Source: an uncultured bacterium
GTDB taxonomy: Bacteria > Chloroflexota > UBA5177 > JANWHV01
Length of the DNA: 64,000 nucleotides
Direction of reading: 5' to 3'
NCBI GenBank assembly: GCA_963827235.1
Contig: CAWHAE010000016.1
Location: forward strand, 1,024,001-1,088,000
A model generated the notes under the pieces. That model searched no databases. It was given only the letters and a program-made list of their open reading frames with translations, and was not told the DNA's origin. How positions within the stretch are numbered: the stretch's first letter is position 1; each line of letters starts with the position of its first letter. Made by a program: the position numbers and the translations under genes. Positions 1 through 64,000 of the stretch are shown in pieces.

Positions 1-1
1 G

Positions 2-397
2 CTCTACGTGGACCTCAAATCGGAGATGGGCGCGGCAGCCCTGCACGGACTGCCAACCGAGGGCGACATCCGTACGCAGATGCGCTCGATGTGGACCCAC
101 TGGCTGCGCTGGGCGACGTCCTGCCCCGAGAAGCGCCGGACGCTCGCGCAGCTCGACGTGTCGGACGAGATTACCGCGGAGAGCCATCAGACGGCGAGTG
201 ACGCGCTCGTTGGCGTCAAGCAGCTGCTGGAACGGAGCCGCGAACACGGACCGATGCACGATGCTCCGCTGGGCTTTGCCGTTGCCCTGATGAGCGCGCT
301 GGCGGATGCGACGGTCGACTTCATGATCGAGGACCCGGCCAATGCAGACAAACATTGCACGGCTGCCTTCGACGCCCTCTGGCGTATCGTCGACTGA
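2..397 (+). CDS. TetR/AcrR family transcriptional regulator, C-terminal part (5' end outside window)
   Basis: Open frame from window edge (LYVDLKSEM...WLRWATSCPEKRRTLAQLDVS...AFDALWR); helical TetR-like C-domain directly upstream of an SDR. Confidence 0.7.
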   Translation, partial: LYVDLKSEMGAAALHGLPTEGDIRTQMRSMWTHWLRWATSCPEKRRTLAQLDVSDEITAESHQTASDALVGVKQLLERSREHGPMHDAPLGFAVALMSALADATVDFMIEDPANADKHCTAAFDALWRIVD

Positions 398-450
398 TTC
401 TCTTGTACCCATTAATGACTGACTAGACGTACAATTAAGGAGTGGTAGCT

Positions 451-1380
451 ATGTCAAATCCTATTGTGGAGAGTCGATCAGATCGCAAGGCGTATATCAT
501 CACCGGCCCGACCTCCGGCATAGGCCGCCGCACAGCATTCGAGTTGGCCAAGCACGGCACAGTCGTTTTGGTCGGCCGTGATCGCCGAAAGCTCGACGAG
601 GTGCAGAAGGCCATCGAGCAAAAGCACCAGCACGCGGTTTCGGTGGTGTGCGACTTATCGGATATGGCGAGCGTGCGGCATGCAGCCACGGAGATCATCG
701 CGCTCCAGCTTTCGATAGCCGGCCTGCTCAACAACGCGGGCACCGGCGCGATGCGCGCGACGAAGAACGAACTGGGCTGGGACACGACGTTCGCCACGAA
801 CCACCTCGGACCCTTCGCGCTGACCGAGGCGCTCATACCTTCTCTCCCCGACGGCACGAACGTCGTCTTTGTCGCCTCCGGCGTGGAGGATCCCGAGCGC
901 AGACCCGCCAGGGTCGCCGGGTTCCGCGGCGGTCGCTATATCTCCGCAGCGGCGAGCGCGCGTGGCGAGTGGAAGCCCGGCGGCTCCAAGGTGCCGGGTG
1001 GGGATGCCTACGCCACGTCGAAACAGGCCATCCTCGCCGCGGCAATGGCGTTCGCCCGTGAGACCCCGCGATTGCGATTTAACGCGGTCGAGCCGGGCTT
1101 CACGCCGAACACCGGCCTCGTGCGCGATGCCCCCGGCTACCTGCGTTTTCTGGCGAACTACATCCTTCCCCTGCTTGCGCCCTTCATAAAGTATTGGAGC
1201 AGCCCGAAGCGAGCCGCGCGCGTGACTACTCAAGTCCTGATCGATGCATCCGGTCAGACCGGCATCTACTACGACGACGGCGGCCGTCCGATGCTCGGTT
1301 CCGCGCTCGTGCGCGACCCGCAGTTCCAGGATCGCGTCGTCGCCGAGACGCGTGCCTTGCTGTCAACGACTCCAACATAA
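451..1380 (+). CDS. SDR family NAD(P)-dependent oxidoreductase
   Basis: AAGGAG RBS; IITGPTSGIG, NNAG, ATNHLG and YATSK motifs. Confidence 0.9.
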   Translation: MSNPIVESRSDRKAYIITGPTSGIGRRTAFELAKHGTVVLVGRDRRKLDEVQKAIEQKHQHAVSVVCDLSDMASVRHAATEIIALQLSIAGLLNNAGTGAMRATKNELGWDTTFATNHLGPFALTEALIPSLPDGTNVVFVASGVEDPERRPARVAGFRGGRYISAAASARGEWKPGGSKVPGGDAYATSKQAILAAAMAFARETPRLRFNAVEPGFTPNTGLVRDAPGYLRFLANYILPLLAPFIKYWSSPKRAARVTTQVLIDASGQTGIYYDDGGRPMLGSALVRDPQFQDRVVAETRALLSTTPT

Positions 1381-1475
1381 AGCGAGCTGTAGCGCCGGCT
1401 CTTCGAGTGATCGCTCGGGGAGCCGGCGCAGTCCATCTCACCTACATGACGCAATCAGCCCAAGGAAGGTCCAAC

Positions 1476-2262
1476 ATGAATCAACCAGCTAGCTCGCCGC
1501 ACCAAGGCCGTGACGGCTGCACGCGGTAGGCACTCGTCACCGGCGCATCCACCGGCATCGGCCGGGCCTTTGGCCTACGGCTCGGCGCCGAGGGCTACGA
1601 CCTCGTTGTCGTCGGCCGTCGCCGCGATCGGCTCCAAGATCTCATCGCCACACTCCCAGACGTCAAAGTTCTTCCCCTGGTCGCCGACCTTGGCACCAAT
1701 ACCGGTGTGGAGGCGGTGGCCGACGTGTGTGCTCGCGAGGAGCTCACCATGCTCGTCGACAACGCCGGCGTCGCGCACTACATGCCGTTCACTGAGCTGC
1801 CGGCCGACAAGGCGATGGAACTTCACTACGTGAAGGTCATCGCTCCGACGATGCTGGCCCGAGCCACGGCCCCCGGCATGGTGGCGAGACGTGAAGGGAC
1901 CATCATCAACGTGTCGGGTATGCTCGCGTTCAGCGGACCGGCGCCCATGGAAAGGCTGCCGCTTCGCCGGGCCGTGTACACGGGATCGCTGGCCCACATC
2001 GTCGCGCTCTCGCAAGCGCTGCGCGAAGAGCTGAGGTCCCAGAGCCCGCGGATACAGGCGCTCTGCCCGCGGGTGGTCGCGACAAAGCTCCACGAACGTC
2101 AAGGGCTCGACCTCAGCGCTGTGCCTTGCATGTCGGCGGACGACGTCGTGACCGCGGGCCTGCGAGGGCTCGCAGTCGGCGAGGTCCTCTGCGCTCCCGG
2201 CGTCGAGCGGTCCGATCTGCTCGACGCGCGTGTTGGGCAGCGCCGACCTGCACGCAAGCCTC
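1476..2262 (+). pseudogene. SDR oxidoreductase, disrupted
   Basis: RBS and ATG 1476; in-frame TAG 1527-1529 just before ALVTGASTGIG; VDNAG and IINVSG motifs; frame lost near 2230. Confidence 0.75.
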
Positions 2263-2778
2263 TCAGCAGTCGAACACCGACCAGCAGATGGCGTTGCGCA
2301 ACCGCTGATCATCCAGGACCAGCTCGCGGATCGCCTCAGGGAGCTGGTCGCGCTGCCATCGGCACTCCAGCCGACCTGCCCTCTCACCCTCACCCGCAGG
2401 GGCGGCTGCCCGCACCGCCTTGATCGCGTAGGCCGCCGCTCCGAGCTCGTGCGCGGCGACGTGCGCCACCGCCGCGGCTTGACCGGCAGCATACGCGGCA
2501 TGGCGCGCCGCGCCGCGCAGATCCCTCGCGGCCCCCATCGCATGGCCGGCCGCCGTGCGAGCCTGAGTCATCGTGATCTCGCCGCGCACCCAGGCCCGAG
2601 CCTGCGCGATCGCCTGGCGAGGCCGCGGGTCTGCAGAGTGCGCCGACTCGAACAGATGCAGGACGTGGTCCGCACACGCTGCGGCCCACAGGGCGAGCAG
2701 CTGATGGTCGGCGTCTGTGAGCGTCCCACCGCGGCGGATGGTGATGAAGCGAGGGTCGCGGTCTTCCGGGAGGATCAC
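2263..2778 (-). CDS. Imm5-like putative immunity protein
   Basis: LALWAAACADHVL...DPRPRQAIAQARAW...AAYAAGQAAAVAHVAAHELGAAAYA...ECRWQRDQLP pattern. Confidence 0.65.
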   Translation of the reverse strand: MILPEDRDPRFITIRRGGTLTDADHQLLALWAAACADHVLHLFESAHSADPRPRQAIAQARAWVRGEITMTQARTAAGHAMGAARDLRGAARHAAYAAGQAAAVAHVAAHELGAAAYAIKAVRAAAPAGEGERAGRLECRWQRDQLPEAIRELVLDDQRLRNAICWSVFDC

Positions 2779-2905
2779 GGCTGTACCCTTCTGCATGCAT
2801 CTGCCCGACGGCCAGAGGGTGCAGCCGCCGGCCAGGAGCACAGGTTCGATCGGTCGGTACGGCCGTCAGCATGTGCCGATGTGCCCAGCACCAAGACGGG
2901 CTTAG

Positions 2906-3340
2906 TCAGTCATACGAATACCCGGCGAAAAAGAGCTCCTTGGGTTTCCCGTCCTCGTACACGGCGCAGCACATGCCCTGCCCTCTTTCGATATCCTCCC
3001 AGAACTCGGCCTGCTCGATGTCCAGGTGGGTGGGCTGCGTGGTGCCGAAGTAGTGCTGCAATTCCATTGGCGACAATCGCTTTGCCACGCCGTAATCCGC
3101 TGCATCGCCGACACGGTCCATATCGAGGATCGACCTGGTTCCGTCGGCATCGGCCAGCTCACGTGCCTCCTCGATCGTCGAGGGACGCTCCTCGACGGTC
3201 AGCGCGCGTCCGTACGTACCCTCGTACTCACTGACCGGATTGTAGCGGCCCGCCGTGAATTCCCGTTCGCGCAAGTGTTCCAGCGCACTCTGGAAATCGG
3301 GCACATAGGGTACAAAGTAGCTCCACGGCTCTGCTCCCAT
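2906..3340 (-). CDS. Hypothetical protein (acidic, 144 aa)
   Basis: AAGGAG RBS; protein-like composition (MGAEPWSYFVPY...GTRSILD...ELFFAGYSYD). Confidence 0.7.
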   Translation of the reverse strand: MGAEPWSYFVPYVPDFQSALEHLREREFTAGRYNPVSEYEGTYGRALTVEERPSTIEEARELADADGTRSILDMDRVGDAADYGVAKRLSPMELQHYFGTTQPTHLDIEQAEFWEDIERGQGMCCAVYEDGKPKELFFAGYSYD

Positions 3341-3550
3341 GTCTGTCTCCTTCGGAGATGCGCACTCTCCACTGCGATGTACATCGACTCTGCCACCTAT
3401 TCTGGCACAGAGCTGCCCGCTTCAATCCATCGGCGTTGAGTAGTGTGTGCGGTTGGCGAGGTTTGCTGTGGCGTGATGGCAACCGAGTAGACGGCAACTG
3501 CGAACGGCGGTAGCACTGAAGTACTGTCCTTCTCGTGCCGAGACGCCACT

Positions 3551-4560
3551 ATGCAGATTGAAGACGCAACTGAGCGCGCGGCCACGACCGCGCCGCTGTC
3601 ATCTCCTGCCTCGCCGCGTGCCGCGGCGCGGGCGGCTGGCCGTGCTCTGCGACGCCAGCTCGCCGAGGCCGAGGACGACGGCTACTTCGGCCTGGGCAGC
3701 GCCATGTGGCGGCTGAGCCGCGAAGGCGTGGTCGGCCTGGGATTGGGCGGGCCTTGCCGCTCCAGCTGGCGCACCCGTGGGTCGCCCAGGCTATCGCCGA
3801 TCACAGCGCCTATCGTGCCCGGCCACTCGACCGACTCGTCGGTACCGTGACGGCCGCGGAGCTGCTCGTCTTCGGCAGTCGCCGCCAGGCCGACGAGATG
3901 GCCGCCACGCTCAATCGCATGCACGCGCGCATTCGCGGCACCCTGCGCGAGGACATCGGCATCTGGAGCGCCGGCACGCCCTACCGCGCCGACGACCCCG
4001 ACGCCCTGCTCTGGGTGCTCGTCACCTTGCTGGACACCTCGATCTGCCTGTACGAGGCGTGCCTGCACCGGCTCGACGACGGCACCGTGCGGGCCTTTCT
4101 GGCGGATGGCGCCCGCCTCGGCGCCATGCTGGGCGTGCCCGCGCACATGGTCCCCGGAGACCGTCGCGTGCTGGCCGGCTACATCGGGGAGATGATCGAA
4201 AGCAGGACCGTTCAGGTGAGTGCCACGGCCCGGACCGTCGCCGCGGACTTGGCGGCAGTCCCGGCGATGCCGGGGCTCGCCGGCCGGACCTACACGACCC
4301 TGACGAGCAGGGTAGCCGCCGTCACCCTGCCGGCGGCGCTTCGGGCGCAGTACGGCGCGCTCCTGCCGGCAGGGGGACCGGTGCAGCGCCTGGGCGCCGT
4401 CGCCAGCGCCAGCGGTGTTCTCGCGCCTGCCGGACCGGATGCGGCTGGACCCCCTGGCGGCGATTGCTATCCAGCGAGCTGGCCGCAGGTATCTCGCACA
4501 GCGACTGCCGGATACCCTGAGAACGTGGTGGCCGACGATTCCTGTGCGCGGGCACCCATG
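3551..4560 (+). pseudogene. Oxygenase MpaB/DUF2236 family protein, frameshifted
   Basis: GYFGLGSAMWRL in one frame, then GRALPLQLAHPWVAQAIADHS...MHARIRG...YRADDPDALLWV after a shift near 3750. Confidence 0.75.
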
Positions 4561-5399
4561 GGTGCCGCCGATGAGCTGAGGCGCGGCGCCGGACGAGCGC
4601 ATCTGCTGCTCACCTCTTTCAACGTCAACGGCCTGCGCGCCGCCATGAAGCGCGGACTCGCGGCCTGGATCGCAGAGACCACGCCGCACGTGCTCTGCCT
4701 GCAGGAGATCCGCATCGCGGCACCCCAGTTGACCGCGGCGTTTACCGCACCGCCCGGCTACCACTGCTACTGGAACCATGGCCAACGGCCGGGCTACAGC
4801 GGGACAGCGCTGCTTTCGCGTATCAAGCCCCTGTCCGTCCAGTTCGGCCTCTCTCCGCACGATGCCGATCCCGAGGGTCGAGTCATCATCGCGGAGTACG
4901 CGGACTTCACGCTCGTCAATTGCTACGTCCCCAGCGGCGCGGCGAGCCCTGCCCGCTTCGCCTGCAAGCTGGCCTTCTACGAGGCCGTCCTCACCGCCTG
5001 CACGGCGCTCCTCGACTCCGGCAGACACGTCATCGTCTGCGGCGCCGTGAACGCCGCGCACCAGCGGATCGACCTGGCCAACCCGCTGGCTACTGCGCGC
5101 AGCTCGGGTTCACGCCCCGCGAACGTGGCTGGATTGACCGGCTCCTCGGCTCAGGCTTCGTCGATACGTTCCGGCACCTGCATCCCGACCTTGGGCACCA
5201 ATATACCTGGTGGCCGGCCGGATGCAAGGAGCAGACGGCCGGATGGCGGCTGGACTACGTCTTCGCTTGGACCGGCTTGATCGGTCGGCTCGGAGGTGCC
5301 TTCATACTGCGCGAGGTGGCATGCAGCGATCACCGTCCGGTTGGCCTCTCGCTGGTGCTCGACGATGTAGCCTCTCCGAGCGCCACGCAGCAAACGTAG
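4558..5399 (+). pseudogene. xth: Exodeoxyribonuclease III (Xth/AP endonuclease), frameshifted
   Basis: SFNVNGLRA, LCLQE, GYSGTA, EGRVI, NCYVP; shift near 5110 to GFTPRER...DTFR...YTWW...GWRLDY...SDH. Confidence 0.85.
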
Positions 5400-5540
5400 C
5401 CCAAGGATGGGGTACACACATGAAGCATACGTCTGGCGAATGGGTTTCCTATCAGATCGTCTGTCGGCACACTTCGCCGGGAGTTCCCGTTCTCCCAGAG
5501 TCGGCAGCTGCTGCCGAATATGCGCCCGGCCTGCCACTGG

Positions 5541-6440
5541 TCAGGCGTTTTCCAGGTGATCTCGCATAGCGTGGACCTGCTGTGCGTAGGCAGTGACCCG
5601 AGCATCGAGATCGTGCGGATAGAGATATCCCAAATCGTCCGCCACCGACGTCGCCGCCTGTCGAAAGAGCGCTATCATTGCGAAGAGTGCATCCCAACTC
5701 TCCTCAAGGCTGGCTCCAGCATACGTGTGGGCCAGGCTGCTCCACATCTCAGATGTCAAGTGCCTCTTCAGCCCCTTTCCCAGCCATCCCATTGGCAGCG
5801 ACCAGTCATGGTCGCACTCTATCAGCCATTCCAGCATTCGGACGAGATACTTCTGCTTCATGTCGCAGTCCAGGCACTACTTGCCCGGCAGTAACTCGTC
5901 GCGCCACAGGCACTTCGCCACATAGGGAACGTCGCTGAAGAACTCCTCGATCCATTGCTGAAAGCCGTGCTCGGTTGGACGCGTCGGGATGTACGCGCGG
6001 TAGCTTGGCGGCTGCATACCCCGGCAGAGGAGGTCCTTATCCAGCGGTACGGTGTACCCGTCATCGAGCTCGGCGGGAAGCAGCGTGGTCTGCACGACCG
6101 CTCGAAGCAACTGCACTGGCCAGAGACGGAAGTCGAAATGCAACCCGTCGGCATACTGGATCACATTGCCTGTCTGCTCGATGCCGTGCTGCGGGTCGGC
6201 TTCAATCGGGTCCCAGTATGTCACCAGCACGCGCCCGAAGTCGGAGAGCCACGACCGCTCCGTGTAGAGCGCACGGATGTCCATCACCGCCAGCAGTACA
6301 TCGTAATCGGAGAACATGTCGACCCGCGCGGTTGGTTTGGCACGGCTGCTCATAAGCAGGACCGCACGCACGTCATTGCGCCCTATCGCCCACTCGACCA
6401 AGCGGCGAAGAACGTCAGCCGGCTCATCCATGATGTGCAT
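5541..6440 (-). pseudogene. Aminoglycoside 6-adenylyltransferase (AadK/ANT(6))-like, internal stop
   Basis: VRAVLLMSSRA...DMFSDYDV, EEFF..VPYVAKCLWRDE, GKGLKRHL, WDALFAMIALFR; in-frame TAG at 5877-5879. Confidence 0.8.
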
Positions 6441-7272
6441 CTCTTTCCGCAGTTGTCCGGAAGCGTTGCAGTATTGCGCGTGTCTGGGCATCTGGTAGGT
6501 GGGCTGTGACCCTGATGTCGGGGTTGCTGAACAACTGCAAGGTGACATGCTGGAACTCCAGGTGTCCCAGCACCGGGTGCTCGACGATTTTCGCGGCGTC
6601 CAGGAAGTTGCTCGCCTCGTGATGGGGCCACCAGCGACCAAAGTCAGGGCTGGCGTGTTTGAGATCCGCAATCAGTTCCTCAAACCAGGCATCACCGGGA
6701 TAGCGAGTGCTGGCGGCACGCAATTCCCCCAAGAGGCCTCGCGCCATCTGCTCCCAGTGCGCGAACTGCTCCCGTGCCGTCGGATTGGTAAAGAAGTGCC
6801 AGATCACATTGCGTGCATATGGCGGTGATGCGTCCGCTATGGCGAAGACGGCATCGGCAGCCTTGTTCCACGCCAGGTAGTCCCACCGCCGTCCGATGAC
6901 ACACGCCGGGGTCGGGTTGAGGTCATCGAGCAGCTGTTGCAGTGCCGGACTGACGGACTCCTCCGCTGGGAGGGCGGGCGCCGGCAGCGGTTGCCCCGCG
7001 AGCAGAAAGAGGTGCCGCCGTTCATTCACCGTGAGCCGGAGCGCTCGCGCAAGGCTTTCCAGCACCTGCGTCGAGGGATGCACATCACGTCCCTGCTCCA
7101 GCCAGACATACCAGGAGGCGCCAATACTGGCCAGTTGCGCGACTTCCTCGCGGCGCAGCCCCGGCGTGCGCCGACGGATACCAGGTGGCAATCCCACATC
7201 GCTCGGAGCAAGGCGTGCGCGCCGCTGGCGTAGAAAAGCGGCGAGAGCCTGGTGACGTTCGCTCTTCTGCAT
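6424..7272 (-). CDS. XRE-family HTH regulator with MmyB-like ligand-binding domain
   Basis: LAAFLRQRRARL...RRRTPGLRREEVAQLA...WYVWLEQGR, PACVIGRRWDYLAWN, HPVLGHLEF. Confidence 0.92.
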   Translation of the reverse strand: MQKSERHQALAAFLRQRRARLAPSDVGLPPGIRRRTPGLRREEVAQLASIGASWYVWLEQGRDVHPSTQVLESLARALRLTVNERRHLFLLAGQPLPAPALPAEESVSPALQQLLDDLNPTPACVIGRRWDYLAWNKAADAVFAIADASPPYARNVIWHFFTNPTAREQFAHWEQMARGLLGELRAASTRYPGDAWFEELIADLKHASPDFGRWWPHHEASNFLDAAKIVEHPVLGHLEFQHVTLQLFSNPDIRVTAHLPDAQTRAILQRFRTTAERDAHHG

Positions 7273-7415
7273 CGCAGCTCCCTTCTTAACCTGGTGGTAG
7301 CAGACCTATGACCAAGAAACACTGGTCCTGGTATCCGAGATAAAGCATACTCACGAGGAGCATCAACGTCACGATTGCATCCATACGGTCACACGAGAGC
7401 GAAGGAGCGTTCGCC

Positions 7416-8135
7416 ATGTCCCCGTCCATCGCCGTGTTCGGAGTCGGCCCCGGCCTCGGCCAGGCCATAGCCCGCCGCTACGCACGAGAGGGCTACACCG
7501 TTGTCCTCGTGGCTCGCCGCCAGGAGCCGCTTGATCTGCTGGCTCAGGACCTCACCAGCGCCGGGGCGACCGCGCACGTCATCACCGCCGACCTATCGGA
7601 CACCGATGCCGTGCCCCACTGGCCGAGACAGATTCGCGACGCGGTCGGCGACCCGAGCGCGTTCTACTACGGCGTCCCTGCCGGCGGGTTCATGCCGGTC
7701 GCCGCCTTGACCCCCGAACGTGCCCGGACCTTGATGCCACTCGCTGTCTACTCGCTGCTGGCCCTGGTGCAGGAGTTCCTGCCGGCCATGCTCGACCGAG
7801 GGGACGGCGCTATCCTGAGCGCGCAAGGTGGCAGCGCCGTGCACGGCAGGCCGCACATCGCCGGGGGGTTCGCTCTGGCCGCGCAGCGCAACTACCTGGA
7901 GGCGCTGCACGCCGCGGTGGCCGACCAGGGCGTCTACGTCGGCGGCCTCTACATCGGCGCAGCGATCCAGCACAGCACCTTCCACGCCCAGCGGGAGGCG
8001 GCCAGGGCGGCCGGCACCCCCGTGCCGGATACGCCCGAGGTTGACCCGGACCATCTCGCCGGCCTGCTCTGGACCATGCACCAGGCGAAGAGCCCGCCGG
8101 AAGCTACCTACCCCGAGGGTAGCTTCGACCGCTGA
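7416..8135 (+). CDS. SDR family oxidoreductase
   Basis: AAGGAG RBS; IAVFGVGPGLGQAIARRY; divergent from the MmyB-like regulator. Confidence 0.88.
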   Translation: MSPSIAVFGVGPGLGQAIARRYAREGYTVVLVARRQEPLDLLAQDLTSAGATAHVITADLSDTDAVPHWPRQIRDAVGDPSAFYYGVPAGGFMPVAALTPERARTLMPLAVYSLLALVQEFLPAMLDRGDGAILSAQGGSAVHGRPHIAGGFALAAQRNYLEALHAAVADQGVYVGGLYIGAAIQHSTFHAQREAARAAGTPVPDTPEVDPDHLAGLLWTMHQAKSPPEATYPEGSFDR

Positions 8136-8241
8136 GAATGCGTCGCGCCCGTCGCGACGAAACGAACCGCCGGCGGTGATATATTCGTGGGTGCGCGAGC
8201 ACCGCACTTGCGACAGCCAATTGCCGGGAGAGGTTGTGCTC

Positions 8242-8784
8242 ATGGAGCCAGCACGCGTGCGCTTCACGGCGCGACTTCGTCTGGAGCCGGTCGGTCCACA
8301 GCATGCCGAGAGCTTGCTCCGGCTCTATCGGGACCCGCCGGTTGCCGTGTGGTTTGGCGACTGGACCCTGGAGATGGCCACGCGCGAAGTGGAACGCATG
8401 GCAGGGCACTGGGCGACCGACGGCGCCCACAAGTGGATGGCATACGACCGCCTGACCGGCGACCTGATCGGCCGTGGCGGCCTCTCGCGAGTGCAGCTGG
8501 ACGGCCGGGAACGCCTGGAGATCGGCTGGGTGCTGCATGGCCGGCACTGGGGCCACGGCTACGCGACGGAGATCGGGCAGGCCGGCATCACGTTTGCCTT
8601 CGACGAGCTGGGCGAGAATGAGATCGTCTCCTGCACCGAGACCCGCAATGCGCGATCGCGGGCTGTGATGCTGCGATTGGGCTTCCAGTTCAGCCACGAG
8701 TTTCCGCACGGCGACCCTGGCGAGCCCTTTGTGCTCTATGTGCTCCGTCGCCCGGAAGCAAGGGACGGGCATGATCATGAGTGA
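8242..8784 (+). CDS. GNAT N-acetyltransferase (RimJ/RimL type)
   Basis: TARLRLEP, IGRGGL, LEIGW...HWGHGYATE, NARSRAVMLRLGF. Confidence 0.88.
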   Translation: MEPARVRFTARLRLEPVGPQHAESLLRLYRDPPVAVWFGDWTLEMATREVERMAGHWATDGAHKWMAYDRLTGDLIGRGGLSRVQLDGRERLEIGWVLHGRHWGHGYATEIGQAGITFAFDELGENEIVSCTETRNARSRAVMLRLGFQFSHEFPHGDPGEPFVLYVLRRPEARDGHDHE

Positions 8785-9928
8785 GACGTCAGGAGACGAG
8801 CAGCGTCTGGTGGAGGCCGGCTATGACCGCATGGCCGACGCCTACCTGGCCGCCAAGGGCGCCAATGACCCCGTAGTGGGCGCCATGCTCGACGCGCTTA
8901 CGCCCTACCTGACACCGGCATCCAGTGTGCTCGACCTGGGCTGCGGCGCCGGCATCCCCGCCATGCAGTGGCTGGCGCGGCACTGCGCAGTCACCGGCGT
9001 CGATCTCTCGACCCGCCAGTTGGAGCTGGCACGCGTGAACGTGCCGTCTGCCCAGTTGATCAAGGCGTCCATGACCGAGATCGCCTTTCCGCCCGCGTCT
9101 TTCGACATCATCACCGCGTTCTACTCCATCATCCACGTGCCGCGTTCGGCGCAGCCGGCGCTCGTCCGGCGCATCTGGGAGTGGTTACGGCCCGGCGGTC
9201 TCTTCCTGGCGACCTGGTCACTCGAAGCCTGGGAAGGTACGGAGCCGGATTGGGAAGGGTGGAGCGCGCCGATGTGGTGGAGTCACTTCGACGCGCCGAC
9301 GAATCTTACGATGCTGCACGCCGCCGGGTTCGCGATCCCGCGCAGCGAACAGTGCACGAATGGCGCCGAGTCGTGGCTGTGGGTGCTTGCGCGCAAGCCG
9401 GCACAGGGCGAGGAGTCCGGCGCCGGGCACTCGTTGGTTGCCGCGCCTACTATCGAGCTCGCGCAGGAAGTGGACATGCCGTTCGTCTGCGACCTCGACG
9501 CCCGCGTCCTCGGCCGCGCTGATCGGGCCCGGCTCCTGGAAGAGACCGTCCGCGCCAAGCACTGCTGGGTCGCCCGCATGCCACGCAGCCTTGCCGGTTT
9601 TGCCGTCGCCGCTCCGTCCTTCTTCTCCGAGTGGTTCATCGAGCTCCTAGTCGTGGATACCGATTGGCGCCGCCAGGGGATCGGGAGTGCGCTTCTCCGG
9701 CACTGTGCAGCAACCTGTTCCGGCAAGAAGATCTTCACGTCGACAAACGCGTCGAACATACCCATGCAACGTCTGCTGGCGAGAGAGGGCTTTGAGCGAA
9801 GCGGTATCGTGGAGAATCTGAACGAGGGCGACCCAGAGCTCATCTACGTCAAGTGGCTCCTGCCCGGCCAGCGGGAGATGGACGGTCACAATGCCGACCA
9901 AGATCACGGCTCGGGCAGGACACGATGA
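8777..9928 (+). CDS. Class I SAM methyltransferase fused to C-terminal GNAT domain
   Basis: VLDLGCGAG, GVDLS, SFDII, LRPGG, then LLVVDTDWRRQGIGSALL...FTSTNASNIPMQRLL. Confidence 0.82.
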   Translation: MSETSGDEQRLVEAGYDRMADAYLAAKGANDPVVGAMLDALTPYLTPASSVLDLGCGAGIPAMQWLARHCAVTGVDLSTRQLELARVNVPSAQLIKASMTEIAFPPASFDIITAFYSIIHVPRSAQPALVRRIWEWLRPGGLFLATWSLEAWEGTEPDWEGWSAPMWWSHFDAPTNLTMLHAAGFAIPRSEQCTNGAESWLWVLARKPAQGEESGAGHSLVAAPTIELAQEVDMPFVCDLDARVLGRADRARLLEETVRAKHCWVARMPRSLAGFAVAAPSFFSEWFIELLVVDTDWRRQGIGSALLRHCAATCSGKKIFTSTNASNIPMQRLLAREGFERSGIVENLNEGDPELIYVKWLLPGQREMDGHNADQDHGSGRTR

Positions 9929-10644
9929 GAAGACTCACGAGAACACCCTTGCGGGTATCCGGCGGGTCGCGGCTGCGGGCGCCGAGCGTGTCGAGCTCGA
10001 CGTGCACGAGTCTGCTGATGGGCACTTGTTCCTGCACCACTACGAGCTGGGACACACCGATGACGGCTCCGGTCTTAACTACGAACGCCCAGGTGTGTAT
10101 CTGCGGACCCTGGACGCGGGAAGCTGGTTTGCTCCTGCCTTCAGCGGCGAACGGATGCCGCTGCTCGAGGATGCGTTCGACATCCTTGGGGACAGCGTCG
10201 AGTACGAGCTCGACCTCAAAGGCTTCACGCCCATGTTCGTCCCGGCCGTCCTGCGGCTCGTGAGCGATCGGGGGCTGCTCCGCCAAACCGAGTTCACCGT
10301 CCTTCTTCCAGGTCGTTCTGTCCCGCATCAAGCGCGAAGAGCCAATGGCGATGACTGGAATGTTCGCCGACGCGCTGGTGCAGGCCTGGATGCCGCCCGC
10401 CGCCATGCAGGCGGAGGTGCGGCACTTGGCAGCGCTCTGCAGCGTCGCCGTCGTGCATCACAAGGTGGATCGATTGACGCCGGCCTACGTCGCGGCGTTG
10501 CGCCAAGATAGGTGCTGGGTACACGCATCGAACTGCAACTCGGAGGCGGATCTTGACCACGCCTTGTCGCTGGGCGTGGACCAACTCTCAACTGACCGGC
10601 TCGGCATGGCGCTCCGGGTACGCGCCAGGCGGCACACCGAGTGA
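9891..10644 (+). pseudogene. Glycerophosphodiester phosphodiesterase family, frameshifted
   Basis: ENTLAG...AGAERVELDVH...LDAGSWF...GERMPLLE; continues in another frame after about 10300 to LGVDQLSTD. Confidence 0.8.
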
Positions 10645-10909
10645 CCGCTGCGTGCTTCATCTGCCGACCGTGAACACGCGAGTGGTGGTCGGCTTCTCCT
10701 TCGCGACCAGGGGCGGCAGTTGGCAACTGTACTGCACGCGTCCGACCCCGGATCCCGCCAACCCATGCCGATGCTCAGGGGCGCCAAGCTCTATCAGAAT
10801 CGCTTCGCCAACAACATTGCCGCTCATGTGCTCGGCCCTGACACTATCGGCATAAAGTACTCGAGCTGGCGGCGATCGCGCGCTACCCTTGTCTTGGGAG
10901 TGTGATTCG

Positions 10910-11506
10910 ATGCAAGACGTCCAGGTTGTGACTGCTGTCGACCAACGATCGCGGCTGGATCAGATACTCCTCGGTAGCACCTGGTTCATGGCTGTGCTCG
11001 CGGCTGTTCGAGCCTGCAATCCGCCAGACTGGTACGTGGGCGGTGGGGTCATTCGGTCAGTCGTGTGGGATAGCCTACACGGGTATGTGAAGCCGACGCC
11101 GCTCGCCGACGTGGACGTAGGGTTCTTCGATCCGGCCGATCTGAACCCCGAGCGCGACAAGAGGGTGGAAGCCGCTCTCAGCGCATTGCGACCCGACGTG
11201 CCCTGGCAGGCCAAGAACCAGGCCGCCGTCCACCTCTGGTACGAGCGCGTGTTCGGCTACGCCGTCGCGGCTCTGCACTCGACCGAAGAAGCCATCGGCA
11301 CGTTCCCGGAGACCGTCACGAGCATTGGCGTGCGCCTGCGGCCGGATGGGGAGCTGGAGGTCGTAGCTCCATGCGGGCTGGACGACCTGCTGCACATGGT
11401 TCTGCGGCGGAACCCCCGGCGGGTGACCGTGGAGCGATTCCGTCAGCGTCTGGCTGAGAAGCAGATCTGCGAGAAATGGCCGCGCGCGCGGGTCATCGAC
11501 GGCTGA
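10910..11506 (+). CDS. Nucleotidyltransferase family protein (DUF925 / NTP_transf_6-like)
   Basis: WYVGGGVIRSVVWD, DVDVGFFD, WQAKNQAAVH, FPET, APCGLDDL, KWP. Confidence 0.85.
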   Translation: MQDVQVVTAVDQRSRLDQILLGSTWFMAVLAAVRACNPPDWYVGGGVIRSVVWDSLHGYVKPTPLADVDVGFFDPADLNPERDKRVEAALSALRPDVPWQAKNQAAVHLWYERVFGYAVAALHSTEEAIGTFPETVTSIGVRLRPDGELEVVAPCGLDDLLHMVLRRNPRRVTVERFRQRLAEKQICEKWPRARVIDG

Positions 11507-11659
11507 GGTTGAGTGCCTAGACAGGCGGACCTGCTGCGCTCAGCGCTGCGATGCGACGAGTGTCTAGGCACGGATGCCACCGACTCACCGCCACTGCAGC
11601 CATGCACCGTGGGGATCGGTCCAAGCCGCCGGCGCGACGTCATTGCTCAGCACGAACTG

Positions 11660-12365
11660 GCCCCAGTGCGCGGCCAGCTCCTCGATGCCAATCTTCCGCC
11701 GCAGCTCTCTAGGTGTGGCAGGCTGGCCCGGGCACGCGGTCGAACATGAACGTCACTGAGGTGATTGCCAATCGGGCCATTCAGCTTGCCGGGGGCACGC
11801 TGGGCACCAAGACGCCGATCCATCCCAACGACGACGTCAACATGTCGCAGTCCTCCAACGACATGCTCCCGACGGCGATGCACATCGCCACGGTGCTGGA
11901 GTTCTCTACCTACCTCGCGCCCGCGTTGAAGCCCTTGCCGAGGCCATGTGGGCCAAGGCCGTGGCATGGGTTGACCTGATCAAGATCGGTCGCACCCACC
12001 GGGAGGACGCCACCCCCCCTGGGACGGGAATGGAGTGGGTACGTCACCCAGCTGCGGGATGCGTTGGAGATGGTGAAAGCATCGCTTACGGGGCTATGCA
12101 AGCTGGCAGCGGGCGGCACGGCGGTGGGCACCGGGATCAACACCCTGCCTGACTTCGGTCCCAAGATCGCGGTAGAGATGGCAGCACTGACCGGTCAGCC
12201 GTTCGTCACGGCGCCCCACAAGTTCGCCGCACAGGGGTCGCTCGACGCCATGGTCAACGCCGGCGCGCGCAGGGCCGCGCTGGCGATGGCGCTGATGAAG
12301 ACCGCCAACGACCTCCGTTGGCTGGGCTCGGGCCCCCGCTGTGGCCTGCACGAGCTGAACCTTCC
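11660..12365 (+). pseudogene. fumC: Class II fumarate hydratase fragment
   Basis: [72 protein letters not shown]; frameshifted and truncated at both ends. Confidence 0.85.
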
Positions 12366-12369
12366 ACCG

Positions 12370-12914
12370 CCCACATCACCGGCAATCTGGTCATCCTTGC
12401 CGCTCACAGCATCCCCGGTGAGAAGGCGAGGCTGGCGTTGTTGCTGGCGGTTCCGGTCTTCATCCTGGTGCCCGCTCTGGCGAGACTGCTGGCGGCCGGC
12501 CTGGGCGCGGTCGGACGCGCCTCGTTGCGGCCGTTCCTGCTGCTGTAATTCGTGCTGCTCGTCGGATTCTGTGCCCTCTGTCTAGCCGCCGGCCCGCGTA
12601 TCCACCCGAGCGCACCCAAAGCACTGCTCGCCGTCGCGGCGATGGCGGTGCAGAACGCGCTGGCGCAGACCGCGCTGCAGGGGGCGCCGAGCACCGCGGT
12701 CATGACCACCAACGTCACGCGGTTCACGATGGACATCGGGGACGTGCTGCTGGGGCGCGACCCGGCCGAGGTAGCCAGGGCGCGCGCCCGAGAGCAGCAC
12801 GCCTGGCCGGCGATCCTCGGCTACACTGCCGCCAGCGACCGCTGGTCCCTAGCGCTGCCCGGCGGCCTTGCCCTGTGCGCCCTGGCGCTGGGCCCGTATG
12901 GCACACACAAGTAG
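12370..12914 (+). pseudogene. DUF1275/YoaK membrane protein fragment
   Basis: AHITGNLVILAAH, AMAVQNAL, STAVMTTNVT; in-frame TAA 12546-12548; no 5' end. Confidence 0.75.
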
Positions 12915-12928
12915 GGGAGACGACACCT

Positions 12929-13105
12929 ATGAGCAGTTCGGTGGCAGACCTTGTCGTCGAAGCGCTTGGGCGTGCCGGTGTGCGGCGGAGCCGCGGCGTC
13001 CCTGGAGACTCCCTCAACGCTATCACCGATCATGTCCGCACCAGGCGTGAGATACAGCGGGCCCATTTGCAGCACGACGAGACGGCCACCATCGCCACCG
13101 GGGTG
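12929..13105 (+). pseudogene. PoxB-like pyruvate dehydrogenase/oxidase N-terminal stub
   Basis: MSSSVADLVVEALGRAGVRR..GVPGDSLNAITD...HDETA, then similarity stops. Confidence 0.65.
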
Positions 13106-13269
13106 AGTGTCGGCGGTAACCCAATGCAGTGGTCACTGAATGTCTATACGGTCGGACTTGGCCGGCTCAGCCGCCTACGGGTTCGGCGATCGCAGTGCCC
13201 AGCGGGATCGCGCGGTCGTAGGCACAAGTTCTGGGAGGGCGAGCTCCGCCACTTGCCAATCCAGCCAGC

Positions 13270-14024
<755 letters not shown>

Positions 14025-14054
14025 ACGCGACAAAGCAAGAAAGGGAAGATCTGT

Positions 14055-15071
14055 ATGCGAGGAGCCATCATTTATGGTGCCGGGGACGTGCGCTATGAGG
14101 ATCGCGCCGACCCGCAGATCGTCGAACCAACTGATGCCGTCGTTCGCACGGTGGCTACGTGCATTTGCGGATCGGACCTCTGGCGCTACCGGGGAATTGA
14201 CCCGGTTCCGCGCCCCACACCCTTCGGCCACGAGTACTGCGGCATCGTGGAGCAGACCGGCAACTCCGTCACCACCCTCAGACCCGGACAGTTCGTGGTC
14301 GGCGGCTTCCTGGCATCGGATGGAACATGTCCCAACTGCCGCTATGGTGTCCACTCCGCTTGTGTGCAGGTGCGCGGCTACGACGGCTGCCAGGCCGAGA
14401 TTATCCGGATCCCGTTCGCCGACGGCACACTGGTGGCGACACGCGAACAGCCGCCGGACGACCTCATTCCGAGCCTCCTGGCGCTCTCCGACGTGATGGC
14501 TACCGGCTGGCACGCCGCGGTCTCGGCGGGAGTCCGCCCGGGCATGACCGTGGCGGTCGTCGGCGACGGTGCAGTAGGGCTGTGCGGCGTGCTGGCCGCG
14601 GCTACTCTGGGTGCCGCGCGCGTGATCGCCATGAGCCGGCACACCTCGCGCCAGCAACTGGCTCGCGCGTTCGGCGCCACGGACATCGTAGCCGAGCGAG
14701 GTGACGCGGGCATTGCCCGCATCCGCGAGATGACCGAGGGCGTGGGCGCCGATGCGGTCCTAGAGTGCGTAGGCACCGGCGAAGCGGAGCTGCAGGCCCT
14801 GCGGGCCACCCGCCCGGGAGGCATGGTGGGCTGGGTCGGCGTCCCACACGACGCGGAGTTCTCCATGCAAGATTCGTTCTGGCGGAATGTAGGCGTGCGC
14901 GGCGGCCCAGCGCCCGTCCGGCACTACTTGCCCGCCCTCATGGAGCGCGTCTGGAACCGCCAGATTGACCCCGGCAAGGTCTTCGATCTGACGCTCCCCC
15001 TCGCGCAGGTAGCTGAGGGCTACCGCGCCATGGATGAGCGCCGAGCCATCAAGGTGCTGCTGCGCCCGTAA
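14055..15071 (+). CDS. Zinc-dependent alcohol dehydrogenase family protein
   Basis: CICGSDL, GHE, GDGAVG, ADAVLECVG, RAIKVLL. Confidence 0.93.
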   Translation: MRGAIIYGAGDVRYEDRADPQIVEPTDAVVRTVATCICGSDLWRYRGIDPVPRPTPFGHEYCGIVEQTGNSVTTLRPGQFVVGGFLASDGTCPNCRYGVHSACVQVRGYDGCQAEIIRIPFADGTLVATREQPPDDLIPSLLALSDVMATGWHAAVSAGVRPGMTVAVVGDGAVGLCGVLAAATLGAARVIAMSRHTSRQQLARAFGATDIVAERGDAGIARIREMTEGVGADAVLECVGTGEAELQALRATRPGGMVGWVGVPHDAEFSMQDSFWRNVGVRGGPAPVRHYLPALMERVWNRQIDPGKVFDLTLPLAQVAEGYRAMDERRAIKVLLRP

Positions 15072-15102
15072 CGCCACGCGTCTCATGCAGGAGATGAGGA
15101 GA

Positions 15103-15307
15103 ATGACAGTGCAGAAGTGCACGCCGGGCACCCTGTAAGTCTCGGCCGTTGGTCGTCGAGCGCTACTGGTGACACGGTCGTAAGACGGAGTCAATCACGG
15201 TCACACCAAGGAGACGGACATTCAGATAATCAGGAATAGCCTCGCGACCACGGCGGGACCGCGCGATGGCCGCGGGCGAGGCGCTCAAGGTCCTTGTTCA
15301 GCCCTGA
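15103..15307 (+). pseudogene. Three adjacent gene stubs: AKR N-terminus, cupin N-terminus, Zn-ADH C-terminus
   Basis: RBS+MTVQKCTPGTL*VSAVG; RBS+IQIIRNSLATTAGPRD; AMAAGEALKVLVQP*. Confidence 0.5.
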
Positions 15308-15316
15308 AACGAGTGA

Positions 15317-16333
<1,017 letters not shown>

Positions 16334-16382
16334 CGGCCGGTACAAGCGTGTAGGCCGCGCCGCCACACAAGGGGGCAATGCC

Positions 16383-16432
16383 ATGAAGTCGGATGTGCTC
16401 GCCATCAGCGGGGCCGGAGGAATCGGGCGAGC
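16383..16432 (+). pseudogene. SDR N-terminal stub
   Basis: AAGGGGG RBS then MKSDVLAISGAGGIGR, abruptly lost. Confidence 0.4.
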
Positions 16433-16461
16433 GACGAGAACGGAGACTGCGAGAACCTGCA

Positions 16462-17265
16462 ATGACCATCACCGAACGAGCACGTGCGACCCATGAAGAG
16501 TTCTTCCCCGGTCACGTGTCGACCCTCCAGGTCACGGATCCCGAGCTGATCGAGTGCTTCGATAACTTCGCCTTCGACGAGGTGCTCAGTCACGGCAATC
16601 TGGACACCAGGACCCGGCTCATGGTGCAGCTGGCGGCGCTGATCGCATGCCAGGCCCTGGGTGAGTACCGGGTCATGCTGGGCGCGGCGCTAGCCGTCGG
16701 CGTCACGCCCGTTGAGATTAAAGAGATCGTCTATCAGGCAGTCCCCTACGTGGGCGCGGGCAAAGTGTTCGAGTTCATCCACACCACCAACGACGCGCTC
16801 ATCGAGCGAGGTGTCGCGCTGCCCATGCCGGGCCAGTCCACGACCACGCCGGAGAACCGCGCCGAGAAGGGTCTGGCAGTCCAGAAGCAGATCGTCGGCA
16901 GCGAGCGCGTCGAGCAGCTCTACGCCTCGGCACCCGTCGATCAGCAGCACATGCAGCGCTACCTGTCGGCAAACTGCTTTGGGGACCATCTCACCCGCAA
17001 GGGCATCGACGTACCCACACGCGAGCTGCTCACCCTGAGCATGCTCGTGGCGCTCGGAGGCTGCGACGCACAGGTCAAGGGCCACGTCGCCGCCAATCTC
17101 CACGTGGGCAATGGCCGAGCGCGGCTCATCGACGTCGTGACCCAGTTGTTGCCCTTCATCGGCTATCCTCGCACGCTCAACGGCCTGCGGGCCATCGACG
17201 AGATCGTCCCAACGAGCCCGGCCGGGAGTGCGACGCACCACGATAACGAGAAGGCGGCGACATGA
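16462..17265 (+). CDS. Carboxymuconolactone decarboxylase family protein (two CMD repeats)
   Basis: FDNFAFDEV...LDTRTR...EIKEIVYQAVPYVG and NCFGD...TRELLTL...LPFIGYPR. Confidence 0.9.
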   Translation: MTITERARATHEEFFPGHVSTLQVTDPELIECFDNFAFDEVLSHGNLDTRTRLMVQLAALIACQALGEYRVMLGAALAVGVTPVEIKEIVYQAVPYVGAGKVFEFIHTTNDALIERGVALPMPGQSTTTPENRAEKGLAVQKQIVGSERVEQLYASAPVDQQHMQRYLSANCFGDHLTRKGIDVPTRELLTLSMLVALGGCDAQVKGHVAANLHVGNGRARLIDVVTQLLPFIGYPRTLNGLRAIDEIVPTSPAGSATHHDNEKAAT

Positions 17266-18071
17266 ACGTCCCCCGCATGACGGTGCTGGTGGTCGGCGCG
17301 ACCGGCAGCATCGGGCGCCTTGTCGTCGAGGAGGCGGTCGGGCAGGGATACGTCGTACGAGCCCTGGTCCGCGATCCTGGCAAAGCGCGGCAGCTTCCGG
17401 CGGCTGCGCAGGTCGTCGTCGGGGACGTCACCCAGCCCGCGTCCCTGGTTGAGGCGGCGAGTGGGATTGACGCCGTGGTGTTCACGCTCGGTTCCGACGG
17501 CGCCGGCAAGATCGGGGCGGAGACCATCGACTACGGCGGGGTGCGGAACGTGCTGGTTGCGCTCGGTGGGCGACGCGTGCGCGTGGCGCTCATGACCGCC
17601 ATCGGCGTCACCGACCGCACCGGCCGGTACAACCGCGCCACCGAGGCGCACGACTGGAAGCGGCGCGCCGAACGGCTCGTGCGAGCCAGCGGGCTGTCCT
17701 ACGCGATCGTCCGCCCCGGCTGGTTCGACTACAACCGGCCGGACCAGCAGCAGCTTGTCCTACTCCAGGGCGACACCCGCCATGCGGGCGACCCCGGCGA
17801 CGGCGTGGTGGCGCGGCGACAGATCGCCGAGGTGCTCGTCCGCAGCCTGGCCTCGGACGCGGCCGACCGCAAGACGTTCGAGCTGGTCGCCGAACGCGGG
17901 CCGGCGCCCAAGGGGCCCGAAGACTTCGACGCGCTGTTTGCCGCGTTGGCGGCGGACCCGCCCGGAGCGCTAGACGCCGTCCGCGACGCGCCGAATATGC
18001 CGTTCGATAAGGAGCCGGAGCGAGTCCGGCAGGATCTCCGGCGGCTCGCGGAACAGGAGACTGGCGGGTAG
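17262..18071 (+). CDS. NAD(P)H-binding atypical SDR
   Basis: VLVVGATGSIG, VRALVRD, DWKRRAERLVRASGL.YAIVRPG; ATGA overlap. Confidence 0.9.
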   Translation: MNVPRMTVLVVGATGSIGRLVVEEAVGQGYVVRALVRDPGKARQLPAAAQVVVGDVTQPASLVEAASGIDAVVFTLGSDGAGKIGAETIDYGGVRNVLVALGGRRVRVALMTAIGVTDRTGRYNRATEAHDWKRRAERLVRASGLSYAIVRPGWFDYNRPDQQQLVLLQGDTRHAGDPGDGVVARRQIAEVLVRSLASDAADRKTFELVAERGPAPKGPEDFDALFAALAADPPGALDAVRDAPNMPFDKEPERVRQDLRRLAEQETGG

Positions 18072-18193
18072 CGCCGGCCGCCACCCAAGGACCCGCTTCC
18101 GGGGCCTTCAGGTACACGGGCCCGCATCGCGGGCCACTACACCAAGGCGAGCCCCGCATCTTGGGGCGCGCAACGCCCACGAAAGGAGTCGAA

Positions 18194-19033
18194 ATGCCAA
18201 GCGTTATTGTCGTCATCGGATCTGGTCAGATCGGTCAAGCCGTTGCGCGGCGGATCGGTGTCGGAAAGCACGTCTTGCTGGCCGACCTGCGGCAGGACAA
18301 CGCCGATGCGGCGGCGGAGGTACTCGGGAACGCAGGATATGACGCGAGCACCGCGACCGTCGACGTCTCCTCGCGTGACGCGGTGCACGCGCTCGTCGAC
18401 AAGGCGACGGGACTCGGCGACGTCACCGGGCTGATCCACGCTGCCGGTGTCTCGCCCACGCAGGCCTCGCCGGCGACGATCCTCAAAGTCGATCTGTACG
18501 GCACGGCGCTCGTGCTGGAAGCGTTCGGCGCCGTTGTCGCTCGGGGTGGGTCCGGCGTCGTCATCTCGTCGCAGTCGGGACATCGCCTCCCCCCGCTCAC
18601 CGTCGAGCAGAACAGGGCGCTGGCCACCACGCCCGTGGAGGAACTGCTCAGTCTGCCCTTCCTGCAGCCCGACCAGGTGACGGATTCTCTCCATGCATAC
18701 CAGCTCTCCAAGCGCGGGAACTCGCTGCGCGTGATGGCCGAGGCGGTGCGCTGGGGCAAGCGTGGCGCGCGGGTGAACACGATCAGCCCGGGCATCGTCA
18801 TGACCCCACTCGCGAAGGACGAGCTCGGCGGCCCGCGCGGGGAAGGGTACCGGCGCATGATCGAGGGGTCGATGGCCGGGCGCGCCGGCACGCCGGACGA
18901 AGTGGGGACGGTCGGCGCGCTGCTCATGGGCCCGGACGGGGGATTCATCACCGGCAGCGACATCCTCATGGACGGCGGGGTGACCGCCGGCTACTGGTAC
19001 GGCGACCTCGCCGAAGTGCGAGGTCAGCAATAG
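18194..19033 (+). CDS. SDR family oxidoreductase
   Basis: AAAGGAG RBS; IHAAGVS, YQLSK, RVNTISPG, FITGSDILMDGG. Confidence 0.92.
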   Translation: MPSVIVVIGSGQIGQAVARRIGVGKHVLLADLRQDNADAAAEVLGNAGYDASTATVDVSSRDAVHALVDKATGLGDVTGLIHAAGVSPTQASPATILKVDLYGTALVLEAFGAVVARGGSGVVISSQSGHRLPPLTVEQNRALATTPVEELLSLPFLQPDQVTDSLHAYQLSKRGNSLRVMAEAVRWGKRGARVNTISPGIVMTPLAKDELGGPRGEGYRRMIEGSMAGRAGTPDEVGTVGALLMGPDGGFITGSDILMDGGVTAGYWYGDLAEVRGQQ

Positions 19034-19079
19034 GCCCCCAGCTGGCCGATCGAGCAACCCGGGCCGGCCCGACCAAGAC

Positions 19080-19251
19080 AGCCGGCTTGGCCCTGTTCTC
19101 GCCTCGCGAACGGTTGGTCCGCCAGTTCCCTGGCGAACACGGCCACGGGCAGGAAGCGTTTGCCGCGGCACGGGATGCCGGCTCTGCGATGCCCTTGGAG
19201 CAGGCCATCTCTGCCGCATCCCACAACCTCCCGGCTGAGAATGATCCCTAA
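19080..19251 (+). pseudogene. C-terminal tail remnant of an ATPase/TPR-type regulator
   Basis: GQEAFAAARDAGSAMPLEQAISAA resembles the 'GEEAFAAAWAAGRAMPLEQAI' tail of such proteins. Confidence 0.5.
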
Positions 19252-19348
19252 ATTATGGTGAGATGCGTCCTCGTCGGCATCATGCGCGTGGCCGTGGCCG
19301 TGGCCGTGGGCAGGGCCTTACTTCTTGATCCGCCTAGAAGGCCGGTCG

Positions 19349-19994
19349 CTACATGGCCAAAGGCACGCGTATGGGCATGTGCTCCAGGTTGGAGTGCTCG
19401 GCAGCGAAGATGATTTTGCGCGTCTTCACCGCGTCCTTAATGTCCGGCATCGGGGTCCGGTCGTGCACGATGCAGTCCACGAAGTGGTCAACCTCGCCTT
19501 GGAACGGGTGGTGCGTGACCTCCGCCGTGTCCGGCATGACGCTGGGCACCTTCGCCCAGCCGGTCTACCGGTCGAGCAAATCTGCATACAAGCGGTTCTG
19601 CACCAGGGTACCCTCGCCCGTACAGACGCACCAGGAAGCTGTACGGGACGTTCCCCTCCACGATGCTGGCCACCGTGCCGGGTTGCCGTCCGCGAAGTGC
19701 AGCAGCAGGACCACCGTGGCGTCGTACTCGCACTCGCCGGTGAAGCTGCCTGCGAAGCACATCACCTCGTCCACCTCACCGGGCATGAACCGGCCCGATG
19801 CATCCGCCGGACACCAACAACGAGCCGCCACACTCCTGCTTGGTTCGTGTCCGGTCATGCCTGGCGTCCCAGTTGGGCCGACTGCCGCTCACGTACCCGG
19901 TCTCTTCGTAGAACGACGTCCCAAGGACATCGTTGCGGATCAGCGACTTGACCGTGTCGAAGAAGGGACTCCAGTGCAGCACCAAGCCCGCCAC
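19349..19994 (-). pseudogene. Gfo/Idh/MocA oxidoreductase C-terminal fragment, frameshifted
   Basis: LVLHWSPFF...LG, GGSLLVSGGC, VDEV, HHPFQGEVDHFVDCIVHDRTP...DAVKT. Confidence 0.65.
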
Positions 19995-20006
19995 GCTCTT
20001 TGGCCC

Positions 20007-21059
20007 TCAGGCAACCGGCCGCCGAGCTGCGACCGATGGCGCCGTGGAGACAGCTTCGACGACGCTGACGCCCGCAGTCGTCGGCGTAGCGCTCACCAGG
20101 TGCAACCCGGCCATGGCGAGCAGGGTTGCGAATTCCTCTCGCGTCCGCTCCCGGCCACCCGGCATCACCAGCATGTGCAGGGCCACGAACTTGGCCGTCG
20201 CGTCCTCATTCGGCCCACCGAGCAGCCGTTCGACCACCAACAAGGTGGCGGCTGGCCCCATAGCCTGCCGGCACACCTGCAGGATCGCCACCGCGTCCCC
20301 ATCCCCCCAGTCGTGGAGCACCGTCTTCAGCACATAGGCGTCGCCACCCGCGGGCACCGCGTCGAAGAAGCTCCCGCCCACCACGCGGCAGCGCTCACGG
20401 ACCAGGTCGAGCGGCTCGAGGCTCCCAGCCACGACATGTGGCTGATCAAAGAGGATGCCCTGTAGCGCCACGTGCCTGGTCAACAGCGCGCCGAGGAAAC
20501 TACCCTGTCCACCGCCCACGTCCACGACGCAGGCAAACTGTGAGAAATCGTACGCGGCCAGCACCGCAGCGGCGATGCGTCGCACATTGCCGGTCATCGC
20601 GCGGTTGAACACGGCGCCGGCCTCAGGGTGGCACTCCCTGTAGGTCCAGACATCCATCCCCTGGACGGCGCTGAAGGCGTTCTCGCCCGTCCGGACACTG
20701 TGGACCAGATGGCCCCACGCCTGCCAGCGGGACGGCTCGCCGATCTGCACGGCCCAGGGTCCGACCGGTTCGCGCGCATCGCTGCGCAGACACTCGCTCA
20801 AGGGGGTAAGGGCGAAGTGACGGTCGGCGTGCTCATCGAACACGCCGACGCTGGCCAGCGCGCGCAGCAGCCGGTACAGCGCCTGCTCCTGCGCACCGGT
20901 CGCTGCCGCCAGTGCCGTGCAGGGCTGCGGCCCGTCTCGCAGCTGATCAGCCAGCCCGAGGACGGCGGCGACGTGGATTGCTTGCGAGATCTGGTAGCCG
21001 TTCACCAGACTCAGCAAGGCCGCAGACGGTAGCTCCGCTGGATGGTCACGATCCATCAT
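20007..21059 (-). CDS. O-methyltransferase (Methyltransf_2 with dimerisation domain)
   Basis: AIHVAAVLGLAD, LYRLLRALAS, VVDVGGGQG, GSFFDAVP.GGDAYVLK.VLHDW, GGRERT. Confidence 0.92.
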   Translation of the reverse strand: MMDRDHPAELPSAALLSLVNGYQISQAIHVAAVLGLADQLRDGPQPCTALAAATGAQEQALYRLLRALASVGVFDEHADRHFALTPLSECLRSDAREPVGPWAVQIGEPSRWQAWGHLVHSVRTGENAFSAVQGMDVWTYRECHPEAGAVFNRAMTGNVRRIAAAVLAAYDFSQFACVVDVGGGQGSFLGALLTRHVALQGILFDQPHVVAGSLEPLDLVRERCRVVGGSFFDAVPAGGDAYVLKTVLHDWGDGDAVAILQVCRQAMGPAATLLVVERLLGGPNEDATAKFVALHMLVMPGGRERTREEFATLLAMAGLHLVSATPTTAGVSVVEAVSTAPSVAARRPVA

Positions 21060-22203
21060 GCTGCTGTGCTTTCGTACCCTGAGCGAGCCAAGCGGTTCCG
21101 TATCGTAGTGTGCCATATGGCGTGGCAAGCCGACTGCTCACCGGCTCACCGGCTCACCGTGAGCGTCAAGCAGGCGGAACCAACGGGAGTCTTGGGTGGC
21201 ACGGCACCATGTTCGCCCCCCGACTCGTGTGCGCCACCATCCAGAAAGGAGCGATGCGCCCCGGCCGCTGACTCGACTGCGGCTTGCTCGCTACTCGGTC
21301 AGCAGGCAGACAGGTCGCTCGCCTGCGCAGTCGCACGTGCATCTGCATGTCGGTCCCCGCGCAGGCAAGAAGCCGGGATGCTGCACCGCGCCAGCCATCC
21401 GTCCGCGATGACGAGGCCGGTATCACGCGCGGACGGCATGAAAGAGCCCTCGGCACTCATGCACATCCAGGGCATCGACACTGCCCGTCGTATATCGTCC
21501 CCATCCGGTCATGCCTCCCGATCTCGGGCCTCGCCGTGACCGAGCAGATACCACACCACTGCGACCAGCAGCAGGATCCAGATCGTGCTTATCGTCCCCT
21601 CCCTACGCCGTCGACGTTCCGTGTGTCGCTACTGATCACTCTGCACGCGGGGCGCGGCACCGGAAATCGAAGGGCCGCGCCTGAGCACGCTACGGCGCCA
21701 GGCAAGGCGGGCTAGCGGGGCATGCTCGACGGCGTGTGCCGGCTGAGTGATTCAGAGTAGCCGCCGGTGCCCATCGGGCTAAAGTGAGGCCACGGTGAAA
21801 CCCGCAGGCGTCGTGCGGTCGTCAGCACACGTTCATGTAGATCCCATCGTGGCTTCGGTATAGAGCGCAGCAACGCCGCACTGTCACAAGGTTGGCGCGA
21901 GACCGGCACCGCTGTCAAGCATAGAAGATCCGTACACCGGATCGGGTGCTCGGCATTACGCACAGCACAGGACCAACTGCATCCCTTACCAGCAGCGCAC
22001 GTCTGCGCGGCGTGTCGCTCGCTGGGGGACGACTTATACGCGAGGCGATCCACGCCCCCAACCCACGCGCTAGGAGTTTCCCCGAGGACTCGCGGTTCAC
22101 ACTCGCCAGCGGAGGCGCCAGGGCGCGGAGCGCTCATCCAGCCCCTTCCTCCCCGGCGATCGTCGCTGGAAAGCACCACTTGACGACGGGAAGTCAGTGC
22201 CGC

Positions 22204-25137
22204 TTACAGATATGAAGGCACTGCGAGCGTCTCGACCGCAAGCTCTGTTCGCTCCTGGTCCAGTCGCGCGCCGAGTTGCCTGTAGATGGCCGCAGCCGCC
22301 GCCAGCCGGGCACGGGCGACCTCAGGTTCAGCGCCGCACGCGTGCAACCAGCCATCGGCCTCCAGCAGGCGTGCCTCGCCGTAGGGATAGGGCAGCGTGC
22401 GCGCAAGGGTCAGTCCCTCCATCAGGGCGGACCGGGCAGCGCCCCTGGCATGCGTACTCGTGCACACGAGCGCCTGCGCATGGAGAGCGTCTATCAGGAT
22501 GAGCCGATAGCCTATGGCACGCGCCCGCGCAACCGCCGCTGCCGCCACCCTGGTGGCCTGTGCGGCAGCACCTACCTGGAGATGAGCCCATGCCAGGCTC
22601 GGCAGCAGCGCCGTGACATCAGGTTCCTCCAGTCCAGGTCGATCGACCAACGCTAGCAGCCGATCTCGCGCCGCTGCCGGGCAGCCGGCACGCAGATCGC
22701 ATGCCGCCAATAGGCCCGATGCGTAGCGTACCGCCTGCAGGTCATTGATTCGTCTGGCATCTTGCAGGGCCTCCTCGAGGAGGCGTGCAGCCCGGTCGTC
22801 ATGCCCCTCTGCCATGAAGAGGCGACCCTGGTCGATGCGCAGGTACGGCATCACCCAGGTGAAGCCGATGTGCTCATTCATCGCCGCGAATTGCGCCAAC
22901 CATGCACGCGCTTCTCTCCAGTCACCGGTGAAAAACGCGACGGAGCCAAGCGCGCTGACGACCCCGCCGGCTACCGGTGTGTCGCCCAGCCGTTCCGCGG
23001 CCTCGCGTGCGTGTCCCGCGTCCCGACGCGCCTGGTCCCAGTTGCCGCGCAGCGTATGCACCTTGGCCAGCCGCCAATACGCCATACAGAAGGCAAACAG
23101 GTCGCCGGTCGACTCGGCCAGCGGTATGACCGCATCGATCACCTGCACACCCTCGGCGACCTGTCCCATCATGATCAGCGCGCTGCCGCGCGATTCCTCG
23201 ATATCGGCGAGCAGCCTGCCGGCCCCCACCTCACGCGCCAGGGCGGCGGCCCGCGTCGCCGCGGCCAGTTGACCTCCGTAATCGCCCACTGCAAAGCACA
23301 GGTGCGCGAGCGTCATGTAGAGCGATGCCAACCCTTCCGAGGGCCCAGTCTGCTCCAGGCCGGCCAGGACCGGCCGTATCCGTGCCAATCCCTCCTCCGC
23401 CGTCGGACGACGCCGGTGCACCCGGCCGATCAGCGCAATCGCCTGCCCCAGTTGCTCCAGGGCACCGGCTGTCTGATAGACGGCCGCGGCATGCTCAAGC
23501 ACCACCAGTGCCTCATCGAAGCGCGCGACAGCCATCAACACTTCACCCAGCTGGAGCCGCGCCGCCGCGGCGTCCGCCGGCCTGACCAGGCGCTCCAGAC
23601 GGTTGATCAGCTCGTCGTAGTAGGCGATGGCGGCGTCGTGGGCATATTGCGCCCGTGCCTTGTCGGCCGCCACGGCGAGATAGGTGGTCGCACGCGCCTG
23701 GTCATCGCTTCGCGCGTAATGGTAGGCGAGGAGATCGATCTGCGGATCACCTGCCGCAATCTCCAGGGCCTGGGCGATCCGCTGATGCAGGGACGCACGC
23801 CGTCCGGCGCCCAGATCGGCCTCCACCACCTCACGTATCACGTCGTGCGCGAACTGATAGGCCTCCTCTCCTGCCTCGACCAGGAGCCGGGCGCGGCAGG
23901 CCGCGTCCAATCCTGCCAGCAGTTGCTCCTCGACGTCGCCAATCACTGCAGCCAGCACGGCGCGCGACGCCACGCGGCCTACCACCGCGGCCGCGCCGAG
24001 CACCCGCTGCGCCGGTAACGGCAGCGCGGCTACCCGCTGCCGCACGCTGGCCGCCACGTCCCAGGGCACTGCGTCTCCGGCCTGCTCCGAGTCGGGCCGC
24101 AGGCCCTGCGCACAGGTTACGATGAAGAATGGCAAGCCTCCGGCGCGCTGCAGCAGCCGTTCCCGCGTGACCTCGCCCGCCGGTTTAGTGCCGGTCATGA
24201 GCTGGTCGCACAGCTGACGTGCCTGGTCGGGTGACAGCGGCAAGACCTGCCGATGCCGGGCCAAGCCAGCGGCTGCCAGGTCGCCGGCCAGCGTCGCTAT
24301 GGGGCTGCCCGGCGGCGCCTCCGTATCCCGATAGGCCGCCACCACGCGTACCGGCTCCGGAGCACGGAGCAACATGGCCAGCAGCTCCAGCGCGTCGGCA
24401 TCGGCCCACTGGAGGTCGTCCAGCACCAGCAGGGTCCCGGCCGGGCCCGCGATGTTCGCCAGGAACCGGCGCACCGCGCTGAAAATCAGCCGGCGCTCTT
24501 GCGTGGCCGGCAGCGCCCAGGCCGGCACCGCATCGCCGAGCGTACCGGCGAGTTCGGGGAGCAGCAGCCCCAACCCTGCACAGCCATGCAACGCAGCACG
24601 CCGCTGCGCTCCGGTCAGCCTGTCGAGCCCTTGCTCCAGCACGTCGATCAACGGCGAGAACGGCACCTGTCCGTTGCGCCGCTGGCACCCCCCATCGAGC
24701 ACGCACCAGCCATACCTGCCGGCCCGCTCGATTGTTTCACTCAAGAGACGGCTCTTCCCTATCCCAGATTCGCCCGCCAACAGCAGTGCTGGAGGTCCTT
24801 CCCCGCCGAGGTGATGCGCGAAGAGCGCGAGTTCGCCATCGCGGCCGACCAGCGGGTATCCGGCGTGGCGTGCCATGCGTTCCTGCGCGGTCCGCGCCGG
24901 CGTGGGCCGGCGCGCCGCAGCGGCAAAGGATGCGCGGGCCATCGGGTCCAGTGCCAACGCCTCGGCCAGAAGCTCCACGGTCTCCTTGCGCGGCGCAAGG
25001 TTGACGGCCTGCTCGAGGGCGCTCACCGCCCGGACCGAGAGGTGGGCGCGCACCGCCAGTTCCTCCTGCGTCAGCCCTGCCGCCAGACGATAGCGCTTGA
25101 GCATCATCCCGAAGTGGACCTGCGCTTCCGCGCCCAC
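22204..25137 (-). CDS. XRE HTH + AAA/STAND ATPase + TPR transcriptional regulator
   Basis: FG.MLKRYRLAAGLTQEELA, LVGRDGEL, GESGIGKS (Walker A), LVLDDLQWAD, AGGLPFF, FAHDVIRE, Ala-rich TPR region; start uncertain (up to 25296). Confidence 0.9.
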   Translation of the reverse strand: MGAEAQVHFGMMLKRYRLAAGLTQEELAVRAHLSVRAVSALEQAVNLAPRKETVELLAEALALDPMARASFAAAARRPTPARTAQERMARHAGYPLVGRDGELALFAHHLGGEGPPALLLAGESGIGKSRLLSETIERAGRYGWCVLDGGCQRRNGQVPFSPLIDVLEQGLDRLTGAQRRAALHGCAGLGLLLPELAGTLGDAVPAWALPATQERRLIFSAVRRFLANIAGPAGTLLVLDDLQWADADALELLAMLLRAPEPVRVVAAYRDTEAPPGSPIATLAGDLAAAGLARHRQVLPLSPDQARQLCDQLMTGTKPAGEVTRERLLQRAGGLPFFIVTCAQGLRPDSEQAGDAVPWDVAASVRQRVAALPLPAQRVLGAAAVVGRVASRAVLAAVIGDVEEQLLAGLDAACRARLLVEAGEEAYQFAHDVIREVVEADLGAGRRASLHQRIAQALEIAAGDPQIDLLAYHYARSDDQARATTYLAVAADKARAQYAHDAAIAYYDELINRLERLVRPADAAAARLQLGEVLMAVARFDEALVVLEHAAAVYQTAGALEQLGQAIALIGRVHRRRPTAEEGLARIRPVLAGLEQTGPSEGLASLYMTLAHLCFAVGDYGGQLAAATRAAALAREVGAGRLLADIEESRGSALIMMGQVAEGVQVIDAVIPLAESTGDLFAFCMAYWRLAKVHTLRGNWDQARRDAGHAREAAERLGDTPVAGGVVSALGSVAFFTGDWREARAWLAQFAAMNEHIGFTWVMPYLRIDQGRLFMAEGHDDRAARLLEEALQDARRINDLQAVRYASGLLAACDLRAGCPAAARDRLLALVDRPGLEEPDVTALLPSLAWAHLQVGAAAQATRVAAAAVARARAIGYRLILIDALHAQALVCTSTHARGAARSALMEGLTLARTLPYPYGEARLLEADGWLHACGAEPEVARARLAAAAAIYRQLGARLDQERTELAVETLAVPSYL

Positions 25138-25506
25138 AGCAAGCAACCCCTCTTCAGCACGTCTACCGGTTCCAATACGGGCGCCGCCCTGCAAAGTCAG
25201 CGTACTACCTTGCGTGACAGAGGGTGCCTTTCGGCTCTGTCGAGAGATTGTGGTAGGCATTCTGCCAGTCGTTATGTCAGTAGATCCTGGCGACACCTGG
25301 CGGCGCCGAGCAGACTGTGATGGGAGGCGGCTCAGGTCGTGCTCGTCATTCGCCCTGGTTCATGATAGAGATCGCCCGGCACGATGATCTCACCGGGTGC
25401 GACGGGCCGGGTGTGCCGGAAGGGAGGGAGCCAACCGCCAAGCGACAGACAGCGACGAGCGTGTGAGCCGGTCGCCTGGGAATGGTGTGAGTGATTGGGG
25501 GAAGCG

Positions 25507-26937
25507 ATGAGCGTACAGCAGAGCATCAGGCCGGGAGCGTTGGACGAGGCAGCATATGCCGAGCTGCAGTCCTGCATGCGCGGCGTGCTGATCCGCCCGG
25601 ACGATGGCGCCTACAACGAGGCATGCCGCATCTATAACGCGATGATCGACAAGCGTCCCGCCGCTATCGCGCGCTGCGTGGACGTGGCGGACGTGATCGG
25701 CGCTGTCACCGTCGCCCGTGAGCACGGCGCCACCCTCGCCGTCCGTGGCGGCGGGCACAATGGCGGCGGGCTCGGCACCTGCGATGACGGACTGGTGATC
25801 GACCTGTCGCCGATGAAGGGCACCCGCGTCGATCCGGTGGCCCGCACCGTGCGGGTGGCGGGAGGCTGCACCTGGGGTGAGGTCGACCATGCCACGCATG
25901 CCTTCGGCCTGGCCACACCGAGCGGCATCATCTCGACTACCGGCGTCGGCGGCCTGACCCTAGGCGGCGGCCTCGGTCACCTCACGCGGGCCTGCGGCCT
26001 GGCCATCGACAATCTGTTGGAGGTGGATGTGGTCCTGGCCGATAGCAGCGTCGTGACCGCCAGCGCCGACCAGCATCCCGACCTCTTCTGGGCCGTCCGT
26101 GGCGGCGGCGGCAACTTCGGCGTCGTCACCTCCTTCCTGTTCAAGCTGCACCCCATAAGCATGGTCTATGGCGGACCCATGCTCTGGGATATGGACCGCG
26201 CCGAGGAGACGCTGCGCTGGTACCGCGACTTCATCCTCCAGGCCCCCGGCGAGATCAACGGCTTCTTCGCCTTCCTCAAGGTCCCGCCCGACCCACCATT
26301 CCCCGAGCACCTCCACGCCAGGACGATGTGCGGTATCGTCTGGTGCTACACCGGCTCGCTGGACCAGGCTGAGGAGGTCTTCGCCCCCATCCGGGGTCTG
26401 TTCGGCGGACCTGCCCTCGACTTCGTGGGGCCGCTGCCGCACCCCGCCCTGCAGAGCATGTTTGATGCGATCTATCCGCCCGGCGACCAATGGTACTGGC
26501 GGGCCGACTTCGTCAAGGAGCTGAGCGACGCGGCAATCGCCTTACACATCAAGCATGGCTCGACACTGCCAACGCTGCAGTCGACCATGCATCTGTACCC
26601 GATCAACGGGGCGGCAGGGCGGGTAGGGCGACACGACACGGCCTGGAGCTATCGTGAGGCCACCTGGGGCGAGGTCATCGTGGGCGTCGATCGGGATCCA
26701 ACCAATGCCGCGCTGCTCAGGGACTGGACGGTCGCCTACTGGGAGGCGCTGCATCCCTACTCTGCCGGCGGCGCATACGTGAACATGATGATGGATGAGG
26801 GGCAAGAGCGGGTCAGGGCAGCCTACCGCGACAATTACGATCGGTTAGTCGCGGTCAAGAACCGATACGACCCGACCAATCTGTTCCACGTCAACCAGAA
26901 CATCAGGCCATCAGTCCGAGCTGAAGTGAATCCATGA
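25507..26937 (+). CDS. FAD-binding oxidoreductase (FAD_binding_4 + BBE domain)
   Basis: RPAAIARC, VRGGGHN, GVGGLTLGGG, DLFWAVRGGGGNFGVVT, YVN...KNRYDPTNLF. Confidence 0.94.
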   Translation: MSVQQSIRPGALDEAAYAELQSCMRGVLIRPDDGAYNEACRIYNAMIDKRPAAIARCVDVADVIGAVTVAREHGATLAVRGGGHNGGGLGTCDDGLVIDLSPMKGTRVDPVARTVRVAGGCTWGEVDHATHAFGLATPSGIISTTGVGGLTLGGGLGHLTRACGLAIDNLLEVDVVLADSSVVTASADQHPDLFWAVRGGGGNFGVVTSFLFKLHPISMVYGGPMLWDMDRAEETLRWYRDFILQAPGEINGFFAFLKVPPDPPFPEHLHARTMCGIVWCYTGSLDQAEEVFAPIRGLFGGPALDFVGPLPHPALQSMFDAIYPPGDQWYWRADFVKELSDAAIALHIKHGSTLPTLQSTMHLYPINGAAGRVGRHDTAWSYREATWGEVIVGVDRDPTNAALLRDWTVAYWEALHPYSAGGAYVNMMMDEGQERVRAAYRDNYDRLVAVKNRYDPTNLFHVNQNIRPSVRAEVNP

Positions 26938-27044
26938 TGGAATCCGCAGGCGTAGAATGTACATCCCGTCGAGGCATCGGTACCGTCGCAAAACGTGTGC
27001 TACCGCGGTGGTAGCTGAGGGTGTGGCGCTAATCGGAGGGTAGA

Positions 27045-27230
27045 ATGGCTTGCGAGATGTGCTCTCGGCTCGCAGGCTGTGACCGTGTCGTCATCTCCAT
27101 GACTGAGGACGATGAAGCAGCAGGTGCAGATCGGCTCGTCCAGCGATTCGGCTGGGAAGCGCTCGTGAGAGAGGTCAGTGGCTGGAAGCCGGTGACCGCT
27201 AACCCTCCGGCTCAGGCAGCGGAAGGATGA
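27045..27230 (+). CDS. Small hypothetical protein with N-terminal CxxC
   Basis: GGAGGG RBS 4 nt before ATG; MACEMC. Confidence 0.35.
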   Translation: MACEMCSRLAGCDRVVISMTEDDEAAGADRLVQRFGWEALVREVSGWKPVTANPPAQAAEG

Positions 27231-27463
27231 ACACGTGACGCTCGTGGTTAGCCTCGCTGGCTAGGCTTAGCGCCACGCCGGTGAGGCGGTGCTGTCCCGT
27301 ATGGAGCAGCACTGCCTCGCCGGTTCAAGATGCGCATCGACGATGAGGAGCGAAGTTACGGCCGATCCTTCCGTACCTGCTCTCGGACCGCTGGCACAGT
27401 CATTGCGTACGATAATTGCCTATCGTCGGCCGGCCCCGTGGGACGGACGCCCGCGACATACGC

Positions 27464-27690
27464 TCACCAAGCGTAGGCTTCTCGACAGGCCGCAATCGGC
27501 ATGGCCAGGGCGATCACCCGCTCCAGTACCATCGCCGAACTCTCTTCCCAGGCGCCTGCGAAGGCCGATTCGCCGAGCACCACGCGTGCCGCCGCTGCGA
27601 GGTCGTCGACGGCGGCCTGGTCGATGGCCGACCTCCGGCTGCCGATCGCCGATTGCAGGCTCTGGGCAGCGCCGAGCAACGTATCTCAGG
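27464..27690 (-). pseudogene. C-terminal tail remnant of an ATPase/TPR-type regulator
   Basis: LLGAAQSL...AARVVLGESAFAGAWEES.AMVLERVIALA. Confidence 0.6.
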
Positions 27691-27984
27691 CATTCGGCGA
27701 GCCCGCTCTTAGCTCCCAGCGCATGAAGAATCCCCAGGCCCCCGGCCAGTAGTACGCCACGAAGTCGGCGCTGCGCAAGCACTCGTCAGCTTTGTCGAGC
27801 GGCCAGATCTCACGATCCTCGGCCACGTGGCATCTCCCGGTCCGCTAGCCGCTGTCGCTCGCGCGCACGGTCAGTCAGTGGACCCATGCAGGTGCAGGAT
27901 ACACGCTGGCATGTGGCAGCCTGCCCGGCCGGACGACAGGCGAGGCAGATGCGAGCTTCTCGCTTGCGCGCAGCCCCTGCCCGC

Positions 27985-28392
27985 TCACTCCGCTGGCGCT
28001 AGAGGGCACGGGTGCACCGCCGCCGAGAGCACCTCCTCCGCCAGCCGGTTCGCCGCCAGCGCCGCCGTCCATGCCTCCTGCACCATGGCCTGCGGTACTC
28101 GGGCCAGCACCAGCAAGAGTACGAGCGATGCCTGAATGGCGGCGATACTGCCGGGATCGTCGTGCGCCCGCAACTGCTGGCGCACCCAGCACAGCGCGCC
28201 TCGCCGCTCGATCCGCGTCAGCGCGTCGGCGCCGACGGCGTCGAGCAGCCGACGGAACGCCGGGTTGCCGTCGGTCCAACGCTCCCACACCGGCAGCAAG
28301 TGCTCCCGGCAGCGCAGAATGGTGACAGGCTCACCAGGACGGTCCTCGCCGTGCCCCGGCGTCGGGCAGAGTGGCTCGCCCCACACTGGCAT
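27985..28392 (-). CDS. Hypothetical protein
   Basis: AGGAGG RBS before ATG (MPVWGEPLC...). Confidence 0.45.
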   Translation of the reverse strand: MPVWGEPLCPTPGHGEDRPGEPVTILRCREHLLPVWERWTDGNPAFRRLLDAVGADALTRIERRGALCWVRQQLRAHDDPGSIAAIQASLVLLLVLARVPQAMVQEAWTAALAANRLAEEVLSAAVHPCPLAPAE

Positions 28393-28535
28393 ATCGCCTC
28401 CTACGCTGAGCCTACCACGTCCTTCACGTCGGCGCAGCCCGCACCCGAACGCCCGGCCGTGACCGGTCGCATTGTCGCGCAGCGTGCGCGGGACTATCCG
28501 GCAACAGGGACAGCCCAAACAAGGAGGACACGCCC

Positions 28536-28990
28536 ATGACAGCGGCAGACAACGCGGCAGCATACCGGCACTGGGCGACGAGGGCTGCAGCCGGGGGAAA
28601 CGTCGACCTGGCCGACCAACTGTACTCGCCCGACTACGTCACCCACTCCGTGGGGCCGGACCTCCCGCCCACGCTGGAGGGGCTGAAGATTCTTCATTCG
28701 CGCCTTGCGTCAAGGGCTGCCCGACCTACAGTGCCCCGTGGACGAGGCGGTAGCGGAGGGCGACTGTGTGGCCGGCCGATTTTCTCTTCGGGGCGCGCAC
28801 AGCGGCACCCTCTTCGGCATTCCGGCCACCGGGAGGCAGGTTGAAGTGGGCGTGATGGTCATTGCCCGATTCGATGAGGCGGGGAAGTGGGTCGAGGACT
28901 GGAACAGCTGGGACCAACTGGGTCTGCTGCAGCAGCTCGGCGTAATCCCGGCGCCGGAGCCTGAGAGAGGAGCGTCATTCATAGGATTGG
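28536..28990 (+). pseudogene. SnoaL-like ester cyclase, frameshifted
   Basis: AGGAGG RBS; GNVDLADQLYSPDYVTH; shift near 28700; AEGDCV...GIPATGRQV...WDQLGLLQQLG. Confidence 0.8.
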
Positions 28991-28992
28991 AT

Positions 28993-29305
28993 ATGCGATC
29001 AACCGACGCGAACAAGGCGCTGCTGCGCCGGGCCATCGGCTACAACCACGGTGCGGCCGTGGATGCCACCGAGATCTTCGCGTCCGACTTTGTGGTATAC
29101 ATGCCGGGCTAGCCGCCCATGGATCGCGCGGTCTTCGAGCACCTGTTGGCCGGCTTTGGCGCCGGCCTCCCGGGCTACACCTATGAGATTCACGACCAGA
29201 TCGCGCAGGGAGACATCGTCTGCAACCGCATCACCTGGCGGTGCGTTCATGGTGGCGAGTTCGCCGACGTACAGGCGACCGGCCGGCCGATCGAGCTGCG
29301 TACGA
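28993..29305 (+). pseudogene. Second SnoaL-like ester cyclase, nonsense and truncated
   Basis: STDANKALLRR...MPG*PPMDR...IHDQIAQGD...H.GEF..VQATGRPIE; TAG 29110-29112. Confidence 0.75.
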
Positions 29306-29830
29306 GACCGCGAGCAGAGCGCACGGGAAGCCGGGGCCAGCTGCTCGCTGTTTGCAAAGGAAGAGCGTGCTGTCAGCCCTGCAGCGGTCCGTGTGGTATC
29401 TGCCTTGTGGGCATGCTCGTCGGTCATCACCATGACCGCCATCTCCTCTGACGCAGTCGGCACGGCGAGCCTCCGGCCCCGCGTGCTCACGGTGCCTCTG
29501 GTCGACAGAGCGGCCTGGATTGCCTTGACGACGTGCTCTGTCTTGGCCGCTTGCCCTCGTCTCCACCCTACGACGGCCGCACAAACCGGGCCGTATACGG
29601 AAAGCGCTGCGACATGAGTCCGGCATGGACGGTGATGAAGGTCACGACTCGGAGCCCAAGCAGGAACAGGTGCCAGGATCTGGGCGGATGATGTCCGTTA
29701 TAACGGAGTGGGGTGACTGCCACCACAAAGCGGGGGAAATGGAGCACATGGTCCGACCGTACGTGCAGGGTACGCCTGCGTGCAGCGAAGTGCCTGAAGA
29801 CGCGAAATGGCTGCGAGACGCGGAAGCACC

Positions 29831-30853
29831 ATGTCGGTGAGCGCTGTAGCCTGGCTGGCTGCCTTTGCGGTGAGCCTGATTGTAGTTCTGACAGCCAGTG
29901 ACCGCCTGGTGAACGCTGTCGAAGCCGCCGGAGACCGCTACCAGTGGCCACCCGGTTTCGTTGGCTTGCTTGCCGCCGCCGGTGCTGATGGCCCAGAGGT
30001 CAGCTCAGCCCTTATCGCCCTGCTTGCCGGAGCGCACGATGTGAGCCTCGGCGTCATTGTGGGCTCGAACCTCTTCAACCTGGCCGCACTGTTGGGCCTG
30101 CCGATACTGGTAGTTGGGCACGTGGCTGTGCAGCGGTATGGCCTGCTGACGAGCGGCGGCGCCATGCTGCTGACCACGGCGCTGAGCGTCTTGCTGCTCC
30201 TGGGTGACACACCGATTCTCTTCGTGGAGGCATTGGTCGTGGCGACACTCGTGGGCTACGCAATATTGCTGGTTCGCTCGCGCGATAGAACCACGGCTGT
30301 GACGTCCCCCGTCCTGCAAGGCCTGCCGCCGGGTGAGGGTGACATTGACGTGGAGGAGCGGGCGCGTGAGCGCGAAGTGGACCGCGCGCAAGGTTTTCCA
30401 TCAGGACTTCACCTGATTTTCGAGGGGCTGCTGGCAACGGCGGTGGTCATCGGGGGCTGCGCCGTGTTGGTCAATGCCGCGCTCTTCCTCGCGAAATGGA
30501 TGGGCGTACCGCAGACGCTGACCGGCACCTTCGGGCTGGCCGCACTCACCAGCCTGCCCAATGTCTGGGTGGCATTGAGCCTGGCCCGCCGCCACCGCGG
30601 CGCGGTCCTGGTCAGCGCGGTGTGCAACAGCAACACGATCAACGCCGTCTTCGGCATCTGCCTGCTCGCGCCGTTCCGGGCGCTGCAACCCGCCGCGATC
30701 GTGCGCCATCTCGATCTGCCGGCACTGCTCGCTTTGACACTGCTCTCACTCGTCCTGATCTGGCAAGGGCGTGGTCTCGGTCGCCGTGGCGCGCTGGCGC
30801 TGGTCGTGGCCTATGGATGCTTCGTGGCCACCAGGCTCGCGCTGAGCTCGTAA
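29831..30853 (+). CDS. Sodium:calcium antiporter family membrane protein
   Basis: Two alpha-repeats (ADGPEVSS...IVGSNLFNL; LTSLPN...NSNTIN), multiple TM segments. Confidence 0.85.
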   Translation: MSVSAVAWLAAFAVSLIVVLTASDRLVNAVEAAGDRYQWPPGFVGLLAAAGADGPEVSSALIALLAGAHDVSLGVIVGSNLFNLAALLGLPILVVGHVAVQRYGLLTSGGAMLLTTALSVLLLLGDTPILFVEALVVATLVGYAILLVRSRDRTTAVTSPVLQGLPPGEGDIDVEERAREREVDRAQGFPSGLHLIFEGLLATAVVIGGCAVLVNAALFLAKWMGVPQTLTGTFGLAALTSLPNVWVALSLARRHRGAVLVSAVCNSNTINAVFGICLLAPFRALQPAAIVRHLDLPALLALTLLSLVLIWQGRGLGRRGALALVVAYGCFVATRLALSS

Positions 30854-31038
30854 CTAGCCTCGAGACGGGGAATCGGGTTCTGCCTCCATGCCAGCAGGCG
30901 TTCCGATCCCACGCGACACCGCCTGCCGGACGTCGTCACGGCGGCTCATGCGCGTTTCTGCCATCGGGCGACGAGCGCGGGCCAGCGGACCACCTCGTGC
31001 ACCCGCGAAGCAATCACAGGTGCCTGCGGTCGGTGCAG

Positions 31039-31078
31039 TCGTAAGGGAATCGTAAGACTTTCGTAAGCGCCCCGTAAC
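31039..31078 (+). promoter_or_regulatory. Four direct repeats (T/C)CGTAA(G/C) at 11-bp period, OmpR/PhoB-type binding array
   Basis: TCGTAAG at 31039, 31050 and 31061; CCGTAAC at 31072; upstream of 31233. Confidence 0.7.
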
Positions 31079-31232
31079 CCCTCTCGCGCAGGATGGAAAG
31101 TGTGGACCCGTGAGTCCGTCGTACTGTCGCGAGAGGAGGTGCCGTCGCCAAGCTTGCAGCCCGCTCGATTGGGCCGCTCGTCACGTTCATGAGTGACTCG
31201 CCACCATTGATAAAAGGAGACGTGGAGTTCTT

Positions 31233-32396
31233 ATGTCAGCTCGCGCACGTATCGTTGCAGCCCTAGGGCTGCTGTCGCTTTCGCTTGCCATACTGCTGAC
31301 CAGCGCCCATGCCGATGCCGATAGTGTTGGCATTGTCGGGCACGTCTATGTCGACGACAATACCGCCGGCATCAACACGGTTGCCGGATTCAACGAGCAT
31401 GCCGACGGCACGCTCACCACTATTCCCGGCTCGCCCTTTGCCGTGGGAGGTGCCGGAACCGGGACGGGAATCCCGTCCCAGGATGCCCTACGGCTGGCCT
31501 ACAACGGAAGCTACTTGCTCGCCGTGGATGCCGGGAGCAACCAGATCTCGGTTCTGCATATTGGATTCGACGGCAGTTTGCAGCCAGCGCCGGGCAGCCC
31601 GTTCGCGTCGGGTGGCATAGACCCGGTGAGCATCGCCGTGCATGAGCCCTGGGTGTACGTTGCCAACACTGGAACCGGCTCCAACTACAGTGGATTCGTG
31701 CTGCTCCCAACGGGCCGGTTGGTGCCGCTTCCCGGGTCGACGGTCACGGTGCCGGATGGGTCCGGACTGGGCGACGTGCTGTTCAATGGCGACGGCACGC
31801 GGCTGGTCGGCATCCGCGTCAACACGTCGCTAATCGATAGCTTTGCCGTCTTCGGCGGCCGCTTGTTTGCAGCCCCACACTCGCCATTCGCCGCCCAGGC
31901 CGCCGGCCCGTTCGGCAGCGAGTTCCGGCCAACGAATCCCTTCCAGTTGTTCGTCTCCAATGCGCACGCCGGAGCCGGTAACGGTACGGTGTCGGCGTTC
32001 AACGATGGGCTGTTTGGGGGACTCACCTCGATTGGGGCGTCACCCTTTGCCGATCAGCAAACCGCGCCCTGCTGGGTGACCATCTCCGCCGATGGCCGCT
32101 ATCTGTTCGCCGACAACACGGCGAGCGCTTCTATCTCTCGCTTTGCCATCGGGTGGGACGGCACGCTGACCCTGTTGAGCAGTACGGCACTCCGCAACGC
32201 GGCAACGGCCAAGCCGACCGAGGTTCGGCTGGATGCCCGCGGGCACTATCTCTACATGCTCGAGCCCGGAGCAGATGCAATCGGCGCCTTCCAGGTCGAC
32301 GGCGGCGCGCTCAGCGAGCTCTCCGCATCGCCGTTCGCGCTTCCCGCGGGACCCACGCCGGCCGGTCTTGCCGTGACCGGGTTCGGCAGCTTCTAA
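31233..32396 (+). CDS. Secreted lactonase-family beta-propeller protein
   Basis: AAAGGAG RBS; signal peptide ending AHA; repeated GSPF blades, AVDAGSNQIS, APCWVTISADGRYLF. Confidence 0.85.
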   Translation: MSARARIVAALGLLSLSLAILLTSAHADADSVGIVGHVYVDDNTAGINTVAGFNEHADGTLTTIPGSPFAVGGAGTGTGIPSQDALRLAYNGSYLLAVDAGSNQISVLHIGFDGSLQPAPGSPFASGGIDPVSIAVHEPWVYVANTGTGSNYSGFVLLPTGRLVPLPGSTVTVPDGSGLGDVLFNGDGTRLVGIRVNTSLIDSFAVFGGRLFAAPHSPFAAQAAGPFGSEFRPTNPFQLFVSNAHAGAGNGTVSAFNDGLFGGLTSIGASPFADQQTAPCWVTISADGRYLFADNTASASISRFAIGWDGTLTLLSSTALRNAATAKPTEVRLDARGHYLYMLEPGADAIGAFQVDGGALSELSASPFALPAGPTPAGLAVTGFGSF

Positions 32397-32640
32397 GGAG
32401 ATCGCCGTGTCGGACATTACCAAGGACCATCGGTATGATCGGCAGCTTGCCATCCCTGCAATCTGGGTGAGTCCGGCGCCCTACGTTCTCGTCATGCGCT
32501 GCGGAGCCGGCTGCAGCCTTGCCGGCTCCGCAGCGGTCGTCGGTACTGCTCGATCACTGTGTACGCGTCCAGTCAGTGCGGCGTGCCTGGTGCCACGCGC
32601 GTGGGCATCTGGCTACGCAAACAAGTAAGGGAGTAGTTGA

Positions 32641-33117
32641 ATGTCGCATCTATCACGCATCCGCTCGCTTGCCGCCTCGGGTCTGGTCCTGGGTTTTCTG
32701 GCCACTACCGGCTGGGCCATGGCCGCACCGATGAGCCACATGTATGCGCTCTACGGAAGCGGGCAGTTCAGCACGGCTATGGCATCCGCGACCATATCCC
32801 AGATCTCCATTGGCGACTTCAAGGTAAGCGTCGTGGCAGAGCACTTGCCCAGTCCCGCCGCGCTGCACGTCATGCCCGCCCGCCACGTCTATGTCGCCTG
32901 GTTGATCAACGGCATGGCGAAGAAGAACAGCATGGCGGCGATGGCTCACCTCGCCCTCATGTATGACAAGAAGACCGGCAACTACATTGCGAGCGGCACT
33001 GTAATGATTGACGAAGTGAGCAGCGTGTTCGTCACCGCGGAGCCGAGCGGCATGGTGCATGCGCCAGCCATGCCCGAGGTGACCGCACTCTCCAGTATGA
33101 GACACGGCAGCATGTAG
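32641..33117 (+). CDS. Secreted Met/His-rich protein, RskA C-terminal-like
   Basis: AAGGGAG RBS; signal peptide; LP...YVAWLI...VFVTAEPSG pattern. Confidence 0.65.
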   Translation: MSHLSRIRSLAASGLVLGFLATTGWAMAAPMSHMYALYGSGQFSTAMASATISQISIGDFKVSVVAEHLPSPAALHVMPARHVYVAWLINGMAKKNSMAAMAHLALMYDKKTGNYIASGTVMIDEVSSVFVTAEPSGMVHAPAMPEVTALSSMRHGSM

Positions 33118-33265
33118 CTGCGTGAGCGGCCTCTCGCGCTGCGCGGACTGCACCCGGTGCCACACGAGCGCTGGCACACCGATCCACTCTCGCGGGCCGG
33201 CAGGTACATACTACGTGTACAGTTGTACAGGCCGGCGAGCGAGAGTGGACGGGAGTAGCGCGGCC

Positions 33266-33943
33266 ATGGCGCGCATTCTGGTGGTGGAAGACGAGCCCAC
33301 GGTCAGTGACGTGGTCGAGCGCTATCTGCGTCGCGCGGGCCACCACGTCCTCGCCGCCAGCGATGGCAATGACGGCCTGCGCATGGCGCTGACGGAGCAT
33401 CCGGAGCTGATCGTGCTCGACCTGATGCTTCCGGGCCTGGATGGGCTCGAAGTGTGCCGCCGTGTGCGCGCCGTGCGCCAGACACCGGTGATCATGCTCA
33501 CCGCCAGGGCCGAGGACGGCGACGTCGTTCTTGGCCTCGGGCTTGGTGCCGACGACTATGTGCGCAAGCCCTTCAGCCCGCTCGAGCTGGTGGCGAGGGT
33601 GGAGGCCGTGCTGCGCCGCGGCCGGTCTGGAATGAGCGACACGAGCATTGCCTTTGGTGACCTGCGTATTGTTGCGGCTTCGCGCACAGTACGGCGAGGT
33701 CAGGAGACGATCGCGCTGACCGCAACCGAGTTTGACCTGCTCTTGCACCTCTCCAAGCACCCCGGTCAGGTCTTTTCCCGCGAGCAGCTCCTCACGAGCG
33801 TCTGGGGCTACGACTATGCAGGCGATACTAGTACGGTCACCGTGCACATGCGCCGCCTGCGGGAGAAGCTGGAGCGGGATCCAAGCACACCGCGCTGGCT
33901 GAAGACGGTCTGGGGAGTCGGCTACAAGTTCGAAGGCGGGTAG
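33266..33943 (+). CDS. OmpR/PhoB family response regulator
   Basis: ILVVEDE, LIVLDLMLP, IMLTA, GADDYVRKPF, LTATEFDLL, TVWGVGY. Confidence 0.96.
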   Translation: MARILVVEDEPTVSDVVERYLRRAGHHVLAASDGNDGLRMALTEHPELIVLDLMLPGLDGLEVCRRVRAVRQTPVIMLTARAEDGDVVLGLGLGADDYVRKPFSPLELVARVEAVLRRGRSGMSDTSIAFGDLRIVAASRTVRRGQETIALTATEFDLLLHLSKHPGQVFSREQLLTSVWGYDYAGDTSTVTVHMRRLREKLERDPSTPRWLKTVWGVGYKFEGG

Positions 33944-33977
33944 GTGGGGTCTGCAACCAGGAGAGGGAGCATCGCAG

Positions 33978-35438
33978 ATGGTGACGCAGGCGTCCAAGCA
34001 GCCAATGCGCTGGAACGACGTCAAGGGTGTAGGGCCACTGGTCGCGGGCACGCTGATCGCTGGTGCCGGCGTGGCCCTGGCTGCGTTCGTTGGGCGCTTC
34101 TGGCTCGGTTTGCCTACCGGTCACGTCAAGGACCTCGGTCGTCTGTTACTCCTCTCTGGCGGTGCCTCCCTGCTCGTCACGCTCGTCGCAGCCTGGTTGT
34201 TGCTCGGTCATACCGAGTGGCGGTTAGCTCCCAAGCTCAGTCTTGCCTGCGCGATCGGGCCCATTGTGGCCGGCATCAACACGTACTACACCGCGGACTC
34301 CATGCTTATCAAGCAGAGCGATCTCGGTCTGCTGATCCTGCTGCTGGTGTTCTCGTCCGGCGTGGGCATCGCCTTCGCCCTGGCGTTGGCACGTATGCTC
34401 ACCGCGCGCCTGGGTCTGCTTGCGCGTGCGGCAGCAGGCATCGGCCACGGCGTAGGCACAATCGCTGCGCCAGAGGGGGAGGATGAGGTCGGAGTCCTGG
34501 GAAGAACACTCAACGACCTGGAAGCGCGGCTGGAGGAGAGCGATTCCCGACGGAAGGCTATGGAGGAAGCGCGCCGCATGCTGCTGGCCGCCGTTTCGCA
34601 CGACCTGCGCACCCCGCTCACGTCGCTGCGCGCCGTGGTCGAGGCATTGGACGACGGCGTGGTCGAGGACCGTTCGACTGTCACCCGCTACCTTGCGAGC
34701 GCTCGCCAGCAGGTTCGGCAGCTTGAGACCCTTATCGATGATCTCTTCGAGCTATCCCGACTGGACGCGGGCGCGCTACACCTGGACCGCAGGGCCATGC
34801 ACGTGTCCGGCCTGGTGGACGAGGCCATGGAGAGTGTCCGGGTCCAGGCCGACGCCGCCTCTATTCGGCTGGAGACCCGGCTCGATGCCGAGCTGCCGCT
34901 GGTGTTCGTGGACGGCGAGCGCATCGGGCGTGTGCTGCTCAACCTGCTGAGCAACGCGCTCCGCTATACGCCCGAAGGCGGCACTATCGCGCTGCTCGCG
35001 CAGCACCGGGACGGCGGTATGCAGGTCAGCGTGCAGGACTCCGGCGCCGGTATCGCGCCCGACGATCTGCCCCATATCTTCGAAAGCTTCTACCGCGGCG
35101 AGAAGTCGCGCTCTCGCCTGCACGGTGGTGCCGGGTTGGGTTTAGCCATCGCGCGCGGCCTGGTAGAGGCGCATGGCGGCCATATGTGGGCGGAGAGCGC
35201 GCCCGGCAGCGGAACGTCCGTCCATTTCACACTCCCGGCATCCGCGTCGATGGGCCCAGGGCTCCGCGCGACAAGCCCTGTCGCAGCCTCAAGCAGGCCG
35301 GCACCAGATTCCAGCCCAAGCATAAACGGTCATTGCACACTGAGGTCGGCTAGCAGGGAGAACGACGGCCGGGATGCCGGCAAGTACACGCGGGTGAGCG
35401 CTTCCGTCTGGGAAGGAGCGCCGCGCTGTAAGGCCTGA
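33978..35438 (+). CDS. Membrane sensor histidine kinase (HAMP, HisKA, HATPase_c)
   Basis: TM segments, DEVG, SHDLRTPL, NLLSNALRY, DSGAGI, GAGLGLAI. Confidence 0.95.
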   Translation: MVTQASKQPMRWNDVKGVGPLVAGTLIAGAGVALAAFVGRFWLGLPTGHVKDLGRLLLLSGGASLLVTLVAAWLLLGHTEWRLAPKLSLACAIGPIVAGINTYYTADSMLIKQSDLGLLILLLVFSSGVGIAFALALARMLTARLGLLARAAAGIGHGVGTIAAPEGEDEVGVLGRTLNDLEARLEESDSRRKAMEEARRMLLAAVSHDLRTPLTSLRAVVEALDDGVVEDRSTVTRYLASARQQVRQLETLIDDLFELSRLDAGALHLDRRAMHVSGLVDEAMESVRVQADAASIRLETRLDAELPLVFVDGERIGRVLLNLLSNALRYTPEGGTIALLAQHRDGGMQVSVQDSGAGIAPDDLPHIFESFYRGEKSRSRLHGGAGLGLAIARGLVEAHGGHMWAESAPGSGTSVHFTLPASASMGPGLRATSPVAASSRPAPDSSPSINGHCTLRSASRENDGRDAGKYTRVSASVWEGAPRCKA

Positions 35439-35804
35439 TGCTTGAGCGAACCGTCTGCCGATCATGGAGCCGGCATTATCAGGTGGCGCGCTGAGCGCGC
35501 TCCCCGGAGCGTGAGTCGTCGCGTTCCGGCTATTTCGGCCCGGGCGACGACGGCATGGCGGCCTGGCGTTCAGCGGTCGAGGGGTTCCAGATCCGACCGC
35601 TTCAGCCGACAACAACCCTCGCCGTTGGCCGAGCTCGCTACTGGATACGCTCTATGGACCGCTGCAGGTCACTCTTGACCGGGCGTGGAGGTCTGCCGCC
35701 GGGACCGACAATAGAACGCTCCAAACCGTTAGGCGTGCAAACGGTACGCTTGCCAAAGACGAGTCGTGCGGTTCAGGCGCCCGGACGCTACAGGAGCAAA
35801 CACC

Positions 35805-36125
35805 ATGTCGAGTCAGTTCGAGCCCAGGGGACAGGTTCACATTGCCGTAGCGACCTACATAGTGAAGGACGGGAATGAGGCGACGGTCGAGGAGGCGTTG
35901 CGCGCCATGATCCCGCCCACGCGCCGCGAGCCCGGCTGCCTCGCCTATACCGTGCAGCGCTCCCAGGAGGCACCGCGGAAACTGCTGCTGTATGAGGTGT
36001 ACGTCGACGAGGCGGCAGTGGAAGCGCATCGTGCCTCGCTGCACTTCCAGCAGTACGTGCTGGGCATCGTGCGCCCGCTGGTGGAGAACCGCGTTGTCGA
36101 GGTGTATCGCTCTATCGAAGAGTGA
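35805..36125 (+). CDS. ABM-family putative quinol monooxygenase
   Basis: AGGAG RBS; TRREPGCLAY...YEVY.DEAAVEAHRAS.HF. Confidence 0.88.
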   Translation: MSSQFEPRGQVHIAVATYIVKDGNEATVEEALRAMIPPTRREPGCLAYTVQRSQEAPRKLLLYEVYVDEAAVEAHRASLHFQQYVLGIVRPLVENRVVEVYRSIEE

Positions 36126-36671
36126 CGCAGAGTGACCACCCGCCGGGATCCGCCTCGGGCGAAGGCGAGCCACAGCGCGCGCGGCCGGCCCCGCACACAG
36201 TCTGAAGAATCCGCTCGACGACGACAAACGCGACAGGCGCGCTCGTGTCCACCTCCAGCGAGGCGGTCCGCCTGAGCAGCGGCTCCAGGCTCCGCACGTG
36301 CGCGAGAATCCGCGCCAGCTCCTCTGGCTCCTTGCCATGCGGGTTCGTGCTGCGGCTGGCGAGACGCTCAAGCAGGGCCGGCACCGGTACGCTGAGCAGG
36401 ATCACGTGGTCGAACTGGGCGTAGAACTGGCCTAGATTCGTCCTGCACCCGCTGACAACGGGCACGTCGATGTCTTCGGTCGCCGGCAGAGCGTGTATGC
36501 GGTCTTCTCGCCACACCCAGAGGGGCTCCCCAGCGGCGTCCCGCACTCACTCGCACCACCTTTCGGCATTGGTGTCGACCGCCTTGTAGCCGCGAGCGGC
36601 GAGCGCGCCAATCAGCGTCGACTTGCCAGTGCCTGACATCCCGGTGAGTAAGGCTGGCGGGCAGTAGTCAT
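36112..36671 (-). pseudogene. P-loop (shikimate/adenylate kinase-like) ATPase, disrupted
   Basis: LLTGMSGTGKST; in-frame TGA 36547-36549; WREDRI, FDHVILLS, LERLASR.TNP.GK. Confidence 0.75.
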
Positions 36672-36836
36672 TCGCACACTTGTTGCGGCCACGCAAGGAG
36701 AGATCGTCCCGGCCAACACACGTGGGCCGGACGGTTCTCGATCCTGCTGTCGTCATGGTGCCTCGCGGCGAGATCCGGCGGCAAGGCGTGCAGATCGATC
36801 ACCGTGGCCGTAGGTCTGCGAGAACACGACTCCCGT

Positions 36837-38906
36837 CTACAATGAAGCCGACAGCACCGCCGTACCGCTGATGAAGCGTACTAGGCCAGCCGGCACGTCG
36901 ATGACGTGCCGGCCCGGCGGCATGGTGCACTGCGTCTCATCAAGATCAGAGAGCGTGCCGCCCGCGTTGCCAATCGCCACGCCAAGTCTGGCCGCTCGCC
37001 GCGGCGACCATACCGTCACGACCGGCGCCTGGCCAGCCACGCCGTCAAATTGCAGCGCGGAGATCCCGTCTGGTGCAGAGAGAGTGCGGGCGAAGCGGCG
37101 GTTGCCCACGAGGCTGGCCAGCACCGTGAGCGCACGGTAGGCGGCTTTGGCACTGAAGTCGCGCCGCAGCAGCCCAAAGTTGGATTCTCGATCGTCCAGG
37201 GCCGGACCGTCATTTCGTGCATCGTACCAGAAGAATCGCTCGATACCGGCAGCTTGGCCGAGCAGGTAGGCGCGCACGAGCAAGCGTGCTTGCTGCACGT
37301 CGTCGATCACCGGATTGATTCCGTCGCTTGCCCAGCCTTGCTCGGTAATCCATATCCGTGGCGGCCGACCGGCGGTGCGCAGCAGACCCTGGAGCCGCCG
37401 CACAGTGTCCGCCAGGCCGGACTGCTCCGGCGACTTGCGACCCTCGTATGGATGAAACGAGAAGACGTCGAATACCGGCCGCCGGAACTGCAGGAAGCGC
37501 TCAATCCAGGCGAGGTCGACGAACGACGCTGGATTGCTCAGATCGCCAGGTCCGACCGTGCAGGGCGCCACGACGGTTACCGTGGGATCTATCTCCTTCA
37601 GCACGGTGTAGGTAGCGGAGAGCAATTCGACATACTGCTCCACCGTCCCGCGCCAAGAGGCAGGAAGATTCGGCTCGTTCCATATCTCCCAGGCAGCAAC
37701 GCGTCCCCGGTACCGGCGGGCAAACGTGCCGAGGAACGACGTGAATTCGCGTACGCCTTGTGTCGTATAGGGATGCGTCCAATCGGGCCACGTCGTTGGC
37801 ACGCCCAAGATGTTCAGCCCAGCTGAGATGGCCGCATCGATGGCCTGATCGTGCCGTCGCACACTGACACGACTGCAAAGCGCGCAGATCTGCTGCCAGT
37901 TGAAGTCCTCACGGATCCAACGCACACCGCAGCCGGCAAGGCTGGAAGCCAAGCGAGTCATATCGCGTGGGAGTACCCTGGTGGTCAGTCCAGCGTGGAC
38001 TCCCAGACTGTCAGGCCGAAGAGCAGGTGCCGGCAACGTGTCGCGCACAACGCTGACGTGCGTTGCAGCAACTGAGGCGAGTCCCGTGGCCTACGCCGAA
38101 AGCTGCACGATGGGTGGCAGATCGGTAGCGAGCAGGGCTACCTGCTGCAACTGACTGGCTGCCGGCACGCGCAGCCGAGTGCCGCGGCGATCAAGGATGC
38201 TGCCGTCGAGGCCCACCAGGCTCCACCCCAGCGCGAGGGTGCTGGGGACCGGCAGCAGGTTCTCCACACCGAGGGTGAGCTTGTCCGGCCGCAGTGCCGC
38301 GAGGCTCAGACGCAGCCCGTCGGCCGCCTGCAGTCTCGCGTGAACGCGTAAGCTTTGCAAGCGCACCCAGCCGGTGGGGCGACCGGGGCCGACCGCCATC
38401 GCAATTGACGTGACGGCTAGCGGCGCTCGTGCAACACGGTCTGTCCTCGCACCAAACACGTTCCAGGAAGGGCCGCCGATGTCGCGGAGCGATCGCTCTG
38501 CGCGGAGCACACCGCGGTGGTCGAGTGCTGCGATCGTGGTTTCGAAATACTGTCCGCCGCTATCCCGCAGGCGGATACTCAGGTGCTGGCCGCCACCGTC
38601 ACTATCCAGAAGAAGGACGATGGCATCGGGACTGCCGCGAAGAGTTTCCAGTCTGTTCTCGATGGCCAGGGCCTGCGCGCCCCGACGAAAGTCATAGGTC
38701 AGGGTGCCATCGCGCCAATCGGTGCCGCCTGCTACGTCGTCGTCGATCGACAGCAACCACCCTTCCGTCTCGTCAAAGCTGGCTATCCGATATTCAACGT
38801 CGTATGACAAAGTTGGCTGGACGGAAGGTAGCCGCAGCGCCATTGGAAGCGCCAGCCCTGCCAGAAGAAGGTCCCGTCGAGCCAAGAACGGCACGCGCCC
38901 GACCAT
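36837..38906 (-). pseudogene. Exported clan GH-A (GH39/GH5-like) glycoside hydrolase split by one in-frame TAG
   Basis: Tat-like ARRDLLLAG; TAG 38091-38093 with frame conserved on both sides; WIREDFNW, WEIWNEPN, FDVFSFHPY, IWITEQG, FGLL. Confidence 0.78.
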
Positions 38907-39266
38907 CAGCCGGGGCCCACCAGTGTGTCTACCACACCCATACGATCTAGCGTACGTCGCGCGGTTGTACGCGACCAGTGGCAGTGATCTGTGGATCCGT
39001 GTAATAAGCTGGCGGCAGTCAGGGCCCTGACCGTGACCGCAGGTCAGCACAGGCGGACGAATACCGTTGCCTCGTGCTGAGCGGCCAGACGCCAGCGCAA
39101 GAAGAGACACGCCAGCAATGCCAAGCGCGACCTCAGACGTCGGGCGCCCGTCGGCGCGTGTCGGTGCAGCAGCGCTCAAGCGCGCGGGATACTGGAGCCT
39201 GGTCGTACTGGCGTTCCTTCTGAGCTACCTGCTGCATGCCTGCACCGGCGCGCAGCGCCATGCCGG

Positions 39267-39287
39267 TGTAACCTCCGGTCGTATGTA
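39267..39287 (+). promoter_or_regulatory. Locus motif copy 1 (TGTAACC-N6-CGTATGTA)
   Basis: TGTAACC TCCGGT CGTATGTA, about 10 nt before the AAGGAGGAG RBS. Confidence 0.65.
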
Positions 39288-39311
39288 GTAGTGGTGCAAG
39301 GAGGAGCTATC

Positions 39312-39425
39312 GTGGAAGGCCAGTTTAGATTGTACGTCCTGCGCTACTGTCGCCGGAGCATCGATGGCAGCGGGCGAGACTGGCGCCCGGCCACACATCG
39401 ACTCGCCGGCTATAGCGGTGTGTAG
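39312..39425 (+). CDS. 37-aa ORF (or 5' part of a frameshifted gene extending to about 39600)
   Basis: AAGGAGGAG RBS, GTG start: MEGQFRLYVLRYCRRSIDGSGRDWRPATHRLAGYSGV*. Confidence 0.4.
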   Translation: MEGQFRLYVLRYCRRSIDGSGRDWRPATHRLAGYSGV

Positions 39426-39612
39426 GCGAATCATCGCTGTCGATGGTGATCTGGCAGTCACACGCCGAAGCCAGGCCAAGTTCGCTACCACGCAACTACT
39501 CCTCGACACAGTGTATGGCATGCTGTGCGCGCTGAAGGCGAAGTACCGCGGCCGGCAGTCGCGGCAGGTTCGGTGCAAAATCGCCGCAGCACAGGGATGA
39601 GGAGGCGGGCCC

Positions 39613-41124
39613 GTGAGTGACGTGCTCCTTGGACAATCATACTTTCTTCGCTTCGATGCCAAGCTGTGGGAAGCGATGCAGCCCTACCCACCACTCGGCT
39701 CACTCTACGCCGCGAGCTACCTGCGGAGCCTTGGCTACGAGATCGCCTTCTTCGACGCGATGCTGGCAGAATCGGAGGCCCCGTGGGGTCGGGCGCTCGA
39801 CCGCGTGAAACCGCGCTTCGCAGTGCTCTATGAGGACAACTTCAACTACCTATCCAAGATGTGTCTCTTGCGCATGCGCGAAGCCGCATTTCGGATGATT
39901 GAGACGGCCGGTGCGCGGGGAGCCACGGTCATCGTGGCCGGGTCGGATGCCAGTGACCACGCCGAGACGTACCTGGCGAAGGGTGCCCACTTTGTCGTTC
40001 GCGGTGAAGGCGAGCAGACGCTCGGAGAGCTGTTGCACTCTCTCACCGGCAGAACTGACGCACCGCTCGAGTCGATCCGCGGTCTCACGTACCCCGCGGG
40101 GTCGGATACCGATCGCTTTGTGCACACGCCCCCGCGCCCGGACATGAGTGAACTGGATGCCCTGCCGTTTCCGGCCTGGAATTTGGTCGACATGGCACGC
40201 TACCGGGAGATCTGGTTGAAGCGCCACGGCTTCTATTCAATGAACATGGTCACGACCCGCGGTTGCCCGTACCACTGTAACTGGTGCGCGAAGCCGATCT
40301 GGGGGCAGCGGTACAACAGCCGCAGCCCGGAAAACGTGGTGGAGGAGCTCCGCTGGCTGAAGACAACCTATGGTCCGGACCACATCGCGTTTGTCGATGA
40401 CATCATGGGGCTCACGCCCCGCTGGATTGATCGCTTTGCCGACTTGGTGGCGGAACATGACGCGCGGGTGCCATTCAAGAGCTTGCACCGCGCCGACCTC
40501 CTCTTGCGCGGCAACACCATCGCGGCGCTGCAGCGCGCGGGGGCCAAGACGGTCTGGCTTGGTGCCGAGTCGGGCTCTCAAAAGATCCTGGATGCGATGG
40601 ACAAAGGCACGACTGTCGCGCAGATCGCTACGGCGGCCCAACGGCTGCACGAGGCTGGTATCGAGGTCGGCTTCTTCCTCCAATTCGGCTACCCTGGGGA
40701 GACCCGGGCGGACATCGACAAGACGTTACGGATGGTCCGTGACTGCAAGCCGAACGACATCGGCATGTCGGTGTCCTATCCACTCCCGGGCACCAAGTTC
40801 TACGAGACGGTCAAGCAGGAGCTAGGAGTCAAACAGCACTGGGTGGATTCCAACGATCTGGACATGCTGTACCACGGACCGTACACTACAGACTTCTATC
40901 GACAGCTCCACGTCGTGCTGCACAAGGAGTTCCGGCTACGGCGCGGCTGGGATGACGTGTGCCGGGCGGTTCGTCAGCCTACGAAGTTAAGGAGGCGCCA
41001 TCTTCGCCGCCTCGCCGCCGCCGCCTATTATTCGGCAACGTTGCCACTGGCGCGCCGGAAGCTCAATCGCCTTGCTCGCCTCCCACACGAATCCCTGATA
41101 CCGCTGGTTCCAGGAGCGCGGTGA
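39613..41124 (+). CDS. B12-binding domain radical SAM protein
   Basis: GAGGAGG RBS; PYPPLGSLYAASYLR, GEGE, TRGCPYHCNWC (CX3CX2C), GAESGSQKILD. Confidence 0.94.
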   Translation: MSDVLLGQSYFLRFDAKLWEAMQPYPPLGSLYAASYLRSLGYEIAFFDAMLAESEAPWGRALDRVKPRFAVLYEDNFNYLSKMCLLRMREAAFRMIETAGARGATVIVAGSDASDHAETYLAKGAHFVVRGEGEQTLGELLHSLTGRTDAPLESIRGLTYPAGSDTDRFVHTPPRPDMSELDALPFPAWNLVDMARYREIWLKRHGFYSMNMVTTRGCPYHCNWCAKPIWGQRYNSRSPENVVEELRWLKTTYGPDHIAFVDDIMGLTPRWIDRFADLVAEHDARVPFKSLHRADLLLRGNTIAALQRAGAKTVWLGAESGSQKILDAMDKGTTVAQIATAAQRLHEAGIEVGFFLQFGYPGETRADIDKTLRMVRDCKPNDIGMSVSYPLPGTKFYETVKQELGVKQHWVDSNDLDMLYHGPYTTDFYRQLHVVLHKEFRLRRGWDDVCRAVRQPTKLRRRHLRRLAAAAYYSATLPLARRKLNRLARLPHESLIPLVPGAR

Positions 41125-41460
41125 GAGAGCACGATCGCGCCATACAAAACACCGCCGAACACCTGGGGAGCAGCATCTGCTCCAGTGGAGGGCAAGGGCA
41201 GGGCCTCACGCCCGCTCGACCAAGAGCCAGCCGCGGGCCATCCTCGCAGATGGAACAGTCTCAATGCCGGCCTGAATCCGGGTTTGGACGGCTGAACCAG
41301 CGGCGAGCAAGACGCTTTGGTCGCGGTTGGCGCGGCGGCTGGTTCCCCACGCGCGTCAAATCATGAATCCACCAATGTATTCAGAGCGTAAAGGATTTCT
41401 GAGCGGGTCTCTGTCGGCTTCCGCAGTTGAGCTGGCAGGCGAGAGTGAGGAGTGGTCGGC

Positions 41461-41667
41461 ATGGTAGCGTGGATTCGACTCATCGGCGGTCTTCTGTTGG
41501 TCTTCGTCGGTGCGGTGTGGATAGGCCAGGGCGTCGGACTGATCAAGGGCTCCGGCATGTCGGGTCATGGCCAGTATGCAGTTGCCGGAATTGTCGTTGC
41601 ACTTTGTGGACTCTGGCTGCTCTGGAGTCCCGTGCTGGCACGGACCCGTGCAATGCGTGCGCACTAG
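41461..41667 (+). CDS. Small two-TM membrane protein
   Basis: GAGGAG RBS; GAVWIGQGVGLIKGSGMSG between two hydrophobic helices. Confidence 0.7.
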   Translation: MVAWIRLIGGLLLVFVGAVWIGQGVGLIKGSGMSGHGQYAVAGIVVALCGLWLLWSPVLARTRAMRAH

Positions 41668-41884
41668 CCCGCTATCACCTGATCCGCCGATCCCGAGCCT
41701 GGAACAAAGGGTGGTCTGCCGACCGGGTCGCGAGCGGTCAGCCAGGGTGTCTGAGCATCGCGCATCGACCTGAAGCGCAGCGTACGGCTACCGCTAACGG
41801 TACGGACCGAGGTGTGCCGCGGTCCAGGCGGTCAAGTCGCTCCTGAAAGGCGTTCATCACCCGCGCGCTATGCCCGTCGACGTG

Positions 41885-43075
41885 TCACCGGCGGTCGGAT
41901 TGAACACCTCGAGTTTGGTTGCCGGCGGCCAGCCCCTCATATGTCCGAAGGAAACGACGTGCCACGACCGGAAGCGACAAGTGCGCGACCACCTCCTGAC
42001 GCCTTCGCCGAGCGTGGTCGCCGTACAGGGGCTCCCACCGAAGTCGCCTCTCCAGCGCGTCGGCCAGCACGTCGGGCGAGCGTGAGGTCACGCATATGCC
42101 GACCGTGCGGTCGCTCAGTAGCTCACGGGCAATGCCGACCGGCGTGGACACGACAGGCACGCCGCAGGCAAGGGCCTCGACCACCGCCAGACATTGCGCC
42201 TCATGCCATGAGGCGATCGCCGCGACGTGGGCAGAGCCCAGGAGCTTCGCCACCTCTGCTTGCGATCGCACACCCACCAGATCGACGTGGCATTGCAGAC
42301 CACGCCGTGCTACGGCCGCGCGGGCTTCCGGTCCATCGGTGCGCTCACCCACCAGCTGCAGATCCGCGGAGACACCGCGCCGTACGAGCACACGCAAGCT
42401 ATCCAGAAGCAGGTCGTGCCCTTTCACCGGGGACCACGCAGCGACGCACACTATGCGTCCGCGATTACGCTCCGCGGGCTCGTCTTTCGCCGGAAATATC
42501 TGGGGGTCGTACCCGAGCGGTAGCATCTCGATGCGCTCGGTAAGCCAGGGATAACGAAAGAGCAGGCGCTCACGCAGATCCATGGATCCGACGCCGATGG
42601 TGGAGGAAGCGTGCAGGCTCAACGCAACTTGCATCTTTTCCAGGATGCGAAGACGACTGCCGTATCCGGCAGGGCGGGCCGCGGCAAGCTCGCCGCCGCA
42701 GCAACTCAACAGCACCGGCAGGCGCAACATCCGTCCTGCGGCAACGGCAAGCATGCCCGACTCGGTAGCCCAGAATCCGTGAATTACGGCGAACGGCGTT
42801 GCGCTGTGCACGGAGGTAATCGTCGCCAGCACACGGGCCCACCGGCGCGCACTTGCTACTCGATGCGAGACACCGGAATGCGACGAGAGTGCTTCTCCAA
42901 AGCTCTGTACCCGGGTGCCGCAGCTGCGGTAGCGCGCCGACCGGAGCGGATAGCGCACGGCGAAGACATGCAGATCGTGCTCACTGCCAATCGCACGGGC
43001 CAGACTGTTGAGCGCGGGGATGCCGGGCTCGCCGTCGCCACCCTGGAAGCCGGGAACGACCCAGGCGACACGCAT
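41885..43075 (-). CDS. Glycosyltransferase family 4
   Basis: MRVAWVVPG, IHGFW, VKGHDLLL, SWHEAQCLAVVEALACGVPVVST. Confidence 0.9.
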   Translation of the reverse strand: MRVAWVVPGFQGGDGEPGIPALNSLARAIGSEHDLHVFAVRYPLRSARYRSCGTRVQSFGEALSSHSGVSHRVASARRWARVLATITSVHSATPFAVIHGFWATESGMLAVAAGRMLRLPVLLSCCGGELAAARPAGYGSRLRILEKMQVALSLHASSTIGVGSMDLRERLLFRYPWLTERIEMLPLGYDPQIFPAKDEPAERNRGRIVCVAAWSPVKGHDLLLDSLRVLVRRGVSADLQLVGERTDGPEARAAVARRGLQCHVDLVGVRSQAEVAKLLGSAHVAAIASWHEAQCLAVVEALACGVPVVSTPVGIARELLSDRTVGICVTSRSPDVLADALERRLRWEPLYGDHARRRRQEVVAHLSLPVVARRFLRTYEGLAAGNQTRGVQSDRR

Positions 43076-43080
43076 CGATC

Positions 43081-44667
43081 TCACGCTTGCCAAACCGTAT
43101 AGGCGCCCACCTGCGCCACGGAACGCAGGTGTGCATGCGCCATCAGCCAGTCGAAAGCGGCGTCCGGCGGCAGTCCGGTCCATTGTGTGCCGAGGTTTTG
43201 CTCGTCGGCGACGACGACCAGCGGCCGCGTGCGCACGAGTCGACGCAAATCTCCGGGTGTCAGGGCAGAGAGATCGACCAGCGTCCAGCCATGTCCGCGC
43301 AGATCGCCGTAGTGGTACAGCGTGAGAGTCAGGCTGAAGGTCACCAATGTAGCACCGGGCGGGGCGTGTCCGGCGAGCCAGTGAACCGCGCTGAGATCGC
43401 CGGTCTTTCCGTCGGCCAGCGCCGCCAGCGGCCTGCGTATATCCACGGCCAAGATGCCGAGTCCGAGAATCGCCAGCACGAGCGCACCAGGCAGCGCCGG
43501 GCGCCATGCGGACAACAGGTAGCGGACCGTGGCGGCCAGTCCGACCGCCTCCAGTATGGCAAGCGGCGGTGCGTAGATCAGGGCAAACCGTGCACTCTCG
43601 AACGGCACGCCGGAGAGGTACAGCGCGGGCACGAGCCACCATGCCAGCAGCAAGAGCAGTAACGGGCCGGCGTTGGGTACGTACCCATGTGATCGCCGGG
43701 TCATCCGGATGCCTCCGGCCAGCGCCAGGATAGCTGCCGGCACGAAGGGAGCGAGCAGAAATGGCAGCGACTGCGGCGCCACCAGCGGCCGAAGCAGGTA
43801 AAACTCGCCCACGCTCATCGGGTAGTGCTGCAGGCCGTCCGCGGTGAAGAAGCGGGTTTGCCAGTAGTGCTGGATGCTCCAAGAGGTGAGCCACTGCTGG
43901 TGCACTACGGGATTGCTATAGCTCACTGTGGATAGCAGCAGCGGGACTGCTGCCACGGCAACGCCCAGCAGCGCGGCCACCGCCGGGCGAACGCCGGACC
44001 GGCCACGCTGTGCCAACCAGTACAGCGCGAACGCCACGCCCAACGGCGCATATTCAAGGCGCGTGGAGACGGCCAGGGCGAAGCAAGTGCCGGCCAGGAA
44101 GCTGATGCCCAGCCTGTGCTGCTGGGGCAATTCCACCCAGGGAGTTGTCCAGAGCCATGCCGCGCACATGGCCCAGAACAGGGCCGGTGCGTCGGCCATG
44201 ATCGTGCCGCTGGCCTGGACCTCCAGTCCGGCCAGGCCTATCAGGAGCGCCGCCAACGTGGCGATCACCGTCGACCACGTACCTTTGAATAGAGATTGGG
44301 CTACGCGAAACGCCAGCAGGTGTGTCAACGCCACCACTCCCAGGCCTGCCGCCACGCTTACAGCCAGAGCGGCATATGCGGACGAGGTGCCGGCTAGCGC
44401 GGTCGCCGCCGCCACAAGGACAGGCTCGCCCAAGGGCCAATAGAGGTGCAGCGGGCTGGGCAGCCACGGCCACGGGTAGCTAAGGCTATGGGCGCGCCAA
44501 AGCTCCACGCCGTGATAGTAGTAGGCGTAGGAATCCTGCCCGTACAGGCCGTCGAAATGCAGGCTCCAGAGTGCCCAGAGCCGGACGAGCAGCGCGAGTG
44601 CGATCACCGCCGCCAGGCACACCCGGTTCGCGGCAGGCCGCGATGCCAGATACTCGTCTTGCTTCAA
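43081..44667 (-). CDS. GT-C (ArnT/PMT/GT39-like) polytopic membrane glycosyltransferase
   Basis: First TM followed by DGLYGQDSYAY, WPLG, MADAP, STR.EY; many TM helices. Confidence 0.7.
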   Translation of the reverse strand: MKQDEYLASRPAANRVCLAAVIALALLVRLWALWSLHFDGLYGQDSYAYYYHGVELWRAHSLSYPWPWLPSPLHLYWPLGEPVLVAAATALAGTSSAYAALAVSVAAGLGVVALTHLLAFRVAQSLFKGTWSTVIATLAALLIGLAGLEVQASGTIMADAPALFWAMCAAWLWTTPWVELPQQHRLGISFLAGTCFALAVSTRLEYAPLGVAFALYWLAQRGRSGVRPAVAALLGVAVAAVPLLLSTVSYSNPVVHQQWLTSWSIQHYWQTRFFTADGLQHYPMSVGEFYLLRPLVAPQSLPFLLAPFVPAAILALAGGIRMTRRSHGYVPNAGPLLLLLLAWWLVPALYLSGVPFESARFALIYAPPLAILEAVGLAATVRYLLSAWRPALPGALVLAILGLGILAVDIRRPLAALADGKTGDLSAVHWLAGHAPPGATLVTFSLTLTLYHYGDLRGHGWTLVDLSALTPGDLRRLVRTRPLVVVADEQNLGTQWTGLPPDAAFDWLMAHAHLRSVAQVGAYTVWQA

Positions 44668-44766
44668 CGTGGATCCCCGATCGCTCGTGGGCTGTTCGCG
44701 GGCAGCGTGCGACGGCTCCTAACCGCTCCTCTATCTCGACGGGACACTTTCGGAACCACCTTCAAG

Positions 44767-44786
44767 TACGTACGCGGTCGGTTACA
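44767..44786 (-). promoter_or_regulatory. Locus motif copy 2
   Basis: Reverse strand TGTAACC GACCG CGTACGTA, about 100 nt upstream of 44667. Confidence 0.7.
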
Positions 44787-45107
44787 GAACTGCCGACCAC
44801 CAGGCCCGAAGCAGGGGCGGCAATCGGCACGATTCTCCTGCTGCGGGCGAAGCCATCTGTCGGCATGCATAGGTGGCCGGGATGGATCGCAGCCGTGGCC
44901 GCCGTTTCGGCGATCGGAGCGCTCCTGATCACACCGCGCACTCGCTGACCGCAGCAGACTTCGATCCGACGAGCCCTCTGGAGCAACAATCCGGTGGCGC
45001 CCAAGTGACCGAGCTGGGAGAAGCGTGGCAGCTCTTTGTCGCGCACTCACTCCTGGGCGTTGGGGCGAGCTGCTACCTGCCCGCTCTCTCACCAACGTTG
45101 CCGGCAG

Positions 45108-47120
45108 CTATCGCACGCGGAGGCGCGACTCTGGTTCGACTCGCCTGTCTGGGGGAGAGGGTACCGCGATCGCACCTCGAGAGACCATGCCGGATCGCCG
45201 TCTCTCGTCGATCGTCAGCTCGGCGGCCGATGTCGTTGCGAGGCCGCAAAGCAGCCAGAATGCGAGGCTCACGGCATGGGAATCGAGAAAATCATCGACC
45301 AGTCCGTGCCCAAGGAAAGCGGCGAACGCAGCGACCAGTCCAACATGCCAGGCGCTCGGTGCGACATCCATTCGAAACCAGCCCGCGGCGATCAGTGGCC
45401 ACCACACGGTGCCGAGGAATGCAAAGTAGATCCCGGCTCCGAGCACGCCCAGGTCCGCAAGTATTTCCAGGTACAGCTCGTTGGCCAGTATCCGCGTGTC
45501 CCAGTTTGCCAGCGGCGGTCTCATGTACATCCCGTACTGCAGGCGATAGTTGTCCGGGCCGACCCCCAGAAGCGGATGCGCCCGGATCATGGACCATGCT
45601 GCTTTCCAAAGATTCAGGCGACTGGGCTCGCTGATGACGCGTGGCAATGCGGCTGGGCCTGCCGCCGAGGTGATCTGCGTGCGCTCAGGTGCCGCATTGC
45701 ACGACGCCTTGGCGGCTGAGCTTCCGAGCACCAAGACCGGATTGCCGACGTAGGAGGCGCTCTTGAGGCTGAACCACGTCACGTTCTCCTGAACCATGTC
45801 CCAGACCAGCGCGTAGCGCCCGGGCTGGGGCGGAGCCTGAATCCGCGCTTGAACGCGCACGGTGCTGCCTGGCTGCACCGGGTCTGGCAAGGACGTACGT
45901 GGATTTTCGAACTGGGCAACCTTACCCGTGGCGTAGAGCCAGTGGTAGCCGAGGTTGTAGACGTTCTTGCCGGACGCCTGCCAGACGAACGGACTCTTGT
46001 TGACAATCACCACCGGAAGTGCGAGCCGCTGGCAAACCTGAAGAGCAGACGGCAGGCGACTGCTATAGGTCGCTAGATACCACTGTTGATCGCTTGGACT
46101 CGTCAGGCGGAGCAGCGCGAGTGGCGTCGCGATGAGCGTGATGCAGCAGGCACTCGTGAACAGCACGACGAGGGCGGTGAGCATGCGCACCTGCAGCGGT
46201 CTGGTCGAGAAACGCTCGCGAGAGCGGTACGATAGCGCCGCGGCGACCGCTGCTGACGAAGCGACGCCGAGCAAGGCACCGCGACTGAAGGTAAGCAGGA
46301 TGCCCTCAAAAAGCAGCACGGCGGCCACAAGCCAGCCAAGCACACTTGCCCACTGTGGTCGCTGCCTTCCCGCGGCAATGACGAGCCCGGCAATTGCAAG
46401 GGGAAGAGCGAGCTCAAAATACATTGCGGCGATGTTGGCATACTCGAACGTGCCGCTGAGCCTGAGGAATGATCCTGCCAGTGTTGGCTTCGCCTTGAAG
46501 CCGCTCAGGCTTCCCGCGTACCCCGCTCCCAGCGCGAACTCAAGAATACCGATACCTGCCGCTACAGTGGCGCCGGCCACGATCGCTTGCGGGATGAGGC
46601 TGATCTTGCGACGTGCTGATGCTAGCCACAGTGGCATGACCAACCAGAGCAAAGCACCGACGACGCTGTCGAGCGTCCATTTCAGGCTGTTGTCGCGCCC
46701 GGCCGGAGTCGACGCTCCGATGCTAGAGAGCAGCGAGCAGATGAGCAGGGCTGCGAGCAACCCGAGTGGGAGGCGTACCGCCCTGAATGAGCGCCGGATC
46801 GCGATCCTCCGCGCGGGTTCCAGTCCGAACCGGATCAGCGTCGCGACGCCGATCCCCGTGACCACATACAGCACGAGCTTGAGGTTGGTAAGCGTCACGA
46901 GGCGCGTATGGATAAGAGGGCGTTGCGTCAGCTCGAATGGCAGCGCGGCCGCCAGCACGACAAGACCAAGGCAGCCATAGCGCTCCAGAGGGGCCGTAGC
47001 CACGTACTTTCGCCGCACTTCTTGCCTCGCGATCGACTCGGTGCGAGCGGTGCCAGCGCTGGCCGCCGCAGATCGATGTCGCGCCTCCCGAGGCCTGGCC
47101 ACTCGAGAGCCGCGATTCAC
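45108..47120 (-). CDS. O-antigen ligase-like membrane protein with inserted extracytoplasmic Ig-like domain
   Basis: RLSGTFEYANIAA, LTFSRGA, LGYHW...PGRYALVWDMVQE..TWF insert, SRLNLW...HPLLGVG.DNY. Confidence 0.82.
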   Translation of the reverse strand: MNRGSRVARPREARHRSAAASAGTARTESIARQEVRRKYVATAPLERYGCLGLVVLAAALPFELTQRPLIHTRLVTLTNLKLVLYVVTGIGVATLIRFGLEPARRIAIRRSFRAVRLPLGLLAALLICSLLSSIGASTPAGRDNSLKWTLDSVVGALLWLVMPLWLASARRKISLIPQAIVAGATVAAGIGILEFALGAGYAGSLSGFKAKPTLAGSFLRLSGTFEYANIAAMYFELALPLAIAGLVIAAGRQRPQWASVLGWLVAAVLLFEGILLTFSRGALLGVASSAAVAAALSYRSRERFSTRPLQVRMLTALVVLFTSACCITLIATPLALLRLTSPSDQQWYLATYSSRLPSALQVCQRLALPVVIVNKSPFVWQASGKNVYNLGYHWLYATGKVAQFENPRTSLPDPVQPGSTVRVQARIQAPPQPGRYALVWDMVQENVTWFSLKSASYVGNPVLVLGSSAAKASCNAAPERTQITSAAGPAALPRVISEPSRLNLWKAAWSMIRAHPLLGVGPDNYRLQYGMYMRPPLANWDTRILANELYLEILADLGVLGAGIYFAFLGTVWWPLIAAGWFRMDVAPSAWHVGLVAAFAAFLGHGLVDDFLDSHAVSLAFWLLCGLATTSAAELTIDERRRSGMVSRGAIAVPSPPDRRVEPESRLRVR

Positions 47121-47210
47121 CGTCACTCCTTATCAGTCACCTCTGAGACCCCGGCGGCCGCGTTTTGCTCTGGAGAGTACAGCTCTGCGAAGTGCAGTCC
47201 CGCCACCTGA

Positions 47211-47230
47211 TAAATACGTGGGCGGTTACA
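47211..47230 (-). promoter_or_regulatory. Locus motif copy 3
   Basis: Reverse strand TGTAACC GCCCA CGTATTTA, about 90 nt upstream of 47120. Confidence 0.7.
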
Positions 47231-47452
47231 GAGCGGGCCCACGGCAGCATTGTCACGCGAAGAGCTACTCGCCGCATGTGACTGGACCTTGTGGGTGATG
47301 GCGGCAGAACCCGCTTCTCACCTATACTCCCGGTGAGTCGTGGGCCCGCCGGCCATCCGGGTGTTTGCCACGGATGACACTCACGGTCGTTGCTCGAGCG
47401 AGCAACAACCCGGCGTTGGAAGACTGCTTCACCCCAGCATGACGCAGTCGAT

Positions 47453-47530
47453 CGAAAAAGGTAACCCCGTCGCGAGGCGGGCACACAGAGCCAGGGGACT
47501 CGGCGTGCCGAGTTATCCCAGCCGCCGAAA
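47453..47530 (+). ncRNA. c-di-GMP-I (GEMM)-like riboswitch, variant or degenerate
   Basis: AAAAGGTAAC-CCCGTC-GCGA-GGCGGG-CACACAGAGCC-AGGGG-ACTCGGC-GT-GCCGAGT-TATCCCAGCCGCCGAA: GNRA-capped 6-bp stem plus second stem, ending 15 nt before the GH gene. Confidence 0.55.
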
Positions 47531-47545
47531 CGAGGGTTCCGCGCC

Positions 47546-49165
47546 GTGAGGCCTGTTCAGCAGGCTCAGTCTACTTGGAGTCAGATCCGCGCGGTGGCCG
47601 TTATCATGCTCGTGCTGCTGGCATGCGCCACCTCTCTTGTTCGTTATCCTCCGGCTGCCCAGGGCGCGCGAGGCTACCGTGCCGGTTCTCCGGCCGCCAA
47701 GAATGAGTTCCAGGCTGTCGCACAGCGTGGCGACCGCGAGATGGCGCTCGGCACCGGCGGCAGCTCCGCGCTACGCGCCGTTGCCACCAGATCTATGCTG
47801 GCCGGCATCAAGATGCTCAACTATTATCCGGAGCAATACAACTGGTCCAACATGTGGACGCACTGGTCACCGTCGACCATAGACAGCGACTTTGCACGCA
47901 TCGCGGCACTTCACGCCAACGCCGTGCGCGTCATCCTGCAGGCCTGGACTATCGGCTACCCGAGCCCACAACCGATCATGCTCAGCCGGCTTGCCCAGAT
48001 GATCGATCTCGCGGCCAAGCATGGACTGCGCGTGCAGCTCACGCTGTTCGATTGGTGGGACCGTTACGCCGATCTTTTCGGCAGCAGGGAGTGGCTGTCC
48101 GACGTGCTGGCCCCGTACGCAACCGACCCCCGCATCGCCTTTGTCGAACTGCAAAACGAAGTCGACCCAGCGGATCCGGCATTCGTGGGCTGGGCGCGGC
48201 AGATGATCCCGTACGTACATACCGTCTTCCCTGCCATTCCGGTCACGATCTCCGTCTACGGCGTGGCCACGCTTCAACGCTTGTTGGCTGCACTGCAATC
48301 CTCGCCGCTGGATTTCGCCGACTTGCACTACTACGGCGCGGCCTGGTGTGCTGGCACGACGTTGCGTCAGGCTGCAGTAACCGCTGCGCCTCTGCCCATG
48401 TTCGTTGGCGAGACGGGATTCTCCACGTCGCCAGACAGGCCGGAGGTGGCCGGATTGCCCGATACACCACCGGACCTGGAAGCGTTTCAAGACTACTACT
48501 TTCGATCGGTAGCCTACGCTGCCCGTTCCCTTGGACTACCGGAGCCGGCCGTCTGGACTCTGCACGATTTTGCGCCGGGGTCCCTGACGTGGACTCCCGC
48601 GAGCAGCCCTGAATACGGCTACGGCATCGTCCGCACAGACGGGTCCACGAAGCCTGTGGCATCGTCGGTGGCCTCGGCGTATGGTGCCGGCGTGATCGAC
48701 GCGTCCTTCGACAACGGCTTCGAGCTCTGTACCGCCGGCGCCGAGCCGCCGCTGTGGAGATACGCCAATTCCACGACCCAGGAGTTTTCCTGCGACCTCA
48801 CCGTGGCTCATACAGGCAAGGCCTCACTGCGCTTTTCGCCTTCAACCGGCGCGGGCGTGAATGCTCCCTACCTGTACGTCTGTCCGGTCTGGTGGCCCGG
48901 AGCCCCAGGCCAGACCTACGTGGTGACCGCCTGGGCCATGAGGGTGAGTGCCGCAGGAAGGCCGGAATTGGCCCTGCAATGGTTCGATGCCGCTGGAATG
49001 CACCTCGGCCCGCGTGCATCGGCAACGCTGGCGTCCGGTACGGCAACGTGGTCACAGCTGCGCGTCCAGACCACGGCTCCAGCTGGTGCCGCCTACGCAC
49101 AGATCTCTCTCCGGTCAACGGGTCCTGGGGCAACCTGGTTTGACGATGTAGCGTTCGAGTCGTGA
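47546..49165 (+). CDS. Secreted clan GH-A (GH5/GH2-like) glycoside hydrolase with C-terminal CBM4/9-like domain
   Basis: N-terminal hydrophobic segment; LNYYP, NAVRV, ELQNE, DLHYY, VGETG; DNGFE...AHTGKAS...WFDDV. Confidence 0.82.
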   Translation: MRPVQQAQSTWSQIRAVAVIMLVLLACATSLVRYPPAAQGARGYRAGSPAAKNEFQAVAQRGDREMALGTGGSSALRAVATRSMLAGIKMLNYYPEQYNWSNMWTHWSPSTIDSDFARIAALHANAVRVILQAWTIGYPSPQPIMLSRLAQMIDLAAKHGLRVQLTLFDWWDRYADLFGSREWLSDVLAPYATDPRIAFVELQNEVDPADPAFVGWARQMIPYVHTVFPAIPVTISVYGVATLQRLLAALQSSPLDFADLHYYGAAWCAGTTLRQAAVTAAPLPMFVGETGFSTSPDRPEVAGLPDTPPDLEAFQDYYFRSVAYAARSLGLPEPAVWTLHDFAPGSLTWTPASSPEYGYGIVRTDGSTKPVASSVASAYGAGVIDASFDNGFELCTAGAEPPLWRYANSTTQEFSCDLTVAHTGKASLRFSPSTGAGVNAPYLYVCPVWWPGAPGQTYVVTAWAMRVSAAGRPELALQWFDAAGMHLGPRASATLASGTATWSQLRVQTTAPAGAAYAQISLRSTGPGATWFDDVAFES

Positions 49166-49223
49166 CGAGGCCGCTTTCTCTCGTCATGGCATGGGCGGCA
49201 ACTCATGCTTAGTCTTGAGCCGA

Positions 49224-50852
49224 TCACGTGCCGCTTGCGCCGCGGGTTGGGTCTCGCAGCGGCGTGGCACGCGGCGCCGCATGGCAGCTGTCCGCAGGCA
49301 GGCCGCGGGGCACTGTTGTGAAGACTGCCAGGGAGATGATCCAGAGCGTTGCAACCGGTTGATTCACCCAGATGTAGAAGTCGAAGAGTCCGGCCACGGC
49401 GACGACAACCAGGCTGGCACCGGCCAGCGCGCGCCAGGGCTCCAGGCCCGTGTGCCCATCATCCGCGCCGCTAGATAGCTCGCTTGGCGGGATGTGCAGC
49501 AATATGCGACGTGGCACGGCCTGCCGGCCCGTGCGGCCTCTCACTGGGGCGACAGAGTTGCGTTTGCGCTCCTGGAGGCCGAGATCCAGCAAGGGGGCCA
49601 GCATCAGCGACAGCCAGCTGAGACTGCCAAGCGGTCCCAGCTCGGTTTGGGCGAGCAGGTACGTGTCGTGCACCGGAAGGAGGCCGAGCTTAGCGGGCGC
49701 TACCAAGTGCAGGAAGCGTTCTTCCGCAAGCACGAAGTTATTGCCGCCGACGCCGGTGAGCGGTCGCAGAGCAATGACCTGCATGGACCGATCTGCCAAG
49801 TCGAGGCGCTGCTGAATGGAAACCCGCTCCAGGATATTGCTGGCCGGTTGCAGACGCACACCCACGGCGTCCCTGTTCACGAAGAGCAGCAGGATGAGCA
49901 CAAGGCAGCTGCTCAGGACGATCGCCTGCCCTCGCCGCGTGTACCTTGCACGGTCGTTGCGCTCGCGATTGCAGGATCTCACAGCTACGAGATACCCGGT
50001 AGCGACAAGCAAACCCAGCCATGCGGAGCGCGAGTAGCTCACGACGATGGCCGCAAGCATCAAGGCCAGACACAGCAGCAGGAATGCCTCAGAGAGCGCA
50101 TGAGCGGCGCGGCGCTGCCCCTGGCGGGTACGGCGGTCGTTTGTGTCGGCGTGCAGGAAGAGACCGATGACCAACGGGAGAGCGGCGGCCGTCAGGCCAC
50201 CGAGCACATTTGGATGTGGTAGCACGCCATAGGCTCGCAAGAGTGCCCTGCCATGCACCTGCACGACGGCGGTTCCCAGAGTCGTACGAAGCATGCGCGG
50301 CTCCCCCAGCCAGGTCAAGCCGAGCGGATTCTGATGCACTGCCTGTGCAACAGCCAGGAGGCTGTTCAGCGCAAGCCCCGGCGCGAGCACCCATGCGACA
50401 GTCCCCGCTGTGATCAACCCCGCGACGAGCGTACGCCGAAGGCAAATGTAGAGCAGGGCCAGCCCGGCCGAGCGCACAGCAAAGTGCACTGCCGCGACCT
50501 GGCTCGTCGCTCCGAAGACGGCAAGGACGCTCGCCAGGACGAAGAGCAGCAAGGCCCCGGATGTCCAGTGTGCCACGCCGTGGACATGATCTCGGCGGCA
50601 GAGCACGGTCGTAGCCCAGCCGAGGAGCATACCCACGAACAGCAGGTCGGCGAGGTCAAAGCCCGTGTTGAGGAGTCCGTTTCGTGGCGCGGCGATGTCG
50701 AGACGCGAGAATGGCCAGTGAGGTCCCCACGGTAACGTGACCAGCAGCAGCTTACAGCAGACGTGCGCAAGCTGCGGACCGAGCCTGGCGGCTTGCGCGC
50801 TAATGCGCGTGGCGATGCCGGTACCGGCTGCTACGGACGATCGTGTGGTCAC
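49224..50852 (-). CDS. O-antigen ligase family protein
   Basis: AGGAG RBS; RAYGVLPHPNVLGG, SYSRSAW, PLTGVGGNNF, PVHDTYLL..ELG. Confidence 0.88.
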   Translation of the reverse strand: MTTRSSVAAGTGIATRISAQAARLGPQLAHVCCKLLLVTLPWGPHWPFSRLDIAAPRNGLLNTGFDLADLLFVGMLLGWATTVLCRRDHVHGVAHWTSGALLLFVLASVLAVFGATSQVAAVHFAVRSAGLALLYICLRRTLVAGLITAGTVAWVLAPGLALNSLLAVAQAVHQNPLGLTWLGEPRMLRTTLGTAVVQVHGRALLRAYGVLPHPNVLGGLTAAALPLVIGLFLHADTNDRRTRQGQRRAAHALSEAFLLLCLALMLAAIVVSYSRSAWLGLLVATGYLVAVRSCNRERNDRARYTRRGQAIVLSSCLVLILLLFVNRDAVGVRLQPASNILERVSIQQRLDLADRSMQVIALRPLTGVGGNNFVLAEERFLHLVAPAKLGLLPVHDTYLLAQTELGPLGSLSWLSLMLAPLLDLGLQERKRNSVAPVRGRTGRQAVPRRILLHIPPSELSSGADDGHTGLEPWRALAGASLVVVAVAGLFDFYIWVNQPVATLWIISLAVFTTVPRGLPADSCHAAPRATPLRDPTRGASGT

Positions 50853-50894
50853 TGATGGCTCCTGCCCCCACGCCCCCGGCACGTCTCTTGCATG

Positions 50895-50914
50895 TATGTA
50901 CGGGGACGATTACA
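50895..50914 (-). promoter_or_regulatory. Locus motif copy 4
   Basis: Reverse strand TGTAATC GTCCC CGTACATA. Confidence 0.65.
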
Positions 50915-50942
50915 CCGCGTTTCGGCCGGCGCGCTGCCATGT

Positions 50943-50962
50943 CGTAACCTAGCGCGTATGTA
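50943..50962 (+). promoter_or_regulatory. Locus motif copy 5 (divergent from copy 4)
   Basis: CGTAACC TAGCG CGTATGTA. Confidence 0.68.
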
Positions 50963-51078
50963 CACGCAGCAGGATCTACTGGCGCACGCCGGATGCTGGT
51001 CTCGGCGCAGGGCCTCGCAGCGGCGCCGTCCAGCAAGCAGAAGCACTGAAGGCAGGACAACCGGTGGAAGGGAAGCCC

Positions 51079-52344
51079 ATGGTGCTGATCGGGATCGACG
51101 TATCATCGGCGCTTGCCGGCCCGCGCAGTGGTGTCGGCAACTACACGATGAATCTGGTGCGCCAGCTGCAGCAGCAGGAAGAGGTCGGAAACGCGTGTTT
51201 CATGTACTTCTCCAACCGGGATGGCCAGCTGTTTGTCGAGCGGTCAGGCGCACTTGGGGCGGCAACGACCTACCCATATGACCGGCTTCGCTGGCACCTC
51301 GTGTGGATGACGGCAGGTCTACCGCGCAGTGTCGCCCGTACACGACCGGATATGCTCCATTTTCCTAATCATCTTGCACCAATTACCGGTCTGGGCACCA
51401 CGCCGTACGTTCTCACCGTTCACGACATGTCGGTCTATCGCTGCCCGCAGTACCACACCCGGAAGACGGTGGCCGTACATCGGGCGGTCATGCCTCTAGC
51501 CGCACGCCATGCACGGGCCATCGTGACCGTGAGTGACACGGCACGCCAGGACATACTGCAGTACTTGAACGTGCCGCCCGAGCGGGTGCGTGTGGTGCAT
51601 GAGGGCGTCGGCCCACAGTTCAGGCCGCTAGCCACGCCGCGTGAGCCGCATCCCGACGAACTGCGGCGGCGCTATGCACTGCCGGAGCTGTACATCCTGA
51701 CGGTAAGTACCATCGAGCCGCGCAAGAATCATGGTCGTCTTCTGGAGGCGTTCCGCTGGCTCACGCAGCAGGAGCACATTCCGCATCACTTGCTTATCGC
51801 CGGTGCCCACGGCTGGAAGGACACCGGACTTCGTCAGTGGGTCCGGCGTCATGGGCTCGCCGATCGCGTGCGATTCCTCGGCTACGTGCCCGAGTGCGAT
51901 CTGCCGGGTCTGTATCGCGCGGCCGACATCTTCGCTTATCCATCGCTGTACGAGGGTTTCGGCTTACCGGTTCTGGAGGCAATGGCATCCGGCATACCCT
52001 GCGTGATCTCTACCGATCCTGCTCTCTGCGAAGTTGCCGGCAAGAGCAACGTCGTTGCTGTCAATCCATACTCGGCGTCCGACATCGCTGCCGGGCTCTT
52101 CGCGGTTCTGCACAACCCTGATCTGGCTGCTGAGCTGCGGCACCGGGGTCTCGTCCGTGCCGGCACGTTCACGTGGGGAGCCTGCGCTGAGCAGACCTAT
52201 CAACTGTACTGTGACGTCACCGACGCCGCAGCGTCGCCGGTGGCCACGCGTGACAAGCGGTCCGGCACGAGACAACCGTGGCTGACGTACCAGGGCGGCC
52301 TCAACCCGCGGAGCAGACTTCGGTCGTCCCGCTACCCTACGTAG
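51079..52344 (+). CDS. Glycosyltransferase family 4
   Basis: SGVGNYT, LTVHD, TIEPRKN, PSLYEGFGLPVLEAMASG. Confidence 0.94.
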   Translation: MVLIGIDVSSALAGPRSGVGNYTMNLVRQLQQQEEVGNACFMYFSNRDGQLFVERSGALGAATTYPYDRLRWHLVWMTAGLPRSVARTRPDMLHFPNHLAPITGLGTTPYVLTVHDMSVYRCPQYHTRKTVAVHRAVMPLAARHARAIVTVSDTARQDILQYLNVPPERVRVVHEGVGPQFRPLATPREPHPDELRRRYALPELYILTVSTIEPRKNHGRLLEAFRWLTQQEHIPHHLLIAGAHGWKDTGLRQWVRRHGLADRVRFLGYVPECDLPGLYRAADIFAYPSLYEGFGLPVLEAMASGIPCVISTDPALCEVAGKSNVVAVNPYSASDIAAGLFAVLHNPDLAAELRHRGLVRAGTFTWGACAEQTYQLYCDVTDAAASPVATRDKRSGTRQPWLTYQGGLNPRSRLRSSRYPT

Positions 52345-52597
52345 CCGGCGACTGTCGCTCTCGACAGTGCCGCGGCGGGCGAGCATGACGCCACGTTTTC
52401 GATGCGACTGGATGGCGCCGAGCTCGCCGCTAAGTGAACACGATTTCCTTGTGAATGCCCTGCAGATACTCATGCGACGCGGCTGGTGGGTGCGACTGGA
52501 TATCGCCGGTCGGCGAAAATCCCTACCCGCGAAGGTCAATCGGAGGTGGCTCGCTCGACTCTTCGCCAGGACTGCCGCCGTACGTTGCGCCCAGACC

Positions 52598-52617
52598 TGT
52601 AACCCGGCTCGTATGAC
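52598..52617 (+). promoter_or_regulatory. Locus motif copy 6
   Basis: TGTAACC CGGCT CGTATGAC, upstream of the 52775 operon. Confidence 0.65.
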
Positions 52618-52774
52618 TTACCGAATAGCTGCCGAGCAAGACTCTGAGCTTATGGCAAGTCCGTTAGGGCAGTATCCGCGAGTCATCGTGCCGATGCAGA
52701 GAGACACAAGACCGCACACCGTTACCGACCGGGCTAGATGGCGTTTCAGTGCCTAGATTGCAGGGTTGGCACCG

Positions 52775-53734
52775 ATGAGAGACATGGCATGGGCACCTGC
52801 GCAGAGCCGTCGCGCGCGCGCGCTGCAAACGGCCATCCGCCGCACCCTGGCATACGCGGACGTATTCGACTACCCACTGACATCTACCGAGCTGCATCGC
52901 TACCTGCACGACGAGTGTGCGACGCCGCAGGAAGTGCGCTCGCTGCTTGACGCAGGTATACCCGGTGTGGAAGAGCACAGCGGCTTCCACGTGTTGGCCG
53001 GCAGGCTCTGGATCGTGGCGGAGCGGCGACGGCGTGATGCCTTCAGCCGACCACTGCTGGCGCATCTTGGCCTATACGCGAAGATTCTCCGCTACCTTCC
53101 CTTCGTGCGAATGGCCGGACTGACCGGATCGCTCGCCATGCAGAATACCGACGGTCGGGGCGATATCGACTTGCTCGTGATCGCCGTGCCGGGGCGCGTC
53201 TGGCTTGCCCGCGCAGCGGTCATCGGGCTGGTACGACTGGCACGAGTGACCGGAGATGTGCTCTGCCCGAACTATATCCTCGCCGAAAGTTCGTTGGCGC
53301 TGGATGACGCGTCAATCTATGGCGCTCACGAGCTGGCGCAGCTCGTACCATTCTTTGGACGCGAAGTCTACTCGCGGCTGTGGTCCAGCAATCCGCAGGT
53401 CGCCGTTCTCCTGCCCAATGCCCGATCCTGGCCTATGAAGGAGGAACGAGCGATCCCCCTGGCTAGTGCACTGCAGCGAGGCATCGAGCATCTGCTTGGA
53501 GGTGCGCTCGGAGACAGGCTGGAGAGCTGGGAGCGGCGGCGAAAGACGGATCGACTGCGAGGGCAGGAGCGCACATGCTCTACGGAGATCGTGCTGTCGG
53601 CCGACCAATGCAAGGGTCATTTCGACCGTCACCGCGCGCGCGTGCTCCAAGCATACGATGAGCGGCTCGTCCGCGTGGAAGATGCCCAGGAGCGAGCCCA
53701 GCGCTCACGGACAGCCGACTGGAGTTACGCATGA
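52775..53734 (+). CDS. Pol-beta-like nucleotidyltransferase-fold protein of unknown function
   Basis: TLAYADVFDYPLT; LPFVRM..LTGSLAM.N...GDIDLLVI..PGRVWLAR; LCPNY. Confidence 0.72.
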   Translation: MRDMAWAPAQSRRARALQTAIRRTLAYADVFDYPLTSTELHRYLHDECATPQEVRSLLDAGIPGVEEHSGFHVLAGRLWIVAERRRRDAFSRPLLAHLGLYAKILRYLPFVRMAGLTGSLAMQNTDGRGDIDLLVIAVPGRVWLARAAVIGLVRLARVTGDVLCPNYILAESSLALDDASIYGAHELAQLVPFFGREVYSRLWSSNPQVAVLLPNARSWPMKEERAIPLASALQRGIEHLLGGALGDRLESWERRRKTDRLRGQERTCSTEIVLSADQCKGHFDRHRARVLQAYDERLVRVEDAQERAQRSRTADWSYA

Positions 53735-54066
53735 CGATGACAAGGCCGGATATCGTGTTCACCAACGCGCATGACATCAGTGCCGATCACCACGAGCAGA
53801 TCGCCATCCGCCCCTGCCCTGCCGTTGACCGCCTCTATACCGCCGCCTATCCACGCCGGCACACCTACGAAGTAGCGTCTACTGACTCCGTGTTTGAGAC
53901 GAATGAGAAGGATGTCGCCGCGAGCATACAGCGCCTCGAACCGCGTTCGTTCCGGCTACTACACGCTGGCTGCGACCCTGGCGGAACGCGAGAAGCGCAA
54001 GCGGGCCTAACAGCTGTCCGGCCCTGGCTTCTCCCACACCGGTGCGGGACTGGGGCAGGCCGATGA
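53731..54066 (+). pseudogene. Degenerate N-terminal remnant of a B12-binding radical SAM gene
   Basis: DIVFTNAH...IRPCPAVDRLYTAAYPRRHTYEVASTDS aligns by eye with DVLLGQSY...MQPYPPLGSLYAASYLRSLGYEIAFFDA of 39613; no CX3CX2C. Confidence 0.6.
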
Positions 54067-54950
54067 CCATGCGCTTAGGCAATCCGAAACAGGCGCCGGC
54101 CACTCACGCGAACGCCGCAGACGGCGCGGCGCCCATGGTGTATGAGCGGGCGGCCGCCGCCTTTAGCGCAGTCTCCGGGATCTACGATCTGGAGACAGAG
54201 CCAAACCCCGTTGTGGCCTGGGTTCGCGCTCGGACCTTCGGGCGGCTGGCCGCCGTCTTTGGACCCGGCGATCGCGTACTCGAGCTCGGCTGCGGCACGG
54301 GCGTTGAAGCGCTGGCCTTGGCGCACTGCGGCGTCGCTGTCGTGGCGACAGATGTCGCGCCTGGTATGCTCGCGGTGACACAGGAAAAGGTCCAGCAAGC
54401 CCGGCTGACGGGCTCGGTGTACGTCAAGCAAATGGCTGCTGGAGAGATTCGCAGCTTGATCGCGGACTACGCACCGGGCAGCTTCGCAGGTGTCTACTCC
54501 AGTTTTGGCGCACTCAACTGCGAGCCCAACCTGCAGGCCGTCGCCGATGGATTGGCGAATCTTGTGCGTCCGGGCGGCCGCGTGATGATTTCGGCGATCA
54601 ATCGCTTTCATCCCTTCGAGTTCGCCTGGTATGGGCTGCACGGCGATCTGCGCCGTGCCACACGCCGCTGGGGTGGCTACAGCGAAGGCACCGTGTCACC
54701 CACATTGCCGGATCGAGTGCCGACCTACTACTACACCCCGAGAGGCTTTGCAGAGGCGTTTGCGCCGTCGTTTCGCACGGTCGACTGCCGCGCGTTGCTC
54801 TTATTACTGCCACCGCCGTATCTCGCGCACCTTCTGACGCGATACCCTCGCATGTTTGGCGCGGCGGCTCTCCTGGAGTCGCAATTGGCCGCTTGGCCTG
54901 TGCTGCGCGCGCTGGGCGATCACTTCTGGCTGGAGCTCGAGCGTGTGTGA
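54063..54950 (+). CDS. Class I SAM-dependent methyltransferase
   Basis: VLELGCGTG, ATDVAPGML, YSSFGALNC, VRPGG. Confidence 0.9.
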   Translation: MTMRLGNPKQAPATHANAADGAAPMVYERAAAAFSAVSGIYDLETEPNPVVAWVRARTFGRLAAVFGPGDRVLELGCGTGVEALALAHCGVAVVATDVAPGMLAVTQEKVQQARLTGSVYVKQMAAGEIRSLIADYAPGSFAGVYSSFGALNCEPNLQAVADGLANLVRPGGRVMISAINRFHPFEFAWYGLHGDLRRATRRWGGYSEGTVSPTLPDRVPTYYYTPRGFAEAFAPSFRTVDCRALLLLLPPPYLAHLLTRYPRMFGAAALLESQLAAWPVLRALGDHFWLELERV

Positions 54951-55995
54951 ATCCGTGCGACAGGATTGGCCCGCTTATCGTTGCCCCTACTGCACGGAGG
55001 CACTCCGCCGGTTCGTGATCGGTGAAGGGCGCAGCGAGCACCGGCAGGACCCCTCGCTGCGCTGCCCCTCCTGCGGCCGATCCTATTCCCTCATTGACGG
55101 CATATGGCGGTTGATTCCGGCTGCGGAGCTGGCTCGCCTGCAGCCATTTATCGATCACTATCGGCGCGTCCGCAGGGCCGAGGACTGGGTGCCTGATCCC
55201 GCGCTCTTGCCACGTCTGCCATATGCGCCTGCCAGTTCGCATCATGTGACGATCTGGCGTCGGCGTGCTCGGTCTTTCGAACGCCTCCTGGCTGTACTGA
55301 CGCGCATCGGCACTGACGTGCCGATGCGCATTGTGGATCTTGGCGCCGGCAACTGCTGGCTCAGTGGACAGCTGGCCCGACGTGGCTACCGCGTCGAGGC
55401 GCTGGACGTGAACGTTGACGACGAGGACGGCCTCGCCGCGGCACGGCACCTTCTGGCGTCCGCGCTTGCGGTTCCGGCAACACCTTGCCCACGGGTCGCC
55501 GGCCACGGTCAGATGACATTCGGTGCGGAAGTGTGCGGCGTACCTTTCGGCCGGGTGCAGTCCTCCCTCGAGTGGTTGCCTTACTTGGATTGCCAGTTCG
55601 ATGCGGTGGTCGCGGCTGCGTCAGTACACTATGCGTTCGATCTCGATGCCGCCGTTGAAGAGGCCGCGCGGGTGCTTCGCCTGGGCGGCGCGCTGATCTT
55701 GCTCGACACGCCGCTCTATCGGCACGACTCGGCGGGACAGGCACTGGTCAGACGGCGCATCGCGGACCATCGCCGGCTATATGGCAGCGACGGCACGGGC
55801 GTGACCGGCCGGGCGTACCTGGACGTAGCTGCACTCCGCCGGGCCATGGCGCGCGCTGGGCTCACGTATCGCGAGGTTCCGGTACATGGCGCGGTGCGTG
55901 CACTGCTTGGCAAGTGGCGGCGTGCGGCACGGACCTTACGATGCCGAGAGGAGCGTGCCCAGATGCCGCTTGTGGTGGGAGTTCGACCATGCTGA
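54943..55995 (+). CDS. Class I SAM methyltransferase with N-terminal Zn-ribbon (Trm112-like)
   Basis: CPYC...CPSCGRSY..IDGI; IVDLGAGNCW, LPY..CQFD, RVLRLGG; start 54943 or 54955. Confidence 0.85.
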   Translation: MCESVRQDWPAYRCPYCTEALRRFVIGEGRSEHRQDPSLRCPSCGRSYSLIDGIWRLIPAAELARLQPFIDHYRRVRRAEDWVPDPALLPRLPYAPASSHHVTIWRRRARSFERLLAVLTRIGTDVPMRIVDLGAGNCWLSGQLARRGYRVEALDVNVDDEDGLAAARHLLASALAVPATPCPRVAGHGQMTFGAEVCGVPFGRVQSSLEWLPYLDCQFDAVVAAASVHYAFDLDAAVEEAARVLRLGGALILLDTPLYRHDSAGQALVRRRIADHRRLYGSDGTGVTGRAYLDVAALRRAMARAGLTYREVPVHGAVRALLGKWRRAARTLRCREERAQMPLVVGVRPC

Positions 55996-57452
55996 TCCTC
56001 TACAATCCGCGTGTCGCAGAATCGAAGGCCCGTATTCCCATGTCGATCGCTGCACTGGCAGCCGTGCTGGAGGGCGTGCGAGACTACATCATTGTCGACG
56101 GCAACCTCGATGCCGATCCGCTGAGTAGGATCGCAGCCGTACTGGATAGCATGCCGAGCCCACACGTCCTGCTTTGTACGGTCATGCCCGGCCCGCAATT
56201 GTCGCGTGCGGTGCCGCACACACGGGCCCTCAAACAGCGATATCCGAGTCTGACAACGGTGTGGGGCGGTTACTTCCCATCTATGCACCCCGACGTGACG
56301 CTGCACTCAGGCTATGTGGACTACGTCGTGCTGGGCCAGGGTGAACAGACGCTACTGCAGCTGTTGGAGGTGCTGGAACATGGCGGAGCACTGCGCGAGG
56401 TCGACGGCCTCTGTTATCTCGAACAGGGCACTGTGAAGCGCAACCGGGCGCGTGCTCTGACCGATCCCAATGAGCTGCCCTGGTTTCCCTACCACCGACT
56501 GCCGATGGATCGCTATCTCGGCCGCACATTCATGGGAAAGCGGACGGTTTGCCACCATTCCAGTGTCTCCTGTCCCTTTCCCTGCAGCTTCTGCGCCGTT
56601 ATCAAAGTGTATGGCCGCGGCTGGCTCGCCGAGACACCGGAACGGATGCACGGTACTCTCCAGCATCTCCAGCGGGGCTATGGGATCGACGCGGTGGAAT
56701 TCTACGACAACAACTTCTTCACGCACGAGTCGCGCACCGTGGAGTTTTCCGAGCGTATCCGCAGCATGGGTATCTCCTGGTGGGGCGAAGGCCGTGTAGA
56801 TACCCTGCTCAAGTACAGCGATCACTCCTGGTCGCTGATGCGGGACGCCGGATTGAAGTCCGTGTTCATGGGAGCCGAATCGGGATCCGCGGCCGCGCTT
56901 GCCGAGATGAAGAAGAATCCGCTCAGCACGCACGACACGCTGGAGATCGCCAGGCGCTGCGAAGCATACGGCGTCGTGCCGGAGTTCAGCTTCGTCCTGG
57001 GCAACCCGCGGGACCCGCGCCGCGACATCGAAGATAGCATCGCGTTCATCTGCGCAGTGAAGAAGATCAGCCCGCGGTCCGAGATCTCACTGTATCTGTA
57101 CACGCCTATGCCCGGTGGCGACATGTACGAGGAGGCCGTGTCCAGGGGATTTGCCTATCCGGAGACCCTGGAGGAATGGGTGAGCGATCGATGGCTGCGC
57201 TTCAGCTCGATGCGCGATCCGCAGACTCCATGGCTGACAACACGCGACATCGCGCGGGTGCACGACTTCGAAGCGGTGCTGAACGCCCACTTCCCCTCAC
57301 ATACTGATATCAGTCTGACGCGGCTTCAACGGCGCACGCTGCACGCGCTGAGCTGGCTGCGCTACCGGCTGCGCGTGTACGGTCATCCGCTCGAGTTGCG
57401 TAAGGCTCTGGCAAGTGTCCACTACCGTCACCCACAAGTGGAGGGCTTTTAG
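55989..57452 (+). CDS. B12-binding domain radical SAM protein
   Basis: PMSIAALAAVL, VWGGYFPS, GQGE, CPFPCSFC (CX3CX2C), GAESGS, YTPMPG. Confidence 0.93.
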   Translation: MLILYNPRVAESKARIPMSIAALAAVLEGVRDYIIVDGNLDADPLSRIAAVLDSMPSPHVLLCTVMPGPQLSRAVPHTRALKQRYPSLTTVWGGYFPSMHPDVTLHSGYVDYVVLGQGEQTLLQLLEVLEHGGALREVDGLCYLEQGTVKRNRARALTDPNELPWFPYHRLPMDRYLGRTFMGKRTVCHHSSVSCPFPCSFCAVIKVYGRGWLAETPERMHGTLQHLQRGYGIDAVEFYDNNFFTHESRTVEFSERIRSMGISWWGEGRVDTLLKYSDHSWSLMRDAGLKSVFMGAESGSAAALAEMKKNPLSTHDTLEIARRCEAYGVVPEFSFVLGNPRDPRRDIEDSIAFICAVKKISPRSEISLYLYTPMPGGDMYEEAVSRGFAYPETLEEWVSDRWLRFSSMRDPQTPWLTTRDIARVHDFEAVLNAHFPSHTDISLTRLQRRTLHALSWLRYRLRVYGHPLELRKALASVHYRHPQVEGF

Positions 57453-57455
57453 GCC

Positions 57456-58280
57456 GTGTGGAACGAAGACTCGGATACCGGGTCGGACGCTATGGTCAGA
57501 CTGCCTCGCAATAATCGCGGCACAGTGCCCGAAGCCAGCTGCCTTCATGCCGTGACGCCAAGAGGTGTCTACCTGGACATGCGCCGCCCGGGCATCGCCG
57601 CTCGTGTGGCACGCCGCCTGTATGCCCTGCACTTCCGCGTCGCCCAGGCTCACCGCTACGACAGTATCGACCTGGCCACCGTTCATGGGCTGCGGCTGCT
57701 GGTGGTCCCGGGCGTCTTCCATCCGGAATTCTTTTTCGCCACCGAGTTCTTCCTGAGCTGTCTCGACGGCGTACCCGTGAAAGGCTTGCGGGCGCTCGAC
57801 ATGGGATGTGGCTCGGGCGCGCTGGCCGTGGCACTTGCCAAGCGCGGTGCAGACGTCGTAGCAGTCGACATCAACTCCGAGGCCGTTCGCTGCACCCGCG
57901 CAAACGTCTTGCTGCACGGACTCGAGGGGCGCGTGCACGTCGAGGAAGGCGATCTCTTCGCATCGCTTGCGGACCGGGAATTCGCATTCGATCTGATGGT
58001 ATTCAATCCGCCTTTCTACGCGCGCAGTCCCCGCAGCATGCCCGATCGGGCGTGGGCTGCCGGACCACGCTGCGACACTGTCGTGCGGTTCTGCCGCGAT
58101 GCGCCCGGCTATCTGGCAGCAGGCGGCGAACTTCTGCTGATGGGTTCCACAGAAGCTCCGTACACGCCCATGCTGCGGCGGATGCCTGGCTTTAGCGTAC
58201 GTCAACTTGCGCAGCGTGAGCTGGTCTCCGAGCGATTGATGCTCTTCGCTTTGCGCGCCGATAGGCAGCTACAACCTTGA
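57456..58280 (+). CDS. HemK/MTQ2-like methyltransferase (NPPF)
   Basis: PGVFHP, ALDMGCGSG, VDIN, GDLF, FDLMVFNPPFY; start may be ATG 57579. Confidence 0.87.
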   Translation: MWNEDSDTGSDAMVRLPRNNRGTVPEASCLHAVTPRGVYLDMRRPGIAARVARRLYALHFRVAQAHRYDSIDLATVHGLRLLVVPGVFHPEFFFATEFFLSCLDGVPVKGLRALDMGCGSGALAVALAKRGADVVAVDINSEAVRCTRANVLLHGLEGRVHVEEGDLFASLADREFAFDLMVFNPPFYARSPRSMPDRAWAAGPRCDTVVRFCRDAPGYLAAGGELLLMGSTEAPYTPMLRRMPGFSVRQLAQRELVSERLMLFALRADRQLQP

Positions 58281-58329
58281 GCCGTCTGGTTGTGGATGGG
58301 GTTAGCCACCACGAAATGGTGATCGGCAT

Positions 58330-58825
58330 TGGTTCGGCGGTGCTGTAGGCTGCATCGTAAACGGGAATCGCGTCCTCGCACCCGTACGGCCAAGGTACTG
58401 GCTCCGACCAGCTTGCCGCCGGATCTCGCTGCGACGCACCATGCCGACAGTTGCGCAGTCCTTGCGGTGACCGCGCGGTATGGTATGTAGTGTGCGAGAT
58501 ACTCCCGCAGGACACGAAGCATATGGGTTCTACTCAGGATAAGCAACTGGTCGAGGCACTCGCGGCGCACAATGTCGAGCATCCTTTCACAGCAGGCATT
58601 TTCCGTTCGGGCGCGGTAGACCGTACGCATCTCGTGCATGCCGGTGGCCGCGGCAAGGGCAGAGAAGGCCGGCCTAGACGTGCTGTCGGCGTCGTGAATG
58701 AGTTGCTTGGGGTGCCGATCAAACGCCCTTCCCTCGTGCAGCTGTTGGGTGACCAGGCATCGGTCGGGTGGTGAGTGAAGCCGGCATGCACGATCGTGCG
58801 CGTGCCCAGTTCCATGGAAAGACAT
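58330..58825 (-). mobile_element. Integrase-core (rve) transposase remnant
   Basis: ELGTR.IVH.G.T.HPTDAW, LIHD.DS, NACCER...VRRECLD...LRVLREYLAHY; frameshifted. Confidence 0.75.
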
Positions 58826-58974
58826 GGACGGAGGGAAGCAGACGCTCGCGCGTGCTAAGAAACGTGCTAAGGCAAACCCGCTATTGTGCCAAGGAACTCA
58901 CCTACAACTTGGCCGCCCTGGCCGTGTAAAGACCAGCTGGTGCGTGAAGATCTGCATCTTCAGCACGCTGCGCG

Positions 58975-59002
58975 TGCACTTTCCGTGCCCACGGACGTAT
59001 CA
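58975..59002 (+). promoter_or_regulatory. Possible ECF-type promoter for the sigma gene
   Basis: TGCACT-N15-CGTATC about 60 nt upstream of 59060. Confidence 0.4.
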
Positions 59003-59059
59003 GTATGTGGATGCACGCGTAGACGAAGAATTGCGGGCGATGAAAGAGGATGGCGCACA

Positions 59060-59626
59060 GTGCAGGCGGCCCACAACGAATTTTCCTGCTGCCATATCGG
59101 CCCGTGGCGGTCTGCTCAGCGGCTGAACGCCAAAGACGATGTGGCGTTTGCGGCGGTCTACGAGCGGTATCTGCCCACCGTGTACCGCTATCTGCGCGGC
59201 CAGACCGGATCGCCCGAGACAGCGGAGGATCTGACCAGTCTGACGTTCATGCGGGCGCTGCACGCGTTTTCTCGGTACCAGTCCGCTCACCCGGCCCAAG
59301 CATGGCTGCTGCGCATCGCCCATAACGCCCTTATCGATCACCGCCGGGCATCATCCCGGGCCGCGCGCCTATTGGCGAGGCTAGCAGGGATGCGCATGGA
59401 GACCAGCGTGCAGCCGAGATCCACGGACGACATCGGCGGGTTCCTAGCACTGACCGCCGACCTGCCCAAGGCGCAACGTGACGCGCTGGCGCTGCGGTTT
59501 CTGGCCGATCTCGACGTAGACGAAGTGGCCGCAGTGCTGGGACGCAGTCGAAGCGGGACGCGCATGCTGCTGTTTTGCGCGTTGCGGACCTTGCGCGCCC
59601 GCGCAGAGCATGAGGGATGGCGATGA
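59060..59626 (+). CDS. ECF RNA polymerase sigma factor
   Basis: AFAAVYERY...VYRY...AEDLTS.TF...WLLRIAHN (sigma2); LPKAQRDALALRF...EVAAVLG (sigma4). Confidence 0.9.
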   Translation: MQAAHNEFSCCHIGPWRSAQRLNAKDDVAFAAVYERYLPTVYRYLRGQTGSPETAEDLTSLTFMRALHAFSRYQSAHPAQAWLLRIAHNALIDHRRASSRAARLLARLAGMRMETSVQPRSTDDIGGFLALTADLPKAQRDALALRFLADLDVDEVAAVLGRSRSGTRMLLFCALRTLRARAEHEGWR

Positions 59627-60606
59627 AGCAACACACTCGTGGCGAGGACGCCGAGATCGATCTGCTGATCGACGGGGCGGATCCCGCTGTGCTCAGCCCC
59701 GTGCTTCGGGGCGTGCGGCAGCGGCTCACCGATGCACGGCAGGGTGCACCGAGGGAGCCCTTCGTGGCGACGCTTCGCTCGTCGCTCGCGCACCCACGGC
59801 GCGCTGCCTACGCCAGAACCGCCAGCGCGTATCGACCCTCGCCAGGTCGTTGGCTGGCTGCGGCCCTTGCCGTCCTGCTCGTGGGTGGGCTCGGTCTTGC
59901 GACCGTCGGCAGGTTCGCAGACCTGCGGCAGCCACTCACACGCCAGCCGGGCCATCAGAGTGGAGGCGGGCCAATCCTTGCGGCCACACCCGGCCTGCCG
60001 GCAACACCACGCGCGGGTCCCACATCGTCCACGTGCTGGAGCGGCGGTACGTGCACCTCGGTGATCGGCGTGGCGTTCAACCTGCCGCCTGGCTGGGCTC
60101 CGGCGCACTCCACGCGCTATCCTCCGAACGTTCTGGCCCTGCAATCGGCTGCTGCGGGCAAACCGGGCCCCGTTCTGCACATGAGCATCACGCTGGAAGG
60201 CTCGTACTCCGGTTGCAGCGATGCACAGGCTGCCAAGGCCGTGGCGCGGGCGCGGGCGCACAGCGTGCGCGTACCGGTGAAGAGCACCGGGATGACCGTA
60301 GGTGGGGAGCCTGCTTTCATACTGCGGGGTCTGCCGGGCGAACCGGACTACGGGCTGACAATCGTCGTATCGCACGTCGGATCTCTGTACGAGATCAACA
60401 CCTTCGACCACGCCCGCCAAGACCTGACGTCACAGCAACACTGGGTGGTGAAGAGCCTGCGATTCGTGCCAACGGACCTCTTTGGCCGCGCTCCCTTCCA
60501 TGATGGGAGCGATCCTATCGTCACAGGTGCTCTGGCAGCGTGTGCTGCCAAGCCGGCAGTGACCGCGCGACCGCGCACCATAGGCACGCCGACGGTACCG
60601 TCGTAG
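59623..60606 (+). CDS. Single-TM protein, probable anti-sigma partner
   Basis: ATGA overlap with sigma; PREPFVATLR, TM WLAAALAVLLVGGLGL, extracytoplasmic domain with FNLPPGW. Confidence 0.65.
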   Translation: MKQHTRGEDAEIDLLIDGADPAVLSPVLRGVRQRLTDARQGAPREPFVATLRSSLAHPRRAAYARTASAYRPSPGRWLAAALAVLLVGGLGLATVGRFADLRQPLTRQPGHQSGGGPILAATPGLPATPRAGPTSSTCWSGGTCTSVIGVAFNLPPGWAPAHSTRYPPNVLALQSAAAGKPGPVLHMSITLEGSYSGCSDAQAAKAVARARAHSVRVPVKSTGMTVGGEPAFILRGLPGEPDYGLTIVVSHVGSLYEINTFDHARQDLTSQQHWVVKSLRFVPTDLFGRAPFHDGSDPIVTGALAACAAKPAVTARPRTIGTPTVPS

Positions 60607-60884
60607 TCAGCCGGACCGACCCGGACGCTGGATTGGTTAGCCGGGAAGGTGTCCCACTCGCGGCCGTGCTCATCCAGTCCCTGGGGGCCGCCATCGCATA
60701 CAACGTCAAGAAGCTCGCCCGCTGGCACCCTCGGCTGCCGCAGGAAACAGGTCTGGCCTGCCAGCGGCCAGCGCCCCTACTCGCCAACGACTCGTCATGG
60801 TTCGCATTGGATGGGTACTTACCGTCGTCGCGGGCATCGTGGCGCCCCTGCCATTCGTGCCAGAGTCTGACTTCGCCAACAGGC
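60607..60884 (+). mobile_element. IS1182-like transposase remnant (internally deleted)
   Basis: SRTDPDA joined to AAIAYNVKKL; end-like GACTTCGCCAACAGGC at 60869-60884. Confidence 0.5.
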
Positions 60885-61206
60885 TGCCTTGAAGCATTTA
60901 GACGATCATGCCGCCACACCTCCACAAAGAAGGGACATCGTTTGCCCGGAGAGTTCTCAGTTCCCGGCAACTCGCTAGCTTGCCTTTAGCAGGCGCCGAC
61001 AGTGACTCTAGGGACTTCTAACGGGGCTGGGGGAGGACACTGAAAACCGTTGACCAGAATCCGAAGTATTTCGTAGGCTGATTGTCAGCAGTGACGACTA
61101 GCTTCTGCCGGGCTCTCTGCGTAGCGAAACAGGAGACCAAGTATACTACGTGCAGACTTCCTGGTGTGCCTGGCCCGCTGGATAGTTTGCGAGGTGCTGA
61201 GCGCCG

Positions 61207-61947
61207 ATGAGCAGATCGTCGACCGTAGTAGCCCTGCAGCAGGAGGCGCTCTGGCATCGGGTAGTCTATGCTCTGCGCCGGGCCATCGTGATGGGAGAGC
61301 TTGAAGCAGGTGCCCACCTCAAAGAGCCGGCGCTGGCCCTGCGGTATGGGGTAAGCCGGCTGCCCATCCGGGAGGCCATCACTCAGTTGGAGCGGGAAGG
61401 ACTCGTGCGCGGTGAGCCGCGGCGCGGCGCCTACGTGGTCGGCATCACGGACCAGGTGATTAGCGATATCTACGCCTGCCGGCTGCTGCTGGAGTCGTAC
61501 GCTCTACGACAGTTGGCGGCGCGCATAGACGCGGCCGGGCTGGCAGCGCTGACGGAGCAGGTGGACCAGATGGAACAGGACATGGCGGCCGGCCGGGTGC
61601 AGGGGGTAGCGGCCAACGACATGGCCTTTCACCGGCGGACCGTTGAGCTGGCCGGAAATCGGGCGCTGGCGACGGCCTGGGAGCCCTTGACGCCGTTGAT
61701 CGAGACGGCCCTGGGGATCGCCGAGGCGACGGTGCCAGACCTGCCGACCGCGGTGCACGGGCATCGGCTGATCCTGGGTGCCCTGGCAGAGCACGATGCG
61801 GAAGGCGCGGTGGCGATGCTAGCCGAGCACCTGCCGGGTGGCCAGAAGCTGGTACTCGACGCGATCCGGCACGCTCGCGAAGGGCGTGGCGGGCGCGACC
61901 GCGAACAAAGGGCGCCGCGTGCCGGCCGACGCCGCAGCGCGAATTGA
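61207..61947 (+). CDS. GntR family regulator (FCD)
   Basis: LRRAIVMGEL..G.HLKE..LA.RYGVSR.PIREA..QLEREGLV; FHRR.VELAGN. Confidence 0.93.
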   Translation: MSRSSTVVALQQEALWHRVVYALRRAIVMGELEAGAHLKEPALALRYGVSRLPIREAITQLEREGLVRGEPRRGAYVVGITDQVISDIYACRLLLESYALRQLAARIDAAGLAALTEQVDQMEQDMAAGRVQGVAANDMAFHRRTVELAGNRALATAWEPLTPLIETALGIAEATVPDLPTAVHGHRLILGALAEHDAEGAVAMLAEHLPGGQKLVLDAIRHAREGRGGRDREQRAPRAGRRRSAN

Positions 61948-62179
61948 CGCCCTAGCTCCGCGCGGGCAGTGCTGCTCGTTCGGCTAGGTGGCCCGCGTCC
62001 TCTCTGCGGAGATGGCTTGGCGGCATGCGTCGGCGACGCAGTCCCCAGTAGCGCTGCAATAGCACCGCCGGGCGATCACACACCGGAAACCGGCGCTGCT
62101 GCCGGCGGTGGCGTCAAGCATGCCGCGGCGCCTGTCAGTTGCCCCGGCAGCTGGGTCTCGCCCCCTGTGCTGGTGCAGG

Positions 62180-62430
62180 CTAGGCGCTGCTTCCCCCGGC
62201 GTTCAGCGCCAGGTTGCGCCCGTCCAGGAACAACACGTGGCCGTTGACGAAGGCGGCATGGGAAGCAACGAAGAAGGCGGGAGGAAGGTCAGCACCGGAT
62301 GCGTCGGTATTGCCGACCATCAGATCTTGTCCTGTCTTGCCGAGCCCAACCGCCGTAGCATGCCCCAGCCCGCAGAGCGCCGGGCGCCCGTCACCAGCCC
62401 CACTTTACGGTGAGGCCGCAGTTCCCAATT
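62180..62430 (-). pseudogene. SDR remnant (N- and C-terminal stubs joined)
   Basis: KVGLVTGA... and AFFVASHAAFVNGHVLFLDG. Confidence 0.5.
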
Positions 62431-62455
62431 CTCATCGCTACACCCCTCCAAGAGA

Positions 62456-64000
62456 TCACGCCCCGGGCGATGGCGTCCCGGACCCACGCGTACCAAAGCC
62501 AACGGACTGGAGGAGCGCGTCGAAGTGATCCGGCAGCGGCGCGGCGGGTCCTTGCGCCAGCGTTGCGGCATTGGCAATCATGTTCAGCAGGAGCCGGTCC
62601 GCGGCCGGATGTCGATCGACGTTTTCCAGGACACGCAGGCTGCTCAGGAAAAAGCGGCCGGCCCCGAACGGATACGAAGCGCTGATCAGCCCCGCCGCGT
62701 ATCCCGTCTTGTCCTCTGTGGGCGCGTGACCCGTCGCGAAGAACACCACCGCGATATCGTCGGGCGTTTCTTGACCTTCAAAGACATAGTGTGGAATCAC
62801 CGGACCGTAGTAGGTCCAGTCCATGATGCCCGGGCCGCGGAGACCGCTGAAGATCGGGTGGGGTTTGGCCACGTCCTCGCGATGGTAGAGCCAGTTGTTG
62901 AACCGCCGGCAGCAGCCCTTCGTGGCAAGTGGTAGCCAGCCTACGGGATCCTCTCCGCGGCGCAAGGCGCCGGGCGAGAGGATGAGTGCCACGCTTCCCC
63001 GCGCCATCTGCGCCGCCAGCGCGAGCCAACCCGCCTCGACATCTGCCGGGGCGAGCGAGGAGAGGTCGCCTACCACCACCACCTCGCGCTCGTCCGGCAC
63101 CTGCGCGCCAAAGCGCCGGCACTGCACACCGTGGTGCGTGAGCCACGCAGCGGTACGCTCATCCACGCCCCAGAGAGTCGCCTTTGTTCGCACGTCGGGC
63201 AGAGCAGCAGGATCCGAGACATAGAACTCGATCCGGTCTCCCGCTGGGCTGCCCCCTTCGAGCAGGTGGGCAGCCAGCACATAGACGCCCGCCGGGCCCG
63301 CGATCGTGACCTCTTGCTTGAACACGGGGACCGCAAGCGGGTTACCTGCCGACGTGGGCGTCGTGACGAGGTGCACACTCATCTCATGCTGCCACGCGCG
63401 CCCTGCCGGCCCGAAGACGCGCAAACGCGCGGCGTAGTCACCGGGAGGCAGGACATCTTCGTTGGCGAGCACGGCTTCGACCAATACCGTCCGGCCTGCA
63501 TACACGTGTTCCGGCTGAGCGAACAGGCACCAGCGCAGTGGCGCAAAGCCGTCCTCGAGCGCCTCCACGATACCGGGCTTCCACTCGCGCCAGAAGGTCC
63601 ACATGCCCTCACCTGTGTACCCGTGGTCAAGCATCCCCGTCAGGTTATAGCCGGCGACCTTCGGATTGGACCGGAGCAGATTGAGTCCTAGCAGCCGCAG
63701 GCGAGAGTGCAGCCGCTGGCTCTCTCGAAGCAGATCCCGTGGAAATGCGTAGACCGCGTCCATGCCGAAACGAGCCCAGTCCTCCTCGAGCCTCGTGCGC
63801 ATGGTCTCGAACACGATCAGGTCGTCGGCTGCAGGTGTGTCCTTGACCTGCCGATAGCGCTCCACTATGTGCACGACATCCAGGAGACTGCCGATACCGT
63901 ACTCCGAGACAAAGACCGGCTTGGAGTCGTGCCCCAGCGAGCGCAGAAAGGCGTTAGTCTCATCCGATTGCGGCACCTGCGGATATATGTGCACATCGCC
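62456..64000 (-). CDS. GH2-like glycoside hydrolase, C-terminal part (5' end outside window)
   Basis: GDVHIYP...PVFVSEYGIG...RSNPKVAGYNLT...GMWTFWREWKP. Confidence 0.65.
   Translation of the reverse strand, partial: GDVHIYPQVPQSDETNAFLRSLGHDSKPVFVSEYGIGSLLDVVHIVERYRQVKDTPAADDLIVFETMRTRLEEDWARFGMDAVYAFPRDLLRESQRLHSRLRLLGLNLLRSNPKVAGYNLTGMLDHGYTGEGMWTFWREWKPGIVEALEDGFAPLRWCLFAQPEHVYAGRTVLVEAVLANEDVLPPGDYAARLRVFGPAGRAWQHEMSVHLVTTPTSAGNPLAVPVFKQEVTIAGPAGVYVLAAHLLEGGSPAGDRIEFYVSDPAALPDVRTKATLWGVDERTAAWLTHHGVQCRRFGAQVPDEREVVVVGDLSSLAPADVEAGWLALAAQMARGSVALILSPGALRRGEDPVGWLPLATKGCCRRFNNWLYHREDVAKPHPIFSGLRGPGIMDWTYYGPVIPHYVFEGQETPDDIAVVFFATGHAPTEDKTGYAAGLISASYPFGAGRFFLSSLRVLENVDRHPAADRLLLNMIANAATLAQGPAAPLPDHFDALLQSVGFGTRGSGTPSPGA

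Follow-up and report, generated by a model that had tools for sequence, protein, structure and literature searches.

ECF sigma factors constitute the largest family of alternative sigma factors, and self-regulation is typical of them. In ECF holoenzymes region 4 is seated on the β flap, approximately 16-17 bp upstream of the -10 box, a conserved -10 box is normally needed, and both promoter prediction and the engineering of orthogonal switches assume a -35/-10 pair 16-17 bp apart. Examples are the SigW/SigX-type ECF promoters of Bacillus subtilis (TGAAAC-N16-CGTA; TGTAAC-N17-CGAC) and the promoter of Caulobacter SigF (GTAACC-N16-CGAA), an ECF promoter linked to metal stress. In Streptomyces the BldN promoter reads CGTAAC-N16-CGTTGA (PMC2375139). 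For ShbA, which transcribes its own gene too, the promoter is CGTAAC-N16-CGATGA, and its -10 box spans -12 to -7 (PMC12019637).

In the 64,000-nt stretch of DNA analysed here (the window) six oriented copies of a bipartite motif with similar boxes were found, all of them intergenic and facing the downstream gene. With the BldN and ShbA promoters the motif shares the upstream hexamer (C/T)GTAAC and a downstream box starting with CG, but it has a spacer of 5-6 bp where theirs measures 16 bp, its downstream box is CGTAT instead of CG(T/A)TGA, and the sigma factor linked to it is partnered by a Rieske-domain anti-sigma; a promoter of the type CGTAAC-N16-CG(T/A)TGA was, therefore, rejected, although its hexamer fits. 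The motif's half-sites, TGTAAC and CGTA(T), are nearly the same as the -35 and -10 boxes of the SigW/SigX type, yet the spacer is shorter by about one helical turn. Caulobacter SigF has GTAACC as its upstream box as well, but its spacer is 16 bp, and it belongs to another phylum and is held by another type of anti-sigma. The layout also resembles that of sigma-54 promoters (-24 GG/-12 GC), since there are two short, strictly oriented boxes near the start site with dinucleotides 10 bases apart (GT-N10-GT here, GG-N10-GC there). However, the conserved bases differ, being GT and GT instead of GG at -24 and GC at -12, and the linked factor is of the sigma-70 family. A sigma-54 promoter was rejected on these grounds, and the sigma-54 DNA-binding domain (PF04552) had no match in the genome (95.9% complete), whereas the control genomes gave the matches expected of them.

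The motif copies and the genes of this glycan/radical-SAM locus are the following (ranks refer to a genome-wide ordering by a matrix from other genomes, given below):

39267-39287, plus strand: motif copy 1, TGTAACC-N6-CGTATGTA, rank 2; it faces a short ORF at 39312-39425 with a strong ribosome-binding site and the radical SAM gene of the next line
39613-41124, plus strand: B12-binding radical SAM enzyme (Pfam Radical_SAM 3.8e-19, B12-binding 9.2e-8)
41885-44667, minus strand: GT39/PMT-like GT-C glycosyltransferase (43081-44667), then a GT4 glycosyltransferase
44767-44786, minus strand: motif copy 2, TGTAACC-N5-CGTACGTA, rank 7; it faces the GT39/PMT-like gene (44667-43081), then the GT4 gene
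45108-47126, minus strand: Wzy_C/O-antigen-ligase-like membrane protein
47211-47230, minus strand: motif copy 3, TGTAACC-N5-CGTATTTA, rank 1; it faces the membrane protein gene 47126-45108
49224-50882, minus strand: Wzy_C-like membrane protein
50895-50914, minus strand: motif copy 4, TGTAATC-N5-CGTACATA, rank 9; it faces the Wzy_C-like gene 50882-49224
50943-50962, plus strand: motif copy 5, CGTAACC-N5-CGTATGTA, rank 3; it faces the GT4 gene of the next line
51064-52344, plus strand: GT4 glycosyltransferase
52598-52617, plus strand: motif copy 6, TGTAACC-N5-CGTATGAC, rank 6; it faces the run of ORFs of the next line
52766-58280, plus strand: six co-oriented ORFs, namely two of unknown function (52766-53734 and 53731-54066), methyltransferases (54042-55995), a second B12-radical SAM enzyme (55914-57452) and a further methyltransferase (57456-58280), three methyltransferases in all

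Against NCBIfam every match of the product of 39613-41124 stayed under its cut-off. The GT domain of the GT4 ORF listed at 41885-43894 comprises residues 298-621, so that its true start lies probably near 43080, and the gene at 49224-50882 likely starts with a GTG preceded by GGAG, approximately 45 bases past the motif.

The exact pattern TGTAACCNNNNNCGTAYNTA occurs twice in the window (44767-, 47211-) against 0.00 expected; when up to two mismatches were allowed, 50895-, 50943+ and 52598+ joined these two, and the resulting five matches (0.15 expected) were reached in none of 100 shuffles. The copy at 39267-39287 (+), TGTAACC-TCCGGT-CGTATGTA, is genuine and has a 6-base spacer. Thus, the N5 spacer of the preliminary description is retained for five copies and gives way to N6 for this one, the spacer being 5 or 6 bases overall. 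When the window was scanned with a matrix, all six copies scored 22.7-27.7 and the runner-up site 15.7, so the statement that no good copy exists elsewhere in the window holds. All six lie between long ORFs, each facing a co-oriented ORF whose first listed start codon is found 12-325 bases downstream, and 50895- and 50943+ form the back-to-back pair before divergent genes, with 28 bases separating the two motifs; the arrangement that had been reported initially was hence fully recovered. The motif is asymmetric as had been described, neither palindromic nor built of boxes that are reverse complements of each other. A dimeric repressor operator of the GntR/FadR type was rejected, because the boxes form no inverted repeat and the orientation is constant at the nine top sites of the genome. 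Throughout the 8.0 Mb genome TGTAACC-N5-CGTA has four matches, three of them inside the 13 kb locus, and GTAAYC-N5-CGTA has 17, of which five are located there.

A scoring matrix trained on 29 sites, all from other genomes, was used to scan the whole 8 Mb genome, and the window copies took ranks 1, 2, 3, 6, 7 and 9. The remaining places among the top nine belong to a Lipoprotein_15 gene (rank 4), a sigma operon on contig C18 (rank 5) and an ORF for a secreted or membrane protein of 129 aa (rank 8). Each of these nine sites lies between genes and has the orientation of the ORF that follows it, while 12 of the next 15 sites fall inside ORFs. Among the training sites, 22 have 6 bp and 7 have 5 bp between GTAACC and CGTA, and the hexamer begins with T in 17, with C in 8 and with A in 4. 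Across these 29 sites and a set of 39 aligned ones GTAAC is invariant and (C/G)GTA nearly so; conservation is confined to the two boxes and does not extend into the flanks. The upstream box contains AAC and the downstream box CGT, as expected of an ECF promoter, and the gap between them is 5 or 6 bp instead of approximately 16-17 bp. No other conserved block was detected in the 39 aligned sites, either at the usual -10 distance or elsewhere, the information at the expected -10 position being at most 0.5 bits (23 sites) or 0.4 bits (39 sites). At several sites ribosome-binding-like runs (GGAGG/AAGGAGG) occur 7-17 bases past the second GTA.

The consensus (T/C)GTAACC-N5/6-(C/G)GTA(T/C) precedes an ECF sigma gene paired with a gene for a Rieske-domain anti-sigma. 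In the genome of the window the sigma gene is located at G000:C18:220949-221481, with the motif 58 bases upstream of the ORF and, downstream, a gene for a membrane anti-sigma whose Rieske [2Fe-2S] domain faces outward; on C9 a paralogous sigma/Rieske pair carries TGTAACG-N6-TGTATGTG upstream, and the orthologous sigma operons in G003 and G004 bear the motif as well. Relatives of the Rieske anti-sigma were found in 160 of 401 sampled Chloroflexota genomes, and in all 30 fetched loci the sigma gene stands directly upstream. Within 350 bases upstream of sigma, GTAAC[CTG]-N5/6-[CGT]GTA was present in forward orientation in 22 of the 30 loci and in reverse in one; in 2000 shuffles of the upstream sequence the mean was 0.087 loci and no shuffle exceeded 2. 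The counts for the 30 loci overstate independence, since these loci are mutually related. Eight of the 30 operons have no motif, among them those of the two closest relatives, G001 and G002, and TGTAAYC-N5/6-CGTAY has no match anywhere in G001. As the motif usually stands before its own sigma/anti-sigma operon, including the C18 and C9 copies, self-regulation is indicated. Compared with three relatives, the C18 sigma gene shows a gap of one base that breaks it into two frames, and it is either misassembled or dead; its paralogue on C9 is intact.

The motif-linked sigma is an ordinary ECF factor, in which the region 4 helix is strongly conserved. Among family models it matches BldN best, and in the PDB it matches sigmas of the BldN and ShbA types, which by sequence appear to be its nearest characterised relatives, though at 103 bits against a BldN family cut-off of 206 it is not a BldN orthologue. 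The link to ECF promoters, drawn initially from the half-sites, is thereby supported by comparison with this operon and its relatives. Sigma is predicted to bind the first 82 residues of the Rieske protein (score 0.84; best of three controls 0.01), with runs agreeing in at least 87% of contacts and a partner pLDDT of at least 79. In the calibration 58 of 80 solved complexes and 2 of 110 mismatched pairs attained the mark applied, and the pass may reflect likeness to the solved sigma/anti-sigma complexes that exist.

Since the six copies match the signal found before this sigma/anti-sigma pair across Chloroflexota, they are probably promoters of that factor, and we favour, as the likelier reading, a C18-type ECF sigma over the sigma gene of the window itself. 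RNA polymerase with the ECF sigma encoded elsewhere (G000:C18:220949-221481) would then read the six promoters. Once the Rieske anti-sigma releases it, region 2 of sigma would recognize (C/G)GTA(T/C) as the -10 box, at about -12 to -8, with the invariant GTAAC(C), the hexamer that serves as -35 box in the BldN/ShbA relatives, only 5-6 bp upstream of that box, at about -23 to -18; the transcription start would fall some 5 bases beyond the 8-mer. What is observed directly is the motif with its orientation and conservation, and its links to the sigma operon and to orthologous targets; from these we infer the direct reading by sigma, the start position and the reach of region 4 to a box one helical turn too close. 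The 5-6 bp gap is at odds with the structure of ECF holoenzymes, hence a single sigma reading both boxes would need an arrangement that is undescribed. More tentatively, there may be a phylum-wide family of Rieske-held ECF sigmas using GTAACC/CGTAT boxes 5-6 bp apart in a -24/-12-like layout, either with region 4 shifted toward region 2 by one helical turn in comparison with every solved holoenzyme or with the upstream box read otherwise. To our knowledge, such a layout has never been described for the sigma-70 family, and we know of no ECF-class promoter with boxes this close, the difference being about ten bases. If true, a conserved family with its own promoter boxes 5-6 bp apart would imply a new seating of a sigma-70-type factor on DNA or a hidden partner protein, and two-block motif searches with the standard 15-20 bp gap would miss such regulons.

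It was also considered that the 20-mer is the site of an unlinked activator, for example a single chain that carries two helix-turn-helix units or winged helices in tandem, which would touch two successive major grooves, overlap a weak core promoter and control the sigma operon together with other genes. The boxes lie about 12 bp apart centre to centre on the same helix face, a spacing more easily explained by a single protein than by sigma regions 2 and 4, and an asymmetric site in fixed orientation is typical of MarA-type activators. Nevertheless, across the 30 loci sigma and anti-sigma are the only regulator genes conserved beside the motif. The spacer is 5 or 6 bases long, a variation of the kind seen in promoters, and each box agrees with known ECF half-sites. 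A sigma-70-type -10 box is absent, as the last position of the hexamer is not a conserved T. The scan of 38800-58500 for sigma-70-type promoters returned one site, within a gene (3.1 expected), and none in intergenic DNA. We regard the activator as unlikely. A housekeeping sigma-70 promoter (TTGACA-N16-18-TATAAT, with T as the last -10 base) was itself rejected, given that T is last in TAYNNN in 6 of the 29 sites.

Less probable still is an ordinary ECF promoter, in which GTAACC would be the -35 box in its usual place, a degenerate -10 box would follow 16-17 bp downstream, and CGTAT would be a conserved spacer element. No new polymerase geometry would be necessary, and spacer sequence is stated to tune ECF promoters in the title of one reference listed by PMC12019637. 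Yet the conserved -10 box that ECF sigmas normally require would be replaced by a position of at most 0.5 bits, while CGTA is nearly invariant, and with the usual 16-17 bp geometry the GGAGG/AAGGAGG runs would fall upstream of the transcription start and be excluded from the transcripts.

The ECF sigma of the window (58886-59626), named earlier among the candidates, and the GntR regulator (61207-61947) are both encoded near the locus, and the best family model of this sigma is also BldN, at 103 bits. However, its gene has no motif upstream and is separated from the locus by an IS3-like remnant, the protein is about 30% identical to the motif-linked sigma, sites of GntR-type regulators are usually inverted repeats, unlike the motif, and in many genomes the motif adjoins the other sigma family. 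Either of the two is, thus, a very improbable reader, and the C18 sigma is preferred. That the copies were left behind by a repeat or mobile element, or cluster by chance, and play no regulatory role is strongly disfavoured and hardly credible, for nothing but the clustering itself speaks for it, whereas conservation is limited to the two boxes and spares the flanks, the orientation relative to genes is the same throughout, the motif is kept before orthologous genes in genomes with proteins only 35-60% identical, and the shuffle controls speak against chance.

Returning to the C18-type sigma as the favoured reader, the proposal that the six motifs tie the locus into one regulon is supported at the level of sequence, as the matrix built on other genomes recovers all six sites and orthologues in relatives bear the motif. 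The recurring targets would be a secreted Lipoprotein_15 protein together with a cupredoxin-DUF7482 protein, and in this genus the glycan/radical-SAM locus would have joined the regulon. For the poorly known Chloroflexota this offers a testable regulon, in which a Rieske sensor (redox or metal?) would stand over the Lipoprotein_15 and cupredoxin-DUF7482 proteins and, in this genus, also over a locus for cell-surface glycans that includes methylation enzymes of the B12-radical SAM type. The Lipoprotein_15 gene is found behind the motif in G000, G003, G004, G011 and G035, and the cupredoxin-DUF7482 gene in G003, G004, G011 and the metagenome locus L095. The count of the exact pattern in G003 and G004 is not above that of a control pattern, so the regulon there is small. 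Orthologues of the GT39-like and Wzy-like genes also stand behind the motif in L014 and L095, the GT39-like target of copy 2 having its motif-bearing orthologue in both, and the orthologue of 50882-49224 in L095 is preceded by TGTAATC-N5-CGTATAGA.

The motif TGTAACC-N5-CGTAYNTA had been placed, in the preliminary description of this stretch, at six positions, and all six copies are real; the N5 spacer does not hold for all of them, since the copy at 39267 has a spacer of 6 bases. In the window the exact pattern was matched twice (0.00 matches expected), and when up to two mismatches were allowed there were five matches against 0.15 expected, a number that was reached by 0 of 100 shuffles. The statement that there is no good copy elsewhere in the window agrees with a matrix scan, in which the six sites scored 22.7–27.7 and the next best 15.7. 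The proposed placement holds as well: each copy lies between long ORFs and is aimed at a co-oriented ORF. Within the whole genome of this bacterium (assembly of 8.0 Mb in 21 contigs, with the window at 1024001-1088000 of contig C16), three of the four matches to TGTAACC-N5-CGTA and 5 of the 17 matches to GTAAYC-N5-CGTA fall within the 13 kb of the motif cluster. The genes downstream of the motif copies are as follows.

Genes downstream of the motif copies in the window
39613-41124, plus strand: B12-binding radical SAM enzyme (copy at 39267)
44667-41885, minus strand: GT39/PMT-like glycosyltransferase plus GT4 (copy at 44767)
47126-45108, minus strand: Wzy_C-like membrane protein (copy at 47211)
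50882-49224, minus strand: Wzy_C-like membrane protein (copy at 50895)
51064-52344, plus strand: GT4 (copy at 50943)
52766-58280, plus strand: run of six genes, among them three for methyltransferases and one for a second B12-radical SAM enzyme (copy at 52598)

A promoter scan of 38800-58500 detected no sigma-70-type promoter between the genes.

The same sites were recovered with a matrix that was built from 29 sites, all from other genomes, and used to scan the whole genome. The window sites hold ranks 1, 2, 3, 6, 7, and 9; a Lipoprotein_15 (PF03640) gene follows the site at rank 4, the operon of an ECF sigma factor on contig C18 the one at rank 5, and a 129-aa ORF of unknown function the one at rank 8. 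All of the top nine sites (9/9) are intergenic and have the same direction as the downstream ORF; 12 of the 15 ranks that come after them fall within ORFs. In G011, a genome of the same class and another family, four motif sites lie inside 10 kb and precede a Lipoprotein_15 gene, a Ferritin_2-like protein, a cupredoxin-DUF7482 protein and the sigma operon. Orthologues of Lipoprotein_15 stand downstream of the motif in five genomes (G000, which is the window's own, G003, G004, G011, and G035) and those of the cupredoxin-DUF7482 protein in G003, G004, G011, and the metagenome locus L095; in another genome, G001, a cupredoxin gene is located directly upstream of the sigma operon. Targeting of glycan genes is limited to L095 and the genus of the window.

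At the operon on C18 the site TGTAACTCCATCCGTATATA (220871) lies 58 bases upstream of the ECF sigma ORF (start 220949), and the product of the gene that follows the sigma combines a helical domain at its N-terminus with a membrane segment containing SRR and a Rieske [2Fe-2S] domain. Orthologous operons of the same-genus genomes G003 and G004 are preceded by TGTAACCGGCGCCGTAT, and a paralogous sigma/Rieske pair on contig C9 has TGTAACG-N6-TGTATGTG upstream. The Rieske protein was searched against 401 Chloroflexota genomes (E ≤ 1e-10), a tally that includes five genomes flagged unpublished, of which no sequence was used, and 160 of the 401 contained a match; in all 30 loci examined the sigma gene is directly upstream of the Rieske gene. 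Within 350 bases upstream of sigma, GTAAC[CTG]-N5/6-[CGT]GTA occurs in forward orientation in 22 of the 30 operons and in reverse in 1 of 30, counts that overstate independence because the loci are interrelated, yet the proteins are only 35–69% identical and the surrounding DNA does not align. In 2000 shuffles the mean was 0.087 loci and the maximum 2. The conservation is confined to the two boxes and the flanks vary. The motif is missing from 8 of the 30 operons, including those of G001 and G002, which are the nearest relatives, and the whole genome of G001 gives zero matches to TGTAAYC-N5/6-CGTAY. Two further features of operon upstream regions were seen. A perfect 8-bp inverted repeat (GTCCGCAC ... 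GTGCGGAC; L204, 993-1031) flanks the motif of the C18 operon and was not seen at other motif sites. Loci L222, L233, and L234, which form one family, share a further conserved block, AGCC(C)ATGG, ~17 bases past the second box; in L222 the frame opened by its ATG closes after six codons, so a start codon alone does not account for the block.

Against its counterparts in G001, G002, and G003, the C18 sigma gene itself shows a one-base gap (about 1381-1384 of L204, i.e., G000:C18:219871-223370), and its regions 2 and 4 therefore lie in separate frames. The gap may be an assembly error, or the gene a pseudogene; should the gap be genuine, the active factor may be the C9 paralogue, which is intact. 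The intact sigma of G001 (178 aa) is an ordinary two-domain ECF factor that scores highest in NCBIfam against the BldN family model (103 bits against a cut-off of 206) and among PDB chains matches 6dxo_A and 9isn_F best; among 21 members of the sigma family the region 4 helix is strongly conserved. The predicted anti-sigma partner (alignment A4 of loci L205-L234) has a conserved N-terminal helical domain, a twin-arginine-like membrane segment containing SRR and a Rieske domain with the ligand motifs CTHMGC...CPCHG. Binding of the sigma to residues 1-82 of the Rieske protein was predicted with a score of 0.84, the best of three controls scoring 0.01, with agreement of at least 87% and partner pLDDT of at least 79. 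In calibration 58 of 80 solved complexes and 2 of 110 mismatched pairs attained this mark; since solved sigma/anti-sigma complexes exist, the predicted binding may reflect likeness to them.

The nearest characterised sigmas are BldN, which recognises CGTAAC-N16-CGTTGA (PMC2375139), and ShbA, whose site is CGTAAC-N16-CGATGA, the six bases of the -10 box falling at -12 to -7 (PMC12019637). The two halves of the motif match the half-sites of these sigmas but stand 10–11 bp nearer to each other. Judged from sequence, the motif would resemble ECF promoters in self-regulation, half-sites and a small stress-type regulon, but it departs from them in the spacer that defines the family. Aligning CGTAT with CGATGA of ShbA would put the 8-mer at about -12 to -5 and GTAAC at about -23 to -19. 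Aligned motif sites contain no conserved block 16–17 bp past GTAACC, the spacer length differs by one base between sites, and at several sites predicted ribosome-binding-like runs start 7–17 bases past the second GTA (39267 in the window; 7911 and 11455 in L095; 5722 and 15593 in G011; loci L220 and L234). With ordinary geometry these runs would be cut off the mRNA. All three observations fit the short geometry, in an argument where both start codons and ribosome-binding sites are predictions. No conserved sequence points to a hidden -10 box at normal spacing or to a -35 box upstream of the motif.

Other readers of the motif fare less well. The window's own ECF sigma (58886-59626) has a motif-free upstream region and belongs to another sigma family, ~30% identical to the motif-linked one; it is positioned behind an IS3-like remnant, a 207-aa ORF (58202-58825, minus strand) with a weak IS3-transposase match (E 2.8e-4) that separates the glycan locus from the pair formed by this sigma and its putative anti-sigma (pair at 58886-60606). 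Sigma-54, whose -24/-12 promoters the layout recalls, is rejected, as Sigma54_DBD was not detected in the genome, where PF00158 gives four matches that are weak (23–32 bits) and short.

Full-text literature searches turned up no account of an ECF promoter with a short spacer or of an anti-sigma with a Rieske domain. The main text of the ECF re-classification (PMC7826278) does not contain the terms "spacer," "Rieske," "Chloroflex," or "GTAAC"; the per-group promoter predictions in its supplements may already list the motif-linked sigma group.

The GT39-like protein has its relatives in Chloroflexota MAGs, and loci encoding such relatives (80 on genome contigs and 80 on metagenome contigs) were scanned with a matrix from the six window sites. 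Top matches are concentrated in a few close orthologous loci (50–52% protein identity): L014 carries a single site, in front of the GT39-like orthologue; L095 has four, one of them just upstream of its GT39-like orthologue and another, which shares the window's TGTAATC variant, in front of the Wzy-like orthologue; and L015 has two to three. L094 (62% identity) gave a weak match only and L096 zero sites. Exact-pattern totals are mostly at control level, both in G001-G004 (G003 and G004 were rechecked) and in five distant genomes, of which G011 is the sole standout with 6 matches against 2 in the control; the signal is where the sites sit, not how many there are. At position 1501 of L176 (G003:C20) and L179 (G004:C63), TGTAACCGGCTCCGTAC sits in the spacer of a canonical promoter, TTGACA-N17-TACACT, which is conserved in both genomes, so some pattern matches are unrelated sigma-70 promoters. 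Contigs C102 (L183) and C231 (L195) of G004 carry two near-identical motif-bearing regions upstream of the GT39-like gene, which are either a duplication or MAG strain redundancy.

Past the first window copy (39298-39425, plus strand) AAGGAGG, a strong ribosome-binding site, lies 10 bases from the motif and is followed by GTG with a 37-codon ORF, and ~190 more bases precede the B12-radical SAM gene; the short ORF may encode a leader peptide or a small substrate peptide, or be there by chance. The sole gene of the locus without the sigma motif in front is a 539-aa ORF (47546-49165) with a weak GH42-like match, whose orthologue in G002 (L002) has a different gene neighbourhood from which the motif is absent. 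Sixteen bases upstream of this ORF, at 47451-47530 (plus strand), lies a full-length match to the Rfam c-di-GMP-I-GGC aptamer (model positions 1-80 of 80), which scores 47.6 bits, under the gathering score of 59.
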